Part shown: positions 1 to 64,000 of the stretch, piece after piece
How the letters are laid out: each line of letters begins with the position of its first letter
Numbering within the stretch: position 1 is the stretch's first letter
Source of the DNA: an uncultured bacterium
GTDB lineage: Bacteria > Fidelibacterota > Marinisomatia > Marinisomatales > UBA1611
DNA: 64,000 bases
Direction of reading: 5' to 3'
Assembly: GCA_963933175.1 (NCBI GenBank)
Contig: CAWVTW010000001.1
Location: 143 to 64,142, forward strand
Notes under the pieces: generated by a model
The model's database searches: none
What the model saw: the letters and a program-made list of their open reading frames with translations, nothing else
Told to the model about the DNA's origin: nothing
Made by a program: the position numbers and the translations under genes

Positions 1-657
1 GGGATCCATTGGCCCATCACCCGATGTGGCTTCCCGACTAAATAATTCAATAAAGTTTGTATCACTGTTATTCAATTGGATAGCGAAATTCCTAATAAGG
101 TTTGAATCAACTGTATCAGTTAACATTGAATCAATACTCATAATATCCCAGACCAATTCTGTATATGTAAATATGCCGCTGGTATCTGTGTTAACAATAA
201 CGTTTGGCTGACCTATGCTTTCCCAATCGGCTATAGAATATCCTACAAAATCAAGGTAGGTACTTTTAGATTCATTAAACTGAGAATCAGGGTTAAAATA
301 TAGATTTGGAGTGGATGTCTGTGTCAACAAACTATCACTGGAATATAATATAAAATGAAGACTGTCAACGGTAACTGTTGAATCTAAAGAATTGCTCCAA
401 TAATAATGGTCTTTAATCCCAATAAAAGCTAAAGGCACATCCAAGGAATTCTTTGTGCCTAAATACAACCTATCATTAGAGCCAAGATTTGGTGCAACCC
501 TATAAGAACTGAAAGAAATTAAATCAATTGAGACTGTATCCATTGATAAGAGCAGATGGGACAGATCAGCTTCAATTCGATTATCCTCGCATTGCCAAGA
601 CGAAATGCTGAGAATAAAAACCCCTAGGAGGTTCATATTAAAAAATAGTGATTTCAT
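1..657 (-). CDS. hypothetical secreted protein or lipoprotein, partial (C-terminus lies beyond the left window edge)
   Basis: The minus-strand frame is open from ATG (complement of 655-657) to base 1. It is absent from the ORF track because no stop lies inside the window. My translation starts MKSLFFNMNLLGVFILSISSWQCEDN, a signal peptide with Cys after the hydrophobic core. No family recognised. Confidence 0.5.
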   Translation of the reverse strand, partial: MKSLFFNMNLLGVFILSISSWQCEDNRIEADLSHLLLSMDTVSIDLISFSSYRVAPNLGSNDRLYLGTKNSLDVPLAFIGIKDHYYWSNSLDSTVTVDSLHFILYSSDSLLTQTSTPNLYFNPDSQFNESKSTYLDFVGYSIADWESIGQPNVIVNTDTSGIFTYTELVWDIMSIDSMLTDTVDSNLIRNFAIQLNNSDTNFIELFSREATSGDGPMDP

Positions 658-679
658 TTAAGACTACTTATATGATAAA

Positions 680-1510
680 TCAGTGGGAAAGTTTCTCTAA
701 AACTTTATCCATTTTCTTTGCAATCGCACCATAGTCAGGCATTTCATCATCAGACCACTGGATTACAGAGATTTTTTTCTTATTAGCTTTTAAACCTGGT
801 TGTTTTAATAATTTTTTAGAAATTATTGATGATGGTTTATCAAAAATAATGATTGCATCAGCTTCAAAGGATGCTACATCATATACATTAAGCATTTTAC
901 CTTTTAGAGATGAATCAATTGGCACTTCTGCTTTTTTAAAGTCAGCACGAGATACCTTAGAGTATTCATTAAGATCGTGGATCACCATGACTGTTTTAAT
1001 ATTTTCATAAAATTCATTAATTCCTTCAAAATGTTTCTTATACATTCCCGGAACCATCGCACTTTGCCATCCATTACAAATAAATATATCCGGCGCCCAA
1101 AAAAGATGAGGCAGAGTACTTAGGACAGCTTTTGCAAAAAAACCATATCGTTCCCCATTATCTGCTAATACACGGCCATTTTTTGATTTATAAACCAGAT
1201 TTGTAAGAGGTTTAAACCAAAAATCATCTTCTAGAAAATAAACTTGCACTCTGGTTTTAGGAATGAAAGCACTCTTTGCACTAACACTAATTTCTTCACC
1301 ATCAAATTGAAAAGGGATATCTCTCAGCCGTATCACTTCTCTTAAAATATATTTTCTTTCACTTACATAACCATATTTTGGAATAATGGTTCGAATATCA
1401 TGCCCCTTTTCTTGAAGAGCAAGTGGCACTTTTGTTGAAAATTCTCCTAAGTCGGAGACGTTGGCAAACGGAGTAATCTCCGTTGTCAAAAAATAAAGTT
1501 TTTTTGGCAT
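680..1510 (-). CDS. glycogen/starch synthase-like protein, GT5 N-terminal domain only (276 aa)
   Basis: The N-terminus KKLYFLTTEITPFANVSDLGEF..ALQEKGHDIRTIIPKYG follows the GlgA/Glyco_transf_5 pattern. The ORF ends where the GT1 C-terminal half of a normal GlgA would begin. Confidence 0.6.
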   Translation of the reverse strand: MPKKLYFLTTEITPFANVSDLGEFSTKVPLALQEKGHDIRTIIPKYGYVSERKYILREVIRLRDIPFQFDGEEISVSAKSAFIPKTRVQVYFLEDDFWFKPLTNLVYKSKNGRVLADNGERYGFFAKAVLSTLPHLFWAPDIFICNGWQSAMVPGMYKKHFEGINEFYENIKTVMVIHDLNEYSKVSRADFKKAEVPIDSSLKGKMLNVYDVASFEADAIIIFDKPSSIISKKLLKQPGLKANKKKISVIQWSDDEMPDYGAIAKKMDKVLEKLSH

Positions 1511-1528
1511 TAGGTATTAATTAAGATT

Positions 1529-2347
1529 TTAATTTATAGATAACTGTTTTAGTGCGTCTTTGGCTTTTGGATAATATTCACTTCCAGGAAAATAATCTAT
1601 CATACGCTGAAACTCTTCACGAGCTTTATTTACATTCCCCATACTCTGGTAGGACAAACCAATCTTTAATTGTGCATCATCGTCCTTATCTGTCCCAGAA
1701 TAAGTAAAAACCTTTTCAAACTCAGCAATTGCTCTTTTGAATTCTTTTTGTGAATAATAACATTCAGCCAACCAATATTGACTATTATCTGCTAAATCAT
1801 TTGTTGCATCAGAAGACACTAATTCTTTAAATCCGACAATGGCATCATCAAATTCTTGGTTTTGGAAATGCCCCAGACTTGTCATATAGGTCTGTTTGTA
1901 TTGTGCAGAATTGAATTTTGGCTCATCCGATAAAGGGGCCCCAGATTTTAGTTGAGCCATTTCACTATAACTATTCGTTAATGTTACGATCTTATTTTCT
2001 ATAAGAACTAATTTATTAAATATTTCTAGTGCAGTACTATCCATATAACGTGATTGATTTTCGAGATTGGATATTTTATTGCTCAAGGTATTGATTCTCT
2101 TCAAAATTACCAATGTAATAGAATCTTGTTGTGCCTTACTTTTAACTGCCTGCTTAAAAGCAGACATCAGTTCAGGTAGCAGAATCTGATTATCCAATTG
2201 TAAAGAATCTACTTGAACACGAACTCGGTCAATCTTCGCATTTAATCGTCGAAGTTCTCTGCCTGAATCGCTTTGCCCAAGGGCAAAGGATGTTAGTGAT
2301 ATGAATGAGAAAAGTATTATATGTTCGTATGTGGAACGAATTGTCAT
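1529..2347 (-). CDS. cpoB: CpoB/YbgF-like Tol-Pal associated periplasmic protein (coiled coil plus TPR)
   Basis: Signal peptide, long coiled-coil-like N-terminal half, and a C-terminal TPR block (QYWLAECYYSQKEFKRAIAEFEKV ... FPGSEYYPKAKDAL) typical of the YbgF C-terminal domain. Confidence 0.6.
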   Translation of the reverse strand: MTIRSTYEHIILFSFISLTSFALGQSDSGRELRRLNAKIDRVRVQVDSLQLDNQILLPELMSAFKQAVKSKAQQDSITLVILKRINTLSNKISNLENQSRYMDSTALEIFNKLVLIENKIVTLTNSYSEMAQLKSGAPLSDEPKFNSAQYKQTYMTSLGHFQNQEFDDAIVGFKELVSSDATNDLADNSQYWLAECYYSQKEFKRAIAEFEKVFTYSGTDKDDDAQLKIGLSYQSMGNVNKAREEFQRMIDYFPGSEYYPKAKDALKQLSIN

Positions 2348-2418
2348 ATTTTAGCCCTTTTTGTTCGCCAAACTGACGACCAATTTACCATTTGTTAATC
2401 ATCCTTCAAATAAGTTTA

Positions 2419-3648
2419 TCAGTCTGAATAGTTCACACTAAGTTTTAAAATCAAACCAAACATTAGGTAGCATGCTATCAAAAAAGATCCCCCAGCAGAA
2501 ATAAATGGAAAAGGCAACCCCTTCACTGGAATCAGCCCAACTGTCATGGCTGTATTCACGAAAACATGTGATAAAAAAATTGTTGCGAAACCAATCAACG
2601 CAAGGCTGGAAAATCGATCCTTTGATAAGAAAGACTGTTTCATAACCTGTACTATTAAATATCCAAATACTATAAGTATGACAGATATAGTTACAAACCC
2701 CAACTCTTCCCCTATAACAGATAATATAAAATCGGACTCCTGCACAGGTAAAAATTTTAAATGGGTCTGGGTGCCATCTCCCCAGCCTTTGCCAAATAAT
2801 CCTCCAGAACCGATAGCTGTTTTACTTTGAATGATCTGATAAGCGGCACCCAGCGGATCCTTTTCCGGGTTTATAAAGGTCAAAATTCGATTTTGTTGAT
2901 AATTCGTTAATGAATTCCATAAAAAAGGTGATAGAAGTCCGATGAAAATATTTCCAAAAAAGAGTCCAAATGACATAATTGGTTTGGGTCTTGCTATAAA
3001 AATGGTGACACCCAAAACAATAGCCCAAATTGTAAATGCCATATTGTGAAAAGCCATCAACATACTCAATAAGGGGGCCAACAAAAGAAAAAGATAAAAA
3101 GGACGTGCGCCGGACCAATATAACATAGGCAAAACAGGCGCCAATATCACAATGGCAGTTCCTAAATCAGGTTGATTCATTACAATAGAGGTGGGAATCA
3201 AAACTAAAATAATAGGAATAATAATGGATATAAAATATTTCATTTCGAGATTATGATCGGATAAATAACGTGCCAAGGCAATTGCTGTGAAAATTTTCGC
3301 AAATTCACTGGGTTGAATGGCAAATGGCAACCCAATATTCAACCAGCGATATGTTCCTGCATGGGGACTACCAAAAAATGGTAAGATCACAAAAACAATA
3401 CTAATGGCGTAAAGCGCATAAGCATATTTATGAATAGTATACCGGGGAATAAATAAAATGGTTATAGCACCTATGACCGATGGAACCATAAATAATAATT
3501 GTTTTGAGAATGGATTTTGAAAAACACCACCGATATGATGCTGGGAAATACTCTTTAAAACTATGAGACCAATCGTTGACAGGAATACAACAGCCCAAAT
3601 GATCTTGATGGGAAGATCTTTCAATTCAAATGATTGAGACCGTATCAT
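2419..3648 (-). CDS. rodA: rod shape-determining SEDS protein RodA
   Basis: 409-aa polytopic membrane protein with SEDS motifs (QPSEFAKI, NQPDLGTAIV, GSGGLFGKGWGDGTQ, ESDFILSVIGEELG). It overlaps mrdA by 4 nt and sits in the mre cluster. Confidence 0.9.
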   Translation of the reverse strand: MIRSQSFELKDLPIKIIWAVVFLSTIGLIVLKSISQHHIGGVFQNPFSKQLLFMVPSVIGAITILFIPRYTIHKYAYALYAISIVFVILPFFGSPHAGTYRWLNIGLPFAIQPSEFAKIFTAIALARYLSDHNLEMKYFISIIIPIILVLIPTSIVMNQPDLGTAIVILAPVLPMLYWSGARPFYLFLLLAPLLSMLMAFHNMAFTIWAIVLGVTIFIARPKPIMSFGLFFGNIFIGLLSPFLWNSLTNYQQNRILTFINPEKDPLGAAYQIIQSKTAIGSGGLFGKGWGDGTQTHLKFLPVQESDFILSVIGEELGFVTISVILIVFGYLIVQVMKQSFLSKDRFSSLALIGFATIFLSHVFVNTAMTVGLIPVKGLPFPFISAGGSFLIACYLMFGLILKLSVNYSD

Positions 3649-5408
3649 CTTGTAGCCATATCATTATAATTGATTATTTGTGAGAATACTTGGTGCGCTA
3701 TAGGAGCAGCGATAGTTCCTCCAGACCCACCATTTTCCACAAGCACAACAATTGAATATTTTTTATCGTAATACTCGGCCCAACCTAAAAACCATGCATG
3801 ATTTTCACCATGTGAATTTTCCGCGGTGCCGGTTTTTCCAAAAACTTTAAAACCGGGCACATTAGGCTGAGCGTTTTTACCAGTGCCTTTTTCATCTGCT
3901 ATTACAGCCCTCATATCTGAAACAATTCTGTCCCATATGTTTGATTCAAAATTTGGATGAATATTTTCAGGTAATTGATCAACTCTCACAAAATGTGGAG
4001 TTTGTGCTAACCCTCTTGTTGCAAGCAAATTCACATAATTAAAAACTTGAATAGGCGTCACCAATAATTCACCTTGCCCAATAGAAATATTTAAAAGTGC
4101 ACCTTTACTCCAGCCGTATCTTCCATAACGTTTATTCATAAAACTGGCGGTGGGAACAAGGCCTCTAGATTCACCGGAAATATCAATTTGGGTTGGCTGT
4201 CCAAACCCAAATTTACGAAACGAATTAGAAAGCATATCGAGATCAAAATAATGGGTAGATTTATAAAAATACACATCACAAGAATTTAACATAGCAGATG
4301 TCAAATTCATTCCACCGTGCCCCAAATCTAACCAACATCCAAAAATTCTATCTCCAAACTGATAAGATCCTTCGCACATTTGTTCGACTTCCGGGTCAAA
4401 TTTTTGATTGTTTAATAAAGTTACTGCTGTAATCATTTTTACAATGGATCCTGGAGGATACAATCCCTGGTTAAACCGGTTGATTAAAGGTTTATCAGGG
4501 TGTTTAAGGATATTTTGCCAATCTTGTTCTAACATAAGCCCGGTAAACAGATCTGGTTTAAAATCCGGTGCACTCACCGCACCTAATATTTCACCTGTTT
4601 CAGGGATTCCCACCAAAATAACACCTCGGCTTCCTTCCATGATATTTTCAAGTTTTTTTTGGATATTGATATCAAGTGTCGTTATAATATTCTGTCCTGG
4701 TTCCGGCCTTTTGGGCGGTAAATCTTCAACATAACCCACTTCCCTACCCAATGCATCCACTTCATAAAAATAGACACCTCGCTCCCCTTTTAAATAGGAT
4801 TCATATTTTTTTTCCAATCCATTCCATCCAATCATGTCCCCTAATTCATATTCACTTTTATTTTTAATAGCTGCCCGGACGGACTTATCCACTTCCTTGA
4901 CATACCCCAAAATATGAGAAGCTCGAACTGCTGATGGAAAATACCTTTCAGGAAACTGCTGATAATAGATCCCTTCAAGATTGAGTTTGTTTTCTTCTAA
5001 TTTTGAAATCTGATGAAATGTCAAGTCTTTTGCTAATCGAGTCGAGATAAATCTCCCCCGGTAATATTTTTTATAATTTCTCGATACTATTGTTGAATCC
5101 AATCCAATAGTTTTTGAAATTAGTCCAAATTTTTCTCCTTTTTGTGAGAGTTCGCCAGGGATTGCAGTTAAGACATATGTTGGAAGATTATCTACCAAAA
5201 TTTGCCCATTCCTATCAAGAATAAGACCACGTGGTGCGGTGGTCGTAATTTTCCTGATACGATTCGTATTTGCTTTTTTTCGATACCGATCATGACCAAG
5301 AATCTGTATCTGGAAAAATCGAGCTAAAAGAACAATTATTAGAAACCAAGTTATTCCAATAGCAATCAAATATTGATGGAAGGAGACAATATTTTCAGCC
5401 TTTAACAT
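3645..5408 (-). CDS. mrdA: penicillin-binding protein 2 (elongasome transpeptidase)
   Basis: 587 aa with an N-terminal TM helix, a PBP dimerisation region, and transpeptidase motifs PGSIVKM (SxxK) and FGKTGTAE (KTG). Located between mreD and rodA. Confidence 0.9.
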   Translation of the reverse strand: MLKAENIVSFHQYLIAIGITWFLIIVLLARFFQIQILGHDRYRKKANTNRIRKITTTAPRGLILDRNGQILVDNLPTYVLTAIPGELSQKGEKFGLISKTIGLDSTIVSRNYKKYYRGRFISTRLAKDLTFHQISKLEENKLNLEGIYYQQFPERYFPSAVRASHILGYVKEVDKSVRAAIKNKSEYELGDMIGWNGLEKKYESYLKGERGVYFYEVDALGREVGYVEDLPPKRPEPGQNIITTLDINIQKKLENIMEGSRGVILVGIPETGEILGAVSAPDFKPDLFTGLMLEQDWQNILKHPDKPLINRFNQGLYPPGSIVKMITAVTLLNNQKFDPEVEQMCEGSYQFGDRIFGCWLDLGHGGMNLTSAMLNSCDVYFYKSTHYFDLDMLSNSFRKFGFGQPTQIDISGESRGLVPTASFMNKRYGRYGWSKGALLNISIGQGELLVTPIQVFNYVNLLATRGLAQTPHFVRVDQLPENIHPNFESNIWDRIVSDMRAVIADEKGTGKNAQPNVPGFKVFGKTGTAENSHGENHAWFLGWAEYYDKKYSIVVLVENGGSGGTIAAPIAHQVFSQIINYNDMATR

Positions 5409-5884
5409 CAGTTGATTTTATGTAAAGGGTATATCACTTGGAGGATACCCGCAAAACTTAAAGTATAGATTGTAGTACCGAGCCATTTTTCCCAAAACAG
5501 TTGCGGATTGATCATCCAAATATCTTGATATTGAACTACACAAAAGATCAGAAATTGAAATACAAGAATTGCAACCCAGGATATCGAAAAGTAAATCGGA
5601 TTTAATCGTGAATATGTACCCATGAGATACCCACCAAGATATCCAGTAACAGAATAAATCAACGGTGATAATCCGAAATATGAAGCTGCCCCTGAGAGAT
5701 CAATTAATAATCCTATCAAAAAACCTGAAATTGTTCCGATAGTTCGACCATATTTAATAGACCAATACAATATTAGGATAACAAGGAAATCTGGTCTAAC
5801 TGTCCCTATAGATAAAAAATCCGCAAGCAATAATTGAGCGATCCAAATTAATAAACCCGAGAAAACAAAATCAGTCCATTTCAT
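5408..5884 (-). CDS. mreD: rod shape-determining protein MreD
   Basis: 158-aa multi-TM protein immediately downstream of mreC (14-nt overlap). Size, hydrophobicity and position fit MreD. Confidence 0.7.
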   Translation of the reverse strand: MKWTDFVFSGLLIWIAQLLLADFLSIGTVRPDFLVILILYWSIKYGRTIGTISGFLIGLLIDLSGAASYFGLSPLIYSVTGYLGGYLMGTYSRLNPIYFSISWVAILVFQFLIFCVVQYQDIWMINPQLFWEKWLGTTIYTLSFAGILQVIYPLHKIN

Positions 5885-6671
5885 ATGAATCCTCGATAAT
5901 CACAAAAACAAATTGAAAGGCACTCAAATCATTGGGTGAATTGACATTGATAACTTTTTGAAAACTACCTCGTTCATCATTGACACCTACAACTTTACCA
6001 ACGGGGAGCCCTGCCGGATATATGTCACTGAATCCTGATGTGATAACCTTATCGCCAATATTAATCTCTACATTTTTTTGTACTTCCCGAATCTGACCTC
6101 CAGATTTTCCAAGCCATCTTAAAATGCCTGTTGCTCCACTAGGTAAGATTCTAACACTTAAGCGGTAGTTCACGTCTGTTATTAATTGAACAATAGAAGC
6201 AGTTTCTCCTGCCAGAATTGTTTTTCCAACCACACCTTTTGGTGTAAGGACAGCCTGGTTTGGTTTAATACCATCCCTTTCACCAGCATCGATCACAATG
6301 GAAAGTAAATTAGATTGAACTCCCTTATTTATGACTCGCGCAGGTTTAAGAATGATTTTAGTCTGACGTTTAAAATCCAACATGTCCAATAATTGGTCAT
6401 TCTCTCTTTGAAGATTAAGCATTGATTCAACTTGAAGAGACAAGGCTAGATTTTTTTCCCTGAGAAGTTGGTTTTTTTCTTCTAGGAACATAAGGGATTT
6501 CACCCAGGTCATAGGTGAAGAGATGAATGCAACTGTATCGATCGCTTTCCCTCGAATCACATGCATTCGGGGATCATCGCTATTTAATAGGAGGAAGCTG
6601 GAAAAGACTAGAGCAAGGGCAAAAAGAAGATGATCTTTGTTACGAACAATTGCAAGATAGAGCCCTCGCAT
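5871..6671 (-). CDS. mreC: rod shape-determining protein MreC
   Basis: 266 aa with an N-terminal anchor, coiled coil (LREKNLALSLQVESMLNLQRENDQL) and beta-rich C-terminal domains (GDKVITSGFSDIYPAGLPVGKV). Located downstream of mreB. Confidence 0.85.
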   Translation of the reverse strand: MRGLYLAIVRNKDHLLFALALVFSSFLLLNSDDPRMHVIRGKAIDTVAFISSPMTWVKSLMFLEEKNQLLREKNLALSLQVESMLNLQRENDQLLDMLDFKRQTKIILKPARVINKGVQSNLLSIVIDAGERDGIKPNQAVLTPKGVVGKTILAGETASIVQLITDVNYRLSVRILPSGATGILRWLGKSGGQIREVQKNVEINIGDKVITSGFSDIYPAGLPVGKVVGVNDERGSFQKVINVNSPNDLSAFQFVFVIIEDSYEMD

Positions 6672-6677
6672 ACACCC

Positions 6678-7703
6678 TTACAAAAGTACAGCTTCGTATT
6701 TTTTTAGGTTTTCCAAAACCATACCTGTTCCCCTAACTACTGAGAGCAACGGATCCTCAGAAACATTTACTGGAATATTTGTCCGTTCTCGTATAATTTG
6801 ATCTATACCTTTCAATAAACTGCCACCTCCTGCAAGAATAATTCCCCTTTCAAGAATATCTGCTGCTAGTTCGGGTGGTGTTTGTTCAAGGCACCGTTTT
6901 ACCGCTTCAACTATTTGATTCACTGGATCTTTCAAAGCCTGGCGAATTTCATCTGATGATACTTCAATTGTTTTGGGAATTCCAGAAACGAGATCACGTC
7001 CTTTCACTGCTATATCGGAAGAATTCATCTTCATGGCTGACCCAACAGATTTTTTAATATTTTCACTCATACCAAGACCAATTTCGAGTTTATGCTCACT
7101 CCTAAACCATTGCAAAACTGCTTCATCCATTTCGTCTCCAGCAATTCGAATTGTTTCTTTCGTAACAACGCCATTCAATGAAATAACAGCGATCTCAGTC
7201 GTTCCACCTCCAATATCAACAATGATGTTTCCCACAGGTTTACTTATGTCCAATCCAATTCCGATGGCGGCAGCTACTGGTTCTTCTATCAAATAAACTT
7301 CTCTTGCATTGGCGCGTTCACCAGAATCTTTTACAGCACGGCGCTCCACTTCTGTTACACCAGATGGAACGCAAATAACCATTCTTGGTCGAGCAAGACG
7401 GTTCAAGTTAATCTTTCGAATAAACCCTTGGAGCATACCATCTGTCATTTTAAAATCAGCAATTACACCATCTTGCAGCGGGCGAATTGTTTCCAGTTCA
7501 CGGTGGGTTCTCCCTAGCATTGCCTTGGCTTCATCCCCTACTGCGACAATGGTATCAGTATGAACATTACGCGTAACAATCGATGGCTCATTCACTACAA
7601 TACCACGACCCTTTAGCCAGATTAAGGTATTTGCGGTACCTAGATCAATGGCAATATCACCGGAAATCCAGTTGATTAAATTTGGGAATTTAATGTTTGT
7701 CAT
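6678..7703 (-). CDS. mreB: actin-like rod shape-determining protein MreB
   Basis: 341 aa with diagnostic MreB/actin-fold motifs: IAIDLGTANTLIW, VICVPSGVTEVERRAV, EPVAAAIGIGLD, IVDIGGGTTEIAVISL, GIILAGGGSLLKGID. Confidence 0.97.
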   Translation of the reverse strand: MTNIKFPNLINWISGDIAIDLGTANTLIWLKGRGIVVNEPSIVTRNVHTDTIVAVGDEAKAMLGRTHRELETIRPLQDGVIADFKMTDGMLQGFIRKINLNRLARPRMVICVPSGVTEVERRAVKDSGERANAREVYLIEEPVAAAIGIGLDISKPVGNIIVDIGGGTTEIAVISLNGVVTKETIRIAGDEMDEAVLQWFRSEHKLEIGLGMSENIKKSVGSAMKMNSSDIAVKGRDLVSGIPKTIEVSSDEIRQALKDPVNQIVEAVKRCLEQTPPELAADILERGIILAGGGSLLKGIDQIIRERTNIPVNVSEDPLLSVVRGTGMVLENLKKYEAVLL

Positions 7704-7785
7704 GGCTTGTAATTTCTAATAGAAGAATCAAAGAAGAACGTCTAATTTACAGTGAAAATCTCGTCGAGATAAATGGACAATTATA

Positions 7786-8075
7786 CTATTTACTCTCCCG
7801 TTCCTTTTGCATTCCATTTTTGCTAAGAGCATCAGCACGAGTATTTTTTCCGTCTCATATGAACTACGGGCCAATGATCCATTTAATTTAGTTCAAACAC
7901 AACACTTGATTGCAATTGCTTCATCCGGTCGTTTTTTACTTTATACTTACCATTTATTTGGTTGACAATCAATTCACTATCTCAATATATATCAAGATTT
8001 GCAATATTTAATTCTATAGATACATGAATTCATTTAGTCATGGCCAGGTATTCATCTTCAGTAAATGATTCCATT
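7786..8075 (-). pseudogene. decayed RNase HI-family gene remnant (N-terminal third missing, two in-frame TGA, one TAA, one frameshift)
   Basis: My minus-strand translation gives MESFTEDEYLAMTK*IHVSIELNIANLDIY*DSELIVNQINGKYKVKNDRMKQLQSSVVFELN*. After a +1 shift it continues ..DGKNTRADALSKNGMQKE. This matches the conserved RNase H core pattern (AEY.AL..GL..A......L.IY.DS.LVVNQ..G.YKVK...L ... N..AD.LAN.A) from memory. No intact ORF exists. Confidence 0.6.
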
Positions 8076-8879
8076 TTAGGGTTGGGATTGGATATAGGGA
8101 TTTGAGCCATATTGGGCGGGACATTCTTCCCAGTAATAGCACCAATTACATAAAATAGATTTTTTAGGAGGGAATTCGCTGCCATTACTTAATTTTTCCC
8201 GTATTTCATCTATAGAATTTTTAGTTTCATTGATGACTTTTCTTATGTCTTCATCAGTTCTTTTTGATTCCACTTTTATCCCATGCTGAATAAAATGCCA
8301 AACCAATGTCACGGATTTTATATTTTCAACCTCTGCCATAAGGCCAATTTGGTATAATGCTAATTGATGGTCTTTGTCTGCAGCCTTTTGAGATAAAGCA
8401 CGTTTTCCTGTTTTATAATCATGAATCTCCCAATTGCCTTTACCATCATGATCAACCCGATCAACAATACCTTTTATTTTATAATTTTTATCATCGTCCA
8501 AAAAAAATACCATTTCGTGCTCATTTGCCAGCACTGGTTCACCAAAAGGATGATTAAGCCTGTAAAAACGTGCGATGCATTCTTCTCCCAGATAAAAATA
8601 ATCCCGGGCAGTTTTATTCTGATAAACGATGGCAACGCGCTTATGCCACTTTTCTTTCCAAAGGGATTTATGAACTTTTAGTATTTCATCCACCACTGGA
8701 ATCACACCTGATTTGACCAGCTCGTACAGGTATTCGATAGATTCATGGACTCGTTTTCCTAGAAATGCTTCAATTCCTTCATCCTTTTTATATATTTGAT
8801 CAATATACCTGAATTTGAACTGTGCTGGACATTTCTTAAATGACTGAATACCGCTATGGGAAAAGCGTTCAAGAATCAT
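8076..8879 (-). CDS. PD-(D/E)XK nuclease, Cas4/AddB-like with Cys cluster
   Basis: 267 aa. The catalytic core is GIVDRVDHDGKGNWEIHDYKTGK (D..D/ExK) with QLALYQ downstream. One N-terminal Cys (KKCPAQF) and three C-terminal Cys (CNWCYYWEECP) are arranged as in Fe-S RecB-family exonucleases. Confidence 0.75.
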   Translation of the reverse strand: MILERFSHSGIQSFKKCPAQFKFRYIDQIYKKDEGIEAFLGKRVHESIEYLYELVKSGVIPVVDEILKVHKSLWKEKWHKRVAIVYQNKTARDYFYLGEECIARFYRLNHPFGEPVLANEHEMVFFLDDDKNYKIKGIVDRVDHDGKGNWEIHDYKTGKRALSQKAADKDHQLALYQIGLMAEVENIKSVTLVWHFIQHGIKVESKRTDEDIRKVINETKNSIDEIREKLSNGSEFPPKKSILCNWCYYWEECPAQYGSNPYIQSQP

Positions 8880-10183
8880 AGCCCTGCTCCCAAAAATGGA
8901 GTTTCCAATCGAAAATCCCCAAAACCATTCATATCCTTAAATATGAATTGTTTACTGATTTTATAATAGCTCCACGTTTGATATAATGCAGACGTGGACG
9001 TTGATGAATGTGTTCGCTGGATTTCATCTGGTGGACCAAATAGGACGTAGATCATTCCACGATCCGTTTCCCATCCAGGTTGCCAAGCATCAAAGTGTTC
9101 GTTTGCATACCAAACACGGCCATAATATTCTTCCATCAGTTCATTATATTCTGTTTCAGGTGTTGGATCTCTACTCTTCCAAAACAAATAAAATAGCTGT
9201 TCCTTATCCTTTTTTGATTTCTTTTTTAATTGAAGTCGTTCATCATTAGTCATCACATACTTCATTTGCCTTAGTGCCAGATCAATATTATAAACATAAT
9301 TAGATATGCCTGGTTTATAGGTTGAAAATGCGGTCTTTTTTATATCAGTTGAGCCATTTTGAGTCAGCACGATTTTAAAATCATTTTTCAAAGACTTTAA
9401 CTGATTGGCTGGGATAAATATATTTTCGTTGAAATATCCTAAGTCCCCGTATCCTGAAAATTGCATCATAAGTGAATCTATGGTAGTTCCATTTGATAAA
9501 TAAATATCCACATCAAATTCACCAGAATCAACAAACCCGGATACCTTTAAGTCTATACCATCCCCTATTTCTCGGACTCTAAATCCGTTTGTGGGAATTT
9601 TCCCTGTTTCAAACCCCCAATCTCCTTCCAGGTTTAATAAAAATATCGGAGGCATAAGTACGGGTAACTTAGAATATGCTTTAAAATTTAGTTTCTTTAC
9701 TCGGATACCCTTTTTCCGCGTGTCATTATCCTGTAACTCTCCAATGACTTCATACTTTCCACCGATAGGAATAGTAATAGTCGAATAATGTTTTCGATTT
9801 TTTTTACCAGATTTTGTAAAGGAATAATTACTGACCTTGATGGTATCTGTCCAAACTTGATGCCCTAAATCTTCACTGCTTTCCCCTCTCATTCCAATGG
9901 ATGCCTGATATCCACTTTTGAACTCATCTTTATCTTTCACAAACTGAAGTGAATAAAAGGGAATTTCGATAAAAGTGACAACTTTAATTGAATCTGAATG
10001 AATCGCCTCCGCAAATGGGACCAAAGCAAATTTTTCAACATTTGAATTCTTCTTTTTTGATCGCCCAATACTTTGGCCATTCAAGTTGCTACTTAACACA
10101 ACTAAAATGAATATAATAATATTTTTAATCACAGATCCCTCTTCCATTTGAATTTTACCAAACCTTGAGATGAGCCAAGCCAA
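8876..10183 (-). CDS. GWxTD domain-containing secreted protein
   Basis: The C-terminus FWKSRDPTPETEYNELMEEYYGRVWYANEHF..GWETDRGMIYVLFGPPDEI is the GWxTD-domain signature. The signal peptide begins at an internal Met (MEEGSVIKNIIIFILVVLSS), so the true start is probably 10147. Confidence 0.8.
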   Translation of the reverse strand: MAWLISRFGKIQMEEGSVIKNIIIFILVVLSSNLNGQSIGRSKKKNSNVEKFALVPFAEAIHSDSIKVVTFIEIPFYSLQFVKDKDEFKSGYQASIGMRGESSEDLGHQVWTDTIKVSNYSFTKSGKKNRKHYSTITIPIGGKYEVIGELQDNDTRKKGIRVKKLNFKAYSKLPVLMPPIFLLNLEGDWGFETGKIPTNGFRVREIGDGIDLKVSGFVDSGEFDVDIYLSNGTTIDSLMMQFSGYGDLGYFNENIFIPANQLKSLKNDFKIVLTQNGSTDIKKTAFSTYKPGISNYVYNIDLALRQMKYVMTNDERLQLKKKSKKDKEQLFYLFWKSRDPTPETEYNELMEEYYGRVWYANEHFDAWQPGWETDRGMIYVLFGPPDEIQRTHSSTSTSALYQTWSYYKISKQFIFKDMNGFGDFRLETPFLGAGL

Positions 10184-11757
10184 AGCGTTTTTCCATTTAA
10201 ATTCATTGCATTAACCTGCCCAATAAAAGGGAATGAATATTCCCGTGTAAACCCTGTTTTTTTATTGATCCGAACTAACCCGTTTTCGGTGCCAAGAAAA
10301 ATATGTTTTTGATTAACAGTAAGAGAATAGACAGTCTTTGCATGATATATAGTGGACGGGAAAATAAGTTCCCAAATACGTTCTTTCAAGTCAAATTTAG
10401 CAATACCCATCTCACACACCACATATACTACACGTTCAAATTCTTTTATTGCTGTAATTCGATTCATTAATTCCGGGAAATCTTTTCTACCAATATCCTT
10501 TGCCTGCCTAATCTGGGGGTTCTGTTGGTTAAATACAAATACACCGGATCTGGAACCTATCCAAATATCATCATCTACACCTTCGATATCATAAACAGGG
10601 ATATTAAAAAAAAGATTTTCAATCCCAATGGGAGATTCTCGCCGAGTTGCTCGTTCAATTCGTCGAAGACCAACAGATGAAGCGATCCAGATATAACTGG
10701 AATCACCATGTACATCCCAAATTACTCCAGATGGTACGCCACGCTCCTCTCCTAAAGTGCGCCAGTAATCATCTTTCATATCATAAACCAATATTATTCC
10801 CTTTCCACCAGCCCAAAGTTCACCATCGGAGACATGTATCGAATATACAGGAGTTGGGCTCATATTGATCGTCCCTTCAAATTCATAAACAAAGGATTCA
10901 TTAGATTGTGGGTTTAGCCATGAAACACCCTTGGATGAAACGAAATCAGAACTCCCAATCCATAAGGCATTTCCATCATCAAATAAGCCAACGACATCCG
11001 TATTAGAGATATCCAGTTTCATGGGGAAAAATGTTTCCATGGTTGTTGTACCATGGAAAAAGGTTCCATCTCCACCGCCAGCAAATACATTACCATGACG
11101 TGCTATCAAGCCAGTGGTGATTTCTACCCTACGGCCTAAATGGTCAATAAACTCATCTCCGTTAAGAATCCAACCATCCATAGCAGAATAATTCATGAAT
11201 ATTTCATGAAGATTGGATTGCCCAACATATTGTCCACTGCTCCAATGAATATCTAATTCGTCCGGCGTTGGATAAATCCCTACTAAAATACCGGAAGAGT
11301 GATCCAGCTTTACATAAGACGATCTTGCCTGAAGCCAAATATAATTGGCGCTGGATCCAATGCGATTAATCCTATCATTTCGTGAAAGTCCTAAATTTTG
11401 AAGTTCTTTGGCATACCAATCACCTTCTCTAGAAAATGAATATTGCACATAGTGCGGTGATGCAACCCAGATCAGTCCTGTTCCCAAATCAAAATGGGTG
11501 GCTGTCACTTGATTATCTTTAAGTCCTTGAGCAGTAGTAATGGGCTCTTCAAAATTATTACTATATAAATTGAACCGTTTTAACCCGCCCATCTCAGTGC
11601 CAATATACGCAAAAGTGAATCCTTCCGTGATAGATGATATAGAACCAGCGCCCCGGTACAAAACCCAATCAAATGGGCGAAACCGCGAATCGGGTTGGCC
11701 GTTCAGTTGAGAAAGTTGAGTAAAGAATAGAAAAAAGATTAGGGAACGAAATATCAT
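10129..11757 (-). CDS. secreted beta-propeller protein (two-component-regulator-propeller-like repeats)
   Basis: 542 aa with a signal peptide and many repeats of the pattern ..IW(I/V)(G/A)(S/T)..G(L/V).. (IWVAS, LWIGSS, LWAGGKG, IWIASSVGL, IWIGSRSGV, LWLGSSQGL). Confidence 0.55.
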   Translation of the reverse strand: MIFRSLIFFLFFTQLSQLNGQPDSRFRPFDWVLYRGAGSISSITEGFTFAYIGTEMGGLKRFNLYSNNFEEPITTAQGLKDNQVTATHFDLGTGLIWVASPHYVQYSFSREGDWYAKELQNLGLSRNDRINRIGSSANYIWLQARSSYVKLDHSSGILVGIYPTPDELDIHWSSGQYVGQSNLHEIFMNYSAMDGWILNGDEFIDHLGRRVEITTGLIARHGNVFAGGGDGTFFHGTTTMETFFPMKLDISNTDVVGLFDDGNALWIGSSDFVSSKGVSWLNPQSNESFVYEFEGTINMSPTPVYSIHVSDGELWAGGKGIILVYDMKDDYWRTLGEERGVPSGVIWDVHGDSSYIWIASSVGLRRIERATRRESPIGIENLFFNIPVYDIEGVDDDIWIGSRSGVFVFNQQNPQIRQAKDIGRKDFPELMNRITAIKEFERVVYVVCEMGIAKFDLKERIWELIFPSTIYHAKTVYSLTVNQKHIFLGTENGLVRINKKTGFTREYSFPFIGQVNAMNLNGKTLWLGSSQGLVKFKWKRDL

Positions 11758-11768
11758 TCAATTGAAAC

Positions 11769-12737
11769 TCAATCATGATGATGATTAACAATTTCCATCA
11801 AAGAATTCGTATCAATTGGAACCACACCAACTTCCTCACAAACTCTTCCAGCAGCTAAATTGGCAAGCCAGGCAGAATCATTTGGAGGAGAACCGCATAC
11901 ATCGCTCAAAGCAAAAGTAGCAATGACCGTATCTCCTGCACCAGACACATCATGAATAGCCCTGGCTTTCGTATCAATCTGGTAAAACTTATCTTTCGAA
12001 AAAAGAGACATCCCTTTTTCTCCTTGCGTCACCATGAGCAAGTCAAATGCATGTTGCGAACGAAAAGATTCGCCTGCTTTTTCTAAATCGGTTTCATCAT
12101 CTATTTCGGTAAAAAATTCTGATAAATTTGGCTTAAACAAGCGAGCACCAGAATAAAATGAAAAATGCTGCTTCTTTGGATCAACATAAACTGGTAAAGA
12201 TTTCTCACGAGTTTGGTCCATGATCCATTGAATAAGACCTTTTGTAAAAACACCCTTATTGTAATCTTGTAGGATTACACCATCTATATCATCAAGTGAA
12301 TTTGAGATAGCCTGTTTGAGCGATTCTATTGTCTCATGAGAAGGTGCAGTAATATTTTCCCTATCTAATCTCACCACCTGTTGCCCTTGTGCAATAATCC
12401 GGGTTTTTACAATGGTTTTCCGTTGAACTTCGGCCAATAAATGACAGGAGATTCCATCATCCTCCGACAGGATAGATTTAAGCTGTTTCCCGCTGTCGTC
12501 CATCCCGACCAATCCAATGAGAGTTACCTTTCCTCCCAGTCCATGAATATTACGAGCCACATTAGCAGCACCGCCAGAATGGTGATCGGTCTTTTCAATA
12601 TGTACAACCGGAACCGGCGCTTCCGGCGAAATTCGATCGACACTTCCCAAAATATACTTATCTAACATCACATCTCCGATAACGAGAATATGCTTATCAG
12701 TAAATGAATTTAGGAGTGAAGTGACATTTATGTTCAT
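11769..12737 (-). CDS. rfaE: D-glycero-beta-D-manno-heptose-7-phosphate kinase (RfaE/HldE domain I, PfkB family)
   Basis: ILVIGDVMLDKYILGSVDRISPEAPVPVV...GGAANVARNI..LGG at the N-terminus and VSGAGDTVIATF near the C-terminus. 322 aa, so kinase domain only. Confidence 0.85.
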   Translation of the reverse strand: MNINVTSLLNSFTDKHILVIGDVMLDKYILGSVDRISPEAPVPVVHIEKTDHHSGGAANVARNIHGLGGKVTLIGLVGMDDSGKQLKSILSEDDGISCHLLAEVQRKTIVKTRIIAQGQQVVRLDRENITAPSHETIESLKQAISNSLDDIDGVILQDYNKGVFTKGLIQWIMDQTREKSLPVYVDPKKQHFSFYSGARLFKPNLSEFFTEIDDETDLEKAGESFRSQHAFDLLMVTQGEKGMSLFSKDKFYQIDTKARAIHDVSGAGDTVIATFALSDVCGSPPNDSAWLANLAAGRVCEEVGVVPIDTNSLMEIVNHHHD

Positions 12738-12798
12738 TATTAGTATCTGATAAATGATTTAATCTTGAAAGGTTAGTAAAAATCATTGAACGATAAAA

Positions 12799-13557
12799 CT
12801 ATTTTTCCTCTCTCTTTCTATTTTTGCTCCTACTACGATTCCGGGTGTTTCTGTTACTTCGATTACCTTGATTCCGTTGCGGTTTCCTGGAAATTCCTGG
12901 TCTAATCTTAGAAATATGTCCATTGTCTAAATAGATCAAAACGGAAGCAAAATTTTTCAAATGGACATCAGTCGGTGAAGACAAAACAAGTGTCGTACCA
13001 AGATTTCGATTCATTTTAGTAAGTTGATTTCGGAATTCCTTTTCCATATTCGTGTTGAAAAATATTCCATAGTCATCAATCAATAAAATTCGTGGGTCTG
13101 TTTCACAGGCAAAAACCATCCCCAGCCAATGGTGTTCACCCTGAGAAATTTTTCCAATCTTCCGGTTCCATAGATTACTAAAACTTCCTCCATTAAAGTA
13201 TCTATTTTCTATCACATTTTTTTTCTTTCCGAATTTTTGTGCTACATAGTTTGAAACAGTTTGGTTGGATGCACCCAATTCAGAATTATTGGAATAGAAA
13301 ACTTCATCGTGAACAATGATCTTTCCTAACCAGTTTGTCTGGTAGGGTTCATCATCATAGAGGACAGTACCGGCTGACTGTTTTTCAACACCGGCAAGAA
13401 TATTTAATAGTGATGATTTTCCACTGCCTACAGTACCAACAATACCATAGATTGTTCCGGGGTGAATTTCGAGCTTTCCAATCTTTAATGCCTGGTATGA
13501 ACCATAGGATTTCTCCAGGTTATTGACATTAAATATCAATCTTTTTGTTTGTGCCAT
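12799..13557 (-). CDS. stand-alone ABC-type ATPase with degenerate catalytic motifs and an Arg/Asn/Ser-rich basic tail
   Basis: Walker A (GTVGSGKSS) is intact. The signature is ISQGEHHW instead of LSGGQ. Walker B is ILLIDDYG with no catalytic Glu, and I see no obvious H-loop His. The C-terminus is RKPQRNQGNRSNRNTRNRSRSKNRKREEK. Confidence 0.6.
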   Translation of the reverse strand: MAQTKRLIFNVNNLEKSYGSYQALKIGKLEIHPGTIYGIVGTVGSGKSSLLNILAGVEKQSAGTVLYDDEPYQTNWLGKIIVHDEVFYSNNSELGASNQTVSNYVAQKFGKKKNVIENRYFNGGSFSNLWNRKIGKISQGEHHWLGMVFACETDPRILLIDDYGIFFNTNMEKEFRNQLTKMNRNLGTTLVLSSPTDVHLKNFASVLIYLDNGHISKIRPGISRKPQRNQGNRSNRNTRNRSRSKNRKREEK

Positions 13558-13613
13558 TATCTTTTCCTTTTTAGGCTATTGCCAATGAGGAAAAGGGAAA
13601 ATATTTTAAGCGA

Positions 13614-14543
13614 TTACTCAGTTTCCTGTTCGAGCCAACGTTCTGCATCAATTGCAGCCATACATCCCGTGCCTGCTGCAGTTACTGCTTGTCGATAAAC
13701 ATGGTCTTGTACATCACCACAAGCGAATACCCCTTCTAAATTAGTATAAGTAGTATCTGAGTTTGTAATGATATAACCTGCATTATCCAAATCAATGGAT
13801 CCATTAAACAATTTCGTGTTAGGTATATGGCCAATTGCCATAAAGATTCCATCGCATACGACATCTCGTTTTGCACCTGAAATTGTATCTATTAACCTGA
13901 CTGCCGTAACACCTGTTTCTTTCGTACCGATGATATCATCCACGTTTGAATTGTACTCAACTGATATCTTCGGATTTGCCAAGGCTCTATCAATCATGAT
14001 CTTGGATGCACGAAATTCATCTCTTCGATGAATTAAAACAACTTCGGATGCAAATTTGGTTAAAAATGTGGCTTCTTCCATGGCTGAATCACCGCCACCC
14101 ACTACGAGCACTTTTTTATCTCGAAAGAAAAAACCATCGCAAGTTGCACAGGCTGACACACCATGCCCCATCAATTCGGACTCAGATTCGAGCCCAAGAA
14201 GACGAGCAGTGGCGCCGGTTGAAATTATGATCGCTTCTGCGGAATATTCATTGCCATCAGCCCAAACTTTATATGGACGTTCAGAAAAATCCACTTTATC
14301 AACTGTTTTAAATAAGCATTCAGCACCAAAACGTTGTGCTTGTTTTCTGAATTCATCCATCATATCCGGTCCCATGATTCCATTAGGGAATCCTGGATAA
14401 TTTTCAACATCCGTTGTAATGGTGAGCTGGCCGCCAGGTTGGGTACCTTCGAAGACTAGGGGCTCTAAGTTTGCCCTCGCCGCATAAATAGCTGCAGTGA
14501 GTCCTGCAGGCCCAGAGCCAATAATAATGACCTTCCGCTTCAT
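13614..14543 (-). CDS. trxB: thioredoxin-disulfide reductase
   Basis: 309 aa with [15 protein letters not shown] (FAD), the redox-active CATCDG, and [10 protein letters not shown] (NADPH). Confidence 0.95.
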
Positions 14544-14562
14544 TTCCCTTTTCGTTTCCTAA

Positions 14563-14889
14563 TTAAATAATTTCGTCTAACATTGTAGTGATATTCCCCT
14601 TAGGGACAGCACCAACAATTTGATTTACAACTTTCCCATCTTTCATTATAAGAAGCGTGGGAATACTTCTTATACCATATTTCATGGCAGTATCTTGGTT
14701 TTGATCCACATCAACCTTTCCAACTTTGACTTTTCCATTATATTCTCCTGCAATTTCCTCAATCACAGGTGCAATAGCTTTACAGGGTCCACACCAAGTG
14801 GCCCAAAAGTCAATTAAAACTGGAATATCTGATTGAGAGACATCTGAATCAAAATTTTGATCGGTAAATTTGTGTACGTTTTCCGACAT
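14563..14889 (-). CDS. trxA: thioredoxin
   Basis: WCGPC active site (DFWATWCGPCK). I place the start at ATG 14889 (MSENVHKF), preceded by GGAGA. The track's 14910 start is a TTG. Confidence 0.93.
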   Translation of the reverse strand: MSENVHKFTDQNFDSDVSQSDIPVLIDFWATWCGPCKAIAPVIEEIAGEYNGKVKVGKVDVDQNQDTAMKYGIRSIPTLLIMKDGKVVNQIVGAVPKGNITTMLDEII

Positions 14890-14977
14890 AAGTTCTCCAA
14901 TAATTAACAAAAATAAGCCTAATAACTTAGGACAACTCTTTAATTCCTTGGAATAAAAATATTCAATTATTCTTTGA

Positions 14978-15850
14978 TTAATTGATTTGAAGTGTATCCG
15001 GTAAAATATCTAATGGCAAATCCAAAAAATATGCCGATAAAGTAAACGCTGAGTCTCCTCCAAGCGCTTCAATGAGCCCATTGGGAATTTGATCCTGTCT
15101 AACTAATAGATAAGGCAATACTTCATAATCACCCGATGATAAATTTAGGCTATCACTCAGAAGGTAGTATGTCCATGTAATAGATTCATTCTCTACATAA
15201 GTCAAATTTCTTAATTTGTCTTCTACACTATTCCCAGATTGATCAGTTCCATTGAAACGATAAATAGTAATAGTCTCATTATCTGTTAGCGACCTGAAAA
15301 ACAACCCCGAATGGAAATCAGAACCGTCCTCTTGTAAAATGTATTTGTAGGTATCTATTGACACAGCTGAATGGGTTTCAAGATTAAAAGATACCCGTAA
15401 GGTATCTCGGGTTTGAATTGAATTTTTATTAAAGTGAAGTATAACATCTCCTGATAGAATTTTTTTCATTTCCACCGGGTTTAGCAATTCTCCATCTTCT
15501 GAAAAATTGGTCTGCTCTTTTGAAAACATGCCATTGGTAAAATAAGCAGTGACCGAATCCAACTCGTAATTATGAATAAAGAAATATAGATTTACAGGCC
15601 CATTCATACTTCCGTTTGGTGTTTGAGAATTTGTGATGGAAAATGAAAAATAGCCGACGGAATCCGTAGTAGTATATAGATCAAATGTTTCCAACCAGAC
15701 TGAGACGGGAACATTGGTTTGGTTATTCTCGGTTAGCACTTCCCCAGTTATTTTCATTTCTATTGTAGGGGAGTCTTCCCAAAACGGATTGGATGTGCAG
15801 GAAAAGAACGAGATTAACAGGAGAATGATTGTTTTGTTCTTTATTTCCAT
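14978..15850 (-). CDS. hypothetical lipoprotein, last gene of the 1057-aa / TonB-receptor operon
   Basis: Signal peptide with a lipobox-like LISFFSCTS. It overlaps the upstream receptor gene by 10 nt. No family recognised. Confidence 0.5.
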   Translation of the reverse strand: MEIKNKTIILLLISFFSCTSNPFWEDSPTIEMKITGEVLTENNQTNVPVSVWLETFDLYTTTDSVGYFSFSITNSQTPNGSMNGPVNLYFFIHNYELDSVTAYFTNGMFSKEQTNFSEDGELLNPVEMKKILSGDVILHFNKNSIQTRDTLRVSFNLETHSAVSIDTYKYILQEDGSDFHSGLFFRSLTDNETITIYRFNGTDQSGNSVEDKLRNLTYVENESITWTYYLLSDSLNLSSGDYEVLPYLLVRQDQIPNGLIEALGGDSAFTLSAYFLDLPLDILPDTLQIN

Positions 15851-17955
15851 GAAAGTCCAAAATTCAGATTGTATCTTCGGTCATAAAGGGAAATCCCGTT
15901 CAATTCCTGTGATACATTATTCAAGTTTTTTCCCGAAAAACTGATTGCCCCTTTGTAATCTCGAAACTTTAATTTTAAAGACAAATTGGCATCATAGGTG
16001 TTGATCGCATCTAGTCTATTATGAAGAAATGTCCCTGTTGAATTAATGGATGTGAATTGGCGGGCGCTTTCTGAACGATAGATAAGGTTTAGTTGAAACC
16101 ATCGTATTTTTAAAGTTATTTTATTTCGGACCATCTTGTCGGGTTGTAATTGGAATGCCATTGGATCCGAAAAATAATAAGAGGCGTAGGATGATGAAAA
16201 ATTAAATAATTCTGTTTTGGAACTAAATGACAAATTTGAGTCAAAACCCGACAGACTTGCTTCACCGAAATTTATTGGAAACTGAATGGGGACACCAGTC
16301 AACTGGACTTGTTTTATCTTATTTGAATAGTGGTAATTAAATCCTGATATGTTTATTGCATAGTTTGGTTTTTCAAGGTCATTTTGATTCTCAATCTTGA
16401 TCCCCATTTCAAATAGCTTTTTATATTCCGGTATCAGCCCTATAGTACTCTGGTTAGTGGAACGAATATGATTTGAAAATCTTTCATTTAAACTTGGTAG
16501 GCGAAATACGTTCCCTAGATTTGTATAAAGCATGATTCGCTTTTGAGACATGCTACTAACGATTGACCCCGTGAACATTGAGCTTGACTCATCCCAGGTC
16601 TCCGTATCCATTATTTCATCAACGGATGAATCAGGTATATCAGAAATGAGATGCTTACTTAAAACTATCTTTACATCCCTCAATTGGATACCTTGGTTCA
16701 TGTCCGGTTGAACCAATTCAAAAGATCCGGTGAAAATGGAATTAACTCTTTCTGTAATAAAAGTTAAACTATCGATAACCCAGTTTGATGTTAAATAATT
16801 AGTTTCTCCATTAAATTTAGCCACTGCGCTCCGAATGGGTTTCTCAAAAGAAAAACCAAAACCATTATTTGAATCTTCCTTATTAATTGTATAAAAGTTT
16901 GTTAACTCACTGCCTAAATTATTTTGAAATAATCCAAAAAAAATGATCTCTCCACCTATTGGACTTAAATGAATTATTTTCCCGATAACGTTTTCCATAT
17001 CAATCGAAACGGAATTGCCAGTTCGATAATTTTGGAATTGTTTTCCATTCTTGAATCCCATGAATCGGAATTCAAGGTTATGACCATTCTTAATGCCAAG
17101 ATGTCCAAACTGTCGCTGGTGACTCGTTGTTATTTCCGGTTTCTTAGTATCAACATAAATTTGTGAGAATCGCCCTTCACCTATGCCTCCATTTAATGAG
17201 ACAAGTGAAGACCCTATCGATCCAAACCCATCAAATCCACCGTAGTTGTAAGTTCCGAATTGTTGGGTGAATGATGCACTAGAACCATAAGTCAACTTTG
17301 GTATAAAATTAATAGTACCGGATGATGACAGTCCTTTTTCATGTCCACCTTTCACCAATTCTATCCCGGATAACCCCGATGCTGAAAAAATAGATAAATC
17401 CAATAATGGATCGCCTAAGGTATTTATGCGAATTCCGTCATAAAGATAAATCATTTCTTCAGATGCTGATGCGCGAATTGAAATTGACTTTTGTCCATTC
17501 ATCGTTTCATTCATGGAGATAGATTGCTCGGAGAATAGTGCATCTCCAATATCAACAAATCCTCTAACAACTAATTCTTCTGCATCTAAGGTAATGACGC
17601 TATTCTTCGTTTCAAATGGACTAAACTGTTCTCGCCCTGCCCCTGTCACATCTAACGGTTTCAATTCTAGGACTTTTGGCGTTAAAGTCACGCTCGTACC
17701 ATTTTTAAAAAGAATGGCATCTAATGTTTCCTGTTCATATCCAATATGATCTAGAATTATTTGTAGGTCACCAATAGGAATTTTAAAAATAAATTCACCT
17801 TTATCATCTGATTGAGTACCAGTGTTAGATGGTTTTGACACAACATTCACATTGAATAGAGGGTCTCCTTTCTCGTCAAGAACACTCCCTTGGATAGGTT
17901 TAGTTTGGGAAATCAAAATAGATGAGAAAAAAAGTATAAATAAAAGATATTTCAT
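15841..17955 (-). CDS. TonB-dependent receptor-like outer-membrane protein with N-terminal CarboxypepD_reg domain
   Basis: The N-terminus is IQGSVLDEKGDPLFNVNVV...TQSDDKGEF (carboxypeptidase-regulatory-like fold). A plug-like region follows (ITLDAEELVVRGFVDIGDAL...ISIRASASEEMIYLYDGIRIN...SGIELVKGG). The remainder is long and beta-rich. Confidence 0.7.
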   Translation of the reverse strand: MKYLLFILFFSSILISQTKPIQGSVLDEKGDPLFNVNVVSKPSNTGTQSDDKGEFIFKIPIGDLQIILDHIGYEQETLDAILFKNGTSVTLTPKVLELKPLDVTGAGREQFSPFETKNSVITLDAEELVVRGFVDIGDALFSEQSISMNETMNGQKSISIRASASEEMIYLYDGIRINTLGDPLLDLSIFSASGLSGIELVKGGHEKGLSSSGTINFIPKLTYGSSASFTQQFGTYNYGGFDGFGSIGSSLVSLNGGIGEGRFSQIYVDTKKPEITTSHQRQFGHLGIKNGHNLEFRFMGFKNGKQFQNYRTGNSVSIDMENVIGKIIHLSPIGGEIIFFGLFQNNLGSELTNFYTINKEDSNNGFGFSFEKPIRSAVAKFNGETNYLTSNWVIDSLTFITERVNSIFTGSFELVQPDMNQGIQLRDVKIVLSKHLISDIPDSSVDEIMDTETWDESSSMFTGSIVSSMSQKRIMLYTNLGNVFRLPSLNERFSNHIRSTNQSTIGLIPEYKKLFEMGIKIENQNDLEKPNYAINISGFNYHYSNKIKQVQLTGVPIQFPINFGEASLSGFDSNLSFSSKTELFNFSSSYASYYFSDPMAFQLQPDKMVRNKITLKIRWFQLNLIYRSESARQFTSINSTGTFLHNRLDAINTYDANLSLKLKFRDYKGAISFSGKNLNNVSQELNGISLYDRRYNLNFGLSWK

Positions 17956-20900
17956 CGAATAACGGCAAATTTCCCTATAAATGGATCTTGGCTTATACCA
18001 TCCTTTTTCATCACATGAAAAATATAGAGTCCCGGTGCCACTTCCTGATTATTCACAGTTCTCATATCCCACCATGCATTTCCGGAACTTTCACTTTCAT
18101 GTTCAATGGTATTTACATGCTCGCCAGTAATGGTGAATATTTTGATAGTACAACTTTTTGTCAAATTAGTAAAGCGGATCTGTCTTAAATATTTTGTTTC
18201 TTTGAATTTTGATCTTACAAAATACGGATTTGGTACAACACCTACATGCTTCAAATTGGTTTCAGGTATAACACCAGGATAAATCTGGACAAAATTCCGA
18301 TCTAAAATGGTTGTCCCTTTTGAATTTTGGATAGAACCATAACCATCCGGATCTGCCCATTTATCGGGATTTGAATAATTTGTATCGATCACAGTTTCAT
18401 ACTGACCAACCCCGACTTGATGATAAGTTATTTTATAAGGTGGCTCCACACCCATATCATAGGCCACAACAGAATAGGTATACTCTACACCGTTAGTAAC
18501 AGCATCGTCTTCGTACTTATACCAAAATGTATCACTTTCAACCACATATGGCTCGTCCAGGCGTATCATATCAAAACCAGTGTCTTCTCCTAAGTTGAAC
18601 CACGGAAAATATGGATCTTCTCCTTTTATGGAATGCCCTCGAATCCCTTCTGATTCACAGTTTTCATCTAATTGATAGATACAATATAAAGAATCCATTT
18701 CGGCAGAAAGATCAAATTGTTTAAAAGGACGCCAGCCAACAAAAATACCATCCCTATCAAAGATCATATCATTTGCTGAGCCCCAAGTTTCTCCACCGTC
18801 CAAACTCCTATATATTTTGTACCCTTCAAAATCGGCATAACTAGTCACAACATCTACCGAAGATTCTGCAACATTATTCCAATATAATTTAACTTTCTCG
18901 GATTCGGGTACTGCATGGACTGTGGGGCGAGTTGGTGGTGTGAATCCCTGGTATCGTGAATTATACATGACTTGGGCAAATTTGGCATTGTTAATCAAAT
19001 CATTTTCATCCTGGCCAAAGATAATGCAAAAAGAAAAGGGAACTTCACGACCTACTGGTAGATCAAAAGGACCGCAGTTCATAAGAATGAGTGGATCAAC
19101 GCCGTCTGGTGGTCTTTGAAATAAAGGTTCTTCCTCTATCCCTTCCAAGGAATCAAAGTGCGGATTTAGTTCAGAACCCAAATCTGTCCCAGGATGATCC
19201 GTGTGGAAATGCCAAGCGTTTTCATTATCACTCAAATTCGCTGTATCTCCCACCATGAGTTTATAGAATAGCTCTTCCTTATTTCTGGCTTGGGGACATC
19301 CTGGTGTTCCCGCATAGCAATCTCCGGAGGGACTTTCAGGATGAGTCACACCAGGGCGGGCATACCAATCCAGCCAGTGCCAATCCGTCATTTTTAATGG
19401 TTCACCTGGGAAAATGTCAATTGTACCATCATTATCCAAATCTACAGGCACTGTTGCCTTCGGTGAATCCAATAATTGTGTAGCAACTAATCCAAATTCA
19501 TTTCCCGGATTTGGTGAGTTTGGATCCATAGCATACCCATAGGCACCGGAAGAGACGCCATCATAATCCCCAATCATGGCCATACTGATCAACAAGCGTT
19601 CATGATTGATCTCGAAGATCTCCCAATAATATTTCATGAAATCATCTGCGCTACTCCAATAGCCATAATCACCATATTTATCACCGGTCAAAATGACTCC
19701 ATCCATCCAAAAGCCTAGAGTGAGTCCTTTATAATTAAACCCTTTGCCTCGATTCAGTTTTGTTCCATCAGGCATGATCATACCTTCCCCACACTTCTGG
19801 TTTCCCTGGTCATCCAAAATCGGTTCACCATATTCGTCTTCAGCACACCAATCCCCACTTTCGTTACGCACCTTCACAGTGACAAACAATATATCTTCCG
19901 CATAGGAGACACCATAAGAATGTGCTGCGGACATGACCCGTAATCCCATGGGATACCCAGTTTGATTATATTCATTATTGGTATTCACCTGGTTGCCACG
20001 ATGAGCCCAACGATCATCAAATTCCATATAGACATCCATATCAGATACAAAACGACCCGGCACATCCTCCCAACAATTTGGATCTTTCCGAGAATTCGAG
20101 CATCCAGCAAGATTGATATTATAATCCTGTGCCCACCATCCCGGCCAATAAGATTCATAATCGCCCGTAGCGGTGTTTAACTTTTTCGGCCAGGTTTGTG
20201 AATATCCAGAATGAGCTAGCAATGGGTATGTATCTCCCGGGTCGGTCACATATGTGTCTCCAAATAAATCACCAGCATTTACATCCGTGTTATGAGAATT
20301 AATCCTTGCCATGGATACGGGCTGCCAATCTGTGTTATAAGAAGGAGTATAATAAGTTAAACAGGATTCCGCAGTATTGGCGCCATAATAAAAATAACGA
20401 TCATCTTTTGTCCATTCTTCCTGATCTGGACCATAATCGTAATGATCAAATTGTTCTTCACGGCTGATAAGATCAGGTCTTAATGCCCAAGGATAGATCA
20501 ACCCGATCCTGGAACTTGATCTATTTGGATCTAATTCTCCAAAAGTGCTTAAGTGTATTTTTTTTTGTTCATGATCCAGACACCATTGATACGCATCCGT
20601 AATTAGATCCGTGGACAATTTCCTTGAAATACTGTCTGGCTCCCACCGTCCAAAGTCATTTTCAGCATCAAATAATATCCCGACAAAATTTGTATCTCCT
20701 TCAGAGTACCAAGCATCATAAGCATCTTGGGATTCCCAAATGCTGTATTTAGGAAATCCTTCATCATCTACAATAGATTCTGTAAATCCCCAAGAATAGT
20801 TTGATGTGTAGGATTGCCCAGGAACCCCGGCCAGAAATGTAACTTCATATAGGTACGAAAAATCTCCCCAGGCACCGTTGGGATTGACTTCAATATCAAT

Positions 20901-21125
20901 ATAATTCCCATAGTTGGCCAGAGCAGTCTGGGCCTTACCTTGGAGCAGGTAGCCCTTTGCTCGGTCGTTCATGGGGTTCGTGGGAAAAGGATAATCTCCG
21001 ATTCTGGCAGAATAGTTTTGGTTGAACGGATCTGTTAAAGACTCAATAGATGGGCGACCACGATGGTTGGCTTGTGCAATTGTTAGCCAAGAAAGGAGAG
21101 AATAAAAAAGTAATGGGCGATACAT
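17952..21125 (-). CDS. large secreted protein of unknown function with T9SS/FlgD-Ig-like C-terminal sorting domain
   Basis: 1057 aa with a signal peptide (LSWLTIAQA). The C-terminal roughly 80 aa (CTIKIFTITGEHVNTI...VAPGLYIFHV...GKFAVIR) resemble a T9SS type-A sorting domain. It overlaps the receptor gene by 4 nt. Confidence 0.6.
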   Translation of the reverse strand: MYRPLLFYSLLSWLTIAQANHRGRPSIESLTDPFNQNYSARIGDYPFPTNPMNDRAKGYLLQGKAQTALANYGNYIDIEVNPNGAWGDFSYLYEVTFLAGVPGQSYTSNYSWGFTESIVDDEGFPKYSIWESQDAYDAWYSEGDTNFVGILFDAENDFGRWEPDSISRKLSTDLITDAYQWCLDHEQKKIHLSTFGELDPNRSSSRIGLIYPWALRPDLISREEQFDHYDYGPDQEEWTKDDRYFYYGANTAESCLTYYTPSYNTDWQPVSMARINSHNTDVNAGDLFGDTYVTDPGDTYPLLAHSGYSQTWPKKLNTATGDYESYWPGWWAQDYNINLAGCSNSRKDPNCWEDVPGRFVSDMDVYMEFDDRWAHRGNQVNTNNEYNQTGYPMGLRVMSAAHSYGVSYAEDILFVTVKVRNESGDWCAEDEYGEPILDDQGNQKCGEGMIMPDGTKLNRGKGFNYKGLTLGFWMDGVILTGDKYGDYGYWSSADDFMKYYWEIFEINHERLLISMAMIGDYDGVSSGAYGYAMDPNSPNPGNEFGLVATQLLDSPKATVPVDLDNDGTIDIFPGEPLKMTDWHWLDWYARPGVTHPESPSGDCYAGTPGCPQARNKEELFYKLMVGDTANLSDNENAWHFHTDHPGTDLGSELNPHFDSLEGIEEEPLFQRPPDGVDPLILMNCGPFDLPVGREVPFSFCIIFGQDENDLINNAKFAQVMYNSRYQGFTPPTRPTVHAVPESEKVKLYWNNVAESSVDVVTSYADFEGYKIYRSLDGGETWGSANDMIFDRDGIFVGWRPFKQFDLSAEMDSLYCIYQLDENCESEGIRGHSIKGEDPYFPWFNLGEDTGFDMIRLDEPYVVESDTFWYKYEDDAVTNGVEYTYSVVAYDMGVEPPYKITYHQVGVGQYETVIDTNYSNPDKWADPDGYGSIQNSKGTTILDRNFVQIYPGVIPETNLKHVGVVPNPYFVRSKFKETKYLRQIRFTNLTKSCTIKIFTITGEHVNTIEHESESSGNAWWDMRTVNNQEVAPGLYIFHVMKKDGISQDPFIGKFAVIR

Positions 21126-21161
21126 CCGCCAAGTTTACATAGAGATAAGGATTTTTTTGGA

Positions 21162-23771
21162 CTATTTCCCGACAATAAAAACTGCATTCCCCAAAAGCAG
21201 TTTTCCATTATACCAAAAAGACCTAAATAGCAAATTGTCTGCTATATAAATAATACTTCCCTTTTTAGCTTCGTGAACACCAAACATCAAATTATTCTGG
21301 ATCTTTTTCTTAATACGATGACCCATAAATCCAGCAATGTGAGAATCAGGATCCTTTAAGGTACCCACGTTCCACCCTTTCGGTAATAAAGGATAAAGTG
21401 TTTTCTCCAATTTGAGCGCAAAATATTGGTCATTATATCCAAAAGCTAGTGGATGGGATTTATCCATTTCAACTTTCACAATAGAACCGTAGATATTATC
21501 AATGAGCTTTTTTCTCTTGCGGTCACTATACTTTTTTCCTCGCTCAGCTAGTTGTTGCTTTTCATCATTTTTCTTAGCTTCTTTTTTTGCAACTTCTGAT
21601 TCGTACTTCACTAAGCCATATCCTTTTTGGTCAACAAATTTTTTCATGGCAGATCCAATCACAACCAAGCGACCACCTCTATTTACCCAATTCAGTAATA
21701 CTGGAGGAGGCGATTGTTTGATTAACATGGAAGCAGATGTCTCCTTTTTAACTTGGGCGCTAGGCGAAACTTCAGTTTTTAAAAATCCGTAACTACCGTT
21801 AGGAAGGATTAATACGTCAAGATCATCAAAAGGAATCGATTTAAAATCAGATGAGTTAAAAACAGATATAGGATATTCAATTTGTTGTTCAAAATAGTGC
21901 CATATTTCACCAAAGTTACCACCAGACACACCATCACCATTAAGGACTGCTATTCGTGGTGATTTTACCACACGAAAATTGAAAGACCCGAGATCAATCC
22001 CTTTTGAAGATTTTCCAGTACTTATTGATACAAGATCGGGATTATGTTTCATGGCAGCAGTACGAATTATTTTGTACAGAGTTTTCCCTAGATGCTCATT
22101 CCCTTGTGGTGAAATAAATAGTGCACCAGGGTTATAATTAATATCATTATGGGTGAATGATTTTTCTGCTACACGAACTACAACTTTATTTTTTAATAAA
22201 TCAGCGAGAAATTTTAACGCATTTAAAGATCCCCATTTCGCAAGAATACCATAGTCGCCACTTTCCAGGAATTCTAAATGGGTAGGTGCAATTAGCGAGA
22301 CGTACTCTTGTATAAGTAATTCTTTTTCAGTTGCAAAAGCCTTTAGTCCATAAGCATATGGAAGCGACCAAGCAGTAATATCGTATGTTAATGTATCAGA
22401 TACTGCTGTCTGAGGTTCAAATAGCACTTGAGTCAATACGGACATGTTTTGTTTGGTTGAAATCAAAATATCTTCACCCATAACTTTAATACTTTCCTTT
22501 TCACCTGACTCATAAGCAAATGCATTGTTAACCAATTGTGTTTTTTTAATAAGGCGACCATATTTGATACCATTAAGATCAAGGAGATCTGTAAAATCAT
22601 TTAATTTATTTTTATGATTATCATTAGAAATAATATACGTTTTATACTTTTCAGATTGGATCGAATTTGCTGTTTTAAAAAAAGTTTGAAACTCTTTAAC
22701 CACTCTTTCAGAATTTTGATATGTGGCTTCCACGGTAGCTAACCCTGTCAAATAATGATGATCAAGTCTTTCCTGCAGAGTAAGAGTATCTGAAGAAGAT
22801 GTTTTTATAGCCACACCAGCAGAGCTACCACCCCCTTTTTCATAAGTCATCCCAATAGCGCCATTATAAGTCGGATATGTATCACCATAACCGGGGTAAA
22901 GAAGATCAAAGTCTTCATTCGTAAAATAGAGCAGTTGCTGCTCATCGAAATATTTTGCATTATTGTTACCTATGGTCTTCTGAAACTCTCTTTGCCATGG
23001 TGTAATTAATTCATGGTACGGCTCCACTGCAGGGGCAAAATAATAGGGATTGTTGTAAGATTGTTCATGGTAATCTACATGGATATGAGGCATCCATTTT
23101 TTGTACAATTTTAATCGATGTTGAGATTCTTTTTGGGTTTGCCAACTCCAATCACGATTCAAATCATGATAATAATGGTTTGTTCTACCGTCAGGCCAGG
23201 GTTCCCGATGCTCCCAAGTTTTTACGTCAACGTCCGGGATAACATTAGCTGTCGTACGATGAAAATTGGCATAGCGGTCTCGTCCATCAGGATTAATACA
23301 AGGATCAATCATCAATACGACTTTCTCGAGCCATTTCATTTGTTCAGCATTGTTAATGTCAGCAAATGTATGCAGCGTTTTTATGGCTGCTTCCATAGAA
23401 CTGGATTCATTCCCATGCACCGAATAGCTCAACCAAACAACGGATAAAGGATTTTTCGTTTTTTCACCTTCCATTAATCCTGATGCAATTAAATGATTTT
23501 TCCTGATAGATTCCACAGATTCCTTATTATTTGGGTGCGTGATAACGGAAACAATAAGTGGACGACCTTCATAGGTTTCACCGTAAGTAATCAATTCAAC
23601 ATGCTTTGAAACTGTTGATACATGTTCAAAATAATCCACAGCATCATGATGAAAGGTGAATTTATCTCCTAATTCATAACCTAGGAATTGAGATGGTGAT
23701 TGTAGTGGAGTATCGCCAAATATTATTGTCAAATAAATTAAGGGTAATAAAAACAGTTTTAAATTTTTCAT
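21162..23771 (-). CDS. M14-family zinc carboxypeptidase with large C-terminal extension
   Basis: YSVHGNESSS (HxxE zinc site), DPCINPDGRD, HVDYHE and YEKGG motifs. The signal peptide starts at the internal Met MKNLKLFLLPLIY, so I chose start 23771 rather than 23801. Confidence 0.8.
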   Translation of the reverse strand: MKNLKLFLLPLIYLTIIFGDTPLQSPSQFLGYELGDKFTFHHDAVDYFEHVSTVSKHVELITYGETYEGRPLIVSVITHPNNKESVESIRKNHLIASGLMEGEKTKNPLSVVWLSYSVHGNESSSMEAAIKTLHTFADINNAEQMKWLEKVVLMIDPCINPDGRDRYANFHRTTANVIPDVDVKTWEHREPWPDGRTNHYYHDLNRDWSWQTQKESQHRLKLYKKWMPHIHVDYHEQSYNNPYYFAPAVEPYHELITPWQREFQKTIGNNNAKYFDEQQLLYFTNEDFDLLYPGYGDTYPTYNGAIGMTYEKGGGSSAGVAIKTSSSDTLTLQERLDHHYLTGLATVEATYQNSERVVKEFQTFFKTANSIQSEKYKTYIISNDNHKNKLNDFTDLLDLNGIKYGRLIKKTQLVNNAFAYESGEKESIKVMGEDILISTKQNMSVLTQVLFEPQTAVSDTLTYDITAWSLPYAYGLKAFATEKELLIQEYVSLIAPTHLEFLESGDYGILAKWGSLNALKFLADLLKNKVVVRVAEKSFTHNDINYNPGALFISPQGNEHLGKTLYKIIRTAAMKHNPDLVSISTGKSSKGIDLGSFNFRVVKSPRIAVLNGDGVSGGNFGEIWHYFEQQIEYPISVFNSSDFKSIPFDDLDVLILPNGSYGFLKTEVSPSAQVKKETSASMLIKQSPPPVLLNWVNRGGRLVVIGSAMKKFVDQKGYGLVKYESEVAKKEAKKNDEKQQLAERGKKYSDRKRKKLIDNIYGSIVKVEMDKSHPLAFGYNDQYFALKLEKTLYPLLPKGWNVGTLKDPDSHIAGFMGHRIKKKIQNNLMFGVHEAKKGSIIYIADNLLFRSFWYNGKLLLGNAVFIVGK

Positions 23772-23859
23772 ATTTATTATTAAGATATTAGAGTTAGTCA
23801 TTAAAACTTAAGAAGAAATGTGACATCTTTTTCGTAAGAGAAACTTAAAAAATATTTTA

Positions 23860-25197
23860 TTATGCAGGAGGTGGAATCCGATTGAAAGAGAACTCGACTT
23901 TGGCCTTTACGATCTCTCCACCAATCTCTAATACAGGATATGCGAGAAAATTGATTGGACCTGAAATCGGGCCAGGTTCAACCACAAGATCACGTCCATG
24001 ACTAAACTCTATGCGGTTGGCTGGATTATGCCCAAAGTAATATGTAGACAGTGCTGAACACTTGTCTCCCTCACTGATATCAATAGGCCACCAATTTCCA
24101 TCAGTATAAAATTCTGCCCAACAATGATATCCATCAACACCACCATCGTTTCGTGATGAAGGAATAGATGCACCGATTGCAAAACGTGCAGGGATATCAA
24201 CTGAACGAGCTAATGCAATAAAATAGGAATGAAAATCTGTACAATTTCCGGACTTTACATCACAAGCATAAACGGCATCGCCCTTGCCCCATCCTTCACC
24301 ATATTTTATATATTTCATGCGGTCAATTGTATGATCATACAAAGCTCGAGCTTTAGCAAGGTTACCTAGTTTACCTTCTACAACATTTTTTGCAATTTGG
24401 CTAAATTCATTATTGGATGGAACCATACGATTGGGACGTAAATATTTTTTTGGGTCAAGGGATTTATCTTCGTAAACACCTTTTTCTCGACGATTCACTA
24501 AATAGCATATTTCAATAATCTCTCCTCCATTTTCAGGATTTAATTCCATGAAATACATTTTATTACCATATTCATTGTCTTCGAGAATTTCGTACGATAC
24601 TGGAGATTTAAAATATTTCAATTCTACCGATTGATATTCATCAGAAGCTGGTAATGGAATCCACAGGCGGCTCGTTTTGTTAATCTCCGGTAAAGTAGCT
24701 CGATAAGTAAATTCGAATCGGTCATTATCTTTAATGACTCCTAAAAGTTCTGGTGAAGCATTATCCGAAGGAACACGATGCCAAGTTTTATCCTGTTTCT
24801 GTTCCCACAAATATATAGGCTGACCATTGGTCTTATGAACAGTGGTTTCTGTAATAGTCATATCACCAGGATTACCAGAAAGGAAAAAATCTACATCGTA
24901 AACAAAACCATCTGTACTTGCAAGATCAACGCAGGCAAAGTGTCGTTGCGGTCCTAGATTGGCAAGATATTCTGTGTGAACACGCACCAGTTTGAGATTG
25001 AGTTCATTATTATCGAATAACAACTTGAAATAACCGTCACCCAGTTTCGTCTGTTCCTCGATATGTTTCTCAATGCCCACCTGGATGTCTGCGGTAACAA
25101 CGTTCGGTACATTATTAGATGCACTCTTTGCTTTTTGACAGGCAGTAAAAACAGTACAACTTATAAGAGCTGCCAGGATTATTTTACGCCAATTCAT
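23860..25197 (-). CDS. transglutaminase-like cysteine protease-fold lipoprotein
   Basis: The core is SGNCTDFHSYFIALARSVDIPARF ... GYHCWAEFY ... WWPIDIS (Cys-His-Asp triad pattern). The lipoprotein signal MNWRKIILAALISCTVFTAC begins at 25197. Confidence 0.75.
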   Translation of the reverse strand: MNWRKIILAALISCTVFTACQKAKSASNNVPNVVTADIQVGIEKHIEEQTKLGDGYFKLLFDNNELNLKLVRVHTEYLANLGPQRHFACVDLASTDGFVYDVDFFLSGNPGDMTITETTVHKTNGQPIYLWEQKQDKTWHRVPSDNASPELLGVIKDNDRFEFTYRATLPEINKTSRLWIPLPASDEYQSVELKYFKSPVSYEILEDNEYGNKMYFMELNPENGGEIIEICYLVNRREKGVYEDKSLDPKKYLRPNRMVPSNNEFSQIAKNVVEGKLGNLAKARALYDHTIDRMKYIKYGEGWGKGDAVYACDVKSGNCTDFHSYFIALARSVDIPARFAIGASIPSSRNDGGVDGYHCWAEFYTDGNWWPIDISEGDKCSALSTYYFGHNPANRIEFSHGRDLVVEPGPISGPINFLAYPVLEIGGEIVKAKVEFSFNRIPPPA

Positions 25198-25271
25198 TGC
25201 AAACGGTCTAACCTGGTCTCTAACCACAATCGAAACGGTGTGTTATTATATTGATGGTGGAAAATTATTAT

Positions 25272-25526
25272 TTAATTGTCATCAGATGGATGTTCACTGG
25301 ATGACTTTTTATCCGTAGGATGTTCAGGGTGCTCACTAGATGTTTTTTTATCCGTAGGATGTTCAGGATGCTCACTTGATGATTTTTTATCTGTAGGGTG
25401 TTCGTTAGATGTCTGCTCTGTGGTCTGTTTTTCAGACTTTTTACCTTTCGTTCCACAACCAACCAGATTTAGTAAGACAACGGCACAAATCGCAACCGGT
25501 AAAAGTATTTTTTTCAATATATTCAT
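25272..25526 (-). CDS. small lipoprotein with tandem His/Pro/Lys-rich repeats
   Basis: Signal peptide plus lipobox (LNLVGCG), followed by EHPTDKKSSS-EHPEHPTDKKTSS-EHPEHPTDKKSSS-EHP. Two other frames over the same DNA also give ORFs, but only this one has a signal peptide. Confidence 0.6.
   Translation of the reverse strand: MNILKKILLPVAICAVVLLNLVGCGTKGKKSEKQTTEQTSNEHPTDKKSSSEHPEHPTDKKTSSEHPEHPTDKKSSSEHPSDDN
25288..25395. repeat. tandem 39-bp coding repeat (two full units 25318-25356 and 25357-25395, plus a 30-bp partial unit 25288-25317)
   Basis: Direct reading gives ggatgttcagggtgctcactagatgtttttttatccgta followed by ggatgttcaggatgctcacttgatgattttttatctgta. Confidence 0.85.
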
Positions 25527-25557
25527 GTTTCTTTCCTTCTTTTATTTAAAACTATAG

Positions 25558-25612
25558 TATCCGATGCCGGACTGGAACCGGAGAGTCCTTACGAACAATG
25601 GATTTTAAGTCC
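25558..25612 (-). pseudogene. diverged copy of the 3' half of tRNA-Leu(UAA), anticodon loop to 3' end; candidate att-type repeat
   Basis: Hand alignment with 29067-29121: tatccgatgccggactggaaccggagagtccttacgaacaatggattttaagtcc versus tacccggggccggactcgaaccggcacgtccttacggacaatggattttaagtcc. There are about 8 mismatches in 55 nt. The 5' half of the tRNA is absent. Confidence 0.75.
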
Positions 25613-25620
25613 TTAATGAA

Positions 25621-25661
25621 ATTACGGATAATTACTCATAAATACTGATTATTACGGATAA
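25621..25661. repeat. two 11-bp direct repeats attacggataa (25621-25631 and 25651-25661), 30 bp apart, next to the tRNA fragment
   Basis: Read directly from the sequence. Function unknown. Confidence 0.5.
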
Positions 25662-25678
25662 ATACAAGCCTTCTTAAC

Positions 25679-25708
25679 AAAAAGGCCCCGCTATTGCGAG
25701 GCCTTTTC
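25679..25708 (-). terminator. rho-independent terminator downstream of the GH53 gene
   Basis: Hairpin ggccccgc-tatt-gcgaggcc (one mismatch), followed on the minus strand by a run of 5 U. Confidence 0.6.
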
Positions 25709-25728
25709 ATTATAAATCTAAAAGCATT

Positions 25729-27093
25729 TTACTTTAATAATACCATCTTTTTAGTCTGTCTAAACTCACCCGCTTGGATGGTATAGATGTATAATCCAGC
25801 TGAGACAGGATCACCAAGGTTATTGGTGGCATCCCATTGGATTGATTTGTAACCTGCTGTTTGTGAGCCATTTACAAGAGTATTAACAACTCGTCCCATC
25901 ATATCATAGATGGTGATGTTTACCACTGCATCTTCTGGTAAGTCATATTCTAAAGTTGTAATTGGATTAAATGGATTAGGATAATTATAAATATTGTTTA
26001 AACTAAAATTATCAATTCTTTTAATTGCTACACTTGAATTATCAAATACTGATATCGCATCTAGTAATTCTCCATCAAAATCAAATAGAGCCTGATTTTC
26101 CCATGGGCTTCCAAATTGGTTCGTTGATATCCAATCAGGAGCCCAATAACAAATACCCAATCCATAATCATTCTCATCCACAAGTATAATTAAATCATGA
26201 AGGAATGTAAACTGCCCATCCTCACTTGCTTCATAGTCTTCAAGTAATTGAGTCTCAAGACCCAAGATATTATTAGTGTTATCGTTCCATTGTAATGTAA
26301 ATGGATATGCAGTTTCAACTATCAATACTGGCTTTTGAAACTCATTGCCAAGTTCATCCATATTCTGGTTTAAATCAGATAATGTTCCATGCCACATTGG
26401 GTAGTATGATATACTCAAAATGTCAATATCGACACCCTGACCAATTAGATTATTAAAAAACCAATTTCCTCCACTACTGACATGCGAAATGATTTTCAAT
26501 GTATCTTGAGTATCTAATGCGCTATTTATTCCTTCAATAGCATGCATAAATAACTCTCGTAGTTTATTCCATTGAGAATCATTATTAGATTCATCACAAA
26601 CATATCCATCCGGCCATAAAAAGCCACAATCTGTTTCGTTACCAATTTGTACATATTTTGGCAAAGTGTTTTGATTTTTTAATTTAGTTATGACATGGTG
26701 ACTATATTGCTCCAGACTATCGCATAGAGTTTCAAAATTTAAATCTACCCAAGCAGAGGGCTTAGTTTGGCTTGATGGGTCTGCCCAAGTATCAGAATAA
26801 TGGAAATCTAGGAACAAATCCAACCCTACACTACTTGCTCTATCTGCTATTTCAAGAACACTTTCTAAATTGTTATAATTCAGCGATGGTGTGTGCCAAA
26901 TTTTAATTCGGGCAGTATTAATACCTTTATCCTTGAATATTTGAATTGGGTCAATTTGATTTCCATTTTCATAAAAAAGTCCTCCATTTTCTTCTACCTG
27001 CTTTAGCATAGATATATCAACCCCATTGATAAATTGATTACTTTTAGTGAATGATGACAAAATAAGAAGTCCGATAAGAATATACCTAATCAT
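25729..27093 (-). CDS. GH53 arabinogalactan endo-beta-1,4-galactanase with T9SS C-terminal sorting domain
   Basis: GVDISMLKQVEENGG.FYENG...GINTARIKIW, VQIGNETDCGFLWP and LIVETAYPF (GH53 catalytic Glu contexts). The C-terminal PNPFNPITTLEYDLPEDAVVNITIYDMMGRVV...AGLYIYTIQAGEFRQTKKMVLLK is a T9SS type-A domain. The start is set at the signal-peptide Met (MIRYILIGLLILSS). Confidence 0.85.
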   Translation of the reverse strand: MIRYILIGLLILSSFTKSNQFINGVDISMLKQVEENGGLFYENGNQIDPIQIFKDKGINTARIKIWHTPSLNYNNLESVLEIADRASSVGLDLFLDFHYSDTWADPSSQTKPSAWVDLNFETLCDSLEQYSHHVITKLKNQNTLPKYVQIGNETDCGFLWPDGYVCDESNNDSQWNKLRELFMHAIEGINSALDTQDTLKIISHVSSGGNWFFNNLIGQGVDIDILSISYYPMWHGTLSDLNQNMDELGNEFQKPVLIVETAYPFTLQWNDNTNNILGLETQLLEDYEASEDGQFTFLHDLIILVDENDYGLGICYWAPDWISTNQFGSPWENQALFDFDGELLDAISVFDNSSVAIKRIDNFSLNNIYNYPNPFNPITTLEYDLPEDAVVNITIYDMMGRVVNTLVNGSQTAGYKSIQWDATNNLGDPVSAGLYIYTIQAGEFRQTKKMVLLK

Positions 27094-27570
27094 ATCCAAA
27101 TCTACCCAACATCCCACAAACAATAAACCCCACTAACCTTATTAATTGTTTACTATTCCTTCCACATTATCCTGTATGGTATTCAATTTTTTAAATACAA
27201 ATCCAAATGTCATACTGGTACAGAATAGGATTACCCAAAGCATAGCAGTCATCGATTTTAATTTCTTTTCGAGACCATCTAAGCGCTCCTCCATTATTAA
27301 CTCCTTGTTAAATAATAACCCATATTACAAAATTTTGTTCAAGAATGTGTGTCAGCCTTTTTCTTTTGCACTACCCCACCTTACTTGCATCCTACCCTAA
27401 CACTTTTTAGTTAAACTAAATGGCCAGTGAATCTTGTTTGTTTTTGATAACCTATTCGTTAGCGCTAAAAATAAATATTGTTTTAACCTATTTAGTAAGA
27501 AATCTTTTTTAACTAATTTAAATTCAATAAACCAAATCATTCAATTAGATGAAAATCATGTTCAAACAAT

Positions 27571-28836
27571 ATGAATAAAATCATAAAAAGAGACACAAAA
27601 GATATTAGAACATCTCTAAAAACTTCTACAATAGAAGGATCTTGGTGGGCAGTTATGTACGGATCTGTTGAAACATACTTTGGCGCTTTTTTTGAATTTC
27701 TAAAATACTCAAGCTTTGAAATTTCTATACTAACAACTCTACCCATTTTTATCGGATCTATATTTCAAAATTATACATCCTTTTTTTTTCACATATTAAA
27801 ATCACGAAAAACACTTCTAGTCATCTTAAAGATAATTCAGACCCTTCTTCTACCAACGATATACTATGTTGGGATTAAAACTGATAATTTTTATTTATTT
27901 TTACTTGTTATATGCTTTTATTTTATGATTGCCATTTCACAGCTATCGCCGTGGACATCATGGATGGGATACCTAGTTCCGGGTAGGATAAGAGGACGTT
28001 ATTTTGCGAATAGGTCTCAAATAGTAAAAATATCCATGCTTATATCATCACTACTTGCAGGGACACTGCTTAATGAATATAGCGAAACAGATGCTTTATT
28101 AGGCTTTGGTATAATTTTCTGTATTGGTATAGTCGCAAACATAGGCTCGATGTTCTTTATAACAAAAAAGTATGAACCTCCGTATCAATTAATTAGCAGT
28201 AAAAGTCAATTTAATAATTATGGAGATGAAAAATCCAATATTATTAAAACATTCATTTCCTTTGATGCTATTTCACAATTTTCAGTTTCAATATCAGGGC
28301 CACTTATGATGGTATTCTGGATAAGGCATCAGGAGTTTAATTATTTAGAACTAGCAATTCTTATTAATGCTAGCCAAATACTTAGCTTATTTAGCTTAAG
28401 ATATTGGGGGAAAAAGATTGATGAGTTAGGTACTCATATTACCATAAGATGGACTAGCTTAATAATAATATTCTTTCCAATAATGTGGATTGGAACTTCT
28501 TATTTACCAACTCAACTGAAGCTTCCAATGTCAATAATGATTGCATCTTTTGGTGCACTTACTTTTAGCGGAAGAAGCCTTGCAATGGATAATCGTTTGT
28601 TTGAGCTTATGACTGGAAAAGATATGATTAGTTTAACATCAAAAAGAATATTTTACAGAGGCCTTTTTATATTCCTAGGAGGCGTTTTGGGTGGCTTTAT
28701 AAGTAAACAAGAATCTATATTGCATCAATTATTAACACCGGCTATTAATCCTATCCACCTAGTATTCCTTTCTTCTTCATTGATTAGATTATCCGTATGG
28801 ATAGTTTATTTAAGACATGGGAAAAAAGCAGTATAA
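27571..28836 (+). CDS. MFS-type transporter, substrate unknown
   Basis: 421 aa with about 12 predicted hydrophobic helices and very AT-rich codon usage. It is the only plus-strand gene in the first 38 kb. Confidence 0.6.
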   Translation: MNKIIKRDTKDIRTSLKTSTIEGSWWAVMYGSVETYFGAFFEFLKYSSFEISILTTLPIFIGSIFQNYTSFFFHILKSRKTLLVILKIIQTLLLPTIYYVGIKTDNFYLFLLVICFYFMIAISQLSPWTSWMGYLVPGRIRGRYFANRSQIVKISMLISSLLAGTLLNEYSETDALLGFGIIFCIGIVANIGSMFFITKKYEPPYQLISSKSQFNNYGDEKSNIIKTFISFDAISQFSVSISGPLMMVFWIRHQEFNYLELAILINASQILSLFSLRYWGKKIDELGTHITIRWTSLIIIFFPIMWIGTSYLPTQLKLPMSIMIASFGALTFSGRSLAMDNRLFELMTGKDMISLTSKRIFYRGLFIFLGGVLGGFISKQESILHQLLTPAINPIHLVFLSSSLIRLSVWIVYLRHGKKAV

Positions 28837-29032
28837 AATCAAAATAGTTATTTAATAGTTCTAAAAGTTGATACCTACATATAGTTCATTAAATAATGAT
28901 ACCAAGACAAGAAATTATATAATTTGTGGGCTTTTTTGTTATACGTTATTTTTTACTAAATGTGCAATAGAATCCAAGGAAATGAATACGATTTAGCCCA
29001 TATTGTCCCGGGACGTATTTTGGTACTAAAAG

Positions 29033-29057
29033 AAAAAGGCTCCATTGGAGCCTTTTT
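29033..29057. terminator. bidirectional-looking hairpin terminator just 3' of tRNA-Leu
   Basis: aaaaaGGCTCC-att-GGAGCCttttt, a 6-bp GC-rich stem flanked by A5 and T5. Confidence 0.6.
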
Positions 29058-29066
29058 CTTAACGAG

Positions 29067-29150
29067 TACCCGGGGCCGGACTCGAACCGGCACGTCCTTA
29101 CGGACAATGGATTTTAAGTCCATAGTGTCTACCAATTCCACCACCCGGGC
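29067..29150 (-). tRNA. tRNA-Leu (anticodon UAA), type II with long variable arm
   Basis: The reverse complement is gcccgggtggtggaattggtagacactATGGActtaaaaTCCATtgtccgtaaggacgtgccggttcgagtccggccccgggta. Acceptor, D, anticodon (loop CTTAAAA) and T arms (GTTCGAGTC) all fold. CCA is not encoded. Confidence 0.93.
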
Positions 29151-29162
29151 TTAAATAAAATG

Positions 29163-29236
29163 AGGCGTCGGCCGGATTCGAACCGGCGAATAACGGTTTT
29201 GCAAACCGGCCCCTTAGACCGCTTGGGTACGACGCC
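29163..29236 (-). tRNA. tRNA-Cys (anticodon GCA)
   Basis: The reverse complement is ggcgtcgtacccaagcggtctaaggggccggtttgcaaaaccgttattcgccggttcgaatccggccgacgcct. Acceptor is GGCGTCG/CGACGCC, anticodon loop TTGCAAA, T arm GCCGG-TTCGAAT-CCGGC. The U73 discriminator matches known tRNA-Cys. Confidence 0.9.
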
Positions 29237-29315
29237 ATAATATTTCTTAAATTTTCAAAATACGCGGCGGAATTTACTTTACGAATTCTGCCATTCAATT
29301 CACCTTTTTAGGTTT

Positions 29316-29576
29316 TTGGAACAGATTTTACAGGTAGTTTTGATCATGAATATAACCCGATTAAATATCTATAAACGGCTCAGGGATTTTAAAGTGCCAT
29401 CATCTATTCTAGATGAAATTTTTTCAAATGATAAAGATTTGAAAATTCTGGAAGATTCTTTCTCAGCTTTAGTAGACGATGGCTTTACCGAAGATGAATC
29501 TGCCGAAAATATTTCAAAAATGATCTTTAAAGAATTAGATATTGATCCAGATCAATCCTTGACCGAAGAAAAATAA
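29316..29576 (+). CDS. hypothetical small acidic protein
   Basis: ORF track only (86 aa). No recognisable motif. It overlaps the convergent 118-aa ORF by 25 nt. An internal Met (MNITRLNIY) is an alternative start. Confidence 0.3.
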   Translation: MEQILQVVLIMNITRLNIYKRLRDFKVPSSILDEIFSNDKDLKILEDSFSALVDDGFTEDESAENISKMIFKELDIDPDQSLTEEK

Positions 29577-29908
29577 TTCACATTCGCATTAGATGGTGAT
29601 ATTTTCTCAATATTATAATTAAAACCCTTCCCTTCCCGTACCTGTTCCCTTAATCGATTAATTTTTGGTAAATGTGTTTTTGCCACATAGTACGATGTTA
29701 ATCCATCTGCTAAACTGTCTAGTACTATTTCACTAAAAATAATGGCTTCGTTTCTCAGGTAGCCTTCTCTCAAATCCTGCCATACAGTTGGGCTGTCAAC
29801 CATCTTACTTTGCGTGAGCAATAAATAATCAACCACAAATTGATCCAAAGCTTTTGGTTCTTTACCCACAAGCAGGGAAACAATTGCTATATACCCGATT
29901 ATTTTCAT
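29552..29908 (-). CDS. hypothetical exported protein
   Basis: 118 aa with a hydrophobic N-terminus (MKIIGYIAIVSLLVG). It lies 7 nt downstream of pepF on the same strand. Confidence 0.4.
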   Translation of the reverse strand: MKIIGYIAIVSLLVGKEPKALDQFVVDYLLLTQSKMVDSPTVWQDLREGYLRNEAIIFSEIVLDSLADGLTSYYVAKTHLPKINRLREQVREGKGFNYNIEKISPSNANVNYFSSVKD

Positions 29909-29915
29909 GGATCAA

Positions 29916-31616
29916 TTATAATGAAGAAACATCTACGCTATCCAACCAATTTGAAACTTTTTCTACCACCGATTCCAAACACCCATCGTCAAATGGGAGT
30001 TTTAAACCGGCTAATTCAACCAAACCCGTAAAAGGAAGGCTCCCGCCTGCTTTACATAACCGATTATAATCTGACCATGCTTGCTCTCTATTTTCTTCAC
30101 TTTTAATCCAAAACTGGAATGCGCAAATTTGCGCTAAAGTATAGTCAATATAGTAAAACGGCATTTGATATATATGGAGCTGCCCCTGCCAAATACCACC
30201 GGATTTTGGGAATTCAATATCATCATAATCTCGATTTGGCAGATAAATGGATTCCAGTTCCAGCCACTTATTTTTTCTGTCTTTGGGCGTTGCTTCAGGA
30301 TTCTCATAGACCCAGTGCTGAAAATGATCTACACAGGCACCATAAGGCAGGAAGGATAAACTGCCTGCAATATGCTTGTATTTGAAGCGCTCTGTTTCTT
30401 CCTTAAAAAATCGCTCCATCCAGGGCCAGGTAAAAAATTCCATACTCATGGAATGTATTTCCGCTGCTTCCATGGTTGGCCATAGATAACTCACGAGAGG
30501 TTGGTGCCGACTGGAATAACTCTGAAAGGCATGCCCAGCTTCATGGGTTAAGACCGTTATATCGTGATCTGTACCATTGAAATTTGAAAAAATGTAGGGT
30601 CGATCATATTTGGGAAATGATGTACAGAATCCTCCGGGACGTTTTCCTTCGCGATTCACCAGATCCATCAACTCTTCATTCACCATAATGTCAAAAAATT
30701 CACCCGTCTCTGGAGATAATTCATGATACATGTCCTGGGCACCAGAGACCAACTCTTCCGGAGTCCCTTTAGGCTTTGGGTCACCTTCCTTAAAATTGAT
30801 GCCATCATAAAAATATAAGTGATCCAGTCCTAAAATAGCCTTTTTCTGTTCTAGTAGTTGGGTCACAATTGGGACAACATGATCCACGATCTGCTTCCTG
30901 AAATTTGCAACTTCATCCGGACCATAGTCGGACCTCCCCATACGCAAATAGCCCAGTTCAACAAAGTTATTATACCCCAGAGTTGTAGCAATTTTATGGC
31001 GGAGTTTGACAAGTTTATCATACAAATCATCAAATTCATCAGCATTCTCTTCAAACCATTGAAACCGAGCTGCATAAGATCGTTTGCGAAGGTCTCGGTC
31101 TTCATGAGTATGGAAGGGGCCTAATCCGGCCAGATTATAACTTTTTCCATCAAACTCTATCTTAGCCCCGGCTGTGAGTTTTGTGTACTCATTTCTAAGG
31201 TCTGTTTCCTTGCGAAGCATATTCATAATTTTTGGATCGAACGTTTTTAATTCCATTTCAATTTTTTCCAAGAATGTAGCACCCCATTCCTCAGTTAAAT
31301 CAGCTTTGAATCGAGATGCGTCCACGGCCTGATCAAGTTTATTGTATACTTCTTGGATATCAGGACCTATAGAATCATAATAATCTCTCTCAGATTTCGC
31401 AGCTTCATCATTAATATTTCGGCTGAAATTCAAACTAGCGATGGACTGGTAGGACGAATATTCCCTGCTTGACTCATCCACTTCTTTTAAGACAGTAATC
31501 TGTTCAGATGCAGTTTCAGCATTTTCAAAACGTATCAGCCAACCAGCCATCAATTCTTTTTGGGTTTCTATATCAACTCGTTTGTATGGAAAATCTTTGT
31601 ATTTCATATTCTTCAC
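29916..31616 (-). CDS. pepF: M3B-family oligoendopeptidase F
   Basis: 566 aa with the zinc site TVLTHEAGHAFQ (HExxH). Length and overall pattern fit PepF/M3B oligoendopeptidases. Confidence 0.85.
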   Translation of the reverse strand: MKNMKYKDFPYKRVDIETQKELMAGWLIRFENAETASEQITVLKEVDESSREYSSYQSIASLNFSRNINDEAAKSERDYYDSIGPDIQEVYNKLDQAVDASRFKADLTEEWGATFLEKIEMELKTFDPKIMNMLRKETDLRNEYTKLTAGAKIEFDGKSYNLAGLGPFHTHEDRDLRKRSYAARFQWFEENADEFDDLYDKLVKLRHKIATTLGYNNFVELGYLRMGRSDYGPDEVANFRKQIVDHVVPIVTQLLEQKKAILGLDHLYFYDGINFKEGDPKPKGTPEELVSGAQDMYHELSPETGEFFDIMVNEELMDLVNREGKRPGGFCTSFPKYDRPYIFSNFNGTDHDITVLTHEAGHAFQSYSSRHQPLVSYLWPTMEAAEIHSMSMEFFTWPWMERFFKEETERFKYKHIAGSLSFLPYGACVDHFQHWVYENPEATPKDRKNKWLELESIYLPNRDYDDIEFPKSGGIWQGQLHIYQMPFYYIDYTLAQICAFQFWIKSEENREQAWSDYNRLCKAGGSLPFTGLVELAGLKLPFDDGCLESVVEKVSNWLDSVDVSSL

Positions 31617-31646
31617 CTTGTATTATAAATTTTAAATAAAACTGGT

Positions 31647-32519
31647 TTAAACTATACCTAAACGGCTTTTCTTCCTCTCGTCTCTTCCAAACGGATCAGG
31701 TTGAGGAATTGCCCTTAGCAATTCTTTTGTATAATCATGTTCGGGGCTATCAAATATATCACCTGTGTCTTTAATCTCTACTAATTCGCCGGAATACATG
31801 ACACCTACTCTGCTAGATATATGTTTTACTACAGAAAGATCATGTGCAATGAAAATAATAGACAGATTTAATTCTTCTTGCAAATCCATCATAAGGTTAA
31901 TTATCTGTGCCTGAATAGAAACGTCTAATGCTGAAACTGGCTCATCTGCAATAATGATCTCTGGATCTGTGGCTAAGGCGCGGGCTATACCAATACGCTG
32001 TCGTTGGCCACCTGAGAATTCATGGGGATATCTATTCGATTGTTCAATTGTAAGACCCACTTTATTAAGTAGCCAGTCTACTTTTTCATTTTTTTCAGAC
32101 AAAGTAAGATTCGTATTTATGTCTAGAGGTTCCTTAATTATATCCTTTACAAGCATTCGAGGATTCAGAGATGAATAGGGATCCTGAAATATCATTTGAA
32201 TATATTGCCTGTATGGTTTTATTTCTTTTCGTGTTAATCTACTCAATTCAATTTCCTCATCATTAAGGACAATCTTTATATCTCCCTGAATTTTAACATC
32301 AGGAGCAGTTAATTGAATTACATTGAGAATAGCATTGCCCAAAGTAGATTTACCAGAGCCAGATTCACCTACTATTCCTAAAGTTTCACCTCTAATAAGA
32401 TCAAGACTAACATTCCTAACAGCATGTACAGAGCCTATTTGCTTTTGTAGAATGCCTCCAAAGATTGGAAAATCTACGGAGAGATCTTTGATCTTTAATA
32501 TTGGATTTTCTTTATTCAT
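31647..32519 (-). CDS. peptide ABC transporter ATP-binding protein (OppF/DppF-like)
   Basis: GESGSGKST (Walker A), FSGGQRQRIGIARAL, IIIADEPVSALD and FIAHDL. Confidence 0.88.
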   Translation of the reverse strand: MNKENPILKIKDLSVDFPIFGGILQKQIGSVHAVRNVSLDLIRGETLGIVGESGSGKSTLGNAILNVIQLTAPDVKIQGDIKIVLNDEEIELSRLTRKEIKPYRQYIQMIFQDPYSSLNPRMLVKDIIKEPLDINTNLTLSEKNEKVDWLLNKVGLTIEQSNRYPHEFSGGQRQRIGIARALATDPEIIIADEPVSALDVSIQAQIINLMMDLQEELNLSIIFIAHDLSVVKHISSRVGVMYSGELVEIKDTGDIFDSPEHDYTKELLRAIPQPDPFGRDERKKSRLGIV

Positions 32520-33505
32520 TTTTTCAAAATTTCTAGATTTATTCTTGCAAAATGATCCGTTTCAATTTCAGAAAGATCAGGTTCTATAGTTGTACCTCCG
32601 CAGGCACATTCTGTAGGGTCAAATCTTGAGCAAAGTTTACATTCATCCCCAAGTTCAAGCATTGATGGCACCATTCCTTTCAAAGCCTTTAATCGTTTGG
32701 TCTGTGTATTCATTTTAGGGATTGAATCCATCAAGGCTTTTGTGTAGGGGTGTATTGGGTTACTAAATAAGTCATGCACGTTAGCTATCTCTTGTATTAC
32801 ACCACCATACATCACAATTACTCTATCACACGTTTCTGCAATTACAGCAAGATCGTGCGTAATCAATAAAATAGCTGCATCTTTTCTCTTATCCTTAAGA
32901 TCCATCATTAGATCTAATATTTGTGCCTGTATCGTTACATCCAAAGCAGTGGTAGGTTCATCAGCAATTAATAGTGATGGGGTACATTGAAGTGCCATAG
33001 CGATCATTATTCTCTGCCTCATACCACCCGAGAATTGGTGAGCATAATCATATATTCTTCTTTCGGGATCTGGTATCCCTACTGCTTTAAGCATTTCAAT
33101 ACTTCGGGGAGTTGCTTCATCGAAACTTATACCATCATGTTCGACTAGCACTTCATTCATTTGTGGTAATATTCTTAGAACAGGGTTAAGCGAAGTCATA
33201 GGCTCTTGAAATATCATTGAAATATGTTTTCCCCTATATTTTCTCATTTCTTCGTAGCTTAGATCTAACAGGTTTACACCATTATATAGAATCTTACCCG
33301 CAACTATTTCACCTGGCGGATTTGGTATCAACCTATTGATAGATAATGATGTTACTGATTTTCCTGATCCAGATTCTCCAACTATTCCTAATACTTCCCC
33401 CTTGTAGATATCAAATGAAACATCATTTACTGCCTTTACAGTACCAGCTTCAGTATGGAAAAATGTCTTGAGACCCTTTATTTCAAATAGCTTATGTTCG
33501 CTCAT
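32516..33505 (-). CDS. peptide ABC transporter ATP-binding protein (OppD/DppD-like) with C-terminal Cys cluster
   Basis: GESGSGKSV, FSGGMRQRIMIAMAL, LLIADEPTTALD and LITHDL. The C-terminal tail is ECKLCSRFDPTECACGG (four Cys). Confidence 0.88.
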   Translation of the reverse strand: MSEHKLFEIKGLKTFFHTEAGTVKAVNDVSFDIYKGEVLGIVGESGSGKSVTSLSINRLIPNPPGEIVAGKILYNGVNLLDLSYEEMRKYRGKHISMIFQEPMTSLNPVLRILPQMNEVLVEHDGISFDEATPRSIEMLKAVGIPDPERRIYDYAHQFSGGMRQRIMIAMALQCTPSLLIADEPTTALDVTIQAQILDLMMDLKDKRKDAAILLITHDLAVIAETCDRVIVMYGGVIQEIANVHDLFSNPIHPYTKALMDSIPKMNTQTKRLKALKGMVPSMLELGDECKLCSRFDPTECACGGTTIEPDLSEIETDHFARINLEILKK

Positions 33506-34566
33506 CGTAACCTAGAATAGACTTTTGGATCAAAGGCTTCTCGAGCACCTTCGCCTATAAAGACAACAGATAAAAGGGTTAAAAACTGTGCTGAAACAGG
33601 AGCAAATACCATCCACCATTTTCTTATATTTTGCAGACCGACATCAAGCATCTGTCCCCATGAAGGAGTTGGAGGTGAAAGACCAAATCCAAGATAATCA
33701 AGACCAACTAGTGCAGATATTCCAGCGACCACTGAGAATGGGAAATATGTAATGATTGGGACTAATGAGTTTGGCAAAATATGCTTGAACATTACTTTGA
33801 AATCAGACTGCCCCATGCTAAGTGCTGCTGCGACATAAGCTCTTGTTTTTTCTCTATAAAATTCTGCTCTCATGAAATATGTCATACTAATCCAGTTCAC
33901 AAGAGTATAGATACTAATAAGAAGCATGAATGACGGTTTAAGTATGGACGATAGGATTATTATTACAAAAAGCATAGGCAAGCTAGACCATATTTCAATG
34001 AGTCGTTGAAAAAAGAGATCAAACTTCCCCCCAAAATATCCCATGGCACCACCAATCAATACACCAATAATGTAATTAATGATTGTTAATAGTAATGCGA
34101 AAGATATTGATATATTAAAAGCATAGCACAATCTTGCAAACACATCCCGGCCAGTATTATCTGTCCCCAGCCAATGCTTTCGCGATGGTGGTTCATACAT
34201 TTTATTACCTTCAAATGTAATATCTTCATAAGGTGAATATGGATAAGGAGGCATCCAAACCCAGTTTCCCTGCACATTGTTTTTTTCGAATTTATCTTTG
34301 AGCTTTCTATATCTGGTCTCACCAGGGACTTCTTGGTTAAAAACTTTTCCTGAAATATATCCTGATACCGCCGGGAAATATAAACTACCTTCATATTTTA
34401 CTATAATTGCACGGTTATTGATCAGGAATGGTAAGAAAAAGGATATTCCATACAAAGAAGAAAGGATAATTAACGAATAATATCCCCTTTTTAGAGTTTT
34501 AAATTTTTCCCACCTTTTTTTGAAAATAGAATCATTGATCGGAATGGCATTATCTAGGCTATTCAT
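33502..34566 (-). CDS. peptide ABC transporter permease (YejE/OppC-like)
   Basis: 354 aa. Contains HWLGTDNTGRDVFARL (typical OppC-family motif) and the binding-protein-dependent transport signature region AALSMGQSDFKVMFKHILPN. Confidence 0.85.
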   Translation of the reverse strand: MNSLDNAIPINDSIFKKRWEKFKTLKRGYYSLIILSSLYGISFFLPFLINNRAIIVKYEGSLYFPAVSGYISGKVFNQEVPGETRYRKLKDKFEKNNVQGNWVWMPPYPYSPYEDITFEGNKMYEPPSRKHWLGTDNTGRDVFARLCYAFNISISFALLLTIINYIIGVLIGGAMGYFGGKFDLFFQRLIEIWSSLPMLFVIIILSSILKPSFMLLISIYTLVNWISMTYFMRAEFYREKTRAYVAAALSMGQSDFKVMFKHILPNSLVPIITYFPFSVVAGISALVGLDYLGFGLSPPTPSWGQMLDVGLQNIRKWWMVFAPVSAQFLTLLSVVFIGEGAREAFDPKVYSRLR

Positions 34567-35840
34567 TATTTGAACCTTATTCTTGGATCAACGAGCGCTA
34601 AAATAAAATCAGAAATAATGTTACCAAGTAGCCTAAGAATTACAACAATGACCAAAAAACCCAGTGTGACAGGATAATCTCGCTGGAGAACTGCCTCAAA
34701 TGCCAATTTACCGAACCCTTCGATATTGAATACTCTTTCTATAAAATAAGAACCAGCTATAACAACACCAATAATCTGTCCAAAGTTTGCAGCTATGGGA
34801 ATCACACTATTTCTTATAGCATGAGACCAGATTACTCTCTTTTCACTAATACCTTTTGCAAATGCAGTTCGTATGTAATCTTGACTTAAATTTTCTAAGA
34901 GACCATTTTTCATTAGAACTGTCAGGGTAGCAAAACTACCAATCGACCACGCTATTATGGGAAGGATCATATGATGTGTCTGGTCAATTATTTTTTGGAA
35001 TAAAGTCATTTGTTCCCAGATTTCTCTAGGACTATGTAAGCCACCTAGCGGAAAAACATCCAAAAAGCTTCCTCCGCCTAGTAAAACAAGTAAAACGCCC
35101 CCTAAGGCCCATCCCGGAATTGAATAAGTAATGAAGATCATTACACTCGAACCAAAGTCAAATAAAGAGCCGTGATTAATTGCCTTTTTTATACCTAGAG
35201 GTATACAGACTAAATAGGATAATAAAATACCCGTCAATCCTAGAAGAAGAGAAATTCGAAACCTTGGTGCCATTACCTCTGTTACTGGCCTAGCATAAAT
35301 ATATGATCTACCTAAATTACCTGTTAGAATTCCTGATAATTCTTTTTGAAATACAACTGCATCTACAGACCCATCTACTTGAAGACTGTCAACAGAAGCA
35401 TGCCATTTTTTACTTATACTACCATCTTTTTCATGTACTAATAATTTACCATTATCCAAATATTCAACATCCACTAACCATAACTTCCCATCACGCTTCC
35501 CAACTCTCTTCTCTTTAATCGTTTGCCCTAATGGAAAAATAACTTCACGGTGTTTTATTTCTCTAGGCATTACACCCAACCATATTAGATATCTCTGGAG
35601 TATAGGTTTATCGAACCCGTAAAAACGTCTGAGTTCTCTTAATGCACTCTCAGGTAATACACTTCCTCCCAAAACACCAGATGTAGCTGCACCTGGTTCT
35701 GAACCACCCATCTGTAGTTCCATAATTGCTCTATCAATTGGTCCGCCAGGTGCTATTTGCAAAATGATAAATACAAGGATCGTAGATCCTAAAAATGTAG
35801 GTACCATTAATAATAACCGCCTTAAGAAGTAAGTGGTCAT
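34566..35840 (-). CDS. peptide ABC transporter permease (YejB/OppB-like) with enlarged periplasmic loop
   Basis: 424 aa. The N-terminus is YFLRRLLLMVPTFLGSTILVFIILQIAPGGP and the signature region is RTAFAKGISEKRVIWSHAIRN. About 150 residues lie between TM1 and TM2, longer than I expect for OppB. Confidence 0.85.
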   Translation of the reverse strand: MTTYFLRRLLLMVPTFLGSTILVFIILQIAPGGPIDRAIMELQMGGSEPGAATSGVLGGSVLPESALRELRRFYGFDKPILQRYLIWLGVMPREIKHREVIFPLGQTIKEKRVGKRDGKLWLVDVEYLDNGKLLVHEKDGSISKKWHASVDSLQVDGSVDAVVFQKELSGILTGNLGRSYIYARPVTEVMAPRFRISLLLGLTGILLSYLVCIPLGIKKAINHGSLFDFGSSVMIFITYSIPGWALGGVLLVLLGGGSFLDVFPLGGLHSPREIWEQMTLFQKIIDQTHHMILPIIAWSIGSFATLTVLMKNGLLENLSQDYIRTAFAKGISEKRVIWSHAIRNSVIPIAANFGQIIGVVIAGSYFIERVFNIEGFGKLAFEAVLQRDYPVTLGFLVIVVILRLLGNIISDFILALVDPRIRFK

Positions 35841-35870
35841 ATTTTTGTCAGTCTATCTGAATATTCTATT

Positions 35871-37766
35871 TTAAAGATCTTTCCAGAAGGTATGCTCAAT
35901 ATTACCTACTGGTAAAACTTTATCGTCTTTTATTGCTTCCTGCAATAAGATATCCTTTTCTTCAGTGAACCACCAGTGTTGAAGAACATCATATAACCTA
36001 CCACCATATTTAGTCAACATATAATCGGGATATCCAAACTTATTCCAAAAAAGCAACCTAACAGGCGGCTCTCGTGAAAGACCCCAAGCTACCGGGTGTT
36101 CTTCGGAATAAAGACCATCTATTTCTTGAATGATCTTCACGCGCTTATTATGATCGAATTCTGTGTCATACAATGGTAATAACTCATCAACACGCTCGCT
36201 CTTGAAGCCTGTGATATTATTGTTATTTTTCATATCAGCTAAACTTGATTTCAATGATGTCTCTGGATTTGGATAGACCAGCCCACCCCAAGCCTGGAAA
36301 TCAACGGTAAAATTTCTATCCATTAAATTTTTCCAACGAGTCGTAGAATCAACAAATTTTATCTGCATGTCTATACCATACTCTTTAAGTATCTGCTGCA
36401 TTGGTGTTATTCGATATTCTGTTGATTTATTCACATCAATTGTAAAACTTAATTCTTTTCCTGTTTTTTGATGTATCCGAATCCCTCTTTTATTCCTCTC
36501 TACATACCCTGCTTCTTCTAAAAGTTTGATAGCTTGGGCTGGATTAAACTCAAACTTATTATTGTTGGGATTCTCATACTCGCTACCGGAATAAAGTGAA
36601 TTTTGAAGGTTGTACTCATTATATAATATTTCTTGGTTAAATTTTATTCGATCATATAGATAAGAGAATGCATACCTTACGCGTTTATCATCAAAAGGCC
36701 ATTTTCGCATATTAAATGCATATCCCCATGTGCCTGCCGGTTTATTTGAGTGTATCCGTCGTTTTTGTATCCAACCTTTATTGACTGCTTCAAAATTTGT
36801 TTCATCGACCCACATAGATGGCTTTCTTATTTCGAATATATCCGATTCACCTTTTTTCATTTTCTCGAACTGCAGAGCTGGGTTATCCTTTACTACATAT
36901 ATAGCAATTCTGTCAAAGTTATACCTATCCCTATTTTCTCTATCATCACTACCCCACCAATCATTCCTCCTCGTTAATGTATATGATTCTTGGTTGAAAA
37001 TATCTTCATCTTTAATAGTGTAAGGTCCAGTTCCAGGAAGCAATTTGAAATTATATTCTTCAAGATAAGCTGTTCCATCAAGATCTTTTAGGTAATGTTC
37101 TGGTAGAATCGCCATGCCACCAAAATAGAGCATATTGCGCCAGTTCAGCGTTTTGGACTTTACTTTGAGTAGGTACTTACTGATTTTCTCAGGACGCTCT
37201 ATCTTTCCATATGTAACTTGGGTAGATGGCATCAGTATGGTCTCATCCATTCTTAAATCGTATGAAGCAACTATATCATCTGCAGTAACTTCTTGACCAT
37301 CTGACCAACGAGCATCTGGATTTATCCTAAACCAAAATTCCATTTTATCTTCTGATAATTTCCAATGAGATGCAAGACCTGGAATAAACTCAAGCGTTAC
37401 TGGATGTGTGCCGAGCAAACTTTCATAACAGAGATCCATAATAATATAGTAATTCTCTGTGTAATTATGGTGTTGCCCAAGTACTCTGAATGTTGCAGGA
37501 AATCGACTAGATGTAAATTTTAAATTCCCTCCTTTTTTTGCTTCAGGACTTCCAAAATATTCATAATCACTCTCCTTAAAAGTATATGTTTCAAATCCCA
37601 TACTTTGAGCAATCTGATCGAATCCATACCCACCATCTTCGGCAGTAGTCGTAGTATCCTTTGGTATAAGATCATATTTGACCTTTGTCGAAGACGATGA
37701 TGAATTATTTCCGCCCCCACATCCAAACAAAATAAGTGTAAGTAGTATTAAAGTTATTTTTTTCAT
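35871..37766 (-). CDS. family-5 solute-binding lipoprotein (YejA/OppA-like)
   Basis: 631 aa with lipobox LILFGCGG. Its size and its position as first gene of the ABC operon fit a peptide-binding protein. Confidence 0.8.
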   Translation of the reverse strand: MKKITLILLTLILFGCGGGNNSSSSSTKVKYDLIPKDTTTTAEDGGYGFDQIAQSMGFETYTFKESDYEYFGSPEAKKGGNLKFTSSRFPATFRVLGQHHNYTENYYIIMDLCYESLLGTHPVTLEFIPGLASHWKLSEDKMEFWFRINPDARWSDGQEVTADDIVASYDLRMDETILMPSTQVTYGKIERPEKISKYLLKVKSKTLNWRNMLYFGGMAILPEHYLKDLDGTAYLEEYNFKLLPGTGPYTIKDEDIFNQESYTLTRRNDWWGSDDRENRDRYNFDRIAIYVVKDNPALQFEKMKKGESDIFEIRKPSMWVDETNFEAVNKGWIQKRRIHSNKPAGTWGYAFNMRKWPFDDKRVRYAFSYLYDRIKFNQEILYNEYNLQNSLYSGSEYENPNNNKFEFNPAQAIKLLEEAGYVERNKRGIRIHQKTGKELSFTIDVNKSTEYRITPMQQILKEYGIDMQIKFVDSTTRWKNLMDRNFTVDFQAWGGLVYPNPETSLKSSLADMKNNNNITGFKSERVDELLPLYDTEFDHNKRVKIIQEIDGLYSEEHPVAWGLSREPPVRLLFWNKFGYPDYMLTKYGGRLYDVLQHWWFTEEKDILLQEAIKDDKVLPVGNIEHTFWKDL

Positions 37767-37904
37767 TATAGTATTTTTAGGACCAAAACCCTGTTATTGA
37801 TGTTTAAAAAAGGGTGAAAATATAGGGAGTGGGTCATTGAAATAATATCTTAATTCTAAAATGGAGTCTGACCCTATAAAGAACTTTCAAAAAGGGCTCT
37901 TCCT

Positions 37905-38243
37905 TTATTTCGTGGCTAGCCCTAATCCAATGAAATAATAAATCATAACTAGAAAAACGAGAACTGAGAAAGTAGGTGTGAAAGAAGCCATGGTTTTGGC
38001 TTTTTTGTAGTCGCGTTGCCAATCCTTATAAACAATCTGTTCTATGAACTTTTCGCCTCCATCATGTTCGCAAGCTTTCATTAATTTTCGAAATCTTGGA
38101 ATATCTTTTATTGGAATAGCTTTAATCCCTTTTTTTTCTGCGAGATTGAGTAATGGATCTTCACAAGGACTAGGCCTATCGACCATTGATTCTTGCCCAA
38201 ATAAAAACACGAACAAAAGTATGATGGAAATGAATTGCTTCAT
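37905..38243 (-). CDS. hypothetical protein with signal peptide and C-terminal TM helix
   Basis: 112 aa with a 4-nt overlap with the upstream 237-aa gene. No family recognised. Confidence 0.45.
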   Translation of the reverse strand: MKQFISIILLFVFLFGQESMVDRPSPCEDPLLNLAEKKGIKAIPIKDIPRFRKLMKACEHDGGEKFIEQIVYKDWQRDYKKAKTMASFTPTFSVLVFLVMIYYFIGLGLATK

Positions 38244-38953
38244 TTAAAACCATAAAACACTTTAAAAGAGAATATGGGTAATTCGTCAATTTTCATTATT
38301 GGACCTGTTACTTCTTTCTTTTGGAGACGCCATTTATCATTTTTGTAAGAATTGTCCATAAAACCCATTTTCATATCCAATCCGATGCGTGTTGATAAAT
38401 AGTAACGAATACCAATCATCCCGGAAAATCCAATCCAATCATTGATCATAGCATCTGTTGCACCCAAATCTGATACAGGTTTCGAAACACCAAAACTATT
38501 TATGAGCTGATTCCAATCTTCAGATTTATCCCCGGGTGTTGTATCCACATAAATTCTGCCGCGTCCCCAAATCGGAGTTAAGGTAAAATTAAGTTCTATT
38601 CTTGGTTTCCAACGAAAATAAGTTTCTAAGGGAAACATCCTATAAATAATCGTTCGACGATATACAGCTTTAGAATTAATCAAATCCAATTTCCCTGCTT
38701 CAAAAGATGAATAGGAATTATACCCCAATCGGGCATTACTGAAAAATTCGTAATATACAGCCCAATTAAGAAGAAAATTTCGATTCAACATAGTCCCCGT
38801 AGGAAAACGGACATCAATATTTTCATCGAAACCAGATAGAGTTGGTTCATATAAACCAAGCCCCAAGCCGACACTAATTTTAGGTTGTGCCAACGAAAAA
38901 GATCCCAAAAAAAGAAAAAGAGAAAGAAAGAAACGTAGGATTTGACTCTTCAT
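38240..38953 (-). CDS. hypothetical outer-membrane beta-barrel-like protein
   Basis: Signal peptide (FLFLGSFSLAQP), alternating aromatic/hydrophilic beta-strand pattern, and a C-terminal ..FSFKVFYGFK ending in an aromatic-rich strand. Confidence 0.5.
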   Translation of the reverse strand: MKSQILRFFLSLFLFLGSFSLAQPKISVGLGLGLYEPTLSGFDENIDVRFPTGTMLNRNFLLNWAVYYEFFSNARLGYNSYSSFEAGKLDLINSKAVYRRTIIYRMFPLETYFRWKPRIELNFTLTPIWGRGRIYVDTTPGDKSEDWNQLINSFGVSKPVSDLGATDAMINDWIGFSGMIGIRYYLSTRIGLDMKMGFMDNSYKNDKWRLQKKEVTGPIMKIDELPIFSFKVFYGFK

Positions 38954-38976
38954 ACAAGGTTCTTAATTTAAGCCCC

Positions 38977-39840
38977 ATGAAACAGATGATGAGCATATTC
39001 CTTTTTATTATTTCAGTATTGTGGCCGAATTCCCAGAATACTGATGTCCAACACGTAATTGTGAAATACAATGGCGAGTCAATCGTTGCATCCGTTGACT
39101 CCATTGGAAAGGAGTTTGTACACTTTTTCTCTAAAGATATAGGCGACTCAGATTCACTTTACTTGAGAGATGTTTATTACATCTACAATGATTTTAATCG
39201 GGTTTTTCACAGTAGTTGGAGTTTTGAACAGAATCTACAAAAAATGAATCATCGAACTGGAACCATCTATACCTTGAGTGGCGATACTATTAATTTTTTG
39301 GATATACAATTCAATAACGATATGATAAATCCGGAATTATTTATAAAAACTGGTATCAATCAGTCTGAATTTATTCCCCTCCTTCATATCGAAAAAATAA
39401 AAACAGATTATTCAATACTTGAATATTCTATTGAACGGGGATTCTTCTACTCTTTTTATACGTTCCTTATTGGTGCTACCCTAGATATAAGAATCAAATG
39501 GGATAAAGACCGAAGATTGATACCGCAAGTTTGGGATCAATATAATGATCTACTTCCAAAAGCAAGTTTTATAGGGCTGTATGAAAAAGGTGTGACCTAT
39601 GAATCTATTTCATATATCATTCCTATATCTGTTTTAACATCTATGATTTATGACCTTTGGAAACAGAAACAATCATTTTATTTCACACCGGTTTATGAAG
39701 AAGGAATATTTGGAAGGAATATGTATGTTTTTTCATTGAAACACATAGCTTCCACCTACGCACAACGGATGTTATTTCGAATTGAAAAAACTAAATTCGG
39801 TAATAATGTCTTTAGGTGGATTCGCAAAAATAGTTTGTAA
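38977..39840 (+). CDS. hypothetical membrane protein, first gene of the Big_7 lipoprotein operon
   Basis: The track ORF starts at 38887 but would overlap the divergent gene by 67 nt. The in-frame ATG at 38977 gives MKQMMSIFLFIISVLWPNSQ (signal-like). Internal hydrophobic helices are present. Confidence 0.5.
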   Translation: MKQMMSIFLFIISVLWPNSQNTDVQHVIVKYNGESIVASVDSIGKEFVHFFSKDIGDSDSLYLRDVYYIYNDFNRVFHSSWSFEQNLQKMNHRTGTIYTLSGDTINFLDIQFNNDMINPELFIKTGINQSEFIPLLHIEKIKTDYSILEYSIERGFFYSFYTFLIGATLDIRIKWDKDRRLIPQVWDQYNDLLPKASFIGLYEKGVTYESISYIIPISVLTSMIYDLWKQKQSFYFTPVYEEGIFGRNMYVFSLKHIASTYAQRMLFRIEKTKFGNNVFRWIRKNSL

Positions 39841-39849
39841 ATTTCAGTC

Positions 39850-41682
39850 ATGATTCCAAGTTCTAAATTCTTATCAAATTTTGGGATAATCATTATTGCC
39901 CTTTTCACCCTATCTTGTGAAACTGTGGAATTGCCCATCGCTGATACAACCCCACCGCAAGCCGTCTTAATATATCCTGTTGATGGCATATCCGTGGCAG
40001 GTGATATTACTGTTCTTGCACGTGCGACAGACAATGAAGAAGTTGATTCCGTACAGTTCTATATAAACCAAATAAAGGTTGGTACAGATAATTCTGGAGT
40101 AGATGATATTTTTGATTTTGAATGGAAAACTGGAGATTATACAGAGGATGAGTTTCATTTTGTATCTATCATTGCATATGATAAGGTACAAAATGCATAT
40201 GCATCTTTTCCAATCCGAATTAAAGCAGATAATCATGATAATGAACCCCCAACTGCATTTTTATTAAATCCATTCTCTGGACAATATGTGAGTGGAATCG
40301 TTAATATTACTGTTGAAGCATCCGATAATGACAGTATACAATATGTGAGTTATTATGTGAATAATGTTCTTCAGGGTTATGTTTTAGAGCCACCCTACAT
40401 TTTTCCATGGAATACTCTTTTGTATTTGGATGACCATTATTCTATTTATGCTCTCGTACGCGATATGAGCAACAATTTAACCACTGTTCCTCCTGTCAAC
40501 GTGATTATTGATAATAATCAACAAAATGATATAACTCCACCAACCGGTTCTATTGTCAGTCCACCCGCCGGATTAACCGTAAGCGGAAGCGTTGATATCA
40601 TTGTTAGTGCAAGTGATAATAGAGCTATGGATGAAGTCGCTTTTTCCATTGATGGTACTTACATCATATCGGATGGTGAAGCACCATACCATTATTCATG
40701 GGATACCACATTGGAAGAAGAAGATATAGAACATACTATCAGTGTTGTTTTGATAGATCTGGCTGGCAATGAATCTCCTTTAAACCCCATTTCTGTTTTT
40801 GTAGATAATGATCCAGCGGGAGATATAACACCGCCAATCGTATTGATCACGAATCCGGTGGCGGGTCAGGATTTAACTGGAACAGTTTCAATCGAAGTAT
40901 TAGCTGAAGATGATTTTGGCATGGATCGAGTTGAATTTTTTATCAATGGTGATTCTGTCCATACGGATACTTCTGATGCATTTAATTATATTTGGGACAC
41001 CGAGACAGTTACCGATGATATGGACCATATTATTGCAGTGGTTGGCTTTGATTTGGATGGGAATGCAACCCTTGCCCCGCCAATCGCAGTCTATGTAGAT
41101 AATTTTGATAATATTCATCCTACTGGTCAAATCCAAAACCCGGTTGCAGGACAAACAGTCACAGGGACAATCACGGTCGAAATTTCAGCCACAGATAATA
41201 TTGGTGTAGAACAAGTCAACTTGTCTATTGACGGTATTCCAAGAGACACTTTAACCACTTCCCCTTACACTTATGAATGGGATACAACAAGTGAGACCGA
41301 CGATGAAGATCATGTCATTAGTATCATTGTTTCTGATTCATCTGATAATATAAGCTATGTGCCTCCAGTGAGTGTTTTTGTAAATAATATCATTGATGAC
41401 ATCACACCGCCTGTTGTGTCTATCTCGAATCCTCTTTCCGGACAAACTGTGAGTGATACTGTTTCCTTTACAGTACAGGCAGTAGATGACTTTGGTGTGA
41501 ATAATGTTGAATTCTTTATCGATGGAGAATCAATTGGTACTGATTACACGGAACCTTATCAAATTGATTGGGACACAACGCCTTTGGAAAATGAAAGCCA
41601 GCATACTTTATCTGCGTACGTAACGGATGATGCAGGGCATACCACAATTGCTCAACCAATTCTCGTAACAATATCCAATTGA
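39850..41682 (+). CDS. surface lipoprotein with six Big_7-type bacterial Ig-like repeats
   Basis: Lipobox LFTLSCE. Six repeats of about 95 aa follow the pattern D(I/T)TPP...I..P..GQ.VSG.V.I.V.A.D..G...VEF.IDG.....D...PY.Y.WDT.......H.I......D..GN. Confidence 0.75.
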   Translation: MIPSSKFLSNFGIIIIALFTLSCETVELPIADTTPPQAVLIYPVDGISVAGDITVLARATDNEEVDSVQFYINQIKVGTDNSGVDDIFDFEWKTGDYTEDEFHFVSIIAYDKVQNAYASFPIRIKADNHDNEPPTAFLLNPFSGQYVSGIVNITVEASDNDSIQYVSYYVNNVLQGYVLEPPYIFPWNTLLYLDDHYSIYALVRDMSNNLTTVPPVNVIIDNNQQNDITPPTGSIVSPPAGLTVSGSVDIIVSASDNRAMDEVAFSIDGTYIISDGEAPYHYSWDTTLEEEDIEHTISVVLIDLAGNESPLNPISVFVDNDPAGDITPPIVLITNPVAGQDLTGTVSIEVLAEDDFGMDRVEFFINGDSVHTDTSDAFNYIWDTETVTDDMDHIIAVVGFDLDGNATLAPPIAVYVDNFDNIHPTGQIQNPVAGQTVTGTITVEISATDNIGVEQVNLSIDGIPRDTLTTSPYTYEWDTTSETDDEDHVISIIVSDSSDNISYVPPVSVFVNNIIDDITPPVVSISNPLSGQTVSDTVSFTVQAVDDFGVNNVEFFIDGESIGTDYTEPYQIDWDTTPLENESQHTLSAYVTDDAGHTTIAQPILVTISN

Positions 41683-44507
41683 TGAAATCTTTTAACCTAA
41701 ATATCATTTTAATTGCCATTCTGTCATTGAGTTGTGAAGGCCCCATGTTCAAAGTCCAAAAGGAACCCGATTCCATTCCTCCTACATTAACCATCACATT
41801 CCCACCTGATCAAGCAATCTTGTCTGATACAGTGCTTGTGTCGGCATATGCGTTTGATAATGTTGAATTAGGCATGGTGACTATGTATTTGAATGATTCT
41901 GTTATCATTTCAAGTAAAGACGCCCCCTACGAATACACATGGATCACGACCGATTATGCAGAAGATGAACAACATACTATTTGGGCCAAAGCAGAAGATG
42001 CTGCAGGTAATTTGACTCAAACCAATCCTATCCGCATATTAATCGATAATTTAGATAATATCAATCCAACCGGCACATTGATCTTCCCTTATACCGGTCA
42101 GACACTTTCTGGAGAAATCACTATTATTGTCGAAGCAAATGATAATGAAGAAGTTGCATTTGTGAATGTCTATATTGATGGTGATACCGTTGCCACGCTT
42201 ACTGAGTCTCCCTATACTTATAATTGGGATACATCGGTTGAAGTTGATGATATTACTTATACCATACACGTTCATATCCAGGATATAACAGGAAACCAGA
42301 TTACCCTCGGTCCAATCAGTGTATTAATTGATAATTATGAAGCTGATGATAATATCCCTCCAACAGGCACAATTATTCACCCACCTTCAGCAGCAACTGT
42401 TTCAGAAACTATTCTTATACAAGTTTCCGCATATGATAACGTTGAAATGGGCTTTGTAGATTTTATCATTGATGGATCCTTCGCAGGACAGGATTCAGTC
42501 TTACCTTATGAATATCTATGGAATACAACGGTAGAAGCTGAAGACGCAGAACATATTATTAATGTAAATCTTACCGATGCAGTCGGGAATACTACCGCTC
42601 TTTTCCCTGTTACGGTTCGTGTTAATAATATTGATGAACCAGATGTGATACCACCAAATGTGGTTATTTACGAACCAGCAGCCAATCAAACAGTTTCCGG
42701 TATGGTGAATATCACAGCAATCGCTTCTGATAATGTAAGCATCAACCGAATCGAGTTTTACCATAATTATGAATTAGAATTCTTAGTGACCTCTTACCCA
42801 TATCAATATGAATGGAATTCAACAACCGCTGAAGATGATTCTGAGCATATCTGGTATGTTAAAGCTTTTGATACCAGTGAGAATAATACACAAACACAAC
42901 CTATTGCCGTTTTTGTGGATAATGAAGATGATATTCCACCTACCGGTTTCATTCTTTATCCCTACGCCGGTCAAACGGTGAGCGGCGTTGTACAGATTCA
43001 GGTCTCAGTATCAGATAATTTAGGAATAGATCAAGTAGAATTTTTTATTGATGGTAATACGGTAGAAATTGATTCTGAATATCCTTATACCCACGATTGG
43101 AATACAGAATTAGCTGCAGAAGATGATGACCACGTCATTTCCATTACGATAACAGATTTAGGAGAAAACTCAACAGATGTCTCCCCTATTGCTGTTTTGG
43201 TTAATAATGTTGTCACACCAGAAGATGACACAACACCACCAGTGCTGGCAATACTTACACCCATTTCAAGTCAAACAGTTGGTGATACCGTTTTAATCTC
43301 TGGTTTTGCCATAGACAACATGGGAATTGCGGATGTGAAATTTTATGTGGATGATGAATTAGTAGCAACAGTAAGCGACTCTCCTTATACGCATAATTGG
43401 GTAACGTATGAACTATCTAACGGATCAGAACATGTGATACAAATGACTGCAAGTGATCTATCAGACAACTTAACAACCGCTCAACCGGTCGTTGTAACTG
43501 TTCAAAATGAATATTATGGAGCAATAGAGAACTTTTCATTATCTGTTTCAGAGGGAAATATCTCCTTGAGCTGGGATTCTCCATACAATGCTGAAACATT
43601 CAAAGTATATAGGGATAGCGTTTTCTTGGCTGAAATATCAGACCAAAGCTATGATGATACTATTGAGAGTGGGGTTGAGTATTGTTATCAAATTTCTGCA
43701 GTAAATAGTGTTGGGATCGAAGGTCCTGTATCCGAAGAAGAATGTGGTGTCCCGCAATTACCGGCTCCGGATTCTTTTAGTGCTACCATTAACGATACAA
43801 ATTTAACTCTGGTTTGGGCTGCAGTGAATAATGCATCCGGGTATATTTTATACCGTGATAATACAGAAATTTGGAATGGCACAGCCTTGACCTTGACAGA
43901 TTTGGGTTTGACTTATAATACCACATATATCTATAACGTGGTTGCCTTTGATTTTGATGGAACCAATGGTACAGAATCAGATCCTTTAAGTGTAACTATG
44001 CCTGAAGAACTCATCGCGCCTATTCTTTCAATTTATGTTTTAGGAACAGATGGATCTTTAAGTTGGACATCATTATCATCTGCAACAGCTTATCGAGTTC
44101 ATCAAGACAGCGTTTTTATTGTAGAAGTCACAACAACTAATTATGAGACTGAGTTAATCCACGGCGTTGAGACTTGCTTTACAGTCACTGCAATTAATGA
44201 TGTTGGTTCAGAGAGTGATTCATCCAATGTAGTATGCGGAACCGGAGATTTTACACCACCTGTTCTGTCTCTTTCAATCACTGAATCAACAATCACTGAA
44301 TCAACGGCTTCTCTTAGCTGGAATTCTGTGGTATCAGCAGAAACTTACAGAGTGTATCAGGATACTAATTTCCTGATCGAAGTTTCTGAAATAACATTAG
44401 ATCTTGAAATTCCTATTGATACAGAAACTTGTTTCGAGATCGAAGCTGTAAATAGTTATGGCACTACAAGCGATACTTCTAATGTAGAATGTGGGACTGG
44501 ATCTTAG
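41682..44507 (+). CDS. surface lipoprotein with six Big_7-type Ig-like repeats and four Fn3-like modules
   Basis: Lipobox LSLSCEG. Six Big_7-like repeats are followed by four modules of type ..SLSW......A..Y.VY(R/Q)D......(V/I)........D......CY/F.(V/I).A(V/I)N..G.(E/S)S. The ATG at 41682 overlaps the upstream TGA (TGATG). Confidence 0.75.
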   Translation: MKSFNLNIILIAILSLSCEGPMFKVQKEPDSIPPTLTITFPPDQAILSDTVLVSAYAFDNVELGMVTMYLNDSVIISSKDAPYEYTWITTDYAEDEQHTIWAKAEDAAGNLTQTNPIRILIDNLDNINPTGTLIFPYTGQTLSGEITIIVEANDNEEVAFVNVYIDGDTVATLTESPYTYNWDTSVEVDDITYTIHVHIQDITGNQITLGPISVLIDNYEADDNIPPTGTIIHPPSAATVSETILIQVSAYDNVEMGFVDFIIDGSFAGQDSVLPYEYLWNTTVEAEDAEHIINVNLTDAVGNTTALFPVTVRVNNIDEPDVIPPNVVIYEPAANQTVSGMVNITAIASDNVSINRIEFYHNYELEFLVTSYPYQYEWNSTTAEDDSEHIWYVKAFDTSENNTQTQPIAVFVDNEDDIPPTGFILYPYAGQTVSGVVQIQVSVSDNLGIDQVEFFIDGNTVEIDSEYPYTHDWNTELAAEDDDHVISITITDLGENSTDVSPIAVLVNNVVTPEDDTTPPVLAILTPISSQTVGDTVLISGFAIDNMGIADVKFYVDDELVATVSDSPYTHNWVTYELSNGSEHVIQMTASDLSDNLTTAQPVVVTVQNEYYGAIENFSLSVSEGNISLSWDSPYNAETFKVYRDSVFLAEISDQSYDDTIESGVEYCYQISAVNSVGIEGPVSEEECGVPQLPAPDSFSATINDTNLTLVWAAVNNASGYILYRDNTEIWNGTALTLTDLGLTYNTTYIYNVVAFDFDGTNGTESDPLSVTMPEELIAPILSIYVLGTDGSLSWTSLSSATAYRVHQDSVFIVEVTTTNYETELIHGVETCFTVTAINDVGSESDSSNVVCGTGDFTPPVLSLSITESTITESTASLSWNSVVSAETYRVYQDTNFLIEVSEITLDLEIPIDTETCFEIEAVNSYGTTSDTSNVECGTGS

Positions 44508-45259
44508 GGGAAAAACTTATCACCATCACAATCATTTAAAGAATGAACCAAATGAATTGTGTCATAATTACCAGAACTAAATGAGATTGTTCCCGAATCG
44601 GGATTAGAAAGGTTTATCGAATAATATTCAGGTAATCTATTATAATTGACAGTCTCAAGCCCTGAACTATCTTCATTAAATTCAAATACTGTATAATTAT
44701 AAATCATCCAGCCATTTCCTATCCAGTTTATGGAATCCAAATACGACTCCGAAGATAATGTCATTTCCGCAATCGTGTCAAACATTGATGACAATGTATC
44801 ATTACCCATATTCAGGTAGATTGTAGAAGGTATGCTATAATTGACCGGTTGGACACAAATTGTTATCGAATCATAATTTGAGAAAGTCCAATTCCCAGAT
44901 GGTTTATAACATTCAATGAAAATAGAGTCCGAAAATTCACCAGTATTTGTGGATTGATCTTTCGCTCTTATCTTATATCCAAATGATTCCTGCCAAATGA
45001 TTGTCGTATCTGAGAAAGATAAAACAGATGCACCTACTTTTGATAATGAGTCAAAAGACTGGCCCAAATCAGTAGTCCTGAATATATGGTATTCGCTTAC
45101 ATCATCTGATGCGGATTCATACCAGGTGATTTGAATTCTAGGGTTACCATTATTAAGCGTAAAAAAGCCTCGAAGTCCAGTCGGGTAATCTGGAGCATCT
45201 TCATCAATATCACAGCCTACAAATAATAAGAAAACAATTAAAAATATTTTACGGGTCAT
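44504..45259 (-). CDS. hypothetical lipoprotein with one Fn3-like module
   Basis: Lipobox LLFVGCD. The segment IQITWYESASDDVSEYHIFRT...FGYKIRAKDQSTNTGEFS is Fn3-like. It is convergent with the 942-aa gene. Confidence 0.5.
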   Translation of the reverse strand: MTRKIFLIVFLLFVGCDIDEDAPDYPTGLRGFFTLNNGNPRIQITWYESASDDVSEYHIFRTTDLGQSFDSLSKVGASVLSFSDTTIIWQESFGYKIRAKDQSTNTGEFSDSIFIECYKPSGNWTFSNYDSITICVQPVNYSIPSTIYLNMGNDTLSSMFDTIAEMTLSSESYLDSINWIGNGWMIYNYTVFEFNEDSSGLETVNYNRLPEYYSINLSNPDSGTISFSSGNYDTIHLVHSLNDCDGDKFFP

Positions 45260-45288
45260 GATAGAGATTATAGGAATTATTTGAAATT

Positions 45289-45318
45289 AAAAAGCCCCGA
45301 TTTCTCGGGGCTTTTTTT
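45289..45318. terminator. strong bidirectional rho-independent terminator downstream of tRNA-Gly
   Basis: aaaaAGCCCCGA-tttc-TCGGGGCTtttttt, a perfect 8-bp stem flanked by A and T runs. Confidence 0.85.
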
Positions 45319-45321
45319 ATG

Positions 45322-45394
45322 AGCGAGAGACGAGATTCGAACTCGCGACCCCCACGTTGGCAACGTGATGCTCTACCAGCTGAGCTACTCTCGC
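45322..45394 (-). tRNA. tRNA-Gly (anticodon GCC)
   Basis: The reverse complement is gcgagagtagctcagctggtagagcatcacgttgccaacgtgggggtcgcgagttcgaatctcgtctctcgct. It forms a cloverleaf with anticodon loop TTGCCAA and T loop TTCGAAT. Confidence 0.93.
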
Positions 45395-45448
45395 ATTGTA
45401 AATGATCATAAATCTTAAAATAGAGCCCGAAAAATTACTTTTTGGATA

Positions 45449-45898
45449 TTAGTCTGACAACGGAGTTTTTGGGAATAATTCGAAAAGTTTTTGCTGCCGC
45501 TGCCAAACCAAATAGGATGCACCAAGAAAAACTAAGTTTTCTAAAATTTTATTCCATCCTACCATTTCGCCTTCTTTTAACCCACAACCACATTCTATAT
45601 TAAATCCTCGAAGCGTGGCTTGAAAAATGAATAAAATGAATAGTGCCATCAAACCACCACTGATCATTGATGCACCATCTACCATCAAACCGGCAACCAA
45701 TCCAATGCCTATAAATAATTCTAACCATGGAATTATCAGGGCTATTAAATTTTCAAACCCCATGGGTATTAAATGATAATTGGCTATATCACGTGCAAAT
45801 TTCCCAGGATCAAGAATCTTATCATAACTTGCATAAATAAAAATAATCCCAAGTAGGATCCTTATTATAACGATTAGCCAAGGATGAAGTTTATTCAT
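45449..45898 (-). CDS. MauE/DoxX-family redox-associated membrane protein
   Basis: Four hydrophobic helices and the loop motif FNIECGCG, as in the MauE/DoxX family (recognised from memory). The ATG at 45898 overlaps the rhodanese stop by 8 nt. Confidence 0.65.
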   Translation of the reverse strand: MNKLHPWLIVIIRILLGIIFIYASYDKILDPGKFARDIANYHLIPMGFENLIALIIPWLELFIGIGLVAGLMVDGASMISGGLMALFILFIFQATLRGFNIECGCGLKEGEMVGWNKILENLVFLGASYLVWQRQQKLFELFPKTPLSD

Positions 45899-46373
45899 GT
45901 GTTTCAATTTCCAAGCCAGCATCCGTCCAGGATTTCCATCCTCCTTTGAAAACGAATATGTTCATAAATCCAAAATCTTGTAAATCATAGGCCAATTCTT
46001 TACTGGAACCACAATCATCATCGCTGCAATAGACCACGAACCCTTTTTCATATCCGATTAAATGCTCAATCTGTTCTGATAACAGTTCCACATCATCATT
46101 GGCTATGGCTCCTGGAATCATACCAGCCGGTAAGTATTCTTCTGCTCTGGCATCTACAAACAATAATCCTGTTCCGTGCAGTGATTTTGCCATTTCGAGA
46201 TCAATTTCTCGTATTTCCGGTTCTGATAAAGTTAATAATACATCATTGACATTCTTAACAACTTCTATTGGTTCAGCCATCCAGGATATGGCATCAGATC
46301 GAACCAAATTGGATATTAAGCCAACCAGAATAGAAACTGTTATAATGAATGTTACCTGTTGTTTTAAACTCAC
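45891..46373 (-). CDS. membrane-anchored single-domain rhodanese-like protein
   Basis: N-terminal TM helix (VTFIITVSILVGLISNLV). Rhodanese fold pattern LFVDARAEEEY..G.IPGA ... FVVYCSDDDCGSSKELA...GF.N..VF.GGW..W. Confidence 0.7.
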   Translation of the reverse strand: MSLKQQVTFIITVSILVGLISNLVRSDAISWMAEPIEVVKNVNDVLLTLSEPEIREIDLEMAKSLHGTGLLFVDARAEEYLPAGMIPGAIANDDVELLSEQIEHLIGYEKGFVVYCSDDDCGSSKELAYDLQDFGFMNIFVFKGGWKSWTDAGLEIETHE

Positions 46374-46397
46374 AATAAAGGTGAATCTGGATTTGGG

Positions 46398-47603
46398 TTA
46401 ATGATCGTGGCCACTGTGATTTTGATTTTTCTTAGATATTGGTTTACCTTTTTTATTTGATTTGGATTTTGGTTTTGCGGTCTTAGGTTTCAATGAACTA
46501 CATGTAGCTAGAGATTCATCAACGAATGCCAATAGTTCCGGATTATCCTGAATTTTATTATTCAATGCAATTGTTTCAAATTTTAATGTATTCTGAGCTG
46601 ATTTTATCGCAGCTTCAGACTCTTTCAATTTGTTTCGATTTTGTTCAATAATTTTCAAAACGTTGGCCTGACCAGCATACAATTCGTCTAATGATTTATT
46701 TGGATCTTTCTTTTGCAGACGTTCAAATCTTTTTCGAATTGAAGAAATATTTTTTTCGTGGGAAGAGATATCAACGATTGGAGCTTTTTTATCCTCCATT
46801 TCGACACTTAATACAGACATATATTTACCTTGTTTACCACAGGAGTATAAGAAAGGTCCTCCCTCTTTTTGTCTCGTATTTTCCCGGGTCATATTTGTAC
46901 TTCCACTGGTCACAATGAAATCGGCATTTGCAAATAACGTTGGTAATTCACTATATGTTTTTCTATTACTGTTCACCATGATCACAATGATATCTGCTTG
47001 TTTGGACGCTTCATCTATATAATAATTCCCTGCTTCAATATAGTTATCAGCGATCATACTCTTGGTTGAATCGGGTAATTTATCTGTGACGCCCACAATT
47101 CCAATTTTCAGTAATCCCTTTTCAATAATTCGGAAAGGTTTAAATAATAGCTTATTAGTTTGTGGATCACGAAGATTGGCTGAGAGAAAAGGTATTTCAG
47201 TTTTTTCTTCCATACTTTTCAAAAATGGGAGTCCATTCAGCACTTCATAATGCCCTACATTGATAGCATCACAGCCAACTCTGTTATACCCTTCTAAGAT
47301 GGCAGCAGCACGATATAACTCTGATTTTTTATTGGTAGAATTTAAATTTGCAGTGCTGAAAAATAAATCTCCAGCATCAATAATCAGTGGATCGACCCCC
47401 GAATCACGGAGTTCATTCATTTTAACAAAACGTCTGGACAGACCGCCCAGAGGATTCTTTTTTCAGCCACACGGGTCTAGTTGACCATGAACACTGCCGG
47501 ACAACACAATTGTAACGGATCCGTATCCAGACACCTTTGAGCAAGATGAGAGAAACAGGAAAAACATGAGCGTAGTGATTGAATATTTTACCATAGATTT
47601 CAT
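46398..47603 (-). CDS. candidate selenocysteine-containing lipoprotein, degenerate metallophosphoesterase/5'-nucleotidase-like (read-through of TGA at complement 47463-47465)
   Basis: The track ORF 46398..47420 extends in the same frame to ATG 47603 or 47594 with a single TGA. The upstream part encodes the lipoprotein signal MFFLFLSSC and VTIVLSGSVHGQLDPCG-U-KKNPLGGLSRRFVK. A SECIS-like hairpin lies 11 nt after the TGA. GD motif IIDAGDLF is present, but motifs I and III are degenerate. Confidence 0.6.
47433..47451 (-). promoter_or_regulatory. putative bacterial SECIS stem-loop
   Basis: The mRNA reads UGA-AAAAAGAAUCC-UCUGGGC-GGUCU-GUCCAGA, a 7-bp stem (one G.U pair) with a 5-nt loop. The loop G and U fall at +23 and +24 from the U of UGA, as in E. 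coli fdhF. Confidence 0.55.
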
Positions 47604-47609
47604 TTATTT

Positions 47610-47933
47610 TTATCCGCCACTGAGTTTGACAGAATATCCTTTTTTTATTAATAATTTTTGAATTTTTTCACGTTTATTCCCCTGGATCAAAATTTCTCCA
47701 TTCTTAACCGATCCACCAACACCACATCCACTTTTTAACTCTTTTGCTATAACCATTAGAACATCAATTGTTTCTTGTAAACCTCTCACGATAGAAACAA
47801 CTTTACCTCCTCCTTTCCTATCCAAATGAAGACGAATTTGTTGCTGAGATGGGTCTAGAATAGGACTGATTTCTGTTTCATTTTTCAATGAAACTCCTTG
47901 ATCTGTGGAGTAGATAAGTTTTGAATTAGTCAT
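47610..47933 (-). CDS. yciH: SUI1/YciH-family translation initiation factor
   Basis: IRLHLDRKGGGKVVSIVRGL...LKSGCGVGGSVKNGEILIQGNKREKI...G..VKLSGG is the SUI1 domain pattern. The start is placed at MTNSKLIY. Confidence 0.85.
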   Translation of the reverse strand: MTNSKLIYSTDQGVSLKNETEISPILDPSQQQIRLHLDRKGGGKVVSIVRGLQETIDVLMVIAKELKSGCGVGGSVKNGEILIQGNKREKIQKLLIKKGYSVKLSGG

Positions 47934-48039
47934 AATTGTTCTTTCAGAACAAATAAAGAACAAAATTGTTCCCTTTTACAAGGTGAAAACATACTAATTT
48001 TTTGAAGTAATTAAACAACTACAATTCAGTGGAAATGAA

Positions 48040-49389
48040 ATGAACTGTTTACATATTGTAATGAGAAAATTTATCCAAATCATACTTATTATTATTTCCT
48101 GCCTTCAAGGACAAGATTCCAGCTCAGCAAATGGATCTCTTGCAGAAACCGGAATCTTTTTAAAAGACCTTCATTTTGATTGGAAACCACCACATAAAGA
48201 TAATGGAACATTTTATTCTATTGATCTCCATGAATTCAAATTTGGATTTTCTGATCTAAGTTTCTCCCAAGAACAAAAAGACAGTAAACATAAGATCAAA
48301 ACCCGGATCTCTGGCCCAAATTTAAAAATAGATCAGCTCGTCCTAAATGTAAAGATCACTTCGGAAAATTGGTTAACCCGTGAAAGGATTCGCCGATTGG
48401 AAGAAAGACAAGAAAACCCTAAATCTGCTTTAAGCCTGATTGCAAATGCAATAGACCTTTACAAAGTAGATCTGGAAGAAAACCCTAAATCATTGAATGA
48501 CCTTTATGTTAAACAATACCTGAACCTTGATGCCTATCCTTTTGACGACCATACATGGTCCTATTCATTCACGTTACCAGAACAAATTATAGCTCAACCA
48601 ACGCAAATAAACCCTGTCATTGAAACCAAACCCTTAATTCTTGATTGGAATACCCGGGAATTTCAATTTGATCCTATCCAGGATTCTCTTTATAAAGTGC
48701 CCTTTGTTCAATGGGATTACATATTGGATATTCAATCAATTTCTCAATTATTTTCGTCAAAATTGGAAATCGATATTTCACCTGATAAGACCGCCTTTGA
48801 TCTCCTGCTTAAACGAGGACAATTTAAATTAGATGATATTTCTTTTACTGCAACACCCGGAGATCAGCTTACTAATCGGTCTCAAGTATTTCTCCCATCT
48901 CTTAATCTAGAAACAAATAATTTTGCTCTATCTGGTGATTTAAAATCCAAACCCATCTTTCATCAAGGACAAGGGAAATTCTCCCTTCGTAATTTTGAAA
49001 TCAAGATTCCAGATGATTTGAGAGAAGAGCCCGAAATTCAAGCCATGATAGAATCATTAGGTATCTGGAACAATTCTCTCAAGATCAGGTTAGTTGAATT
49101 GGAATTGAATTTGCTCAATGAGCATACAGGAGAAATTAGTTTTATTTTTCAAACACCTTTTATAAAAATCAGTGTCAATGGGGATTTTTCAATTCGTCAA
49201 GATGAGATTCATCCTGAAATATTGCTTCATCAAATGGAGATTAAAATTCATCCTATTGCACTGGGTGTTAGAAAATGGATACGGGAGTGGGAAAGAACGA
49301 ATGGAAGATCACTCAAAAGAAAGGGTGCTACCGTCGTATTAAAAGTGGAAGGGTCTTTAGAAAATCCAGTGATTCATGGAATGGATTAA
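48040..49389 (+). CDS. hypothetical exported protein
   Basis: 449 aa. Signal peptide MRKFIQIILIIISCLQG (alternative start 48061). No family recognised. Confidence 0.5.
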   Translation: MNCLHIVMRKFIQIILIIISCLQGQDSSSANGSLAETGIFLKDLHFDWKPPHKDNGTFYSIDLHEFKFGFSDLSFSQEQKDSKHKIKTRISGPNLKIDQLVLNVKITSENWLTRERIRRLEERQENPKSALSLIANAIDLYKVDLEENPKSLNDLYVKQYLNLDAYPFDDHTWSYSFTLPEQIIAQPTQINPVIETKPLILDWNTREFQFDPIQDSLYKVPFVQWDYILDIQSISQLFSSKLEIDISPDKTAFDLLLKRGQFKLDDISFTATPGDQLTNRSQVFLPSLNLETNNFALSGDLKSKPIFHQGQGKFSLRNFEIKIPDDLREEPEIQAMIESLGIWNNSLKIRLVELELNLLNEHTGEISFIFQTPFIKISVNGDFSIRQDEIHPEILLHQMEIKIHPIALGVRKWIREWERTNGRSLKRKGATVVLKVEGSLENPVIHGMD

Positions 49390-50315
49390 CTCTGCTTTTG
49401 ATGTCCTAAGATATAGAGAAATTCCAAAACAATACTAGCACCTGCTAAAGATGTAATATCTGCATGATCGTAGGCTGGGGCTACTTCAACCAAATCAAAT
49501 CCAACAATATTTAGATCTTTTACCCCTCTTAAGATTTTCAAGACCTTATCTGTGGACATCCCGCCAACAACTGGTGTCCCTGTTCCCGGCGCATATGCCG
49601 GATCCAAACAATCAATATCAAATGTCAAATAAACAGGCATTTCCCCTACACGTGACTGAATCGATTCAATAATCTCCATTGCAGAAATATCATTTGCCTT
49701 AGCTGCATCGATTACTTGAAATTCATGCGAATCCTTTTCGTACTCTGTCCGAATTCCAATTTGGATTGAATGTGCAGGATCGATCAATCCTTCATTGGGA
49801 GCGTGATAAAACATACAACCGTGGTCAATTTCATGATCATTGGGATAGGTATCTGTATGGGCATCAAAATGAACCAGAGCCATTTTGCCGTGGTGCTTAT
49901 AATGAGCTCTAAGCAAGGGTAAGGTCACAAAATGGTCACCGCCTATCGATATAAGCGTTTTTCCTGCTTCAATGATGATACCAGCATGTTTTACAATTTC
50001 TGATAACCCATCATACGGCTTTCCTGGCGTATAATCCACATCGCCATAATCCACAACATTTAACCTATCGAATACATCAAAATCCCAGGGCCAGCGTTTA
50101 TCTTCCCATCCGAGATTGCTACTGGCATTTCGTACAGCGGAGGGGCCAAACCGTGTTCCGGATCGTCCTGTTGTGGCCAAATCAAATGGAATTCCCATTA
50201 TCACTGCATCAACATTGCTGGATAAATCTCGAGTTAATGGACGCGCCAGATAACTGAATTGATTCGCGTACATGGATATATCTGTAGGATTACCTATGAG
50301 CCTATTTTTTGCCAT
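49386..50315 (-). CDS. speB: agmatinase (ureohydrolase family)
   Basis: GGDHFVTLP, FDAHTDTY, TFDIDCLDPAYAPGTGTP and GFDLVEVAP are arginase/agmatinase Mn-site motifs. 309 aa. Confidence 0.88.
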   Translation of the reverse strand: MAKNRLIGNPTDISMYANQFSYLARPLTRDLSSNVDAVIMGIPFDLATTGRSGTRFGPSAVRNASSNLGWEDKRWPWDFDVFDRLNVVDYGDVDYTPGKPYDGLSEIVKHAGIIIEAGKTLISIGGDHFVTLPLLRAHYKHHGKMALVHFDAHTDTYPNDHEIDHGCMFYHAPNEGLIDPAHSIQIGIRTEYEKDSHEFQVIDAAKANDISAMEIIESIQSRVGEMPVYLTFDIDCLDPAYAPGTGTPVVGGMSTDKVLKILRGVKDLNIVGFDLVEVAPAYDHADITSLAGASIVLEFLYILGHQKQS

Positions 50316-50381
50316 TAGATTTCTTTTCCATATGTTTTAATTACGGGAGTGTAAAGTAAGATTATACCACCATGCAACGTT

Positions 50382-51086
50382 TTATCTGTGGTTTTGTTGA
50401 GATAACATCCAATCCAGCACATCAGGGTTTTGATATGTTTCAGTCCATGAATCATGTCCGATACCTTCATAAATAGTCAAATGTACATTTGGATTGATTT
50501 GGTCAAGAATTCCAAACGCATCCAACGAGTTTTTCACTAGAATAACTTGGTCTTGATCTCCATGGAAAATCCAAGTGGGAATATCTTTCATTTTGTGGAT
50601 TGTTTTTAAATCTGCTACACCACAGACTGGGAGAGCAGCAGCTATTTTATGTGGGATTTTTGATGCCAAAGCGTAAGTGCCATAACCACCCATACTCAAG
50701 CCAGTCACATAAAAACGTTCTGTATCCACATTAAATTTTTGAAAACAAGATTTTTGGATTGCAATGAGCCCATCCACCAATTCCGAGTCACTCCAGTAGC
50801 GATCAAGAGGACATTGTGGAGCAACCAAAATAAAAGGGAAATCTGTTCCTGCTTTTGCCTGTTTTGGAAAACCATGAATGTCCACCAAATCAATATTTCT
50901 CCCCCGTTCTCCTGCGCCGTGGAGAGATAAGACCAAAGGCAATTTACCTGAAAGTCCATCTGGCATATACACAACATACTCCAAATTCATACCTGATTGC
51001 GTGTGGATTGAGTGAAAAGATTTTATCATAGGCGCTGCCATAGTAAATTGAAAAAATATAATTAAGTTTATGAGTGTTCGAACCAA
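50382..51086 (-). CDS. secreted alpha/beta-hydrolase (carboxylesterase/phospholipase-type)
   Basis: GLSMGGYG (GxSxG nucleophile elbow), FHGDQDQVI (Asp) and GIGHDSW (His). Confidence 0.7.
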   Translation of the reverse strand: MVRTLINLIIFFQFTMAAPMIKSFHSIHTQSGMNLEYVVYMPDGLSGKLPLVLSLHGAGERGRNIDLVDIHGFPKQAKAGTDFPFILVAPQCPLDRYWSDSELVDGLIAIQKSCFQKFNVDTERFYVTGLSMGGYGTYALASKIPHKIAAALPVCGVADLKTIHKMKDIPTWIFHGDQDQVILVKNSLDAFGILDQINPNVHLTIYEGIGHDSWTETYQNPDVLDWMLSQQNHR

Positions 51087-51319
51087 TTTCAGAAGTTCAA
51101 GTAATATTATAGGATTGAAAATGTGGCGTTAGATATTGCAGAAAGGGGGATTCTACTCTATCAAGACCATTTTTTTGGTCTGCGTGAACTCCCATGCTTG
51201 TATCACATAAAAATGTAATTCTGAGAATACTGACTCATTTCCACCGTTTAAATTGATAAAGATTACCTTCAATGTTGTGGATTACTGATATGCGGGCACG
51301 GGGAGAGAGAAATCATAGC

Positions 51320-52906
51320 TTATTTCTCTTCTGATAAAATAATGGGTTTGTATCCACCATTTTTTTTAAACCATAACATCATCAAAGCAAAACCGATTAC
51401 CATAGATATGGGTAACCATGTCGCTACTCGAAGTGTACTACGTCCTGTTTGAGATAAGGTAGCTTTTAAAGTTTCTTTACCTTCTTCAGGAAACTCAGGT
51501 TGAGCCATAATGGCATCATGTTTAATTGTGCTATACCCTACACCAAACAAGTTAGTTTCTGCAACAATAAGAGCACCATCAACCATTCGATTTTCAGATT
51601 GAATTTTTTGCACTAGCGCTGGTTGAGCCTCTAAAACTGCTACAGCATTATAGTGATCCTGTACGGCACCTAAAAATGGAAAGCCAAAGATACCTACAGT
51701 AAGAAGCCCAATTGCTGAAACAGTATTCAATGTAAGTGCGCCACCTTTGGGGAATCTTTCCGCAACAAAACCTAAAACTGAAGGCCAATAAAATGTCTGC
51801 CCCACTGCATAAAATACGAAGGCTAAAAGAACAGCTACACCGCTTACATATGAAAGGGTAAATAAACCAATAATGGAAAATATTGAGCTAATTAGCAATA
51901 GTCCTAATGGCCCGGTATATTTAAGAGGAATACCCGCAAAAAAACGAAGAACCATCATAATACCTGCAGAAAACACCAACGCCCAACCAGCATAATCGCC
52001 CATAGTAGGTCTCATAAGATTTTGAATCCAGCCATCTGTAGCAATTTCAGCAGTAGCCAAAGGAATCATTAGTAAACATATAAAGAAGAACATCAACTTC
52101 CCTTTCGATTTGACAATTGATCCAAATATAATACCACCAGCAATTCCCAATAATAAAGAAATAAACAGACGAGTATATGATTCCGCAAAACCATTACTAA
52201 ACATACTCAATTGAGAAAAAAATTCGTACCCCATAAATGTAATGGCAAGAAAAGCACCTAATCCACCAAATTCTTCAAGCATTCCTGACATGGGTATCTC
52301 ATTTTCAACACGCTCGTCTATAGGGAATTTTTTGCAAAGAGCAAACATTACACCATAAGCAAGGATAGGCATTAGCATAAAAATCCAAGCAGATTTAGCA
52401 CCAGCCCAAATACGCTCATCAGCAGGGGTTCCCATGTAAAACAATAAAAAAATAGCGCCACCAAAAACAATACCTGCAGGCCAGGAAGCATGAAGAATGT
52501 TCAATGCCTTAGTTTTCTCTTCACGAAATACAGATACACATAAAGGGTTGATAACGGCTTCAACTACGCCATGCCCAATACCTGCAGTAATACAGGCCCA
52601 CCACATTGAATTATAATTTTCTGCTGTAAAAGTTAAAAAAACTGAGAGACTTTGGAATATAAAAGCAATAACCATAGATTTTTGATAGCCAATTTTATCC
52701 ACGACAAAACTAAAAAGGATCATCATAATGGCAACGGGCCAGAGCCCTGCTCCCAAAAGAACACCCACTTGGCTGTCAGAAATGCCAAATTCAGCTCCCC
52801 ATAATGCAGGCACCATAGCTCGGAACACAAATCCCACACCTGCGGCCATGAGTGCTAAAAAACTAGCCCACAAAAGCATTTGTTTTTCTTTATTTCTAAG
52901 TTCCAT
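51320..52906 (-). CDS. MFS-type transporter (528 aa), substrate unknown
   Basis: Multiple hydrophobic helices throughout. It lies 134 nt downstream of the organophosphate operon on the same strand. Confidence 0.65.
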   Translation of the reverse strand: MELRNKEKQMLLWASFLALMAAGVGFVFRAMVPALWGAEFGISDSQVGVLLGAGLWPVAIMMILFSFVVDKIGYQKSMVIAFIFQSLSVFLTFTAENYNSMWWACITAGIGHGVVEAVINPLCVSVFREEKTKALNILHASWPAGIVFGGAIFLLFYMGTPADERIWAGAKSAWIFMLMPILAYGVMFALCKKFPIDERVENEIPMSGMLEEFGGLGAFLAITFMGYEFFSQLSMFSNGFAESYTRLFISLLLGIAGGIIFGSIVKSKGKLMFFFICLLMIPLATAEIATDGWIQNLMRPTMGDYAGWALVFSAGIMMVLRFFAGIPLKYTGPLGLLLISSIFSIIGLFTLSYVSGVAVLLAFVFYAVGQTFYWPSVLGFVAERFPKGGALTLNTVSAIGLLTVGIFGFPFLGAVQDHYNAVAVLEAQPALVQKIQSENRMVDGALIVAETNLFGVGYSTIKHDAIMAQPEFPEEGKETLKATLSQTGRSTLRVATWLPISMVIGFALMMLWFKKNGGYKPIILSEEK

Positions 52907-53040
52907 TTAATTCATCTTTTTTTTTAAGAAACCTTGTCTCGTTCAAATATTCTGAACAGAGTTTTGAATTAATTAATCTTTTCTTGGGATAATCACTTTT
53001 AAAATATAACTAAAGATATTTTACCCATGTTTAGTTATAA

Positions 53041-53838
53041 TTATTTTTTAAAATCTATATAATCATAAACCTTGTCAGTGTTTATTAAATCAACACCAGC
53101 GGAAGTCATAATCTCCCAGCTAATCTTATTATCTGGTGATCCCCAAAACCTTATCTCTTTATTCTCTGAGTGAACTTTTTGAATAAAACTTTTTAATAAA
53201 AGAAGTTCATTTTCAGGAAAATAACCCACCCCATCCCACTTGAAATTTTCTTTCCAATTTGAACTAATTAGAGGAATTAATTTGTTAGATATATGTTGAC
53301 CAATATCACTAAAGCGACCGTCAATGAATACATTTCTTTTCTTGATAGTTTTTAAGTCAATTATTCCTGGTCTATTTCCGGAGATGATAATTGTTACAGC
53401 CCTAGAAATTAAAGAGTCAGATTCAACATAGCTTAGCATAGGTTCGTAATTATCTAATACTTTCTGTAAAGTTGAATATGTTTCTATTGCCGATGTTTTT
53501 ATATCCACTAGAAGATATAGTGAAATATTATTTTCATATATGTGACCATTGTTACTTAAAAACAACTCCCATAGAGGATCCAAGTATAAGGTCTCTATAG
53601 TTCTACCTTTTTTTAATTGTAAACGATTATGACCAACATACAATTTAGTTTTTGATAAGAATACATCTACCTCGATACTTTTAAAGTTGTTTTTTAAAGC
53701 AGCTACTAATGGTTCTTTATTGAGATAATCATTATGAGAATGAGCATTATTTACATATCCTTGTCCAAATGCAATATTAAATAAGCTAATCTGAAATATT
53801 GAAACGTATAAAAAGAGAACTATAATATTTGAAGCCAT
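53041..53838 (-). CDS. secreted PLC-like/GDPD-superfamily phosphodiesterase (AIM6-like)
   Basis: Signal peptide, then NNAHSHNDYLNKEPL..AL...FKSIEVDVF, the HSHNDY ... E.D motif I associate with the AIM6/PI-PLC-X-like phosphodiesterase family. Confidence 0.6.
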   Translation of the reverse strand: MASNIIVLFLYVSIFQISLFNIAFGQGYVNNAHSHNDYLNKEPLVAALKNNFKSIEVDVFLSKTKLYVGHNRLQLKKGRTIETLYLDPLWELFLSNNGHIYENNISLYLLVDIKTSAIETYSTLQKVLDNYEPMLSYVESDSLISRAVTIIISGNRPGIIDLKTIKKRNVFIDGRFSDIGQHISNKLIPLISSNWKENFKWDGVGYFPENELLLLKSFIQKVHSENKEIRFWGSPDNKISWEIMTSAGVDLINTDKVYDYIDFKK

Positions 53839-53840
53839 AA

Positions 53841-55187
53841 TTAATCTTCAGTTTTTTTATTCCATAGAGCAAGTGAAAGTATAAATGAAACAATAGAAGC
53901 AAAAACCCAGAATATTATTGCATCATCAAAATTATATAATAATGCAGACGTATCGTTTACTGTAGATGTTTTTATTAGTAAGCTACTTATTTTTTCCTGT
54001 AATCCAGCTCCTATGTAACTAAACAGCCCTATAAAACCCATTGCTGCACCAGAAATATTTTTTGGGGCAATATCAATAGCAAATAATCCACCTAGAACAG
54101 CCAACAAACCACTCAAGGTAAATCCATAGATTAAAAATGCGATTGTAAGCACAACCGTTGAGTCTGGTCCAAAAAATATAAGAAAAAGTGATGCAATTTC
54201 AACTATACCGAACATAAGAGTGACGGGCGGTCTTCGCGCATCAAAATATTTATCAGAAATAAATCCATAAGCAACACAGCCAAGAATCCCCGTGAATGTA
54301 TTTAATCCAATTAAACTTCCCGCCTCAATTAATGAGTAACCTCTTGCCTCTTGTAAATAAAGAATTCCCCAACTGTTTATGGCGTATCTAGTAACGTACA
54401 TTGTTGAGCTTGCCAATCCCAAGATCCAAATCGACGGATACTTAACTATCTTTAACTGATTGTTTAGCACTTCTTTGAAATTCTTTGAAACTAGTTTTAA
54501 ATCTGTTTCTTTTTTCCAGGAGCTAATGCTTGGTAGGCCTAAACTTTTTGGACTATCCTGTAAAAATCTATAACCAATAGCCGTTACGATAATTAGCAAT
54601 ATACCAGGGACAATAAACCCGGACCTCCAAGAAAAATAATCTACAAGTGCAGCTGTACCAATAAATGTAAGCCCTTCTCCAATTGAGTGTGCCGTGCTCC
54701 AGATGCCATAATAACGGCCGCGTTCTTTTGGGCTAAACCAATTAGTTAGTGCTATGGCGCACGATGGAGCACCAATACCCTGCACCCAACCATTTATAAA
54801 CCAAAAAATCACCCATAAGATTAGCGACTGATTTAACCCCATAGAGATATTGATTAAGCCAGAAGCAATTAGCCCAAAAGTAAAAAACCTTTTTATATTA
54901 GCATAATCGGCTAAAAAACCATTAAAAAATTTACCAAGCGCATACCCGTAAAAGTATGCAGACCCCACTAAGCCAAGTTCACTAATCGAAAATATACCGT
55001 TATCAATTAGAGGTTTTTTTACGATAGAAAGAGCTAATCTGCAGGTATATCCAAACCCATATAAAACAATAATTGAAGCAAGAACTTCTTTTCGATACTT
55101 CGAATATTGAGAAGCTATTTGATTTTGATCAACTAACGGAGCTCGATATTCATCCGCTTTGAAAAAATTTAGAATCTTAGTGGACAT
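53841..55187 (-). CDS. organophosphate:phosphate antiporter, GlpT/UhpC family (MFS)
   Basis: 448 aa. The N-terminus (..YSKYRKEVLASIIVLYGFGYTCRLALSIVKKPL...S..ELGLVGSAYFYGYALGKFFNGFLADY) fits the GlpT/UhpC pattern. Confidence 0.75.
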   Translation of the reverse strand: MSTKILNFFKADEYRAPLVDQNQIASQYSKYRKEVLASIIVLYGFGYTCRLALSIVKKPLIDNGIFSISELGLVGSAYFYGYALGKFFNGFLADYANIKRFFTFGLIASGLINISMGLNQSLILWVIFWFINGWVQGIGAPSCAIALTNWFSPKERGRYYGIWSTAHSIGEGLTFIGTAALVDYFSWRSGFIVPGILLIIVTAIGYRFLQDSPKSLGLPSISSWKKETDLKLVSKNFKEVLNNQLKIVKYPSIWILGLASSTMYVTRYAINSWGILYLQEARGYSLIEAGSLIGLNTFTGILGCVAYGFISDKYFDARRPPVTLMFGIVEIASLFLIFFGPDSTVVLTIAFLIYGFTLSGLLAVLGGLFAIDIAPKNISGAAMGFIGLFSYIGAGLQEKISSLLIKTSTVNDTSALLYNFDDAIIFWVFASIVSFILSLALWNKKTED

Positions 55188-56611
55188 TAATTGTCTAACT
55201 GAAAACAGAAAGAATGCTGAAGCGGATCACCAACAGTGTTTAATACAAATTCACCTTTATAATTTTTTATTTTCCATGTCACACATAATTCATCACCACC
55301 ATCATCATCAACTTCCATAATACCATATTGACCTCTTACTCCACTTACACCATTTGAATATGGTCCACCTTTAATACTAGGTCTACGATCCAGAGGACCT
55401 GCGTGTAGTATAGGAATAGGTGCGCCTCCTCCTTTAGCATAATCACTATTTGTGCCATCATCAATTGCACTCATGTGTGCATCCCCACTGACAATGCAAA
55501 TAGGGATATCATTTTGCTTAATAAAATTTGCAATATCTTCCCTCTCCTCAGGGTACCATCCCCAATTATCATGATCATCACACTCAAAGCCTTTATTTGT
55601 CTTAATAGTATTTTCATCATCACAATTAAACCACCCTAGATCTGGAGTACTCAAGTATGGAAAACTAGAATGCCATACAACAGCTAGATTTTCATTTTTT
55701 GCATCTAGCAGCTCTTGTTTAAACCAATCCAAATGCTCTTTTGTACCGAAATTTGTGCCTTGTTTAACTTTATTACAATTAGAAGGATTATCACTGTCAC
55801 AGTCACCCTGAAATAAAGGCCTACTTTTTTCTGACCTTAAATCAGTAAGAATATATTTCACTCTACCCACTTTAAATGTTTGCGAGATAACCGCATCTTC
55901 CCCTTGGAAAGCTAAAGGATAATGAGGAACATAATTTCTATAGGATTCTTTCGCAACAGAGCGGCACGCAACTTTTCCATCTTGATTTGGAGATAGCCCA
56001 GAACTATTATTCGGACCATAGTCATGATCGTCCCACATATAAGCTACAGGAGTACTCTTATATAATTTAGATTGTTTTGTTGAACCCAAAGCTGCATTAT
56101 AGTGTGCTAAAAACTCATCATCACAATCTTTATAAATATTTCCATAGTGAAAATCACCAAGCATTAAATAAAACAAAGACTCTTCCTCTCTAATACGATC
56201 ATAGACAGGGTGGTTAGACCCTGTATTAGCACATGTTGCAAGGGTGATTTTATAAGAAAATGGAGAGCTGGAAGGAGTGCTGAATTCTCCTAACATATTA
56301 GACTCTTTATCAACGACACCATTAACAATAAACCTATAATAATACTCAGTTGCCGGTTCAAGATCTGAGAGAGTTATCTTAGAAAAATAATTTAATTCTT
56401 CCAGAGTCTGTACACTCTCAGACAAAAACCTATCCTTTCTAAAGTTTTTTTTATCACTATACTCTATTTTAATATCGGCCTCAGAACTACTTGATAGAGA
56501 TATTACCGCACTATTTTCTAATAATGACCCCGACCAAAAATTAACAATATCAGACGCCCAAACTCGGCTAGTTATAAAAAAGAATGAAAAAACAATAATC
56601 CGAACGTTCAT
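55187..56611 (-). CDS. PhoD-like secreted phosphatase/phosphodiesterase
   Basis: Signal peptide and Fn3-like PhoD_N region. Metallophosphatase motifs are MLGDFHYGN, WDDHDYGPNN and VSGDAHMSAIDDG. Confidence 0.8.
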   Translation of the reverse strand: MNVRIIVFSFFFITSRVWASDIVNFWSGSLLENSAVISLSSSSEADIKIEYSDKKNFRKDRFLSESVQTLEELNYFSKITLSDLEPATEYYYRFIVNGVVDKESNMLGEFSTPSSSPFSYKITLATCANTGSNHPVYDRIREEESLFYLMLGDFHYGNIYKDCDDEFLAHYNAALGSTKQSKLYKSTPVAYMWDDHDYGPNNSSGLSPNQDGKVACRSVAKESYRNYVPHYPLAFQGEDAVISQTFKVGRVKYILTDLRSEKSRPLFQGDCDSDNPSNCNKVKQGTNFGTKEHLDWFKQELLDAKNENLAVVWHSSFPYLSTPDLGWFNCDDENTIKTNKGFECDDHDNWGWYPEEREDIANFIKQNDIPICIVSGDAHMSAIDDGTNSDYAKGGGAPIPILHAGPLDRRPSIKGGPYSNGVSGVRGQYGIMEVDDDGGDELCVTWKIKNYKGEFVLNTVGDPLQHSFCFQLDN

Positions 56612-56614
56612 TTG

Positions 56615-57379
56615 TTACTCCAACATGTTTTCAAAAGGTTTTTTATATGTAAAGCCATCATATCTGTTATTATCATCATGCTTTATTGCCCAGAGATAAT
56701 ACATATAAAATCCAGGTGCAGATGTCTGGCTATGGACCCTCCCACCTGTGATAGATAAGATATCACCATTTTTTATTTTATATACGTCTTCGCCAAGTTC
56801 ACCATGACCATACCCCCATTTAGGAGACAATTCATAATAATATAATTCTGATTGAGAATGATGATGAGGCGGGTAGCTACTCCACTTTCCGGGAAAATTG
56901 AGTACTTCTCCAATTACAAGTTTAGATTCTGGCGGAGTGATAGTTCCATCAAAAGCTAATCGAACTAATCTGTAGCAAGTATCATCTAACTGATCTTTTC
57001 CTCTATGCTCCGTATCTATATTATCTGGGAAATAAATTTTCCCTTTAAATTGATTGCTGTTAATAGTTTTAACAATTGCGACTCGAGTCTTTAATGTTGC
57101 ACTTATTGTAGTCGTTTCACTTGGAGCCATGTGAACAACGGTTGGGTCATAATCAACCCAATTAGGTCTATTAAAAGACAATTGGCTATCTTCAAATGTA
57201 ATAGTTCCAGCACCTTCAATAATTACCAGAGCTATTTCTTTATCTTTATCAGAGATTTCAAAGGTATCTCCATCATCCATTATTAGAATATCAAAATCCA
57301 TACCTGTTTCATCTTGTGTCTCTTGGTATGGATTTATCCCTTTAGTAAATCCAGACCTATAAAGTTTAATTAAGCCCAT
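56615..57379 (-). CDS. iolB: 5-deoxy-glucuronate isomerase
   Basis: Cupin core GKWSSYPPHHHS...ELYYY matches B. subtilis IolB GNWSSYPPHKHD...ETYYH (from memory). 254 aa, in iol context. Confidence 0.8.
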   Translation of the reverse strand: MGLIKLYRSGFTKGINPYQETQDETGMDFDILIMDDGDTFEISDKDKEIALVIIEGAGTITFEDSQLSFNRPNWVDYDPTVVHMAPSETTTISATLKTRVAIVKTINSNQFKGKIYFPDNIDTEHRGKDQLDDTCYRLVRLAFDGTITPPESKLVIGEVLNFPGKWSSYPPHHHSQSELYYYELSPKWGYGHGELGEDVYKIKNGDILSITGGRVHSQTSAPGFYMYYLWAIKHDDNNRYDGFTYKKPFENMLE

Positions 57380-57386
57380 AAATCCC

Positions 57387-58451
57387 CTATTTGTTAATCA
57401 TTCTATCTCGAACAATATTAGCAAACTCATCATAACCCAATAAAAAATTTCTCATTGTATGTTTCGTTGGCCCAAACGATTCAAAATCATTAATTCCCAT
57501 ACCATTCTCATGGTATGCCTTATTAAAATCTTCAAAATTTTCTTTTAGAGTACCAATAATTTCCTCATCAACAGGGATGTTTATTTTATTTTCAACATTG
57601 ATTTCTGAGTTGTTAAATTTATTCCACCAATCATAAGGCATGCTAATAATAACATCCCCACCAACGATTTCAGACCAATGTAAATCACACCGAAAAGCGG
57701 CAGCTAATAACTTAGAATTGTATCCTCTTTCTTGAAATATATTATAAGCATTCTTGAAGATAGCAATAGAAGCCCAATCTATCATTTCAGAACTAACATC
57801 AATATTATTTTCTTCTTTTTTACGCTTCAAATGATCGTCGATACGTCCAACCATAATAGTAACATATGGAGTTAGATTTGTTATATCAATACCTTTATCA
57901 TTTGCGAGAGCAATGCCTCGCTCTACCGCCTCAGCTACTTGAATGGTTTGAGAAACTGAAAAACTTACAGTAGCATTAATTGATATACCATGAGATGTTA
58001 ATTTTTCCATCGCTTCAATGCCAGCAGGAAGAGCAGGACATTTAATAGCAATATTTGGTGCTAGAGATGCTAGATACTTACCCTGCTCAAACATAGCATC
58101 GGCATTCCTATAATATTTAGGGTTGACCTGAAGTGAAAGTTTACCTTTTTCCCCTTTTGTATCATGATAAACTGGTAATAAAATATTGGCTGCTCTTTTT
58201 CCAACCTGGTCCATTAGAAGCCATAAAATTTCATCCTCAGAGGCAGTATGATTACTAGCAATCAGCTTATCAATCACAGGCAACCATGTTTTTGGATGAT
58301 TTTTAACAGTATTCAGTGTTATTACGGGATTAGATGTGGCACCTACTGCCCCCTCTTCATATGCATGTTGTAATTCAACATGATCATTGGAGTCATTCCA
58401 CCAGTCTGATCCTAATTCAGTGGCTTGTTGCATTTTAGTTTTTTCTTTCAT
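57387..58451 (-). CDS. transaldolase-family protein embedded in the iol operon
   Basis: GATSNPVI, LSLQVNP, the Schiff-base lysine context NIAIKCPA, and INATVSFS are transaldolase/FSA class-I aldolase motifs. 354 aa. Confidence 0.75.
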   Translation of the reverse strand: MKEKTKMQQATELGSDWWNDSNDHVELQHAYEEGAVGATSNPVITLNTVKNHPKTWLPVIDKLIASNHTASEDEILWLLMDQVGKRAANILLPVYHDTKGEKGKLSLQVNPKYYRNADAMFEQGKYLASLAPNIAIKCPALPAGIEAMEKLTSHGISINATVSFSVSQTIQVAEAVERGIALANDKGIDITNLTPYVTIMVGRIDDHLKRKKEENNIDVSSEMIDWASIAIFKNAYNIFQERGYNSKLLAAAFRCDLHWSEIVGGDVIISMPYDWWNKFNNSEINVENKINIPVDEEIIGTLKENFEDFNKAYHENGMGINDFESFGPTKHTMRNFLLGYDEFANIVRDRMINK

Positions 58452-58452
58452 T

Positions 58453-59343
58453 CTAGTTATTCCAAATAGTATTTAAATAATTTCTTGAGCGTATTGCATA
58501 TTCAAGTGGGTTTGCAATTTCCGGATCCTGTTCTGCTTCAATAATAACCCAACCAGTATAATTTGATTTAATAATTATTTTACTAATCTCAGAAAAATCT
58601 ATACAACCATCACCAGGCACGGTAAATGCTCCTTTGAGAACAGACTTTAAAAATGAATCTGTTTCAGATTTAATATCCTTGAATACATCATGCCTCACAT
58701 CTTTGAAATGGATATGTTTAATGCGATTCATATTTTTTTTAAAAAATTCAATTGGATTTATTCCTGCAAAATATAAATGACCAGTATCAGCACACAGGTT
58801 TACGCGGTCTGGGAGAGTATCAGATAGTAGTCTGTTGATTTCATCTTCTGTCTGAACATAGGTTCCCATATGATGGTGATAAGCGAGATCTAAATCAAAA
58901 GAGTTACATAATTCTCCAGCTTTGTTTAAGGAACTTGTGAGCCTGTCCCAATCTTGATCATTACAAACTAGCTTATTTGATAAAGGGCTATTTAATTCGC
59001 TGTGAACTGAACCAGAGCATTCTGCTATATTAATTACTTTGGCTCCCGCATCACGAAGAAGCAAAACCTTTTTTTTAATATTTTCTAATTCAATATCAAG
59101 ATCATTTGATAGGAAAAAAGTGGAATGCCATGAAGAAGCAAGTTCTAAATCGAATTTTTTTAATGCTTCTTTTATTAGAACAGCTTCTTTCGGGAATTTA
59201 TTCCCTATTTCAGTACCACTGTATCCTGCTTGCGACATTTCTGAAAGTATAGTTTGTAGAGTATAGCTACCACCTAGCTCATGCATATCATCATTACTCC
59301 AATTAATTGGAGCGATTCCAAATTGAACTCTATTATTAGCCAT
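58453..59343 (-). CDS. iolE: inosose dehydratase
   Basis: N-terminal VQFGIAPINWSNDDMHELGG matches the IolE hallmark (GIAPI.W.NDD). Xylose-isomerase-like TIM barrel. The ATG at 59343 leaves 1 nt after the iolD stop. Confidence 0.85.
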   Translation of the reverse strand: MANNRVQFGIAPINWSNDDMHELGGSYTLQTILSEMSQAGYSGTEIGNKFPKEAVLIKEALKKFDLELASSWHSTFFLSNDLDIELENIKKKVLLLRDAGAKVINIAECSGSVHSELNSPLSNKLVCNDQDWDRLTSSLNKAGELCNSFDLDLAYHHHMGTYVQTEDEINRLLSDTLPDRVNLCADTGHLYFAGINPIEFFKKNMNRIKHIHFKDVRHDVFKDIKSETDSFLKSVLKGAFTVPGDGCIDFSEISKIIIKSNYTGWVIIEAEQDPEIANPLEYAIRSRNYLNTIWNN

Positions 59344-59344
59344 A

Positions 59345-61201
59345 CTAGAAATTTCTCTCATCTTTTATTTTTTCATCATAATCTGATCTTACTTTAGATA
59401 CCTTTTCTGATGAAGAGACCTCAGCAACGGGGACATCCCACCAAGATTCGTAACCAGGTACTTTAATACTAGGATCTACTAGAATCTCTATTAACGTTGA
59501 TAATTCACTCTCCCTGGCATTTTTTAGAGCATCATTAAATTCCTGTTTGGTATTAACTGTTTGAGCATTAATTCCCATAGACCTAGCATGAGCTGCATAA
59601 TCGACAGGAAGCTCACCCCCCGTATAGCTATCTGTTTCACTATCTCTGTATCGATATTGATTCCCGAAACCATTACTACCCAAACTCATAGACAAGCTAT
59701 TAATACTACCAAAACCATTATTATTAACTAATATAATAATAAGCTTTTGATCTTCTTGCACAGCAGTAACAATTTCAGAATTCATCATCAAATATGACCC
59801 ATCTCCAACCAAAACCAGAACTTCTCCAGATTTTTTTGCAAAACGTATACCAAGCCCTCCGGCAATTTCATACCCCATACATGAGTATCCATACTCCATA
59901 TGGTATTGATCACCATTTATTGTTCGCCATAGTTTATGCATATCTCCAGGCAAACTACCCGCAGCACCAATAACAGTATCATCGCTATTCATAGAATCAG
60001 ATAATAAACCAATAACCTCTCCCTGGCTTATATCTGGCTTATTATTAAAATTAAATATTCTATCAACCTCTTTATCCCAACTACCTTTTAAGTTTTGGAT
60101 TTCATTTTGATACTCTTCTGAAACACTAAAGTTAATTTCTTTCAACATACTAGCTAATTGTTCTAAACATACCTTTGAATCCCCAACAATTGGAAGAGCA
60201 GAGTGCTTATATGCATCAAAAGAAGATACATTTATACCAATAAAGGTAACATCCGGATTTTTAAAAAGTGTTTTAGATGCTGTTGTAAAGTCAGATAACC
60301 GTGTCCCTATACAGATAACGAGGTCAGCATCACGAGCAATTATATTTGCAGCACTAGTTCCTGTAACCCCTATTGCACCTAAACAATGACTATTGTTCCA
60401 AGCGATTGCCCCTTTCCCTGCTTGTGTCTCGCCCACAGGTATGCAGGTGTGCCTGCAAAATAAATCAAGGGCTTTCTCAGCTGAAGAATATATTACACCT
60501 CCACCAGCAATAATAACTGGACGAGATGAGTTTTTAATAATATTCACCGACCTTTCTAAAGAATCTTTTATCGGAAGATTCCTGGGAATATTCCAGACCT
60601 TTTTATTAAAAAAGTTTTCTGGATATTCATATGATTCCACTTGGACATCTTGTGGAAGAGATAATGTAACCGCACCAGTGGTAGCAGGATCCGTAAGTAT
60701 TCTCATTGCCTCCGGTAAAGAAGTTAAAATCTGTTCTGGCCTGTTGATTCTATCCCAATAAACACTCACTGGTTTAAAGCTATCATTAACTGAAATATCT
60801 TGAGAACTAGTATATTCCAATTGTTGCAAGACTGGCCCAACATTACGTCTACTAAATACATCTCCAGGCAATAGTAATACAGGAAGTCTATTTATTGTCG
60901 CTCCCGCAGCGGCCGTAACCATATTTGTTGCTCCAGGACCTATGGAACTGGTACATGCAAAAGTCTTCAATCTCCTGTTCTGCTTTGCATACGCAACTGA
61001 TGTATGAACCATCGCTTGCTCATTGCGTGGTAGGAAATGTTTTAATTTTTTATTTTGCTCTAAAGCTTCTCCAATTCCTGCAACGTTTCCATGACCAAAG
61101 ATACCCCACATACCAGAAATGAATTTATTTTCAATACCATCTCTCTCAACAAACTGATTTGCCAAATAATGTACTAATGCTTGGGCCATTGTCATTCTCA
61201 T
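59345..61201 (-). CDS. iolD: 3D-(3,5/4)-trihydroxycyclohexane-1,2-dione acylhydrolase (TPP enzyme)
   Basis: 618 aa. MTMAQALVHYLANQFVERDG....FISGMWGIFGHGNVAGIGEAL is the typical IolD N-terminus. The TPP motif is GDGSYLMMNSEIVTAV....LIIILVNNNGFGSI. Confidence 0.88.
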   Translation of the reverse strand: MRMTMAQALVHYLANQFVERDGIENKFISGMWGIFGHGNVAGIGEALEQNKKLKHFLPRNEQAMVHTSVAYAKQNRRLKTFACTSSIGPGATNMVTAAAGATINRLPVLLLPGDVFSRRNVGPVLQQLEYTSSQDISVNDSFKPVSVYWDRINRPEQILTSLPEAMRILTDPATTGAVTLSLPQDVQVESYEYPENFFNKKVWNIPRNLPIKDSLERSVNIIKNSSRPVIIAGGGVIYSSAEKALDLFCRHTCIPVGETQAGKGAIAWNNSHCLGAIGVTGTSAANIIARDADLVICIGTRLSDFTTASKTLFKNPDVTFIGINVSSFDAYKHSALPIVGDSKVCLEQLASMLKEINFSVSEEYQNEIQNLKGSWDKEVDRIFNFNNKPDISQGEVIGLLSDSMNSDDTVIGAAGSLPGDMHKLWRTINGDQYHMEYGYSCMGYEIAGGLGIRFAKKSGEVLVLVGDGSYLMMNSEIVTAVQEDQKLIIILVNNNGFGSINSLSMSLGSNGFGNQYRYRDSETDSYTGGELPVDYAAHARSMGINAQTVNTKQEFNDALKNARESELSTLIEILVDPSIKVPGYESWWDVPVAEVSSSEKVSKVRSDYDEKIKDERNF

Positions 61202-61220
61202 TCTAGGAGCTTCCGTAATT

Positions 61221-62342
61221 TTATTTACGAATATTGTAAGTATTATTCACTTCAAGTCGTGGTGTAAAAATAGAAGTGATATCCCCCCAAGGAACAGCTT
61301 TATAATTTGTATTATCTTTAGTTCCAGAATTAACATTCGTGTTAACACCATCCTGGACAACAAATATTCCACTGCTAAATTTTCCACCTAAGTTCATATT
61401 GCAAACATCAATACCATCCGTTTCACTTGAACCATCGATAGACATATTATCGGCAATAGAGAATCGTCCAATAAAATCGTTATTCCCTTCACGTTTGTAG
61501 ATAGCATAGGTGTTATCTCCCTGACTAGAAGCAATTAGGTAACCCGTAGAATCTCCGCTATAATATATAGTTAACCCCTCTACATCAGCATAGAGGTTTG
61601 GCCCAATAGTATCTACCAATACGCCAGTAGTTGAACCTTTAGGATCGGCATCAAATTTCCAAATGCCATGATCCTCTTCTCCAATATAAAGCAGGCCTAA
61701 AATATCATCAGCTACACAACCTTCTAATTGCCCTGGGAGCTGTAACGTTCTCACTAATTTTGCATCTACTTTACCATGCCCACCTTCAAAGAGCTCGTAC
61801 TGCTCAACTTTTCCTTCTTTATCATTCACAATTGCATAAAAAACATTACTTGGACTTTTATACATACAAGAACCATACACATCTAACCCTAAAGTTATTT
61901 TTCTTGCTGAAATATTTTCAAGAGAACGCGTCTTAGAATTCATTTTATAGATACCTAGCGAATTGGAGTTTCTTAGTCCGGTGGTTACAACATCTACTAA
62001 AACCCCATCTACTTTCATACCATACCTAAGATCAACATTATTGGCTTTCTCTACTTCTGTTTCAAAAATCTGATGACCTTCTAGATCATACACTCTGAGG
62101 CCAGCTGACTCTTCATCTTTATCTGTTCCAATAATTACAGATAATGACGGATTTGTTGGATGCACCCAGACACAAGGGTCATCTGCAGTATCATCACTAG
62201 CTGGAGTTGGATCAGTTTCTATCGCTGCTGATACTTCACCATTTATTATTCTAATAATTATTTTTTCCGAAGAACAAGCATTCAAAAATAATAGACTAAG
62301 AAGAAAGGTTAATAATTTGAAAGGATTAATAATTGAATACAT
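61221..62342 (-). CDS. beta-propeller phytase (3-phytase, BPP family) lipoprotein
   Basis: Lipobox LFLNACSS. BPP motifs are ADDPCVWVHP, NNVDLRYG, EGCVADDILGLLYIGEEDHGIWKF, VEGLTIYY...GYLIASSQGDNTYAIYKR and SETDGIDV...LG..F..GIFVVQDG.N. Confidence 0.88.
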   Translation of the reverse strand: MYSIINPFKLLTFLLSLLFLNACSSEKIIIRIINGEVSAAIETDPTPASDDTADDPCVWVHPTNPSLSVIIGTDKDEESAGLRVYDLEGHQIFETEVEKANNVDLRYGMKVDGVLVDVVTTGLRNSNSLGIYKMNSKTRSLENISARKITLGLDVYGSCMYKSPSNVFYAIVNDKEGKVEQYELFEGGHGKVDAKLVRTLQLPGQLEGCVADDILGLLYIGEEDHGIWKFDADPKGSTTGVLVDTIGPNLYADVEGLTIYYSGDSTGYLIASSQGDNTYAIYKREGNNDFIGRFSIADNMSIDGSSETDGIDVCNMNLGGKFSSGIFVVQDGVNTNVNSGTKDNTNYKAVPWGDITSIFTPRLEVNNTYNIRK

Positions 62343-62366
62343 TCGAACCTCTTTAAATTGTTATTT

Positions 62367-62382
62367 AATTGTACGTACAATT
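62367..62382. promoter_or_regulatory. perfect 16-bp palindrome AATTGTACGTACAATT, putative operator O1 abutting a TATAAT-like -10 box
   Basis: Read directly. It lies 25 nt upstream of the phytase ATG. The minus strand reads ..TTGGAT-N18-TATAAT followed immediately by the palindrome. Confidence 0.6.
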
Positions 62383-62442
62383 ATAATATAGAAACAAGAT
62401 CACATCCAAACATTAATAAAGGTGAGAAGACGAATTTCAATT

Positions 62443-62458
62443 AATTGTACGTACAATT
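62443..62458. promoter_or_regulatory. second identical 16-bp palindrome AATTGTACGTACAATT, putative operator O2
   Basis: Read directly. It is an exact copy, 76 bp centre-to-centre from O1. Confidence 0.6.
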
Positions 62459-62482
62459 TCATTCAAAAAATAAATGTGTATC

Positions 62483-62516
62483 AAAAAAAAAAGGCATCAA
62501 TTGACACCTTTTTTTT
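62483..62516 (-). terminator. probable rho-independent terminator of the TonB-receptor gene
   Basis: The minus strand reads aaaaaaaaGGTGT-caattg-ATGCCtttttttttt, a 5-bp stem (two G.U pairs) followed by a 10-U run. Confidence 0.5.
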
Positions 62517-62536
62517 AATCAACTTTTGTCTAAAAA

Positions 62537-64000
62537 TTAGAATCTATAGTTTGTTCCAATTTTCACAGTTGGGCCATAGACTTCTTTCTCAACTGGTCTA
62601 CTTACATCTCCCATAAAATAAACATGAGGTACATCTGTAATGTTTAGTACGTCTGCAAAGAAAGTAAGTTTATTGTTAAAGTTGTAACTCAGCGAGAAAT
62701 CTAACCGATTAGCCGGATCATAATAAATATCTTCATCTTTATCTTCACCAACTTCTGTTATGTACTTGTCAGCAATAGATTGTGAAAATCTTGCCGTTAG
62801 TTTACTAGTTTCATAAGCAAAACTAAGGTTTCCTGTATTCGCAGCTTGCCCAGGAAAGGTCGTTTTCTCACGCTCAGGACCATAGTCGGCTTCCGAGGAT
62901 GTAGATGTATAGTTTAAATAAAGTAAAAGATTACTCAATGGTCCAGGTAAAAAATCTAGATTCTTTTGAAAATTCATTTCCCAACCACTTAGAGTAGCAG
63001 CTTCTCCATTAACAGGCATAACTACCTCATCATATACTTTAGCACCATCACGTATTGTTTCATCTTTAAGAACTGCTGTATAGATATAGTTATCAATCGC
63101 CTTACTAAAATAGCCAAAAGAAAAGATTCCTAAGCCTTTTGGATAATACTCTAGCATAAGGTCAATATTTTTTGAATGGGCCGATTCAAGCTCTGGGTTT
63201 CCTGCTTCAGCATCATCACCATCAGTAGCAACAAATGGCACCAATGCAGCAAAGTCTGCTCTTGCGATAGTTTCAGTATAGGCTGCGCGGACCAGGGTTC
63301 TATCATTAACAGCATAGCGAACGTGTGCCATCGGAAGCACATCTGTATAATCCTTAGATACATTTTGTGCTGTAAAAAATGAATCAATACTTGTCGGTAT
63401 ATCATACCCACCATCTTCAGCATCTTCCACATTTCCTAACCAAGATTTATACGTGCTAGATGTATTTTCCATTCTAGCCCCGCCGATAAAGTTCAACTTA
63501 CCCATCTTCATGTCAGCCATGCCATAGAACGCAATAATATCTTCAGTAGCGTCCCACGTTTCAAGGATAGCATCTTCATATAGCGGTAAGATCTCATACG
63601 ATCCAATATTTGCACTCATGTGGTCACGTATTTTCTTAACGTCTATACCATGTGTGTGCACATAGTTACCTTCCATATACTTTTCACCATCAATCTCCAT
63701 GCTGAAATCTTTCATCAAAAGGTCGTCATCACCATCCCACCCCCAGACTTCACCGCCTTTTTTATCTGATTTTTTTTCCTTAGAAGATAGTTTTGCACCC
63801 ATCTTTATTTTTCCATTGGCACTTCCAAGAGCAAGCGGCACAGAAAGGTTAAAGGCCAGAACCTGATCATCGCCTGATACTAAGTTTCCGTTTGGATTTT
63901 TAGCGTCAGGTATATAGTCGCCCTCAATCTCAATCTCATCTAGCTCATAGCTTGAGAGATCATGCTGGTCGAACGCTGCTCCATCTTCATCAGTAAAGTT
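62537..64000 (-). CDS. TonB-dependent receptor, C-terminal barrel portion (N-terminus beyond the right window edge)
   Basis: The track ORF starts at a GTG (63841), but the frame stays open to base 64000. The beta-barrel pattern ends in the terminal ..TVKIGTNYRF (aromatic C-terminus). Confidence 0.8.
   Translation of the reverse strand, partial: NFTDEDGAAFDQHDLSSYELDEIEIEGDYIPDAKNPNGNLVSGDDQVLAFNLSVPLALGSANGKIKMGAKLSSKEKKSDKKGGEVWGWDGDDDLLMKDFSMEIDGEKYMEGNYVHTHGIDVKKIRDHMSANIGSYEILPLYEDAILETWDATEDIIAFYGMADMKMGKLNFIGGARMENTSSTYKSWLGNVEDAEDGGYDIPTSIDSFFTAQNVSKDYTDVLPMAHVRYAVNDRTLVRAAYTETIARADFAALVPFVATDGDDAEAGNPELESAHSKNIDLMLEYYPKGLGIFSFGYFSKAIDNYIYTAVLKDETIRDGAKVYDEVVMPVNGEAATLSGWEMNFQKNLDFLPGPLSNLLLYLNYTSTSSEADYGPEREKTTFPGQAANTGNLSFAYETSKLTARFSQSIADKYITEVGEDKDEDIYYDPANRLDFSLSYNFNNKLTFFADVLNITDVPHVYFMGDVSRPVEKEVYGPTVKIGTNYRF

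What the first reader, a model, noticed from the sequence alone, without database searches (positions are those of the whole stretch)
45449..47603. Tightly linked Sec-lipoprotein, membrane-anchored rhodanese and MauE/DoxX trio, each with a paired Cys/Sec motif
The three genes are separated by 24 nt and by an 8-nt overlap, so they are probably co-transcribed. They follow yciH and precede tRNA-Gly and a strong terminator. Each product carries closely spaced chalcogen residues predicted to lie in or near the envelope. The lipoprotein has DPCG-U. The rhodanese, which has an N-terminal TM anchor, has VVYCSDDDCGSS (CxxxC instead of the classical CRxGxR loop). The 4-TM MauE/DoxX protein has NIECGCG. 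MauE-family proteins are implicated in disulfide formation during methylamine dehydrogenase maturation, and rhodaneses carry persulfide or perselenide. I infer an envelope thiol/selenol or sulfane-sulfur relay that services the degenerate phosphoesterase-like lipoprotein. I do not know of a characterised system with this composition.
Basis: inference. Interest (0 to 1): 0.7.

Follow-up and report, generated by a model that had tools for sequence, protein, structure and literature searches.

The report
Selenoprotein with dedicated MauE–rhodanese redox module
A marine Marinimicrobia bacterium keeps an exported selenocysteine protein of unknown function next to a membrane disulfide-forming enzyme (MauE) and a rhodanese-type partner, which suggests a previously undescribed periplasmic thiol/selenol relay and gives a long-orphan ocean selenoprotein family a testable function.

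Summary

The UGA encodes selenocysteine:
- It is kept in every Marinimicrobia homologue examined.
- Three proteobacterial/myxococcal homologues have Cys there.
- A hairpin with a GGUCU loop follows it and shows compensatory changes.

The lipoprotein is a relative of the already catalogued 'UshA-like CxU' selenoprotein family (GOS 2008; NCBIfam NF041198, scored below its cutoff). That family has no known function.

What is new:
- The three genes stay together in three architectures: UshA–rhod–MauE, rhod–MauE–UshA, and a rhod::MauE fusion followed by UshA.
- Rhodanese–MauE is itself a widespread two-gene or fused module.

A 2026 preprint shows that MauE is a DsbB-like disulfide generator, probably quinone-linked, whose active site is the CXC motif.

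My best reading is a dedicated periplasmic oxidative relay: lipoprotein Cys/Sec → rhodanese CX4C → MauE CXC → quinone, with a rhodanese fold in DsbA's place. The direction of flow, the chemistry and the substrate are inferred, not shown.

The parts
47610..47963 (-). yciH (SUI1-type translation factor). It ends 6 nt upstream of the lipoprotein start and may be co-transcribed. It is a syntenic neighbour, not part of the relay.
   Evidence: PF01253 5e-17 and TIGR01158 2e-24. It is adjacent in most type-A loci but absent or displaced in L055, L056, L059, L060, L063 and L065.
46398..47603 (-). Exported UshA-fold selenoprotein of 401 aa. It has a degenerate 5'-nucleotidase N-domain, a helical C-terminal part and an HSGHDH tail.
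   Evidence: Translation. NF041198 scores 223.7 bits against a cutoff of 275. PDB profile hits to UshA/CD73 at 1e-14. AF2 model of the 65%-identical P0005 has pLDDT 79.5. Foldseek against UshA gives 5e-16.
47541..47603 (-). Signal peptide with lipobox L-S-S-C21.
   Evidence: Read from the translation. The Cys is kept in the close homologues P0005, P0015 and P0089. Type-C homologues have an ordinary signal peptide instead.
47463..47471 (-). C45-G46-U47 motif. The UGA Sec codon is at 47463-47465.
   Evidence: C45, G46 and U/C47 are invariant in 24 diverse family members. Cys replaces Sec in L072-L074.
47433..47451 (-). Bacterial SECIS-like hairpin, UCUGGGC-GGUCU-GUCCAGA. Its 7-bp stem starts 15 nt after the U of UGA.
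   Evidence: Fold. Alignment A4 (51 sequences): pair 18-30 is GC27/AU14/GU5/CG2/UA2/UG1 with none unpaired. Covariation is 0.229 against 0.118 for shuffles (0 of 500 shuffles reach it). The hairpin is kept in types B and C, where the 3' arm encodes L-A-R.
46401..46418 (-). C-terminal His-rich tail, HSGHDH.
   Evidence: The pattern HxGH[DN]H or HDHDHHHHHHH is present in many type A, B and C members. It is absent in paralogue B and in deep-branching type-A members.
45891..46373 (-). Membrane-anchored periplasmic rhodanese-fold protein, 160 aa. It starts at GTG and has a hydrophobic anchor at residues 7-24.
   Evidence: PF00581 1.9e-10. Hydropathy. Co-linear fusion P0305 = anchor-rhodanese-TM-MauE.
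46011..46028 (-). Rhodanese active-site loop C116-S-D-D-D-C121 (CX4C).
   Evidence: TGC AGC GAT GAT GAT TGT, read. C116 aligns with the catalytic Cys of 6mxv (YCGGGFRS), and the loop is 2 residues longer and acidic. Both Cys are invariant in 46 orthologues. Fusions and distant pairs have YC[SGD]G[ED]xC.
45449..45922 (-). MauE/DoxX four-helix membrane protein. The probable start is M9 at 45898.
   Evidence: PF07291 3e-27. The AF2 model has helices 6-29, 49-69, 73-96 and 115-132, with pLDDT 67.
45584..45592 (-). MauE C111-G-C113 (CXC) in the TM3-TM4 loop.
   Evidence: TGT GGT TGT, read. It is invariant in 44 orthologues and in 28 diverse MauE sequences, together with the Lys of TM1 and the Glu of TM2. 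It was shown to be the active site in two MauE proteins (bioRxiv 10.64898/2026.03.05.709764).
45321..45394 (-). tRNA-Gly(GCC), 54 nt downstream of the MauE stop.
   Evidence: ARAGORN and Rfam. It holds the same position in nearly all type-A loci.
45289..45316 (-). Intrinsic terminator hairpin followed by U5.
   Evidence: -19.9 kcal/mol, z = -5.17, and 0 of 200 shuffles fold as well. The consensus scan missed it.

Best explanation
The three genes encode one periplasm-facing thiol/selenol redox relay built around an exported selenoenzyme.

- MauE is a DsbB-like four-helix membrane protein. It makes a disulfide at its periplasmic C111-G-C113 and passes the electrons to quinone.
- Its direct partner is not a thioredoxin-fold DsbA or MauD. 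It is the membrane-anchored rhodanese-fold protein, whose catalytic Cys116 and the extra Cys121 in an enlarged acidic loop cycle between dithiol and disulfide.
- The rhodanese in turn exchanges with the Cys45-Gly-Sec47 centre of the UshA-fold lipoprotein and converts it to a selenenylsulfide.
- The lipoprotein has lost the metallophosphoesterase catalytic residues. It uses the C-G-U centre, placed on the loop after motif I next to the remnant of the old metal site, as its reactive centre on an unknown periplasmic substrate.

Net flow: substrate or lipoprotein Cys/Sec → rhodanese CX4C → MauE CXC → quinone.

Shown here: gene order, Sec decoding, motif invariance, conserved linkage in three architectures, and the rhodanese-MauE fusions.
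Shown by others: MauE's DsbB-like activity and its CXC active site.
Inferred: that the rhodanese is MauE's partner, that the lipoprotein is the client, the direction of flow, and the substrate.
For: Sec decoding.
- The TGA is conserved in all Marinimicrobia homologues, and Cys takes its place in L072-L074.
- The SECIS hairpin covaries at synonymous sites and persists when the encoded residues change.

Linkage.
- Type A (UshA-rhod-MauE) occurs in 42 of 59 informative GTDB loci, down to 33% identity, including loci without yciH.
- Type A was recovered again in 47 metagenome loci found through MauE.
- Type B (rhod-MauE-UshA) occurs in L143 and L146.
- Type C is a rhodanese::MauE fusion overlapping the start of a Sec UshA-like gene by 4 nt (L157, L158, L160; 8 nt in L161/L162). 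It lies in a different neighbourhood, next to a SurA-like gene (GroES/EL further upstream in L157), in another Marinimicrobia clade.

Rhodanese-MauE as a unit.
- A rhodanese sits immediately upstream of MauE in 66 of 68 informative loci. These include loci from unrelated GC-rich and GC-poor lineages.
- Fusions exist in both orders, and an added TM helix keeps the rhodanese on the periplasmic side.

Motifs.
- Rhodanese C116/C121 and MauE C111/C113 are invariant.
- C116 is the canonical catalytic Cys.

MauE function.
- MauE complements E. coli dsbB, and mutating the CXC abolishes this.
- Quinone docks in the model, and the conserved Lys and Glu are present here (bioRxiv 10.64898/2026.03.05.709764).

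The lipoprotein as a redox client.
- The GNHE positions are variable, D→S/N at position 37, and only C45, G46, U47, D76, S141 and N143 are invariant polar residues.
- Its paralogue B in the same genomes sits next to an exported TlpA-like WCKPC thioredoxin.

Precedents.
- The periplasmic rhodanese PspE can substitute for DsbA (Chng 2012, cited in PMC5403849).
- The M. tuberculosis DoxX-SseA complex (PMC6930017).
Against: - There is no experiment on any member of the trio.
- tRNA-Gly is as syntenic as the trio within type-A loci, so type-A conservation alone is weak evidence.
- The rhodanese-MauE pair is common without any UshA-like gene. It is found next to YceI-like lipoproteins in L124/127/128/132/141 and alone in distant phyla. 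It may therefore be a general module.
- One Marinimicrobia clade keeps the Sec lipoprotein but lacks the pair at the locus (L001-L004, L017, L027, L030). Paralogue B also works without it.
- MauE alone oxidises E. coli DsbA in the preprint, so a rhodanese partner is not obligatory.
- The window's MauE has CGCG-L instead of the family's conserved CGC-F-G.
- The CGU loop is modelled with pLDDT below 50, so accessibility and geometry are unknown.
- Topology was inferred, not predicted with a dedicated tool. My hydropathy script was ambiguous.
- Foldseek did not link the MauE model to DsbB or VKOR. The only probable hit was NACHO/TMEM35A, prob 0.97, E = 0.32.
- The preprint cites one earlier study that considered MauE a reductase.
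Confidence: 0.55

Rival explanations
1. Rhodanese-MauE is simply the organism's general periplasmic disulfide-forming machinery, a DsbA/DsbB substitute. Its position next to the selenoprotein gene is inherited synteny with no specific functional tie.
For: - MauE is proposed as a generalist disulfide generator.
- The pair is widespread without UshA-like genes.
- tRNA-Gly is equally syntenic.
- One clade keeps the Sec protein without the pair at the locus.
Against: - Adjacency survives a gene-order inversion, a gene fusion and relocation to another neighbourhood.
- Gaps are tight or overlapping: 24 nt, an 8-nt overlap, and a 4-nt overlap.
- A second, closely related rhodanese-MauE pair sits next to a different lipoprotein, YceI-like. 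That suggests dedicated pairs rather than one housekeeping system.
Confidence: 0.2
2. The trio is a sulfane-sulfur (or perselenide) relay. The rhodanese carries a persulfide on C116, MauE/DoxX acts like the DoxD subunit of thiosulfate:quinone oxidoreductase, and the SoxB-related lipoprotein processes a sulfur adduct.
For: - The rhodanese catalytic Cys is retained.
- MauE also matches DoxX.
- The lipoprotein shows weak similarity to SoxB: 41 bits, and 56 bits for the Cys homologue.
- Marinimicrobia are linked to marine sulfur cycling (my own knowledge, not tested here).
Against: - The rhodanese loop is acidic (CSDDDC) and lacks the basic residues of CRxGxR that bind thiosulfate.
- A conserved second Cys in the loop points to dithiol-disulfide chemistry.
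- The dimetal ligands and the catalytic His of SoxB and 5'-nucleotidases are not conserved.
- The MauE experiments show disulfide formation.
Confidence: 0.12
3. The components are the same but the flow is reversed. Quinol-driven MauE and the rhodanese reduce the selenenylsulfide of the lipoprotein, which then acts as a periplasmic reductase, for example of peroxides, sulfoxides or oxidised chalcogen compounds.
For: - Selenoproteins with C-x-U centres are usually reductases or peroxidases (general knowledge).
- Paralogue B sits next to a TlpA/AhpC-TSA-like protein, a family that usually works reductively.
- The preprint cites an earlier claim that MauE is a reductase.
Against: - MauE complements an oxidase defect (dsbB).
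- It lacks the features of DsbD/CcdA-type reductant importers.
- Quinol is a poor reductant for disulfides (general knowledge).
Confidence: 0.1
4. The lipoprotein is a chalcophile-metal binding or handling protein (Cu, Zn, Ni, Hg), using Cys/Sec and the His-rich tail. The MauE-rhodanese pair only keeps its ligands in the correct redox state.
For: - His-rich C-terminal tails are found in many members: HSGHDH, HDHDHHHHHHH, HIGHDHNGDGIPDH.
- MauE is fused to CDF cation-efflux transporters in other lineages (P0321, P0300, P0433).
- In L152 the pair lies next to a Met/His-rich small protein and the end of an RND pump.
Against: - The tail is missing in paralogue B and in deep-branching type-A members.
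- No metal-transport gene lies in the window's locus.
- This reading is compatible with the main explanation rather than exclusive of it.
Confidence: 0.08
5. The TGA is a genuine stop or a pseudogene lesion, so the locus encodes a 46-aa peptide and a separate 340-aa protein.
For: Most public gene calls split the gene at the TGA or read it as Trp.
Against: - The frame, the flanking residues and the TGA itself are conserved across all Marinimicrobia homologues.
- Cys orthologues exist.
- The SECIS hairpin covaries.
- The export signal lies upstream of the TGA.
Confidence: 0.01

Closest known systems
DsbB-DsbA and MauE-MauD disulfide-forming pairs (MauE as a DsbB-like enzyme; bioRxiv 10.64898/2026.03.05.709764)
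   Same: A four-helix membrane protein with a periplasmic redox-active Cys pair (CXC in the TM3-TM4 loop) and conserved Lys and Glu, probably linked to quinone. It works with a dedicated periplasmic dithiol partner encoded next to it or fused to it.
   Different: The partner here has a rhodanese fold with CX4C, not a thioredoxin fold with CXXC. The apparent client is a Cys-Sec centre of one specific lipoprotein, not structural disulfides in general. The Phe after the CXC is Gly in this clade. The preprint does not mention rhodanese partners.
UshA-like CxU selenoprotein family (COG0737; Zhang & Gladyshev 2008, PMC2398784; NCBIfam NF041198 'UshA_like_PCGU'; review PMC13188914)
   Same: A 5'-nucleotidase-type N-domain with the P-C-G-U motif. 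It is abundant in marine metagenomes, and Cys homologues exist.
   Different: The window protein scores below the curated cutoff (223.7 against 275) and covers only profile positions 4-407 of 519. It has a lipobox and a His tail. Neither paper's text contains the words MauE or DoxX, and no function is assigned.
Mycobacterium tuberculosis membrane-associated oxidoreductase complex DoxX-SseA-SodA (cited in PMC6930017)
   Same: A DoxX-superfamily membrane protein working with a rhodanese-type protein in thiol redox homeostasis.
   Different: SseA is a classical thiosulfate sulfurtransferase, and SodA is the third partner. No selenoprotein, no CXC MauE-type motif and no UshA fold are involved. The genes are not organised as this trio.
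E. coli PspE, a periplasmic rhodanese that restores disulfide formation in dsbA mutants (Chng et al. 2012, cited in PMC5403849)
   Same: A periplasmic rhodanese-fold protein acting as an oxidant donor in a disulfide pathway.
   Different: PspE has a single Cys and acts through sulfenic acid and DsbC when overexpressed. Here two invariant Cys lie in the loop, and a membrane oxidase is encoded alongside.
TsoB, rhodanese/DsbD fusion-like selenoprotein (NF045694, motif UxxxxU; PMC13188914)
   Same: A rhodanese domain with two chalcogen residues at the same X4 spacing, joined to a membrane thiol-disulfide protein, in a selenoprotein operon.
   Different: The membrane part of TsoB is DsbD-like (reductive import), the chalcogens are Sec, and the similarity to the window rhodanese is only weak (E = 0.0015).
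Thiosulfate:quinone oxidoreductase DoxDA and the B. fragilis DoxDA-TrxP operon (PMC6158253)
   Same: A DoxX-superfamily membrane protein that couples S-S bond chemistry to quinone, encoded next to an exported thiol protein.
   Different: DoxDA lacks the MauE CXC motif and acts on thiosulfate. No rhodanese or selenoprotein is involved.

Membership tests
UshA-like (seleno)protein, NCBIfam NF041198 (PCGU) | 5'-nucleotidase/UshA-type N-terminal metallophosphatase fold | tested here: met
   PDB profile search: UshA 8.7e-15, CD73 1e-12. Foldseek of the AF2 model: UshA 5e-16.
UshA-like (seleno)protein, NCBIfam NF041198 (PCGU) | P-C-G-U/C motif directly after phosphoesterase motif I | tested here: met
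   DPCG-U at residues 43-47. The motif is invariant in 24 diverse members.
UshA-like (seleno)protein, NCBIfam NF041198 (PCGU) | HMM score at or above the curated cutoff (275 bits) | tested here: not met
   223.7 bits, covering profile positions 4-407 of 519. Type-B (198.9 bits) and Cys (183.9 bits) relatives are also below the cutoff. NF041198 is still the best-scoring family.
Bacterial selenoprotein (Sec decoding) | In-frame UGA with Cys in orthologues, and a SECIS hairpin just downstream | tested here: met
   The Sec machinery (selA/B/D, tRNA-Sec) is not in the window and could not be checked genome-wide.
Catalytically active 5'-nucleotidase / calcineurin-like phosphoesterase | Dimetal ligands (D, H, D, N, H, H) and the GNHE catalytic His | tested here: not met
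   Motif I Asp → S37 (S/N across the family). GNHE → G-(H/Q/S/K/T)-(Y/K/F)-(E/D). D79 → N in type C. H39 → N in L161.
SoxB thiosulfohydrolase (TIGR04486) | HMM score at or above the cutoff (550 bits) | tested here: not met
   41.4 bits.
MauE (PF07291), DsbB-like disulfide generator | Pfam score above the gathering threshold | tested here: met
   95.9 bits against 27.
MauE (PF07291), DsbB-like disulfide generator | CXC active site in the loop between TM3 and TM4 | tested here: met
   C111-G-C113. The model places it between helices 73-96 and 115-132 (149-aa numbering). It is invariant.
MauE (PF07291), DsbB-like disulfide generator | Conserved Lys in TM1 and Glu in TM2 near the predicted quinone site | tested here: met
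   K27 and E60 (149-aa numbering) are invariant in 28 diverse sequences, including the window's. The feature is described.
MauE (PF07291), DsbB-like disulfide generator | Conserved Phe-Gly after the CXC | tested here: not met
   The window and its close orthologues have CGC-G-L. Distant pairs and fusions have CGCF.
MauE (PF07291), DsbB-like disulfide generator | Replaces DsbB in vivo and reduces quinone | not testable with these tools
   Shown only for the C. abyssi and D. aliphaticivorans proteins.
Rhodanese sulfurtransferase (PF00581) | Pfam score above the gathering threshold, and a catalytic Cys at the start of the active-site loop | tested here: met
   41.5 bits against 22.2. C116 aligns with the Cys of YCGGGFRS in 6mxv.
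Rhodanese sulfurtransferase (PF00581) | Six-residue basic active-site loop, CRxGx[RT] | tested here: not met
   The loop is C-S-D-D-D-C-G-S: two residues longer, acidic, and with a second Cys.
DsbA/MauD-type periplasmic partner | Thioredoxin fold with CXXC | tested here: not met
   The partner encoded beside MauE is a rhodanese-fold CX4C protein. A thioredoxin-type neighbour is found only for paralogue B.
M. tuberculosis DoxX-SseA-SodA complex | DoxX membrane protein, rhodanese and superoxide dismutase acting together | tested here: not met
   No SodA lies in the locus. Only the DoxX-superfamily plus rhodanese pairing is shared.

The most novel reading that the evidence does not exclude
The trio is a new kind of periplasmic, quinone-coupled selenoenzyme system. 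The UshA-fold Cys-Gly-Sec lipoprotein is the catalytic subunit that oxidises a small reduced substrate (a thiol, sulfide or polysulfide, or another chalcogen or metalloid species). The rhodanese CX4C and MauE carry the electrons into the quinone pool. This would be a previously unrecognised electron-entry module of SAR406/Marinimicrobia, with a rhodanese fold taking over the DsbA role.
Probability: 0.2. Interest if true: 0.85.

Novelty: new variant of a known kind. Interest (0 to 1): 0.62.

Why it matters
- The UshA-like CxU protein has been listed among the major marine selenoprotein families since 2008 without any functional lead. A conserved, sometimes fused, MauE-rhodanese partner gives it a concrete and testable biochemical context.
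- The finding extends the newly proposed MauE disulfide pathway. In a large MauE subfamily the encoded partner is a rhodanese-fold CX4C protein rather than a thioredoxin-fold DsbA or MauD. If correct, this is a new type of periplasmic disulfide carrier and a new role for the rhodanese fold.
- The organisms (SAR406/Marinimicrobia) are abundant and uncultured, so such modules bear on ocean redox and selenium biology.
- On the practical side, public gene calls split this gene at the TGA or translate the TGA as Trp.

Tried and rejected
- Rfam search of the window at gathering thresholds: only three tRNAs, no SECIS family hit.
- Folding the single sequence downstream of the UGA was not significant on its own (z = -0.02). 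Only the 51-sequence alignment showed the hairpin.
I therefore modelled P0005, which is 65% identical and has Trp at the Sec position. Its CGU loop came out with pLDDT below 50, so the geometry could not be read.
- The homologue search with MauE was saturated by close Marinimicrobia relatives. The representative search was needed to reach the fusions.
- My hydropathy and positive-inside script gave ambiguous TM2-TM4 boundaries. No dedicated topology predictor was available.
- The consensus terminator scan flagged the SECIS hairpin and missed the real terminator.
- A TlpA-like hit elsewhere in the window turned out to be ordinary TrxA next to TrxB, not a selenoprotein.
- A literature hit for 'MauE' in a C. 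jejuni paper was only an author's name.
- The genome-contig scan used the patterns [VM]HGQLDPC and G[WC]KKNP[LM]GG. Sampling outside Marinimicrobia is therefore biased and thin.
- I considered filing the lipoprotein as SoxB-like or as an active nucleotidase, and rejected both because the ligand and catalytic residues are lost.

Full report
**1. What is at the coordinates**

The region 45449-47963 carries four ORFs on the minus strand, followed by a tRNA gene.
- yciH (47610-47963) is a SUI1/YciH-type factor.
- Six nucleotides downstream, a 402-codon frame (46398-47603) is interrupted by a single TGA at 47463-47465. The translation reads MKSMVKYSITTLMFFLFLSSC...SGSVHGQLDPCG*KKNPLGGLSRR...HSGHDH.
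- After a 24-nt gap comes a 160-aa rhodanese (45891-46373, GTG start; PF00581, E = 1.9e-10).
- Overlapping its stop is a MauE/DoxX protein (45449-45922; PF07291 3e-27, PF07681 1.7e-8).
- tRNA-Gly(GCC) follows at 45321-45394.
- A strong hairpin with a U-run lies at 45289-45316 (-19.9 kcal/mol, z = -5.2).

The three motifs are present as reported, with one correction. The rhodanese motif YCSDDDCG has the spacing C-X4-C, not CxxxC.

**2. The organism and the selenocysteine**

The closest proteins come from marine metagenomes and from MAGs labelled Candidatus Marinimicrobia, Neomarinimicrobiota or Fidelibacterota.

Most public gene calls start just after the TGA, giving products of about 340 aa. 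A few full-length calls read the codon as Trp, DPCGW. Both are signs of a mis-handled Sec codon.

- In the 76 loci first collected, every Marinimicrobia homologue has a stop at this position. 73 of them, plus the window, match the exact DNA pattern ending in TGA.
- Three GC-rich homologues labelled Proteobacteria or Myxococcota have HGE.EDCGCKKNP.GGL instead.
- Fifteen nucleotides after the UGA lies a hairpin, UCUGGGC-GGUCU-GUCCAGA (47433-47451).
- In a 51-sequence alignment the central pair takes six standard pair types (GC27, AU14, GU5, CG2, UA2, UG1), and no sequence is unpaired. These changes fall on synonymous third positions of a Leu codon and a Ser codon.
- Covariation is 0.229 against 0.118 in shuffles (0 of 500 shuffles reach it). 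Slid registers drop to 23-50% paired, against 87% for the true register.
- The hairpin persists in divergent clades where the 3' arm encodes Leu-Ala-Arg rather than Leu-Ser-Arg. It is not recovered in the Cys homologues.

I conclude that U47 is selenocysteine. The Sec machinery is not in the window and could not be checked.

**3. The lipoprotein**

The best family hit is NCBIfam NF041198, 'UshA_like_PCGU, UshA-like (seleno)protein'. The score is 223.7 bits, under the curated cutoff of 275, and covers only positions 4-407 of the 519-position profile.

The family is already catalogued.
- 'COG0737, UshA-like, CxU' had 76 Sec sequences and 92 Cys homologues in the GOS survey. It was singled out there as one of the few major families without a classical redox motif (PMC2398784).
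- It appears again in the 2022 and 2026 reviews.
- No function is given in any of these.

Fold evidence:
- A profile search and an AF2 model of a 65%-identical homologue (pLDDT 79.5) place it in the N-terminal metallophosphatase domain of 5'-nucleotidases. UshA scores 8.7e-15 by sequence and 5e-16 by Foldseek.
- The C-terminal nucleotidase domain is replaced by a helical segment.

The catalytic apparatus is gone.
- Against Thermus 5'-nucleotidase, the motif I Asp is Ser or Asn.
- GNHE becomes G-(variable)-(Y/K/F)-(E/D).
- Across 24 diverse members the only invariant polar residues are C45, U/C47, D76, S141 and N143.

The C-G-U triplet sits on the loop right after motif I. That loop is modelled with low confidence.

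The window protein has a lipobox (LSSC21). Other clades have an ordinary signal peptide. Many members end in a His-rich tail such as HSGHDH or HDHDHHHHHHH.

**4. Is the trio a unit?**

Within the window's clade (type A: UshA-rhod-MauE):
- 42 of 59 GTDB species-representative loci with at least 1 kb of downstream sequence have the rhodanese and MauE directly after the Sec gene.
- UshA-like identity goes down to 33%, and the set includes loci where yciH is absent or displaced.
- 47 more such loci were recovered from metagenomes by searching with MauE.

By itself this is weaker than it looks, because tRNA-Gly is just as constant downstream.

Stronger evidence comes from rearrangements.
- In L143 and L146 the order is rhodanese, MauE, then the Sec protein (HGEVDPCG-U-KKKPLGG).
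- In another Marinimicrobia clade (for example GCA_014381415.1) the rhodanese and MauE are fused into one 350-363-aa protein. Its gene overlaps, by 4 nt in L157, L158 and L160 (8 nt in L161/L162), the start of a Sec UshA-like gene (HGETDPCG-U-KKKPLGG...HIGHDHNGDGIPDH). The neighbourhood is different: a divergently transcribed SurA-like gene in all these loci, with GroES/EL further upstream in L157.

Three architectures and two genomic contexts with the same three parts argue for functional coupling.

Exceptions:
- A small clade keeps the Sec gene directly followed by tRNA-Gly, with no rhodanese or MauE (L001-L004, L017, L027, L030).
- Thirteen genomes carry a second Sec paralogue (about 46% identical) without the pair. 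Where upstream sequence exists, this paralogue is often preceded by an exported TlpA/AhpC-TSA-like thioredoxin with WCKPC (L047, L050, L054, L062).
- The three Cys homologues have neither partner nearby.

**5. Rhodanese-MauE is a module in its own right**

- The MauE family is large: 8137 representative clusters at E ≤ 1e-3.
- I scanned ten of the longer hits against Pfam. Four are rhodanese-MauE fusions, in both orders. Others are fused to CDF cation-efflux transporters, an HTH domain, or TraB.
- P0305 reads anchor - rhodanese (VIYCSGEDCS) - TM - MauE (HCGCF). P0281 reads MauE - TM - rhodanese (TYCSGEECH). In both, the extra helix keeps the rhodanese on the side of the membrane opposite MauE's termini.
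- In the MauE-seeded metagenome scan, 66 of 68 informative loci have a rhodanese immediately upstream. These include lineages with GC from 0.35 to 0.69 and only 36-46% MauE identity.
- Five loci have a YceI-like lipoprotein (PF04264), not an UshA-like one, in front of a closely related pair.
- The CX4C loop (YC[SGD]G[ED]xC) and the MauE CGC are conserved throughout. In 28 diverse MauE sequences the invariant residues include K27, E60, C103, G104 and C105.
- C116 aligns with the catalytic Cys of a solved rhodanese. The loop is two residues longer and acidic.

**6. What MauE does**

A March 2026 preprint (bioRxiv 10.64898/2026.03.05.709764) reports the following.
- MauE from Caldithrix abyssi and from Desulfatibacillum restore motility and PhoA activity to E. 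coli ΔdsbB.
- Mutating either Cys of the CGC motif abolishes this.
- Topology prediction places the motif in the periplasmic TM3-TM4 loop.
- Ubiquinone docks near a conserved Lys (TM1) and Glu (TM2).
- 8.2% of MauE entries are fused to thioredoxin-family domains.

Rhodanese is not mentioned in the preprint.

My model of the window's MauE (pLDDT 67) has four long helices with the CGC between helices 3 and 4. Foldseek gave no significant PDB match. The only probable hit was NACHO/TMEM35A, which I recall to be a DoxX-family protein.

The window clade has Gly-Leu where the family has Phe-Gly after the CXC.

**7. Best explanation and rivals**

I read the locus as a dedicated periplasmic relay. MauE generates a disulfide and hands the electrons to quinone. 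The anchored rhodanese-fold CX4C protein plays the DsbA/MauD role. The Cys45-Gly-Sec47 centre of the lipoprotein is the client, cycling to a selenenylsulfide.

- Shown here: Sec decoding, motif invariance, linkage and fusion.
- Shown by others: MauE's activity.
- Inferred: that the rhodanese is the partner, the direction of flow, and the lipoprotein's substrate.

Precedents make each step plausible.
- PspE, a periplasmic rhodanese, can replace DsbA (Chng 2012, cited in PMC5403849).
- DoxX and the rhodanese SseA form a complex in M. tuberculosis (PMC6930017).
- TsoB is a rhodanese with UxxxxU joined to a DsbD-like membrane part (PMC13188914).

Rivals:
- The pair is the general Dsb system and the adjacency is incidental (0.2).
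- A sulfane-sulfur or TQO-like relay (0.12). The acidic loop and the lost SoxB-type ligands weaken this.
- The same parts running in the reductive direction (0.1).
- A metal-handling role suggested by the His tails and the MauE-CDF fusions (0.08). This is compatible with the main reading.
- A genuine stop codon (0.01).

**8. Novelty and score**

Already known:
- The selenoprotein family.
- MauE's enzymology, from a preprint.
- Rhodanese and DoxX working together, in outline.

Not found in the papers I searched and read:
- The rhodanese CX4C-MauE module, as adjacent genes and as fusions.
- Its conserved coupling to the UshA-like Sec protein.

I class this as a new variant of a known kind: a DsbB/DsbA-type relay with a rhodanese carrier and a selenoprotein client. 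I score interest at 0.62. It would moderately surprise specialists in Dsb systems or in selenoproteins, and established assays can test it directly.

Noticed in passing
window 45321-45394; L002 6130-6203; L004 6109-6182; about 25 further loci: tRNA-Gly(GCC) sits directly after MauE in nearly all type-A loci. In the clade lacking rhodanese and MauE it sits directly after the Sec gene, as if the two-gene module had been cleanly inserted or excised between the Sec gene and the tRNA.
   Followed up: partly
L047 5248-7065; L050 5324-7035; L054; L062: A second Sec-containing UshA-like paralogue (about 46% identical, motif DPCG-U-[KP]KKP) occurs in the same genomes (13 assemblies carry both). It is preceded by an exported TlpA/AhpC-TSA-like thioredoxin (WCKPC) and two conserved lipoproteins with no Pfam match.
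   Followed up: partly
L124 2364-3926; L127; L128 97-1668; L132 623-2191; L141: A closely related rhodanese (VVYCSDDDCGSSEDL) and MauE (ECGCGLKEGQMVG) pair sits behind a YceI-like lipoprotein (PF04264, 1e-20) rather than an UshA-like gene. This suggests that different lipoprotein clients use the same module.
   Followed up: partly
P0321, P0300, P0433: MauE domains are fused to CDF cation-efflux transporters (Cation_efflux + ZT_dimer + MauE), one of them from Acidobacteriota. Other MauE proteins are fused to an HTH domain or a TraB/PrgY domain. The link to metal transport is unexplained.
   Followed up: no
L152 673-2414: In one distant locus the rhodanese-MauE pair follows a Met/His-rich small periplasmic protein (no Pfam hit) and the C-terminus of a protein that I judged by eye, without a search, to resemble an RND-type efflux pump. 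This hints at a copper or metal context.
   Followed up: no
window 47433-47451 and 45289-45316: The consensus terminator scan reported the SECIS hairpin as its only terminator-like site. It missed the real, much stronger terminator after tRNA-Gly.
   Followed up: yes
P0005, P0015-P0017, P0087, P0089; L005 4809-4949 / 5001-6005: Public gene calls either translate the Sec codon as Trp (DPCGW, presumably a code-4 gene model) or split the gene into a 46-aa ORF and a ~340-aa ORF. The family is therefore systematically mis-annotated in databases.
   Followed up: yes
window 39850-44507 (+) and 44504-45259 (-): Just downstream of the operon lie very large surface-type proteins built from repeated Big_7 Ig-like domains (610 and 942 aa), and a 251-aa lipoprotein with no Pfam match. 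The same Big_7 proteins flank the locus in related contigs.
   Followed up: no
window 48040-49389 (+): A 449-aa protein with no Pfam hit, divergently oriented from yciH, is conserved at the same place in related Marinimicrobia contigs.
   Followed up: no
window 13614-14910 (-): Ordinary thioredoxin reductase (CATC) and thioredoxin (WCGPC) genes lie side by side. I checked them because of a weak TlpA-like hit. Neither is a selenoprotein.
   Followed up: yes
L161 4293-5435: In the most divergent fusion-type locus the near-invariant His of the HG motif before DPCG-U is replaced (NINNEIDPCG-U), while the C-G-U and the SECIS hairpin are kept. The His is therefore not essential to the family.
   Followed up: partly

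Follow-up and report, generated by a model that had tools for sequence, protein, structure and literature searches.

The closest described relatives of the gene considered here belong to NCBIfam family NF041198 (UshA_like_PCGU, 'UshA-like (seleno)protein, PCGU'), which is the 'COG0737 UshA-like, CxU' family of the 2008 GOS selenoproteome (Zhang & Gladyshev, PMC2398784); the UshA-like CxU family also appears in PMC9312934 and PMC13188914. The family numbers ~9,700 members, and the canonical ones are about 520-540 aa long. Long members scoring above the family cut-off (P0201, P0217, P0227, P0259, and P0262) carry four CXXCH motifs each, and the C-terminal haem region of the long form corresponds to Pfam Cytochrome_C554 (P0201, P0259, and P0262). 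No experimental study of any family member was found in the literature searched. NF049981, UshA-like selenoprotein family 2, is a further branch of this fold that contains Sec, with a CxxU motif and a much shorter profile of 262 positions.

Within the window, i.e., the whole 64-kb stretch of DNA that was analysed, positions 46398-47603 are well supported as one gene for a 401-residue selenocysteine (Sec) lipoprotein of the UshA-like PCGU/CxU family, in its short haem-less form. Taken together, the observations are best explained, with a probability of roughly 0.85, by a Sec lipoprotein of this family that would be decoded through UGA and a SECIS element, having a phosphatase fold that has lost its catalytic motifs and a proposed Cys-Gly-Sec redox mechanism.

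According to the profile comparison, the best family match is NF041198 (E = 3.8e-66, residues 11-398, profile positions 4-407 of 519), with a score of 223.7 bits, below the curated cut-off of 275. Orthologues score 174-214 and true members 342-531; the NCBIfam model misses the Marinimicrobia form because its score is below the cut-off. The P-C-G-U/C motif of the family is present as DPCG-UGA and likewise stands after the first beta-strand, and the alignment takes in the degenerate 5'-nucleotidase N-domain and the helical region behind it. In contrast to the canonical members, the window protein has about 400 aa, lacks the last ~110 profile positions as well as any CXXCH, and carries a His-rich tail at its C-terminus. 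It is the shorter haem-less form typical of Marinimicrobia (SAR406). The match to NF049981 is weak (E = 5.5e-08, 32.6 against a cut-off of 140). The selenoprotein family was predicted previously, and the gene is a correct catch rather than a new kind.

The ORF list splits this gene into a 340-aa ORF at 46398-47420, which starts with MNELRDSG, and a 46-aa ORF at 47463-47603, which lies in the same frame and ends at the TGA. The earlier note had claimed that the frame stays open upstream of 47420 with one TGA only, and a base-by-base check of the minus strand from 47603 to 46398 proved this to be exact, the sole interruption being the TGA at 47465-47463. Translation across this codon gives MKSMVKYSITTLMFFLFLSSCSKVSGYGSVTIVLSGSVHGQLDPCG-U-KKNPLGGLSRRFVKMNELRDSG..., 401 residues in total (ATG 47594 is an alternative start). 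The lipoprotein signal that had been placed upstream of the TGA is there too: FLFLSSC with Cys21 (codon 47541-47543) fits by eye the lipobox pattern [LVI][ASTVI][GAS]C, and full-length orthologues likewise have a Cys after a hydrophobic N-terminus. We infer that the selenoprotein is exported and lipidated at Cys21. At the opposite end, the H-x-G-H-[DN]-H terminus is found in many short-form homologues, the distant P0137, P0149, P0151, and P0181 among them, and this tail is predicted to be disordered (AF2 pLDDT below 50). Coordinates of all features are collected in Table 1.

Table 1. Features of the selenoprotein locus and its neighbours, in window coordinates.
Feature	Position	Strand	Basis
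MauE/DoxX-family membrane protein, invariant CGCGL	45449..45922	-	Pfam MauE 3e-27, DoxX 1.7e-08
Rhodanese-domain protein, N-terminal membrane anchor, YCxxDxCGSSE	45891..46373	-	Pfam Rhodanese E = 1.9e-10
Complete selenoprotein gene (well supported)	46398..47603	-	401 codons + TAA, single in-frame UGA; translation
His-rich C-terminal tail HSGHDH	46401..46418	-	H-x-G-H-[DN]-H terminus recurrent in short-form homologues
Putative SECIS hairpin UCUGGGC-GGUCU-GUCCAGA, 7-bp stem in window	47433..47451	-	RNAfold + comparison
UGA almost certainly read as selenocysteine, residue 47, motif C45-G46-U47	47463..47465	-	TGA column kept in 72/72 loci
Predicted lipoprotein signal peptide MKSMVKYSITTLMFFLFLSS, lipobox L-S-S-C	47541..47603	-	Read directly from sequence
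SUI1/YciH-like gene, upstream, 6 nt from selenoprotein start	47610..47963	-	Pfam SUI1 5.2e-17, TIGR01158

An in-frame TGA is present in all 72 related loci, a set that counts the window itself and spans protein identities of 34-99%, and because the TGA recurs in 72 independent assemblies, both an assembly error and a strain-specific nonsense mutation are excluded. The residues before it (HGQLDPCG) are invariant, the residues after it follow the pattern K/P-K-N/K-P-L-G-G-L, and the frame continues beyond the TGA in 72 of 72 loci. As for the distant homologues, those aligned at the Sec column carry either Cys (36), giving CGC, or a TGA printed as W (31). TGT at this column was confirmed in the DNA of two Cys forms (L072 and L073), and where full-length database entries show W, the underlying DNA reads TGA, translated under a code-4 style call.

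That several public pipelines print W at the TGA of orthologues would suit an alternative code (table 4 or 25), in which TGA would specify Trp or Gly. Such a code is rejected, however, because TGA is the normal terminator of 13 of the 47 long ORFs in the window, several of them in typical 4-nt stop/start overlaps. Further, no other credible gene with an in-frame TGA occurs in the 64 kb, the homologues without TGA have Cys, neither Trp nor Gly, and a conserved hairpin follows the codon, which leaves the alternative code a negligible chance.

A true stop would imply either a pseudogene or a gene starting at the MNELRDSG methionine; the 46 codons upstream would then be a small ORF of their own or would not code at all. 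In line with this, gene callers, like most of the database entries (329-352 aa), begin downstream of the TGA, and Sec machinery was not found in the sequence of the window and the related loci. None of the 59 tRNAs reported by ARAGORN for the window and all loci (896 kb of related loci) is tRNA-Sec, and tblastn with E. coli SelA, SelB, and SelD queries gave no match to SelA or SelD in the window and 896 kb of related Marinimicrobia loci. These loci cover about ±10 kb on either side of a homologue, too narrow a span for the absence to be informative. The lone SelB match, a GTPase in locus L011, is a 609-aa TypA/BipA-like protein and not SelB. A literature search on Sec use by Marinimicrobia found only the table of a 2016 survey, in which SAR406 single-cell genomes are listed only as holders of an 'orphan SelD'; that this organism has Sec machinery is an assumption. 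Against a true stop, the segment upstream shows protein conservation with variable synonymous sites, and the signal peptide as well as the fold's first core strand lie in it. The TGA and the frame are retained in every locus down to 34% identity, and distant homologues have a Cys codon in its place. A true stop is already contradicted by these comparative data and is hardly credible. Where database entries are short, they have been cut off at the TGA; in no homologue family is there a biological reason for a start at the MNELRDSG methionine. On the comparative evidence, selenocysteine is the only reasonable reading of the TGA, and the internal 'stop' codon almost certainly encodes it.

The TGA is followed by an 11-nt spacer (47462-47452) and a hairpin composed of a 5' arm (47451-47445), the GGUCU loop (47444-47440), and a 3' arm (47439-47433). 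RNAfold forms the stem (-9.2 kcal/mol for the isolated hairpin); the single window sequence does not prove the hairpin, because the fold of a 76-nt segment is no better than shuffles (z = 0.40). The case against a chance hairpin is a comparative one, built on the TGA in 72/72 loci, on covariation, and on frozen synonymous sites. The 7-bp stem 11 nt after the TGA, as described in the earlier note, exists in the window; across the family its outermost U-A pair is not kept, being unpaired in 42 of 65 sequences, and the conserved element is a 6-bp core (47434-47450) with the GGUCU loop, starting 11-12 nt after the UGA. Stem cells are paired in 87%, compared with 24-51% for slid controls, and the covariation score is 0.231, compared with 0.117±0.009 for shuffles (0/500 attain it) and 0.01-0.11 for slid controls. 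Pair 24-36 shows all six standard pair types and zero unpaired cases among the 65 sequences (GC34/AU18/GU6/UA4/CG2/UG1). The same hairpin, with GGUCU at nt 22-26, is found in the distant Sec forms L075 (short) and L076 (long tetrahaem), the latter being a bona fide NF041198 member with the same UGA-SECIS layout and loop.

A hairpin at this place might also be a by-product of the peptide PLGGLSR, with no RNA function and any read-through achieved by another route. GG[LV]AR is an old motif of the 5'-nucleotidase family, found in CD73 too, and the Cys form L073 has a similar hairpin. The codons GGC-GGU-CUG, however, are not dictated by the peptide, and at each of their third positions 64-65 of the 65 sequences share one base (in the loop, C in 65/65 and T in 64/65), whereas the Gly codon preceding the UGA is free at its third position and uses all four bases (C24/T17/A17/G7). 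Synonymous sites of the loop and the closing pair are frozen and those of the upstream segment vary, the third positions of Leu and Ser covary as pairs with zero unpaired, and the other Cys form, L072, has GGA GGA and no such hairpin. A peptide by-product is very improbable on these grounds, and the locus documents a SECIS that is shared across the family, lies within coding sequence, and covaries cleanly.

An Rfam scan of the window at gathering threshold reports three tRNAs only and no SECIS family, and a permissive scan of 47350-47520 gives chance matches to sRNA families, again with no SECIS family. A scan for other Sec sites with a GGUC-loop hairpin returned an fdhF-like string in locus L064, which lies in another frame of an ordinary gene and was dismissed as chance.

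Regarding E. coli fdhF, the spacing and the GGUCUG string had been given correctly in the earlier note: the fdhF string TGACACGGCCCATCGGTTGCAGGTCTGCACC... is 100% identical in 5419 of 5426 E. coli genomes. In both elements the UGA is followed by N11 and a stem, with GGUCUG at nt 22-27 and G23/U24 equally far from the UGA. In contrast to fdhF, which has a GGUC tetraloop closed by A-U and a bulged U17 in the upper stem, the window has a GGUCU pentaloop closed by C-G and a continuous stem with no bulged U, and an extended lower helix is not conserved. By the fdhF paradigm, the UGA at 47465-47463 would be recoded as Sec, with the downstream 6-bp/GGUCU hairpin acting as a bacterial SECIS that would bring SelB-GTP-Sec-tRNASec to the ribosome. 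Nothing in this case alters how selenocysteine decoding is generally understood.

The window protein has no Pfam family at E <= 0.1, neither Metallophos nor 5_nucleotid_C. The AF2 model of a 65% identical orthologue (P0005, pLDDT 86.8) places the first core beta-strand at residues 28-35, upstream of the UGA, and the top Foldseek matches of this model are UshA/CD73 (E about 1e-18, TM 0.5-0.6). With UshA/CD73 (PDB 1ush, 4h2i, and others) the protein has in common the calcineurin-like N-terminal fold and the DAGD, SAN, and GG[LV]xR motifs. It differs from them in identity of only 14-19%, in lacking the C-terminal nucleotide-binding domain, and in its motifs. Alignment to CD73 and venom 5'-nucleotidase bears out the degeneracy of the calcineurin/5'-nucleotidase motifs that had been noted earlier: in motif I (DxH) the Asp is Ser37 with His39 kept, and in motif III GNHEFD becomes GHYEVL, i.e., Asn-His is replaced by His-Tyr and the catalytic Asp by Leu. 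The DAGD motif is kept, and ligand columns vary across the whole family. In the loop where the window protein has Cys-Gly-Sec, CD73 has the Cys-containing KCVNASRC.

The protein could be a selenoprotein that nonetheless works as an ordinary metal-dependent 5'-nucleotidase or SoxB-like hydrolase, in which Cys and Sec were extra metal ligands only. Its fold and best solved relatives are indeed those of UshA/CD73, His39 and Asp79 are retained within the Marinimicrobia clade, and there is weak homology (E = 5.6e-11) to the SoxB thiosulfohydrolase (TIGR04486), a periplasmic member of the same superfamily acting on sulfur substrates. SoxB, however, retains its dimanganese ligands, which are lost in the window protein, and the SoxB score is 41 bits against a cut-off of 550. 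The ligand columns are unconserved family-wide, the two Pfam families give no match, and in place of the substrate-binding domain the model shows a helical and small-sheet C-terminal region. With other residues in place of the motif I Asp, the motif III Asn-His, and the catalytic Asp, the selenoprotein is not expected to be a phosphoesterase, and an ordinary hydrolase is unlikely. It would represent a phosphatase fold that is left without its chemistry and has gained Cys-Gly-Sec.

As for the gene neighbourhood, the rhodanese gene lies directly 3' of the selenoprotein gene in 46 loci, and both Cys of its CX4C motif are invariant (46/46). The MauE gene, which overlaps the rhodanese gene by 32 nt, is adjacent in 43 loci, and its CGC is invariant in 45/45; the distant locus L075 keeps the MauE linkage despite a changed gene order. 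The SUI1/YciH gene is adjacent in 49 loci. As a functional partner it was rejected, being lost in the most divergent of the loci that retain rhodanese and MauE, and its link is probably synteny rather than a functional module. A paralogue stands beside a WCKPC thioredoxin-fold protein in loci L042 and L045.

Clustering of the Sec lipoprotein with the CX4C rhodanese and the CGC MauE/DoxX protein suggests a periplasmic selenol/thiol redox relay, a reading based on motif conservation and gene neighbourhood. The working site would be the invariant C45-G-U47 pair, which may either act as a cycling selenenylsulfide/selenol-thiol couple or hold a metal or chalcogen substrate, and its partners in electron exchange would be the co-transcribed membrane-anchored rhodanese and the MauE/DoxX protein. 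In the long relatives, the fused tetrahaem cytochrome c domain would take the electron role of these partners. It is possible, though the odds are against it, that the short selenoprotein and its two partners constitute an undescribed periplasmic selenol/thiol redox module characteristic of Marinimicrobia; no publication linking MauE, rhodanese, and a selenoprotein was found in the literature searched. Such a module would consist of a dead 5'-nucleotidase scaffold re-tooled around Cys-Gly-Sec, possibly aided by the His-rich tail, to process a chalcogen or metal substrate, with two membrane partners replacing the tetrahaem domain.

Both the ORF track and most public entries get this gene wrong, some entries being truncated after the TGA and others given a spurious Trp, and orthologues in NCBI MAG records are named 'hypothetical protein'. 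Corrected annotation restores the signal peptide, the lipidation site, and the probable active site, and the locus suggests rhodanese and MauE/DoxX as conserved partners of an uncharacterised selenoprotein family in one of the most abundant uncultured marine phyla.

Among the known systems, the long NF041198 form differs from the window form in its surroundings as well, since neither rhodanese nor MauE was seen beside the long form examined. The two downstream genes recall the DoxX-SseA (rhodanese)-SodA membrane oxidoreductase complex of Mycobacterium tuberculosis, which serves thiol redox homeostasis and likewise pairs a DoxX/MauE-type protein with a rhodanese. The likeness is one of functional analogy for these two genes only; in contrast to the mycobacterial complex, the arrangement seen here is centred on a selenoprotein lipoprotein, and its rhodanese has the CX4C motif.

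The mechanical ORF list splits the UshA-like gene in two, a 46-aa ORF (47463-47603) and a 340-aa ORF starting MNELRDSG at 47420, and this split is a genuine misannotation that masks a selenoprotein. The minus-strand frame runs from ATG 47603 (or ATG 47594) to TAA 46398-46400, and its sole interruption is TGA 47465-47463, with the frame open on both sides. The coordinates in the earlier note are thereby confirmed, and both its observation and its interpretation, a candidate selenocysteine (Sec) lipoprotein, were essentially right. Reading through the TGA gives a 401-residue product with a typical lipoprotein signal at its N-terminus (MKSMVKYSITTLMFFLFLSS-C21) and the sequence ...SGSVHGQLDPCG-U47-KKNPLGGLSRR... 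around the TGA; it would be exported and lipidated.

A protein search returns 396 relatives, most of them 329-352 aa long and starting just past the TGA. The few full-length entries read 'DPCGWKKNP' across the site; because their DNA has TGA at the position printed as W, the residue reflects code-4 style translation and not a Trp codon. In the public orthologue entries P0005, P0015-17, P0087, P0089, and P0102, the Sec residue is given as Trp, TGA having been decoded as sense. Two further entries, P0064 and P0121, look chimeric, with unrelated N- or C-terminal sequence fused to the UshA-like domain.

When a single genome of each species was scanned for [VM]HGQLDPC, a peptide pattern that sits upstream of the TGA codon and therefore does not bias what comes after, 66 loci were found, mostly from genomes labelled Marinimicrobia/Neomarinimicrobiota or Fidelibacterota, the remainder being from unclassified uncultured-bacterium MAGs. 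Together with metagenomic contigs and the window they form a 72-locus set (34%-99% identity to the query), in which TGA follows the invariant HGQLDPCG in 72/72 cases and the frame is kept downstream with K/P-K-N/K-P-L-G-G-L. The presence of TGA in 72 independent assemblies rules out both misassembly and a nonsense mutation private to one strain. As for an alternative genetic code, TGA serves as a normal stop codon in the window, ending 13/47 long ORFs, and no other credible in-frame TGA gene is found there, which excludes this reading as well. Searching 1.84 billion representative proteins with a profile gives about 9,700 family members; where the Sec column is covered, Cys (CGC) stands in 36 and TGA-derived W in 31, and Cys is verified as TGT in the DNA of two Cys forms. 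Homologues carry TGA or Cys at the aligned column, as the Sec reading needs, and at the sequence level this column shows Cys/Sec alternation besides UGA conservation.

The hairpin UCUGGGC/GUCCAGA with loop GGUCU starts 11 nt past the TGA. RNAfold recovers the stem (−9.2 kcal/mol in isolation), and a 76-nt fold of the window sequence is not statistically remarkable against chance (z = 0.40), so the case for the hairpin rests on comparison with relatives. In an alignment spanning −6 nt to +45 nt around the TGA (68 sequences, 65 distinct), the proposed stem is 87% paired versus 24-51% with the partner slid by 1-3 columns, and its covariation score of 0.231 (0.117±0.009 in shuffles) is reached by 0/500 shuffles. 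The Leu/Ser codon third-position pair is never unpaired (GC 34, AU 18, GU 6, UA 4, CG 2, UG 1), the third positions of GGC, GGU, and CUG, spanning the closing pair and loop, are invariant in 65/65, 64/65, and 64/65, and the Gly codon immediately 5' of the UGA is free at its third position (C24/T17/A17/G7). These patterns indicate selection on the hairpin at the RNA level. The 7-bp stem of the earlier note does fold, but its outermost U-A pair is unpaired in 42/65 sequences, which leaves 6 bp and the GGUCU loop as the conserved element. An equal element lies at equal UGA distance in L075 (a marine metagenome locus with a 27%-identical short Sec form) and L076 (a long tetrahaem Sec form). As for the Cys forms, the hairpin is lost in L072; L073 keeps a SECIS-like hairpin, CUUGGC-GGUCU-UGCCAAG, directly after the TGT Cys codon, perhaps the relic of a recent switch from Sec to Cys. 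Two Rfam scans gave no SECIS family match.

Sec insertion would be SelB-dependent, as in fdhF. The Sec machinery of the source organism is assumed from the comparative signal, since no tRNA-Sec, SelA, or SelD was found in the 64-kb window or in 896 kb of related loci; the sole SelB-like match, in the latter, is TypA/BipA-like, not SelB. The only literature hint on Sec genes is an 'orphan' SelD in SAR406 single-cell genomes (PMC5029168).

Regarding the fold, a Pfam search of the window protein gave no match. The AlphaFold model of P0005, a 65%-identical orthologue, is confident (pLDDT 86.8) and matches the N-terminal metallophosphatase domain of UshA/CD73 (Foldseek E about 1e-18, identity 14-19%), in agreement with PDB sequence searches and with the 5'-nucleotidase resemblance noticed earlier. 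Aligned residue by residue with CD73 and venom 5'-nucleotidase, motifs I and III are degenerate, as then stated: Ser37 replaces the motif I Asp, with His39 kept, and GNHEFD is GHYEVL (ligand Asn replaced by His, catalytic His by Tyr, catalytic Asp by Leu), while DAGD is retained. Metal-ligand columns show no conservation over the wider family; P-C-G-U/C is conserved. Judged from these alignments, the protein keeps the phosphatase fold but not the phosphatase chemistry, its centre having shifted to Cys-Gly-Sec, and C45-G-U47 may have a selenenylsulfide/selenol-thiol or metal-binding function.

Coordinates of the UshA-like selenoprotein gene, its neighbours, and features of related loci
Feature	Sequence	Coordinates	Strand	Remark
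SUI1/YciH translation-initiation-factor homologue	window	47610-47963	-	upstream, 6-nt gap to selenoprotein start
Selenoprotein gene	window	46398-47603	-	
SECIS hairpin	window	47451-47433	-	
Rhodanese, membrane-anchored	window	45891-46373	-	24-nt gap downstream of selenoprotein gene
MauE/DoxX membrane protein	window	45449-45922	-	32-nt overlap with rhodanese gene
tRNA-Gly(GCC)	window	45321-45394	-	directly past MauE gene
251-aa lipoprotein-like ORF	window	44504-45259	-	
942-aa repeat protein	window	41679-44507	+	
tRNA-Leu(TAA)/tRNA-Cys(GCA) pair	window	29066-29236	-	elsewhere in window
Rhodanese, MauE, UshA-like genes	L075	209-2312		
Cys form	L073	4001-5122		
TlpA-like protein	L042	9233-9901		
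Paralogous UshA-like gene	L042	about 9960-11050		
TlpA-like protein	L045	8366-8974		
Paralogous UshA-like gene	L045	about 9040-10077		
fdhF-like string	L064	about 8448-8481		

The SUI1/YciH, selenoprotein, rhodanese, and MauE/DoxX genes are four packed minus-strand genes. Directly downstream of the orthologue, related loci have the rhodanese in 46 cases and MauE in 43, including the most divergent (34-40% identity), from which the SUI1/YciH homologue, adjoining the selenoprotein gene in 49 loci, is gone. Redox-type Cys pairs are conserved in both partners (both Cys of the rhodanese motif YCxxDxCGSSE in 46/46 sequences, the MauE motif CGCGL in 45/45). That L075 has the same three genes reordered (rhodanese, MauE, UshA-like) speaks for a functional tie over synteny kept by descent; its rhodanese has a differently spaced Cys pair (FCDGEEAGC). 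MauE is required for disulfide formation in methylamine dehydrogenase, and in mycobacteria DoxX is paired with a rhodanese. Electron or sulfur exchange might occur between the selenoprotein and the rhodanese and MauE/DoxX pair, a role that the fused tetrahaem domain would take in long forms; no rhodanese or MauE lies near L076, the sole long form with an informative neighbourhood. A second, paralogous Sec clade, with PKKP/KKKP following the UGA, shares genomes with the window-type gene, e.g. JABHKE01 with L046 and L050, and lacks rhodanese or MauE neighbours; in loci L042 and L045 a TlpA-like thioredoxin-fold protein with WCKPC precedes the paralogue. Elsewhere in the window, the 942-aa protein consists of many repeated ~90-aa modules with a recurring 'PYxYxWNT', apparently Ig/FN3-like surface repeats; the 251-aa ORF abutting it on the opposite strand is syntenic in 18 related loci.

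As for known systems, the fdhF SECIS was described correctly in the earlier note: the 42-nt string TGA-CACGGCCCATC-GGTTGCAGGTCTGCACC... matches fdhF of 5419/5426 E. coli genomes at 100% identity, and this check places GGUCUG at nt 22-27 in fdhF and window mRNA alike. The loop, however, has 4 nt in fdhF versus 5 nt in the window, whose hairpin is missing the bulged U. In L064, a related locus, the string GGTTGCAGGTCTGCAGG, 14 nt past a TGA triplet, is near-identical to the fdhF SECIS apex; it is a chance look-alike, since the true reading frame is another one (EYVIGNTTVAGLQELS).

The best family match of the window protein is NCBIfam NF041198, 'UshA-like (seleno)protein' (UshA_like_PCGU; E = 3.8e-66, 223.7 bits, under the curated cut-off of 275), covering profile positions 4-407 of 519. 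The family 'COG0737, UshA-like, CxU', represented in GOS ocean metagenomes by 76 Sec and 92 Cys sequences, was placed among previously known families (PMC2398784) and is also listed in two reviews (PMC9312934; PMC13188914). The finding is thus not categorically new, since the window protein falls in a selenoprotein family whose prediction dates back to 2008 or earlier and for which NCBIfam has a model. Modestly new are its short, haem-less subgroup below the cut-off and the conserved rhodanese/MauE partnership, on which no paper was found in the literature searched. Members over the cut-off (P0201, P0259, and P0262; 342-531 bits) have about 520-540 aa, the P0201 database entry being cut at the TGA, and their C-terminal, cytochrome c554-like domain contains four CXXCH motifs. 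In contrast, that domain is missing from the window protein and from its orthologues in Marinimicrobia (174-224 bits), which end instead in a short His-rich tail (HSGHDH) that recurs in many short forms.

Follow-up and report, generated by a model that had tools for sequence, protein, structure and literature searches.

The analysed stretch of DNA (the window, 64 kb in length) ends in a locus where a TonB-dependent receptor gene precedes a block of eight closely spaced genes. The original prediction had placed the receptor and this block on one strand, and all of these genes were found on the minus strand, with the following layout:

62537..64000, minus strand: TonB-dependent receptor, C-terminal 487 residues, continuing past the window end
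62483..62510, minus strand: terminator-like hairpin (62491-62510) with T-run (62483-62490), just past the receptor stop codon
62444..62457: distal copy of the palindrome ATTGTACGTACAAT, putative operator, 14 bp, perfect
62368..62381: proximal copy of the palindrome ATTGTACGTACAAT, putative operator, about 25 nt before the phytase start
61221..62342, minus strand: beta-propeller phytase (PF02333, 350 bits)
59345..61201, minus strand: iolD, 3D-(3,5/4)-trihydroxycyclohexane-1,2-dione acylhydrolase (TIGR04377, 918 vs cutoff 715, full length)
58453..59361, minus strand: iolE, myo-inosose-2 dehydratase (TIGR04379, 381 vs cutoff 290)
57387..58451, minus strand: Q-type transaldolase/FSA-family gene (PF00923, 146 bits)
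56615..57379, minus strand: iolB-like gene, KduI/IolB family isomerase (PF04962, 151 bits)
55187..56611, minus strand: exported PhoD-like metallophosphatase (PF09423, 52 bits; PF16655, 33 bits)
53841..55187, minus strand: organophosphate:phosphate antiporter, OPA-family MFS, GlpT/UhpT/UhpC-like (GlpT 1pw4, E = 1.1e-46)
53041..53838, minus strand: exported 265-aa phosphodiesterase of the GDPD/sphingomyelinase-D/PLC-like TIM-barrel superfamily (predicted structure)
51320..52906, minus strand: 528-aa MFS protein (PF07690, 59 bits), 134 nt downstream of the eight-gene block

The intergenic gaps from the phytase to the phosphodiesterase gene are 19, -17, 1, 7, 3, -1, and 2 nt; the -17 gap, between iolD and iolE, becomes +1 when the second ATG of iolE is taken as the start codon. 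Each gene call stood, at family or superfamily level at minimum.

Receptor, phosphoesterases and antiporter

The C-terminal half of the receptor scored 104 bits with PF00593 and 259 bits with TIGR01782 (TonB-Xanth-Caul), and the complete protein, encoded on contig L005, comprises 967 aa with CarboxypepD_reg, Plug, and barrel domains. The phytase aligned with the Bacillus phytase 1poo over residues 37-366 (E = 3.6e-81). Translations of the phytase, PhoD-like, and GDPD-like genes all carry an N-terminal export signal, which is of the lipoprotein type in the phytase (…LLFLNAC/SS) and of the Sec type, without a twin-arginine motif, in the PhoD-like protein (…RVWA/SD). The latter is far from solved PhoD structures (36 bits to PDB 9uya and 25 bits to 2yeq), and its gene follows iolB in all clade-1 relatives.

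The 265-aa phosphodiesterase scored 25.5 with Pfam GDPD_2, below the cutoff of 27, and a PDB sequence search with it gave no match. Its AlphaFold model (pLDDT 91), for which the best Foldseek matches were 4q6x, 9yd8, 3ch0, and 1zcc (TM ~0.5, E from 1e-6 to 1e-4), identifies it as a distant member of the GDPD superfamily; the residues H33, H35, N36, D37, Y38, E56, D58, H70, and K114 are invariant. The antiporter scored 280, 248, and 218 bits with the UhpC, PgtP, and GlpT models, respectively, in every case under the cutoff, and its arginines align with the TM1 and TM7 arginines of GlpT in the 1pw4 alignment.

The pairing of a phytase with a TonB-dependent receptor, originally mentioned as a feature of aquatic bacteria, is documented in marine Citromicrobium, where phytate is counted among the substrates of the TonB transporter cluster concerned (PMC3400609). 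The window pair resembles such aquatic pairs in that the receptor adjoins the phytase and is of the Xanthomonas/Caulobacter type, but differs in being joined, physically and probably by regulation, to ring catabolism, phosphoesterases, and an antiporter. A literature search found no description of a receptor/phytase pair with ring catabolism, two phosphoesterases, and an antiporter; the direct operonic union of phytase, iol, PhoD, PLC-like, and antiporter genes had originally been considered unusual.

The antiporter and phosphodiesterase genes recall glpT-glpQ of E. coli, where an organophosphate:Pi antiporter gene is likewise followed by that of an exported GDPD-superfamily phosphodiesterase, although the window proteins are distant from that system (218 bits, with the GlpT cutoff at 632; TM ~0.5 to GDPDs). 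On the basis of this shared arrangement and the 2-nt gap between the two genes, one could hypothesise that phosphoinositide head groups (e.g., glycerophosphoinositol) take the place of phytate as the main substrates, with the pair releasing inositol and importing glycerol-3-phosphate or inositol phosphate in a glpT-glpQ-like manner. We consider this somewhat unlikely: the phosphodiesterase is just distantly GDPD-like, and both genes are missing in two relatives (L010 and L011) that keep the receptor, phytase, iol, and PhoD-like genes, so the pair is accessory to a phytase-centred core.

Gene order and putative operator in relatives

An identical gene order was found on at least six independent metagenome contigs (Tara Oceans), and the order also occurs in Marinisomatota (SAR406) MAGs. 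Because it is identical on these contigs and kept in relatives whose transaldolase-like protein is 69–72% identical, the arrangement is not due to chance. Neighbourhoods were delineated with a simple ORF finder and phmmer labels from window-derived references, a procedure that divergent genes may escape.

A terminator and a promoter had been proposed between the receptor and phytase genes. The hairpin at 62491-62510 together with its T-run gave an RNA fold of -14 kcal/mol (z = -4.76), with none of 200 shuffles as good, which makes the terminator reasonable, but a scan for consensus promoters and terminators found no more than expected by chance and did not flag this hairpin.

Both window copies of ATTGTACGTACAAT are exact and lie upstream of the phytase; they were the only two matches in 64 kb with up to two mismatches allowed, against a chance expectation of 0.24. 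The proximal copy overlaps a TATAAT hexamer (62380-62385, minus strand). A third copy precedes the receptor gene by 60 nt in contig L005 of the window's own strain. Just beyond the position of the window edge, relatives carry a gene for a regulator with a GntR-HTH and a LacI-type sugar-binding domain, divergent from the receptor, as well as two iolG genes and an inositol-type ABC importer. In the relatives L007, L013, L016, L019, and L078, the palindrome occurs in front of the phytase as well as in the regulator-receptor gap. Since it is thus also present between the receptor and the divergent regulator, the receptor and the operon are probably under common control. Separate transcription units with unrelated regulation, named originally as grounds for refutation, are opposed by this conserved palindromic putative operator common to the receptor and the phytase-iol operon.

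These data also bear on the possibility that phosphorus scavenging of the Pho type is the main selected function and ring catabolism a secondary benefit, as might be proposed from the three exported phosphoesterases and the receptor, and given that phytase-receptor pairs elsewhere have been interpreted as serving phosphorus acquisition (PMC3400609). The linked regulator, however, carries a LacI-type sugar-binding domain, the putative operator is common to iolG and a sugar-type ABC importer, and five of the eight operon genes encode cytoplasmic carbon-catabolic enzymes. Moreover, organophosphate:Pi antiport of the GlpT type yields zero net phosphorus gain on monoesters. We therefore regard this explanation as quite unlikely.

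Inositol catabolism and the transaldolase-like protein

Compared with the canonical inositol pathway of B. subtilis and Salmonella (IolG, IolE, IolD, IolB, IolC, IolJ, and IolA), the window encodes IolD and IolE proteins that pass the equivalog cutoffs and an isomerase of the IolB family. The last scored 90 with the IolB equivalog TIGR04378, well under the cutoff of 205, and is probably a 5-deoxy-glucuronate isomerase. The reported absence of iolG, iolC, iolJ, and iolA from the window was upheld by a search of the whole 64 kb. The single PfkB kinase of the window (11769-12737) is RfaE, a heptose kinase.

A route from inositol to inosose, the absence of which would have spoken against the original prediction, is present in close relatives, which carry two iolG genes (357.5 and 390 vs a cutoff of 355) immediately upstream of the receptor. 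The binding protein of the adjacent ABC importer has a rhizopine binding protein as its best match. Downstream of the block, relatives carry iolA (IolA/MMSDH, 505 vs a cutoff of 448), which is absent from the locus of the window's own strain. The intermediates up to 2-deoxy-5-keto-D-gluconate (DKG) are presumably identical to those of the canonical pathway. The differences are that no IolC, IolJ, or IolC-DUF2090 fusion was found in the cluster or the window, that a transaldolase-family gene lies between iolE and iolB, and that genes for a phytase, an outer-membrane receptor, and two more phosphoesterases are linked to the operon.

The transaldolase-like gene is the most unusual element of the locus. 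Its original assignment, given without interpretation, holds at the family level (PF00923, 146 bits). The protein is of the long type (354 aa), and its predicted structure superimposes on an actinobacterial transaldolase (3r5e) with a TM of 0.84 and on the Neisseria transaldolase with a TM of 0.80. K137, D20, R203, and R254 are conserved, and all 58 sequences compared, which come from more than 10 phyla, retain the equivalents of E. coli TalB D17, N35, K132, N154, T156, R181, and R228. The fold, the Schiff-base lysine, the Asp17/Asn35/Thr156 equivalents, and both distal-anion arginines are shared with TalB and FSA. However, the catalytic glutamate (TalB E96) is replaced by Gln108 in all 58 of these relatives and in 117 of the 124 representatives that were aligned, and glutamate occurs at this position in none of 150 library representatives. 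While TalB combines Glu96 with Phe178 and FSA Gln59 with Tyr131, the window clade has a third combination, Gln108 with Met200. According to the summary of Stellmacher et al. (2015) in PMC13259622, exchanging these residues, which organise water, converts aldolase into transaldolase activity and vice versa.

The protein belongs to a small clade that is spread over more than 10 phyla and syntenic with iol genes. Of 60 species-representative loci, 47 have an iol gene within seven genes; iolB most often directly adjoins the transaldolase-like gene (28/60), followed by iolE (24/60), and fusions of an IolE-like with a transaldolase-like domain (P0241) and of a transaldolase-like domain with IolB (P0293) were found. 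Because the other 13 loci have no iol gene within this distance, the clade may have other substrates. A Pfam scan of the clusters, read for the best 25 of 111 families, revealed no recurrent PfkB/IolC, class II aldolase, DUF2090, DeoC/LacD, or DHA kinase.

An ordinary pentose-phosphate transaldolase merely placed in the operon, with unlinked iolC and iolJ completing the pathway, would account for the fold and the Schiff-base lysine, and the NCBI label of one relative is indeed 'transaldolase family protein'. This explanation is highly improbable in view of the loss of the catalytic glutamate, the iol linkage over more than 10 phyla, the fusions to IolE-like and IolB domains, and the distance to the NCBIfam transaldolase models, none of which reached its cutoff (119.8 vs 367).

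Alternatively, the transaldolase-like protein could replace IolJ alone, as a new class I aldolase converting DKG 6-phosphate to DHAP and malonate semialdehyde, with the kinase encoded elsewhere or being the divergent PfkB protein whose gene adjoins iolG, two genes upstream of iolD, in four Marinisomatota clade-2 loci. There is a precedent in the non-homologous replacement of IolJ by DUF2090 (PMC9007349), and both anion-binding arginines are retained. This clade-2 PfkB, however, reached 30 bits where the IolC model requires 300, a PfkB gene is present in just 3 of the 60 species-representative loci, and the majority of clusters (e.g., L061, L029, and L041) look complete with no kinase at all. 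In the transaldolase/FSA family, the Schiff-base-bound DHA end is the unphosphorylated end; the phosphate of DKG 6-phosphate is on the DHA end, while the conserved arginines would bind the distal anion, the carboxylate of DKG. Replacement of IolJ alone is thus unlikely.

We infer instead that the transaldolase-like protein cleaves unphosphorylated DKG and stands in for both IolC and IolJ, and its gene probably accounts for the absence of iolC and iolJ, although either could be encoded elsewhere in the genome. DKG shares the configuration of F6P at both stereocentres flanking the cleaved bond. One point against the proposed DKG chemistry is the active site itself, with neither the transaldolase glutamate nor the FSA tyrosine. 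The best mechanistic model, by analogy, is the 6-deoxy-6-sulfofructose transaldolase SF-TAL/SftT of the sulfoquinovose pathway, which cleaves a non-phosphorylated anionic F6P analogue, with GAP as the acceptor of the C3 ketol unit and a C3 acid aldehyde as the released product (PMC7491151). In both cases, a transaldolase-family enzyme has been recruited to a catabolic operon; SF-TAL differs in being of the short type (~220 aa, 8bc3) and in acting on a sulfonate rather than a carboxylate. A literature search found no earlier description of a transaldolase-like replacement for IolC and IolJ. If the proposal is true, an undescribed transaldolase-like enzyme performs the last cleavage of ring catabolism, for which a kinase and an aldolase are normally used.

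A candidate route from phytate to central metabolites

The analyses themselves establish the family-level gene identities, synteny, operator conservation, and active-site pattern. From these sequence data, we assign a probability of roughly 60% to the locus being one arm of a co-regulated regulon of a marine Marinisomatota (SAR406) bacterium for the conversion of phytate and other inositol phosphates to central metabolites, the transaldolase-like step included. It would represent a variant of the known inositol pathway that is undescribed in the literature found.

Phytate or lower inositol phosphates would cross the outer membrane via the TonB-dependent receptor and be degraded in the periplasm to phosphate and myo-inositol by the three exported phosphoesterases (lipoprotein phytase, PhoD-like, and GDPD-superfamily). 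Inositol would then pass the inner membrane, in relatives through the inositol-type ABC importer, while the GlpT/UhpC-like antiporter could import an organophosphate by-product, either inositol monophosphate or glycerol-3-phosphate from glycerophosphoinositol. The originally proposed dedicated phytate-inositol module is consistent with the gene identities, synteny, and putative operator, but its import of partly dephosphorylated products fared less well: relatives have the genes of the importer in the divergent operon, so free inositol is no less likely to be what is taken up.

In the cytoplasm, inositol would be oxidised by IolG (two copies upstream in relatives), dehydrated by IolE, and its ring opened by IolD, and the IolB-like isomerase would yield DKG. 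DKG is a D-threo ketose and an F6P analogue, in which a carboxylate takes the position of the phosphate tail. Unphosphorylated DKG would be bound at its keto group as a Schiff base by K137 of the transaldolase-family protein, followed by cleavage of the C3-C4 bond, giving malonate semialdehyde and a DHA unit that is either transferred to GAP, forming F6P, or released as free DHA. One transaldolase-family enzyme would in this way do the work of the IolC kinase and the IolJ aldolase. Malonate semialdehyde could be converted to acetyl-CoA by IolA, encoded in the locus of relatives only. The GntR-HTH / LacI-type regulator probably represses the receptor and operon promoters through the palindrome ATTGTAYRTACAAT.

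The further MFS gene of the original prediction does lie 134 nt downstream of the block, but it is not kept in relatives and shows no sign of unit membership, so that its being part of the unit is doubtful. The 528-aa protein had no match in the PDB; its gene is confined to L001-L006, which are contigs of the window's own strain, and its position is occupied in relatives by iolA or other genes.

Organisation and regulation of the operon

According to gene calls, every gene of the locus lies on the minus strand of the window. A gap of 194 nt separates the receptor stop codon from eight genes with intergenic spacings, in order, of 19, -17, 1, 7, 3, -1 and 2 nt, the second of which becomes +1 if iolE is read from its second ATG.

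53041-62342, minus strand: operon comprising genes for a phytase, IolD, IolE, a transaldolase-like protein, an IolB-like protein, a PhoD-like phosphatase, an antiporter and a 265-aa phosphodiesterase
57387-58451, minus strand: transaldolase-like gene of this operon

Since gene calls, profile matches and structure matches agree, the locus of the original prediction, a TonB-dependent receptor followed by phytase, inositol (iol), phosphoesterase and antiporter genes, was confirmed with small corrections. A 528-aa MFS gene 134 nt downstream, originally noted as a further gene, was found in the window's own strain only and is therefore not counted as an established part of it; a sequence search with its product gave no PDB match.

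The transaldolase-like protein is 100% identical on at least 22 metagenome contigs, mostly from Tara Oceans, with constant gene order, and its named homologs belong to Candidatus Neomarinimicrobiota/Marinimicrobia (SAR406) MAGs. T9SS-type markers elsewhere in the window fit a bacterium of the FCB group, an origin also supported by the sorting domain of the following gene, the product of which suggests the use of plant or algal galactan.

25729-27123, minus strand: GH53 endo-galactanase with a T9SS C-terminal sorting domain

The receptor, phytase, iolD, iolE, transaldolase-like, iolB and PhoD-like genes are kept in relatives at 69-72% identity, and the antiporter and 265-aa protein genes are patchy, being absent from two of the related loci (L010 and L011). 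L019 (PAEL01000104.1), a contig labelled 'Gammaproteobacteria bacterium MED855', shares its regulator, iolG, receptor, phytase and iol locus with the Marinisomatota MAGs; its transaldolase-like protein has 69% identity to that of the window, and the contig is probably mis-binned or mislabelled.

Both the plug and the 22-strand barrel of a TonB-dependent receptor were found: the receptor gene runs off the window end, leaving 487 visible residues that represent the C-terminal barrel (PF00593, 104 bits; TIGR01782, 259 bits), and the full-length copy on L005, a contig from the same strain as the window, shows the plug as well as a CarboxypepD_reg domain at its N-terminus. The receptor gene is a consistent assembly breakpoint, as all six contigs with the identical operon end within it or just upstream, and all 31 receptor homologs in the database are fragments; the assembly breaks suggest strain-level hypervariability of the receptor or its upstream region. 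The phytase matched PF02333 with 350.3 bits (cutoff 21) over profile positions 10-371 of 375, and the Bacillus phytase structures 1poo/2poo with E = 3.6e-81 over residues 37-366; at the level of sequence, its identification as a beta-propeller phytase appears secure. A lipoprotein-like signal can be read at the N-terminus of its translation, and the translated iol and transaldolase-like proteins carry no export signal. The pairing of a phytase with a TonB receptor, which the original prediction mentioned as noted before, is indeed already documented (PMC3400609).

Promoters and terminators called by a consensus scan were set aside, since their counts were no better than the shuffled expectation; a hairpin and putative operators were found by reading the receptor-phytase gap and then tested separately. 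The hairpin, located between an A-run and a T-run, folds at -14 kcal/mol (z = -4.8), which makes the terminator predicted after the receptor reasonable. The same gap contains two perfect copies of the palindrome ATTGTACGTACAAT, the proximal one overlapping a TATAAT hexamer, and these are the only matches in the window with up to two mismatches, against 0.24 expected by chance. Relatives have the motif AATTGTAYRTACAATT both upstream of the phytase gene and between the receptor gene and that of a divergent regulator, and L005 starts inside a third copy of the palindrome, 60 nt upstream of the receptor gene. In the regulator of the relatives, a GntR-type winged helix is joined to a LacI-type sugar-binding domain, and we infer that the receptor and the operon are both under one repressor that responds to a sugar or cyclitol and acts via this putative operator. 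The occurrence of the same palindrome at the operon and at the receptor, in the window, L005 and the relatives, argues against separate transcription units with unrelated regulation.

Phosphoesterases, transporters and inositol genes

The PhoD-like protein scored above the gathering thresholds of PF09423 (52.3 versus 27) and PF16655 (33.5 versus 30) and did not reach the PhoD equivalog NF058638 (29.3 versus 1000); solved PhoD structures were matched with only 25-36 bits (2yeq, 24.6 bits). By its sequence, it is a distant member of the family. Bacillus subtilis PhoD has a twin-arginine export signal; no RR motif was found in the N-terminus of the PhoD-like protein, MNVRIIVFSFFFITSRVWASD, which looks like a Sec signal. 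In every locus of clade-1, the Marinisomatota relatives with a phytase-type locus, the gene follows iolB, making its product the constant partner of the phytase, and the protein may reasonably be predicted to complete the removal of phosphate from lower inositol phosphates.

The translation of the 265-aa protein begins with a Sec-type signal. Its match to GDPD_2 was below the gathering score (25.5 versus 27) and limited to the C-terminal 29 residues, and no PDB sequence match was found. The predicted model (pLDDT 91) aligned in Foldseek with 4q6x, 9yd8, 3ch0, 1zcc and 1vd6 (TM 0.49-0.56, probability 1.0, E 1e-6 to 1e-4), the best structural neighbours being sphingomyelinase D/phospholipase D and glycerophosphodiester phosphodiesterases. 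Residues H33, H35, E56, D58, H70 and K114 are invariant, and this set of His, Glu, Asp and Lys would be compatible with a metal-dependent phosphodiesterase. A homolog with 40% identity, encoded in a 4.46-Mb genome (L076, 8001-14053), has genes for a TonB-dependent receptor and a 689-aa metallophosphoesterase immediately downstream, and proteins of this family may generally cooperate with organophosphate uptake at the outer membrane.

The antiporter matched GlpT (1pw4) with E = 1.1e-46, and the alignment, which pairs 'ytcRlal' with 'yylvRknf' and 'yvtRyains' with 'yllRygild', places arginines of the antiporter opposite the two substrate-binding arginines of GlpT (R45 and R269). The models of the antiporter subfamilies all stayed below cutoff (UhpC, 280 versus 564; PgtP, 248 versus 408; GlpT, 218 versus 633). 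The phosphatase, phosphodiesterase and antiporter calls of the original prediction hold at least at the level of family or superfamily. The order of the antiporter and 265-aa protein genes mirrors E. coli glpT-glpQ, where an antiporter gene precedes a phosphodiesterase gene, and this likeness makes glycerophosphoinositol a plausible extra substrate.

The iolD and iolE calls were upheld by equivalog models (TIGR04377, 918.4 versus a cutoff of 715; TIGR04379, 381.5 versus 290). The third iol protein belongs to the broader KduI/IolB family (PF04962, 151 versus 23.9) but falls below the IolB equivalog TIGR04378 (90.4 versus 205); because only the broader family was matched, the gene is filed as IolB-like, with support from synteny. 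As originally noted, iolG, iolA, iolC and iolJ are not found within the 64-kb window, and its single PfkB protein was rejected as IolC, being the heptose kinase RfaE.

In relatives, the DNA just past the position of the window end carries the regulator gene and then two IolG paralogues, with matches of 357.5 and 390 bits versus a cutoff of 355 and second copies at 346-351. Since the relatives encode two IolG proteins beside the locus, the route from inositol to inosose on which the original prediction depended is present at the level of the lineage. Beyond iolG there is a sugar-type ABC importer, the binding protein of which best matched a rhizopine (inositol-derivative) binding protein, followed by a beta-hydroxyacid dehydrogenase, an IolE/IolI-like barrel and a TRAP transporter. 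The import of partly dephosphorylated products, as proposed originally, is possible but not favoured, given that this inositol-type importer of the relatives is under the same operator.

On L078 (1-3991) and also L010 (1-894), both from relatives, the operon transcribed away from the receptor gene runs beyond iolG through the importer, dehydrogenase, barrel and TRAP genes. Its dehydrogenase is HIBADH/tartronate-semialdehyde-reductase-like, a type of dehydrogenase whose family includes sulfolactaldehyde reductase, and might reduce malonate semialdehyde; the TIM barrel had no NCBIfam match. In several relatives, IolA, the CoA-acylating malonate/methylmalonate-semialdehyde dehydrogenase, is encoded 3' of the 265-aa protein gene (505 versus 448). 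In three clade-1 relatives, L007 (18206-19303), L015 and L016, iolA and the gene of an Alginate_exp-family outer-membrane protein are followed at a short distance by a glycerate kinase gene on the other strand.

The transaldolase-like protein and the proposed cleavage

The only Pfam match of the 354-aa transaldolase-like protein is TAL_FSA (PF00923, 146.5 bits), and both a search of solved structures and its predicted model, which aligns with Corynebacterium glutamicum transaldolase 3r5e (TM 0.84, Foldseek), indicate a long-type transaldolase fold. An alignment was built from 58 relatives, obtained by a scan of species-representative genomes, and the E. coli enzymes transaldolase B (TalB) and fructose-6-phosphate aldolase (FSA), both references being checked against the PDB. 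The Schiff-base lysine K137 (TalB K132), the equivalents of TalB Asp17, Asn35, Asn154 and Thr156, and both distal-anion arginines are invariant (58/58). The catalytic E96 of TalB, which organises the catalytic water, is absent, with Gln108 at its place in all 58 relatives; among aligned representatives, this position is Gln in 117 of 124 and Glu in none, and a search of 1.84 billion representatives returned 175 proteins at E <= 1e-30, the best 150 of which likewise have no Glu there.

Gln108 aligns with Q59 of FSA. The second FSA-type residue, Y131 (F178 in TalB), was not found, its position being occupied by the invariant Met200. A MAFFT alignment placed Tyr196 at FSA Tyr131 and was rejected, as this tyrosine is Val in most phyla; Met200 is preferred because the HMMER alignment to 3r5e, the predicted strand boundary and the invariant TIMVGRIDD motif, in which Met200 ends the strand 196-200 before V-G-R203, all agree. 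The catalytic-water triad is Gln-Thr-Met in this protein, versus Glu-Thr-Phe in transaldolase and Gln-Thr-Tyr in FSA; the residues around this water decide between transferase and aldolase activity, according to the summary of Stellmacher et al. (2015) in PMC13259622.

Because the catalytic Glu is absent and the curated NCBIfam transaldolase models all failed to reach cutoff (best, NF002881, 119.8 versus 367), the protein is best not classed as a transaldolase. It is best not classed as an FSA either, because the Tyr is absent and the architecture is long, with 354 aa instead of the short subunit of about 220 aa and with long-type transaldolases as the nearest structures. No match was found to PF01116 or PF09863/PF01791, the known families of aldolases for the 6-phosphate of 2-deoxy-5-keto-D-gluconate (DKG).

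The clade spans more than 10 bacterial phyla, including ocean SAR406 as well as anaerobic gut and sediment lineages; members were found in Marinisomatota, Opitutales, Bacteriovoracaceae, Latescibacterota, Omnitrophota, Spirochaetia, Rhodothermales, Bacteroidota (Mariniphaga), Acidobacteriota, several Bacillota families (including the cultured Anoxynatronum) and Actinomycetota (Austwickia, Dermatophilus). With genes from crude ORF calling, labelled by phmmer with window-derived queries, 47 of 60 species-representative loci have an iol gene within seven genes of the transaldolase-like gene and 27 have at least three, while 13 have none nearby; IolB is the direct neighbour in 28/60 and IolE in 24/60. 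Natural fusions of an IolE-like with a transaldolase-like protein, and of a transaldolase-like protein with IolB, also occur. A housekeeping transaldolase, which would share the fold, was rejected on the Glu-to-Gln change, this synteny and the fusions. Three clusters look complete while containing no kinase and no known aldolase (TAL, transaldolase-like gene):

L061: IolE-IolG-IolA-IolD-IolB-TAL
L029: IolG-IolB-IolD-IolE-TAL-ABC-IolA
L041: SSF-TAL-IolB-EEP-IolD-IolA-IolE-IolG

Clustering of all neighbours revealed no recurrent PfkB, class II aldolase, DUF2090, DeoC/LacD or dihydroxyacetone (DHA) kinase, and a Pfam scan of 81 unlabelled neighbours showed the same kinase and aldolase families not to be recurrent among the matches listed. 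PfkB was found near the transaldolase-like gene only in a second Marinisomatota clade and was rejected as IolC (30 bits versus a cutoff of 300). In this clade (L009, 4417-6133; L023, L026 and L027), which is without phytase and receptor, iolG is preceded by genes for a Na+/solute symporter, a PhnP-like metallo-beta-lactamase-fold hydrolase and the very divergent PfkB.

Phosphate-related genes were also noted in other members. The Mariniphaga (Bacteroidota) cluster L041 encodes, at 12109-12969 between iolB and iolD, a protein of the Exo_endo_phos family, which includes inositol polyphosphate phosphatases, and this could possibly be another link of the pathway variant to inositol phosphates. In Anoxynatronum buryatiense (L044, 13113-15145), genes for a PHO4-family phosphate transporter and a HAD (Cof-type) phosphatase come after the iol/transaldolase-like cluster, in which the transaldolase-like gene and iolB are separated by an unannotated 284-aa ORF.

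Written from C6, DKG is CH2OH-CO-CHOH-CHOH-CH2-COO-, and standard stereochemistry gives it the same D-threo configuration as fructose 6-phosphate (F6P) at both stereocentres next to the bond that is cleaved. Owing to this match of structure and configuration, DKG can be regarded as an F6P analogue with a carboxylate as the distal anion. An enzyme of the transaldolase/FSA type would bind DKG through its lysine and cleave C3-C4, with malonate semialdehyde leaving and a DHA unit staying on the enzyme. In a transferase mode, DKG and glyceraldehyde 3-phosphate (GAP) would yield F6P and malonate semialdehyde, whereas an aldolase mode would yield DHA and malonate semialdehyde from DKG; we lean slightly towards the former because there is no FSA-type Tyr in the protein and no DHA kinase in any locus. 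Sulfofructose transaldolase performs the same cleavage on a sulfonate analogue and transfers the C3 unit to GAP, giving F6P (PMC7491151), and by analogy the transaldolase-like protein probably works in the same way.

The enzymes known for the DKG step are IolJ and DUF2090 only, both of which use the 6-phosphate (PMC9007349). Our most far-reaching reading is that the Gln-type clade could provide a third, non-phosphorylative finish of myo-inositol catabolism in more than 10 phyla, joined in SAR406 to the capture of phytate at the outer membrane and its dephosphorylation in the periplasm, such that dissolved phytate would be a source of both carbon and phosphorus in the open ocean; with a probability of about 0.45, we consider it slightly short of an even chance.

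Clusters of iol genes are very well known (PMC9430895). No report of a transaldolase in inositol catabolism was found in the open-access literature, and nothing relevant was found there on phytase-iol operons or on SAR406 with inositol or phytate. A distinct Gln-type transaldolase clade, predicted to stand in for IolC and IolJ across many phyla, appears to be new and would be the more important novelty; the joining of phytate capture and dephosphorylation with ring catabolism in SAR406, at the level of operon and operator, also appears to be new. Each is a variation on a known system and does not define a new category.

Genome-based inference of inositol use takes iolB, iolC, iolD and iolE as core genes (PMC9430895), and a pathway without iolC or iolJ, if true, would be overlooked or judged incomplete by it. 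An unidentified alternative route has been proposed for inositol-growing isolates, of which 21 out of 40 had no recognisable iol cluster (PMC12838507). A natural Gln/Met variant acting on a carboxylate sugar acid would represent a third catalytic solution beside Glu/Phe and Gln/Tyr, and potentially a useful biocatalyst. SAR406 bacteria are abundant and largely uncultured, and a locus in which the uptake of phytate, its dephosphorylation and the oxidation of the ring are under common control would give them a concrete, testable role in the turnover of dissolved organic phosphorus and carbon.

Other features of the window

Three further groups of genes were observed outside the operon.

49386-51086, minus strand: arginase-family gene and alpha/beta-hydrolase gene (S9/dienelactone hydrolase-like), just downstream of the 528-aa MFS gene
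15841-25227, minus strand: second TonB-receptor-like protein (CarboxypepD_reg and Plug, 704 aa) with neighbours, including a 1057-aa protein without Pfam match, an 879-aa M14 carboxypeptidase-domain protein and a transglutaminase-core protein
39850-44507, plus strand: two large genes side by side (610 and 942 aa), with about six Big_7 bacterial Ig-like repeats each

The arginase-family and alpha/beta-hydrolase genes are kept in same-strain contigs, with no evident tie to the operon. The genes around the second TonB-receptor-like protein may form a peptide or protein uptake locus, and the two genes with Big_7 repeats probably encode surface proteins.
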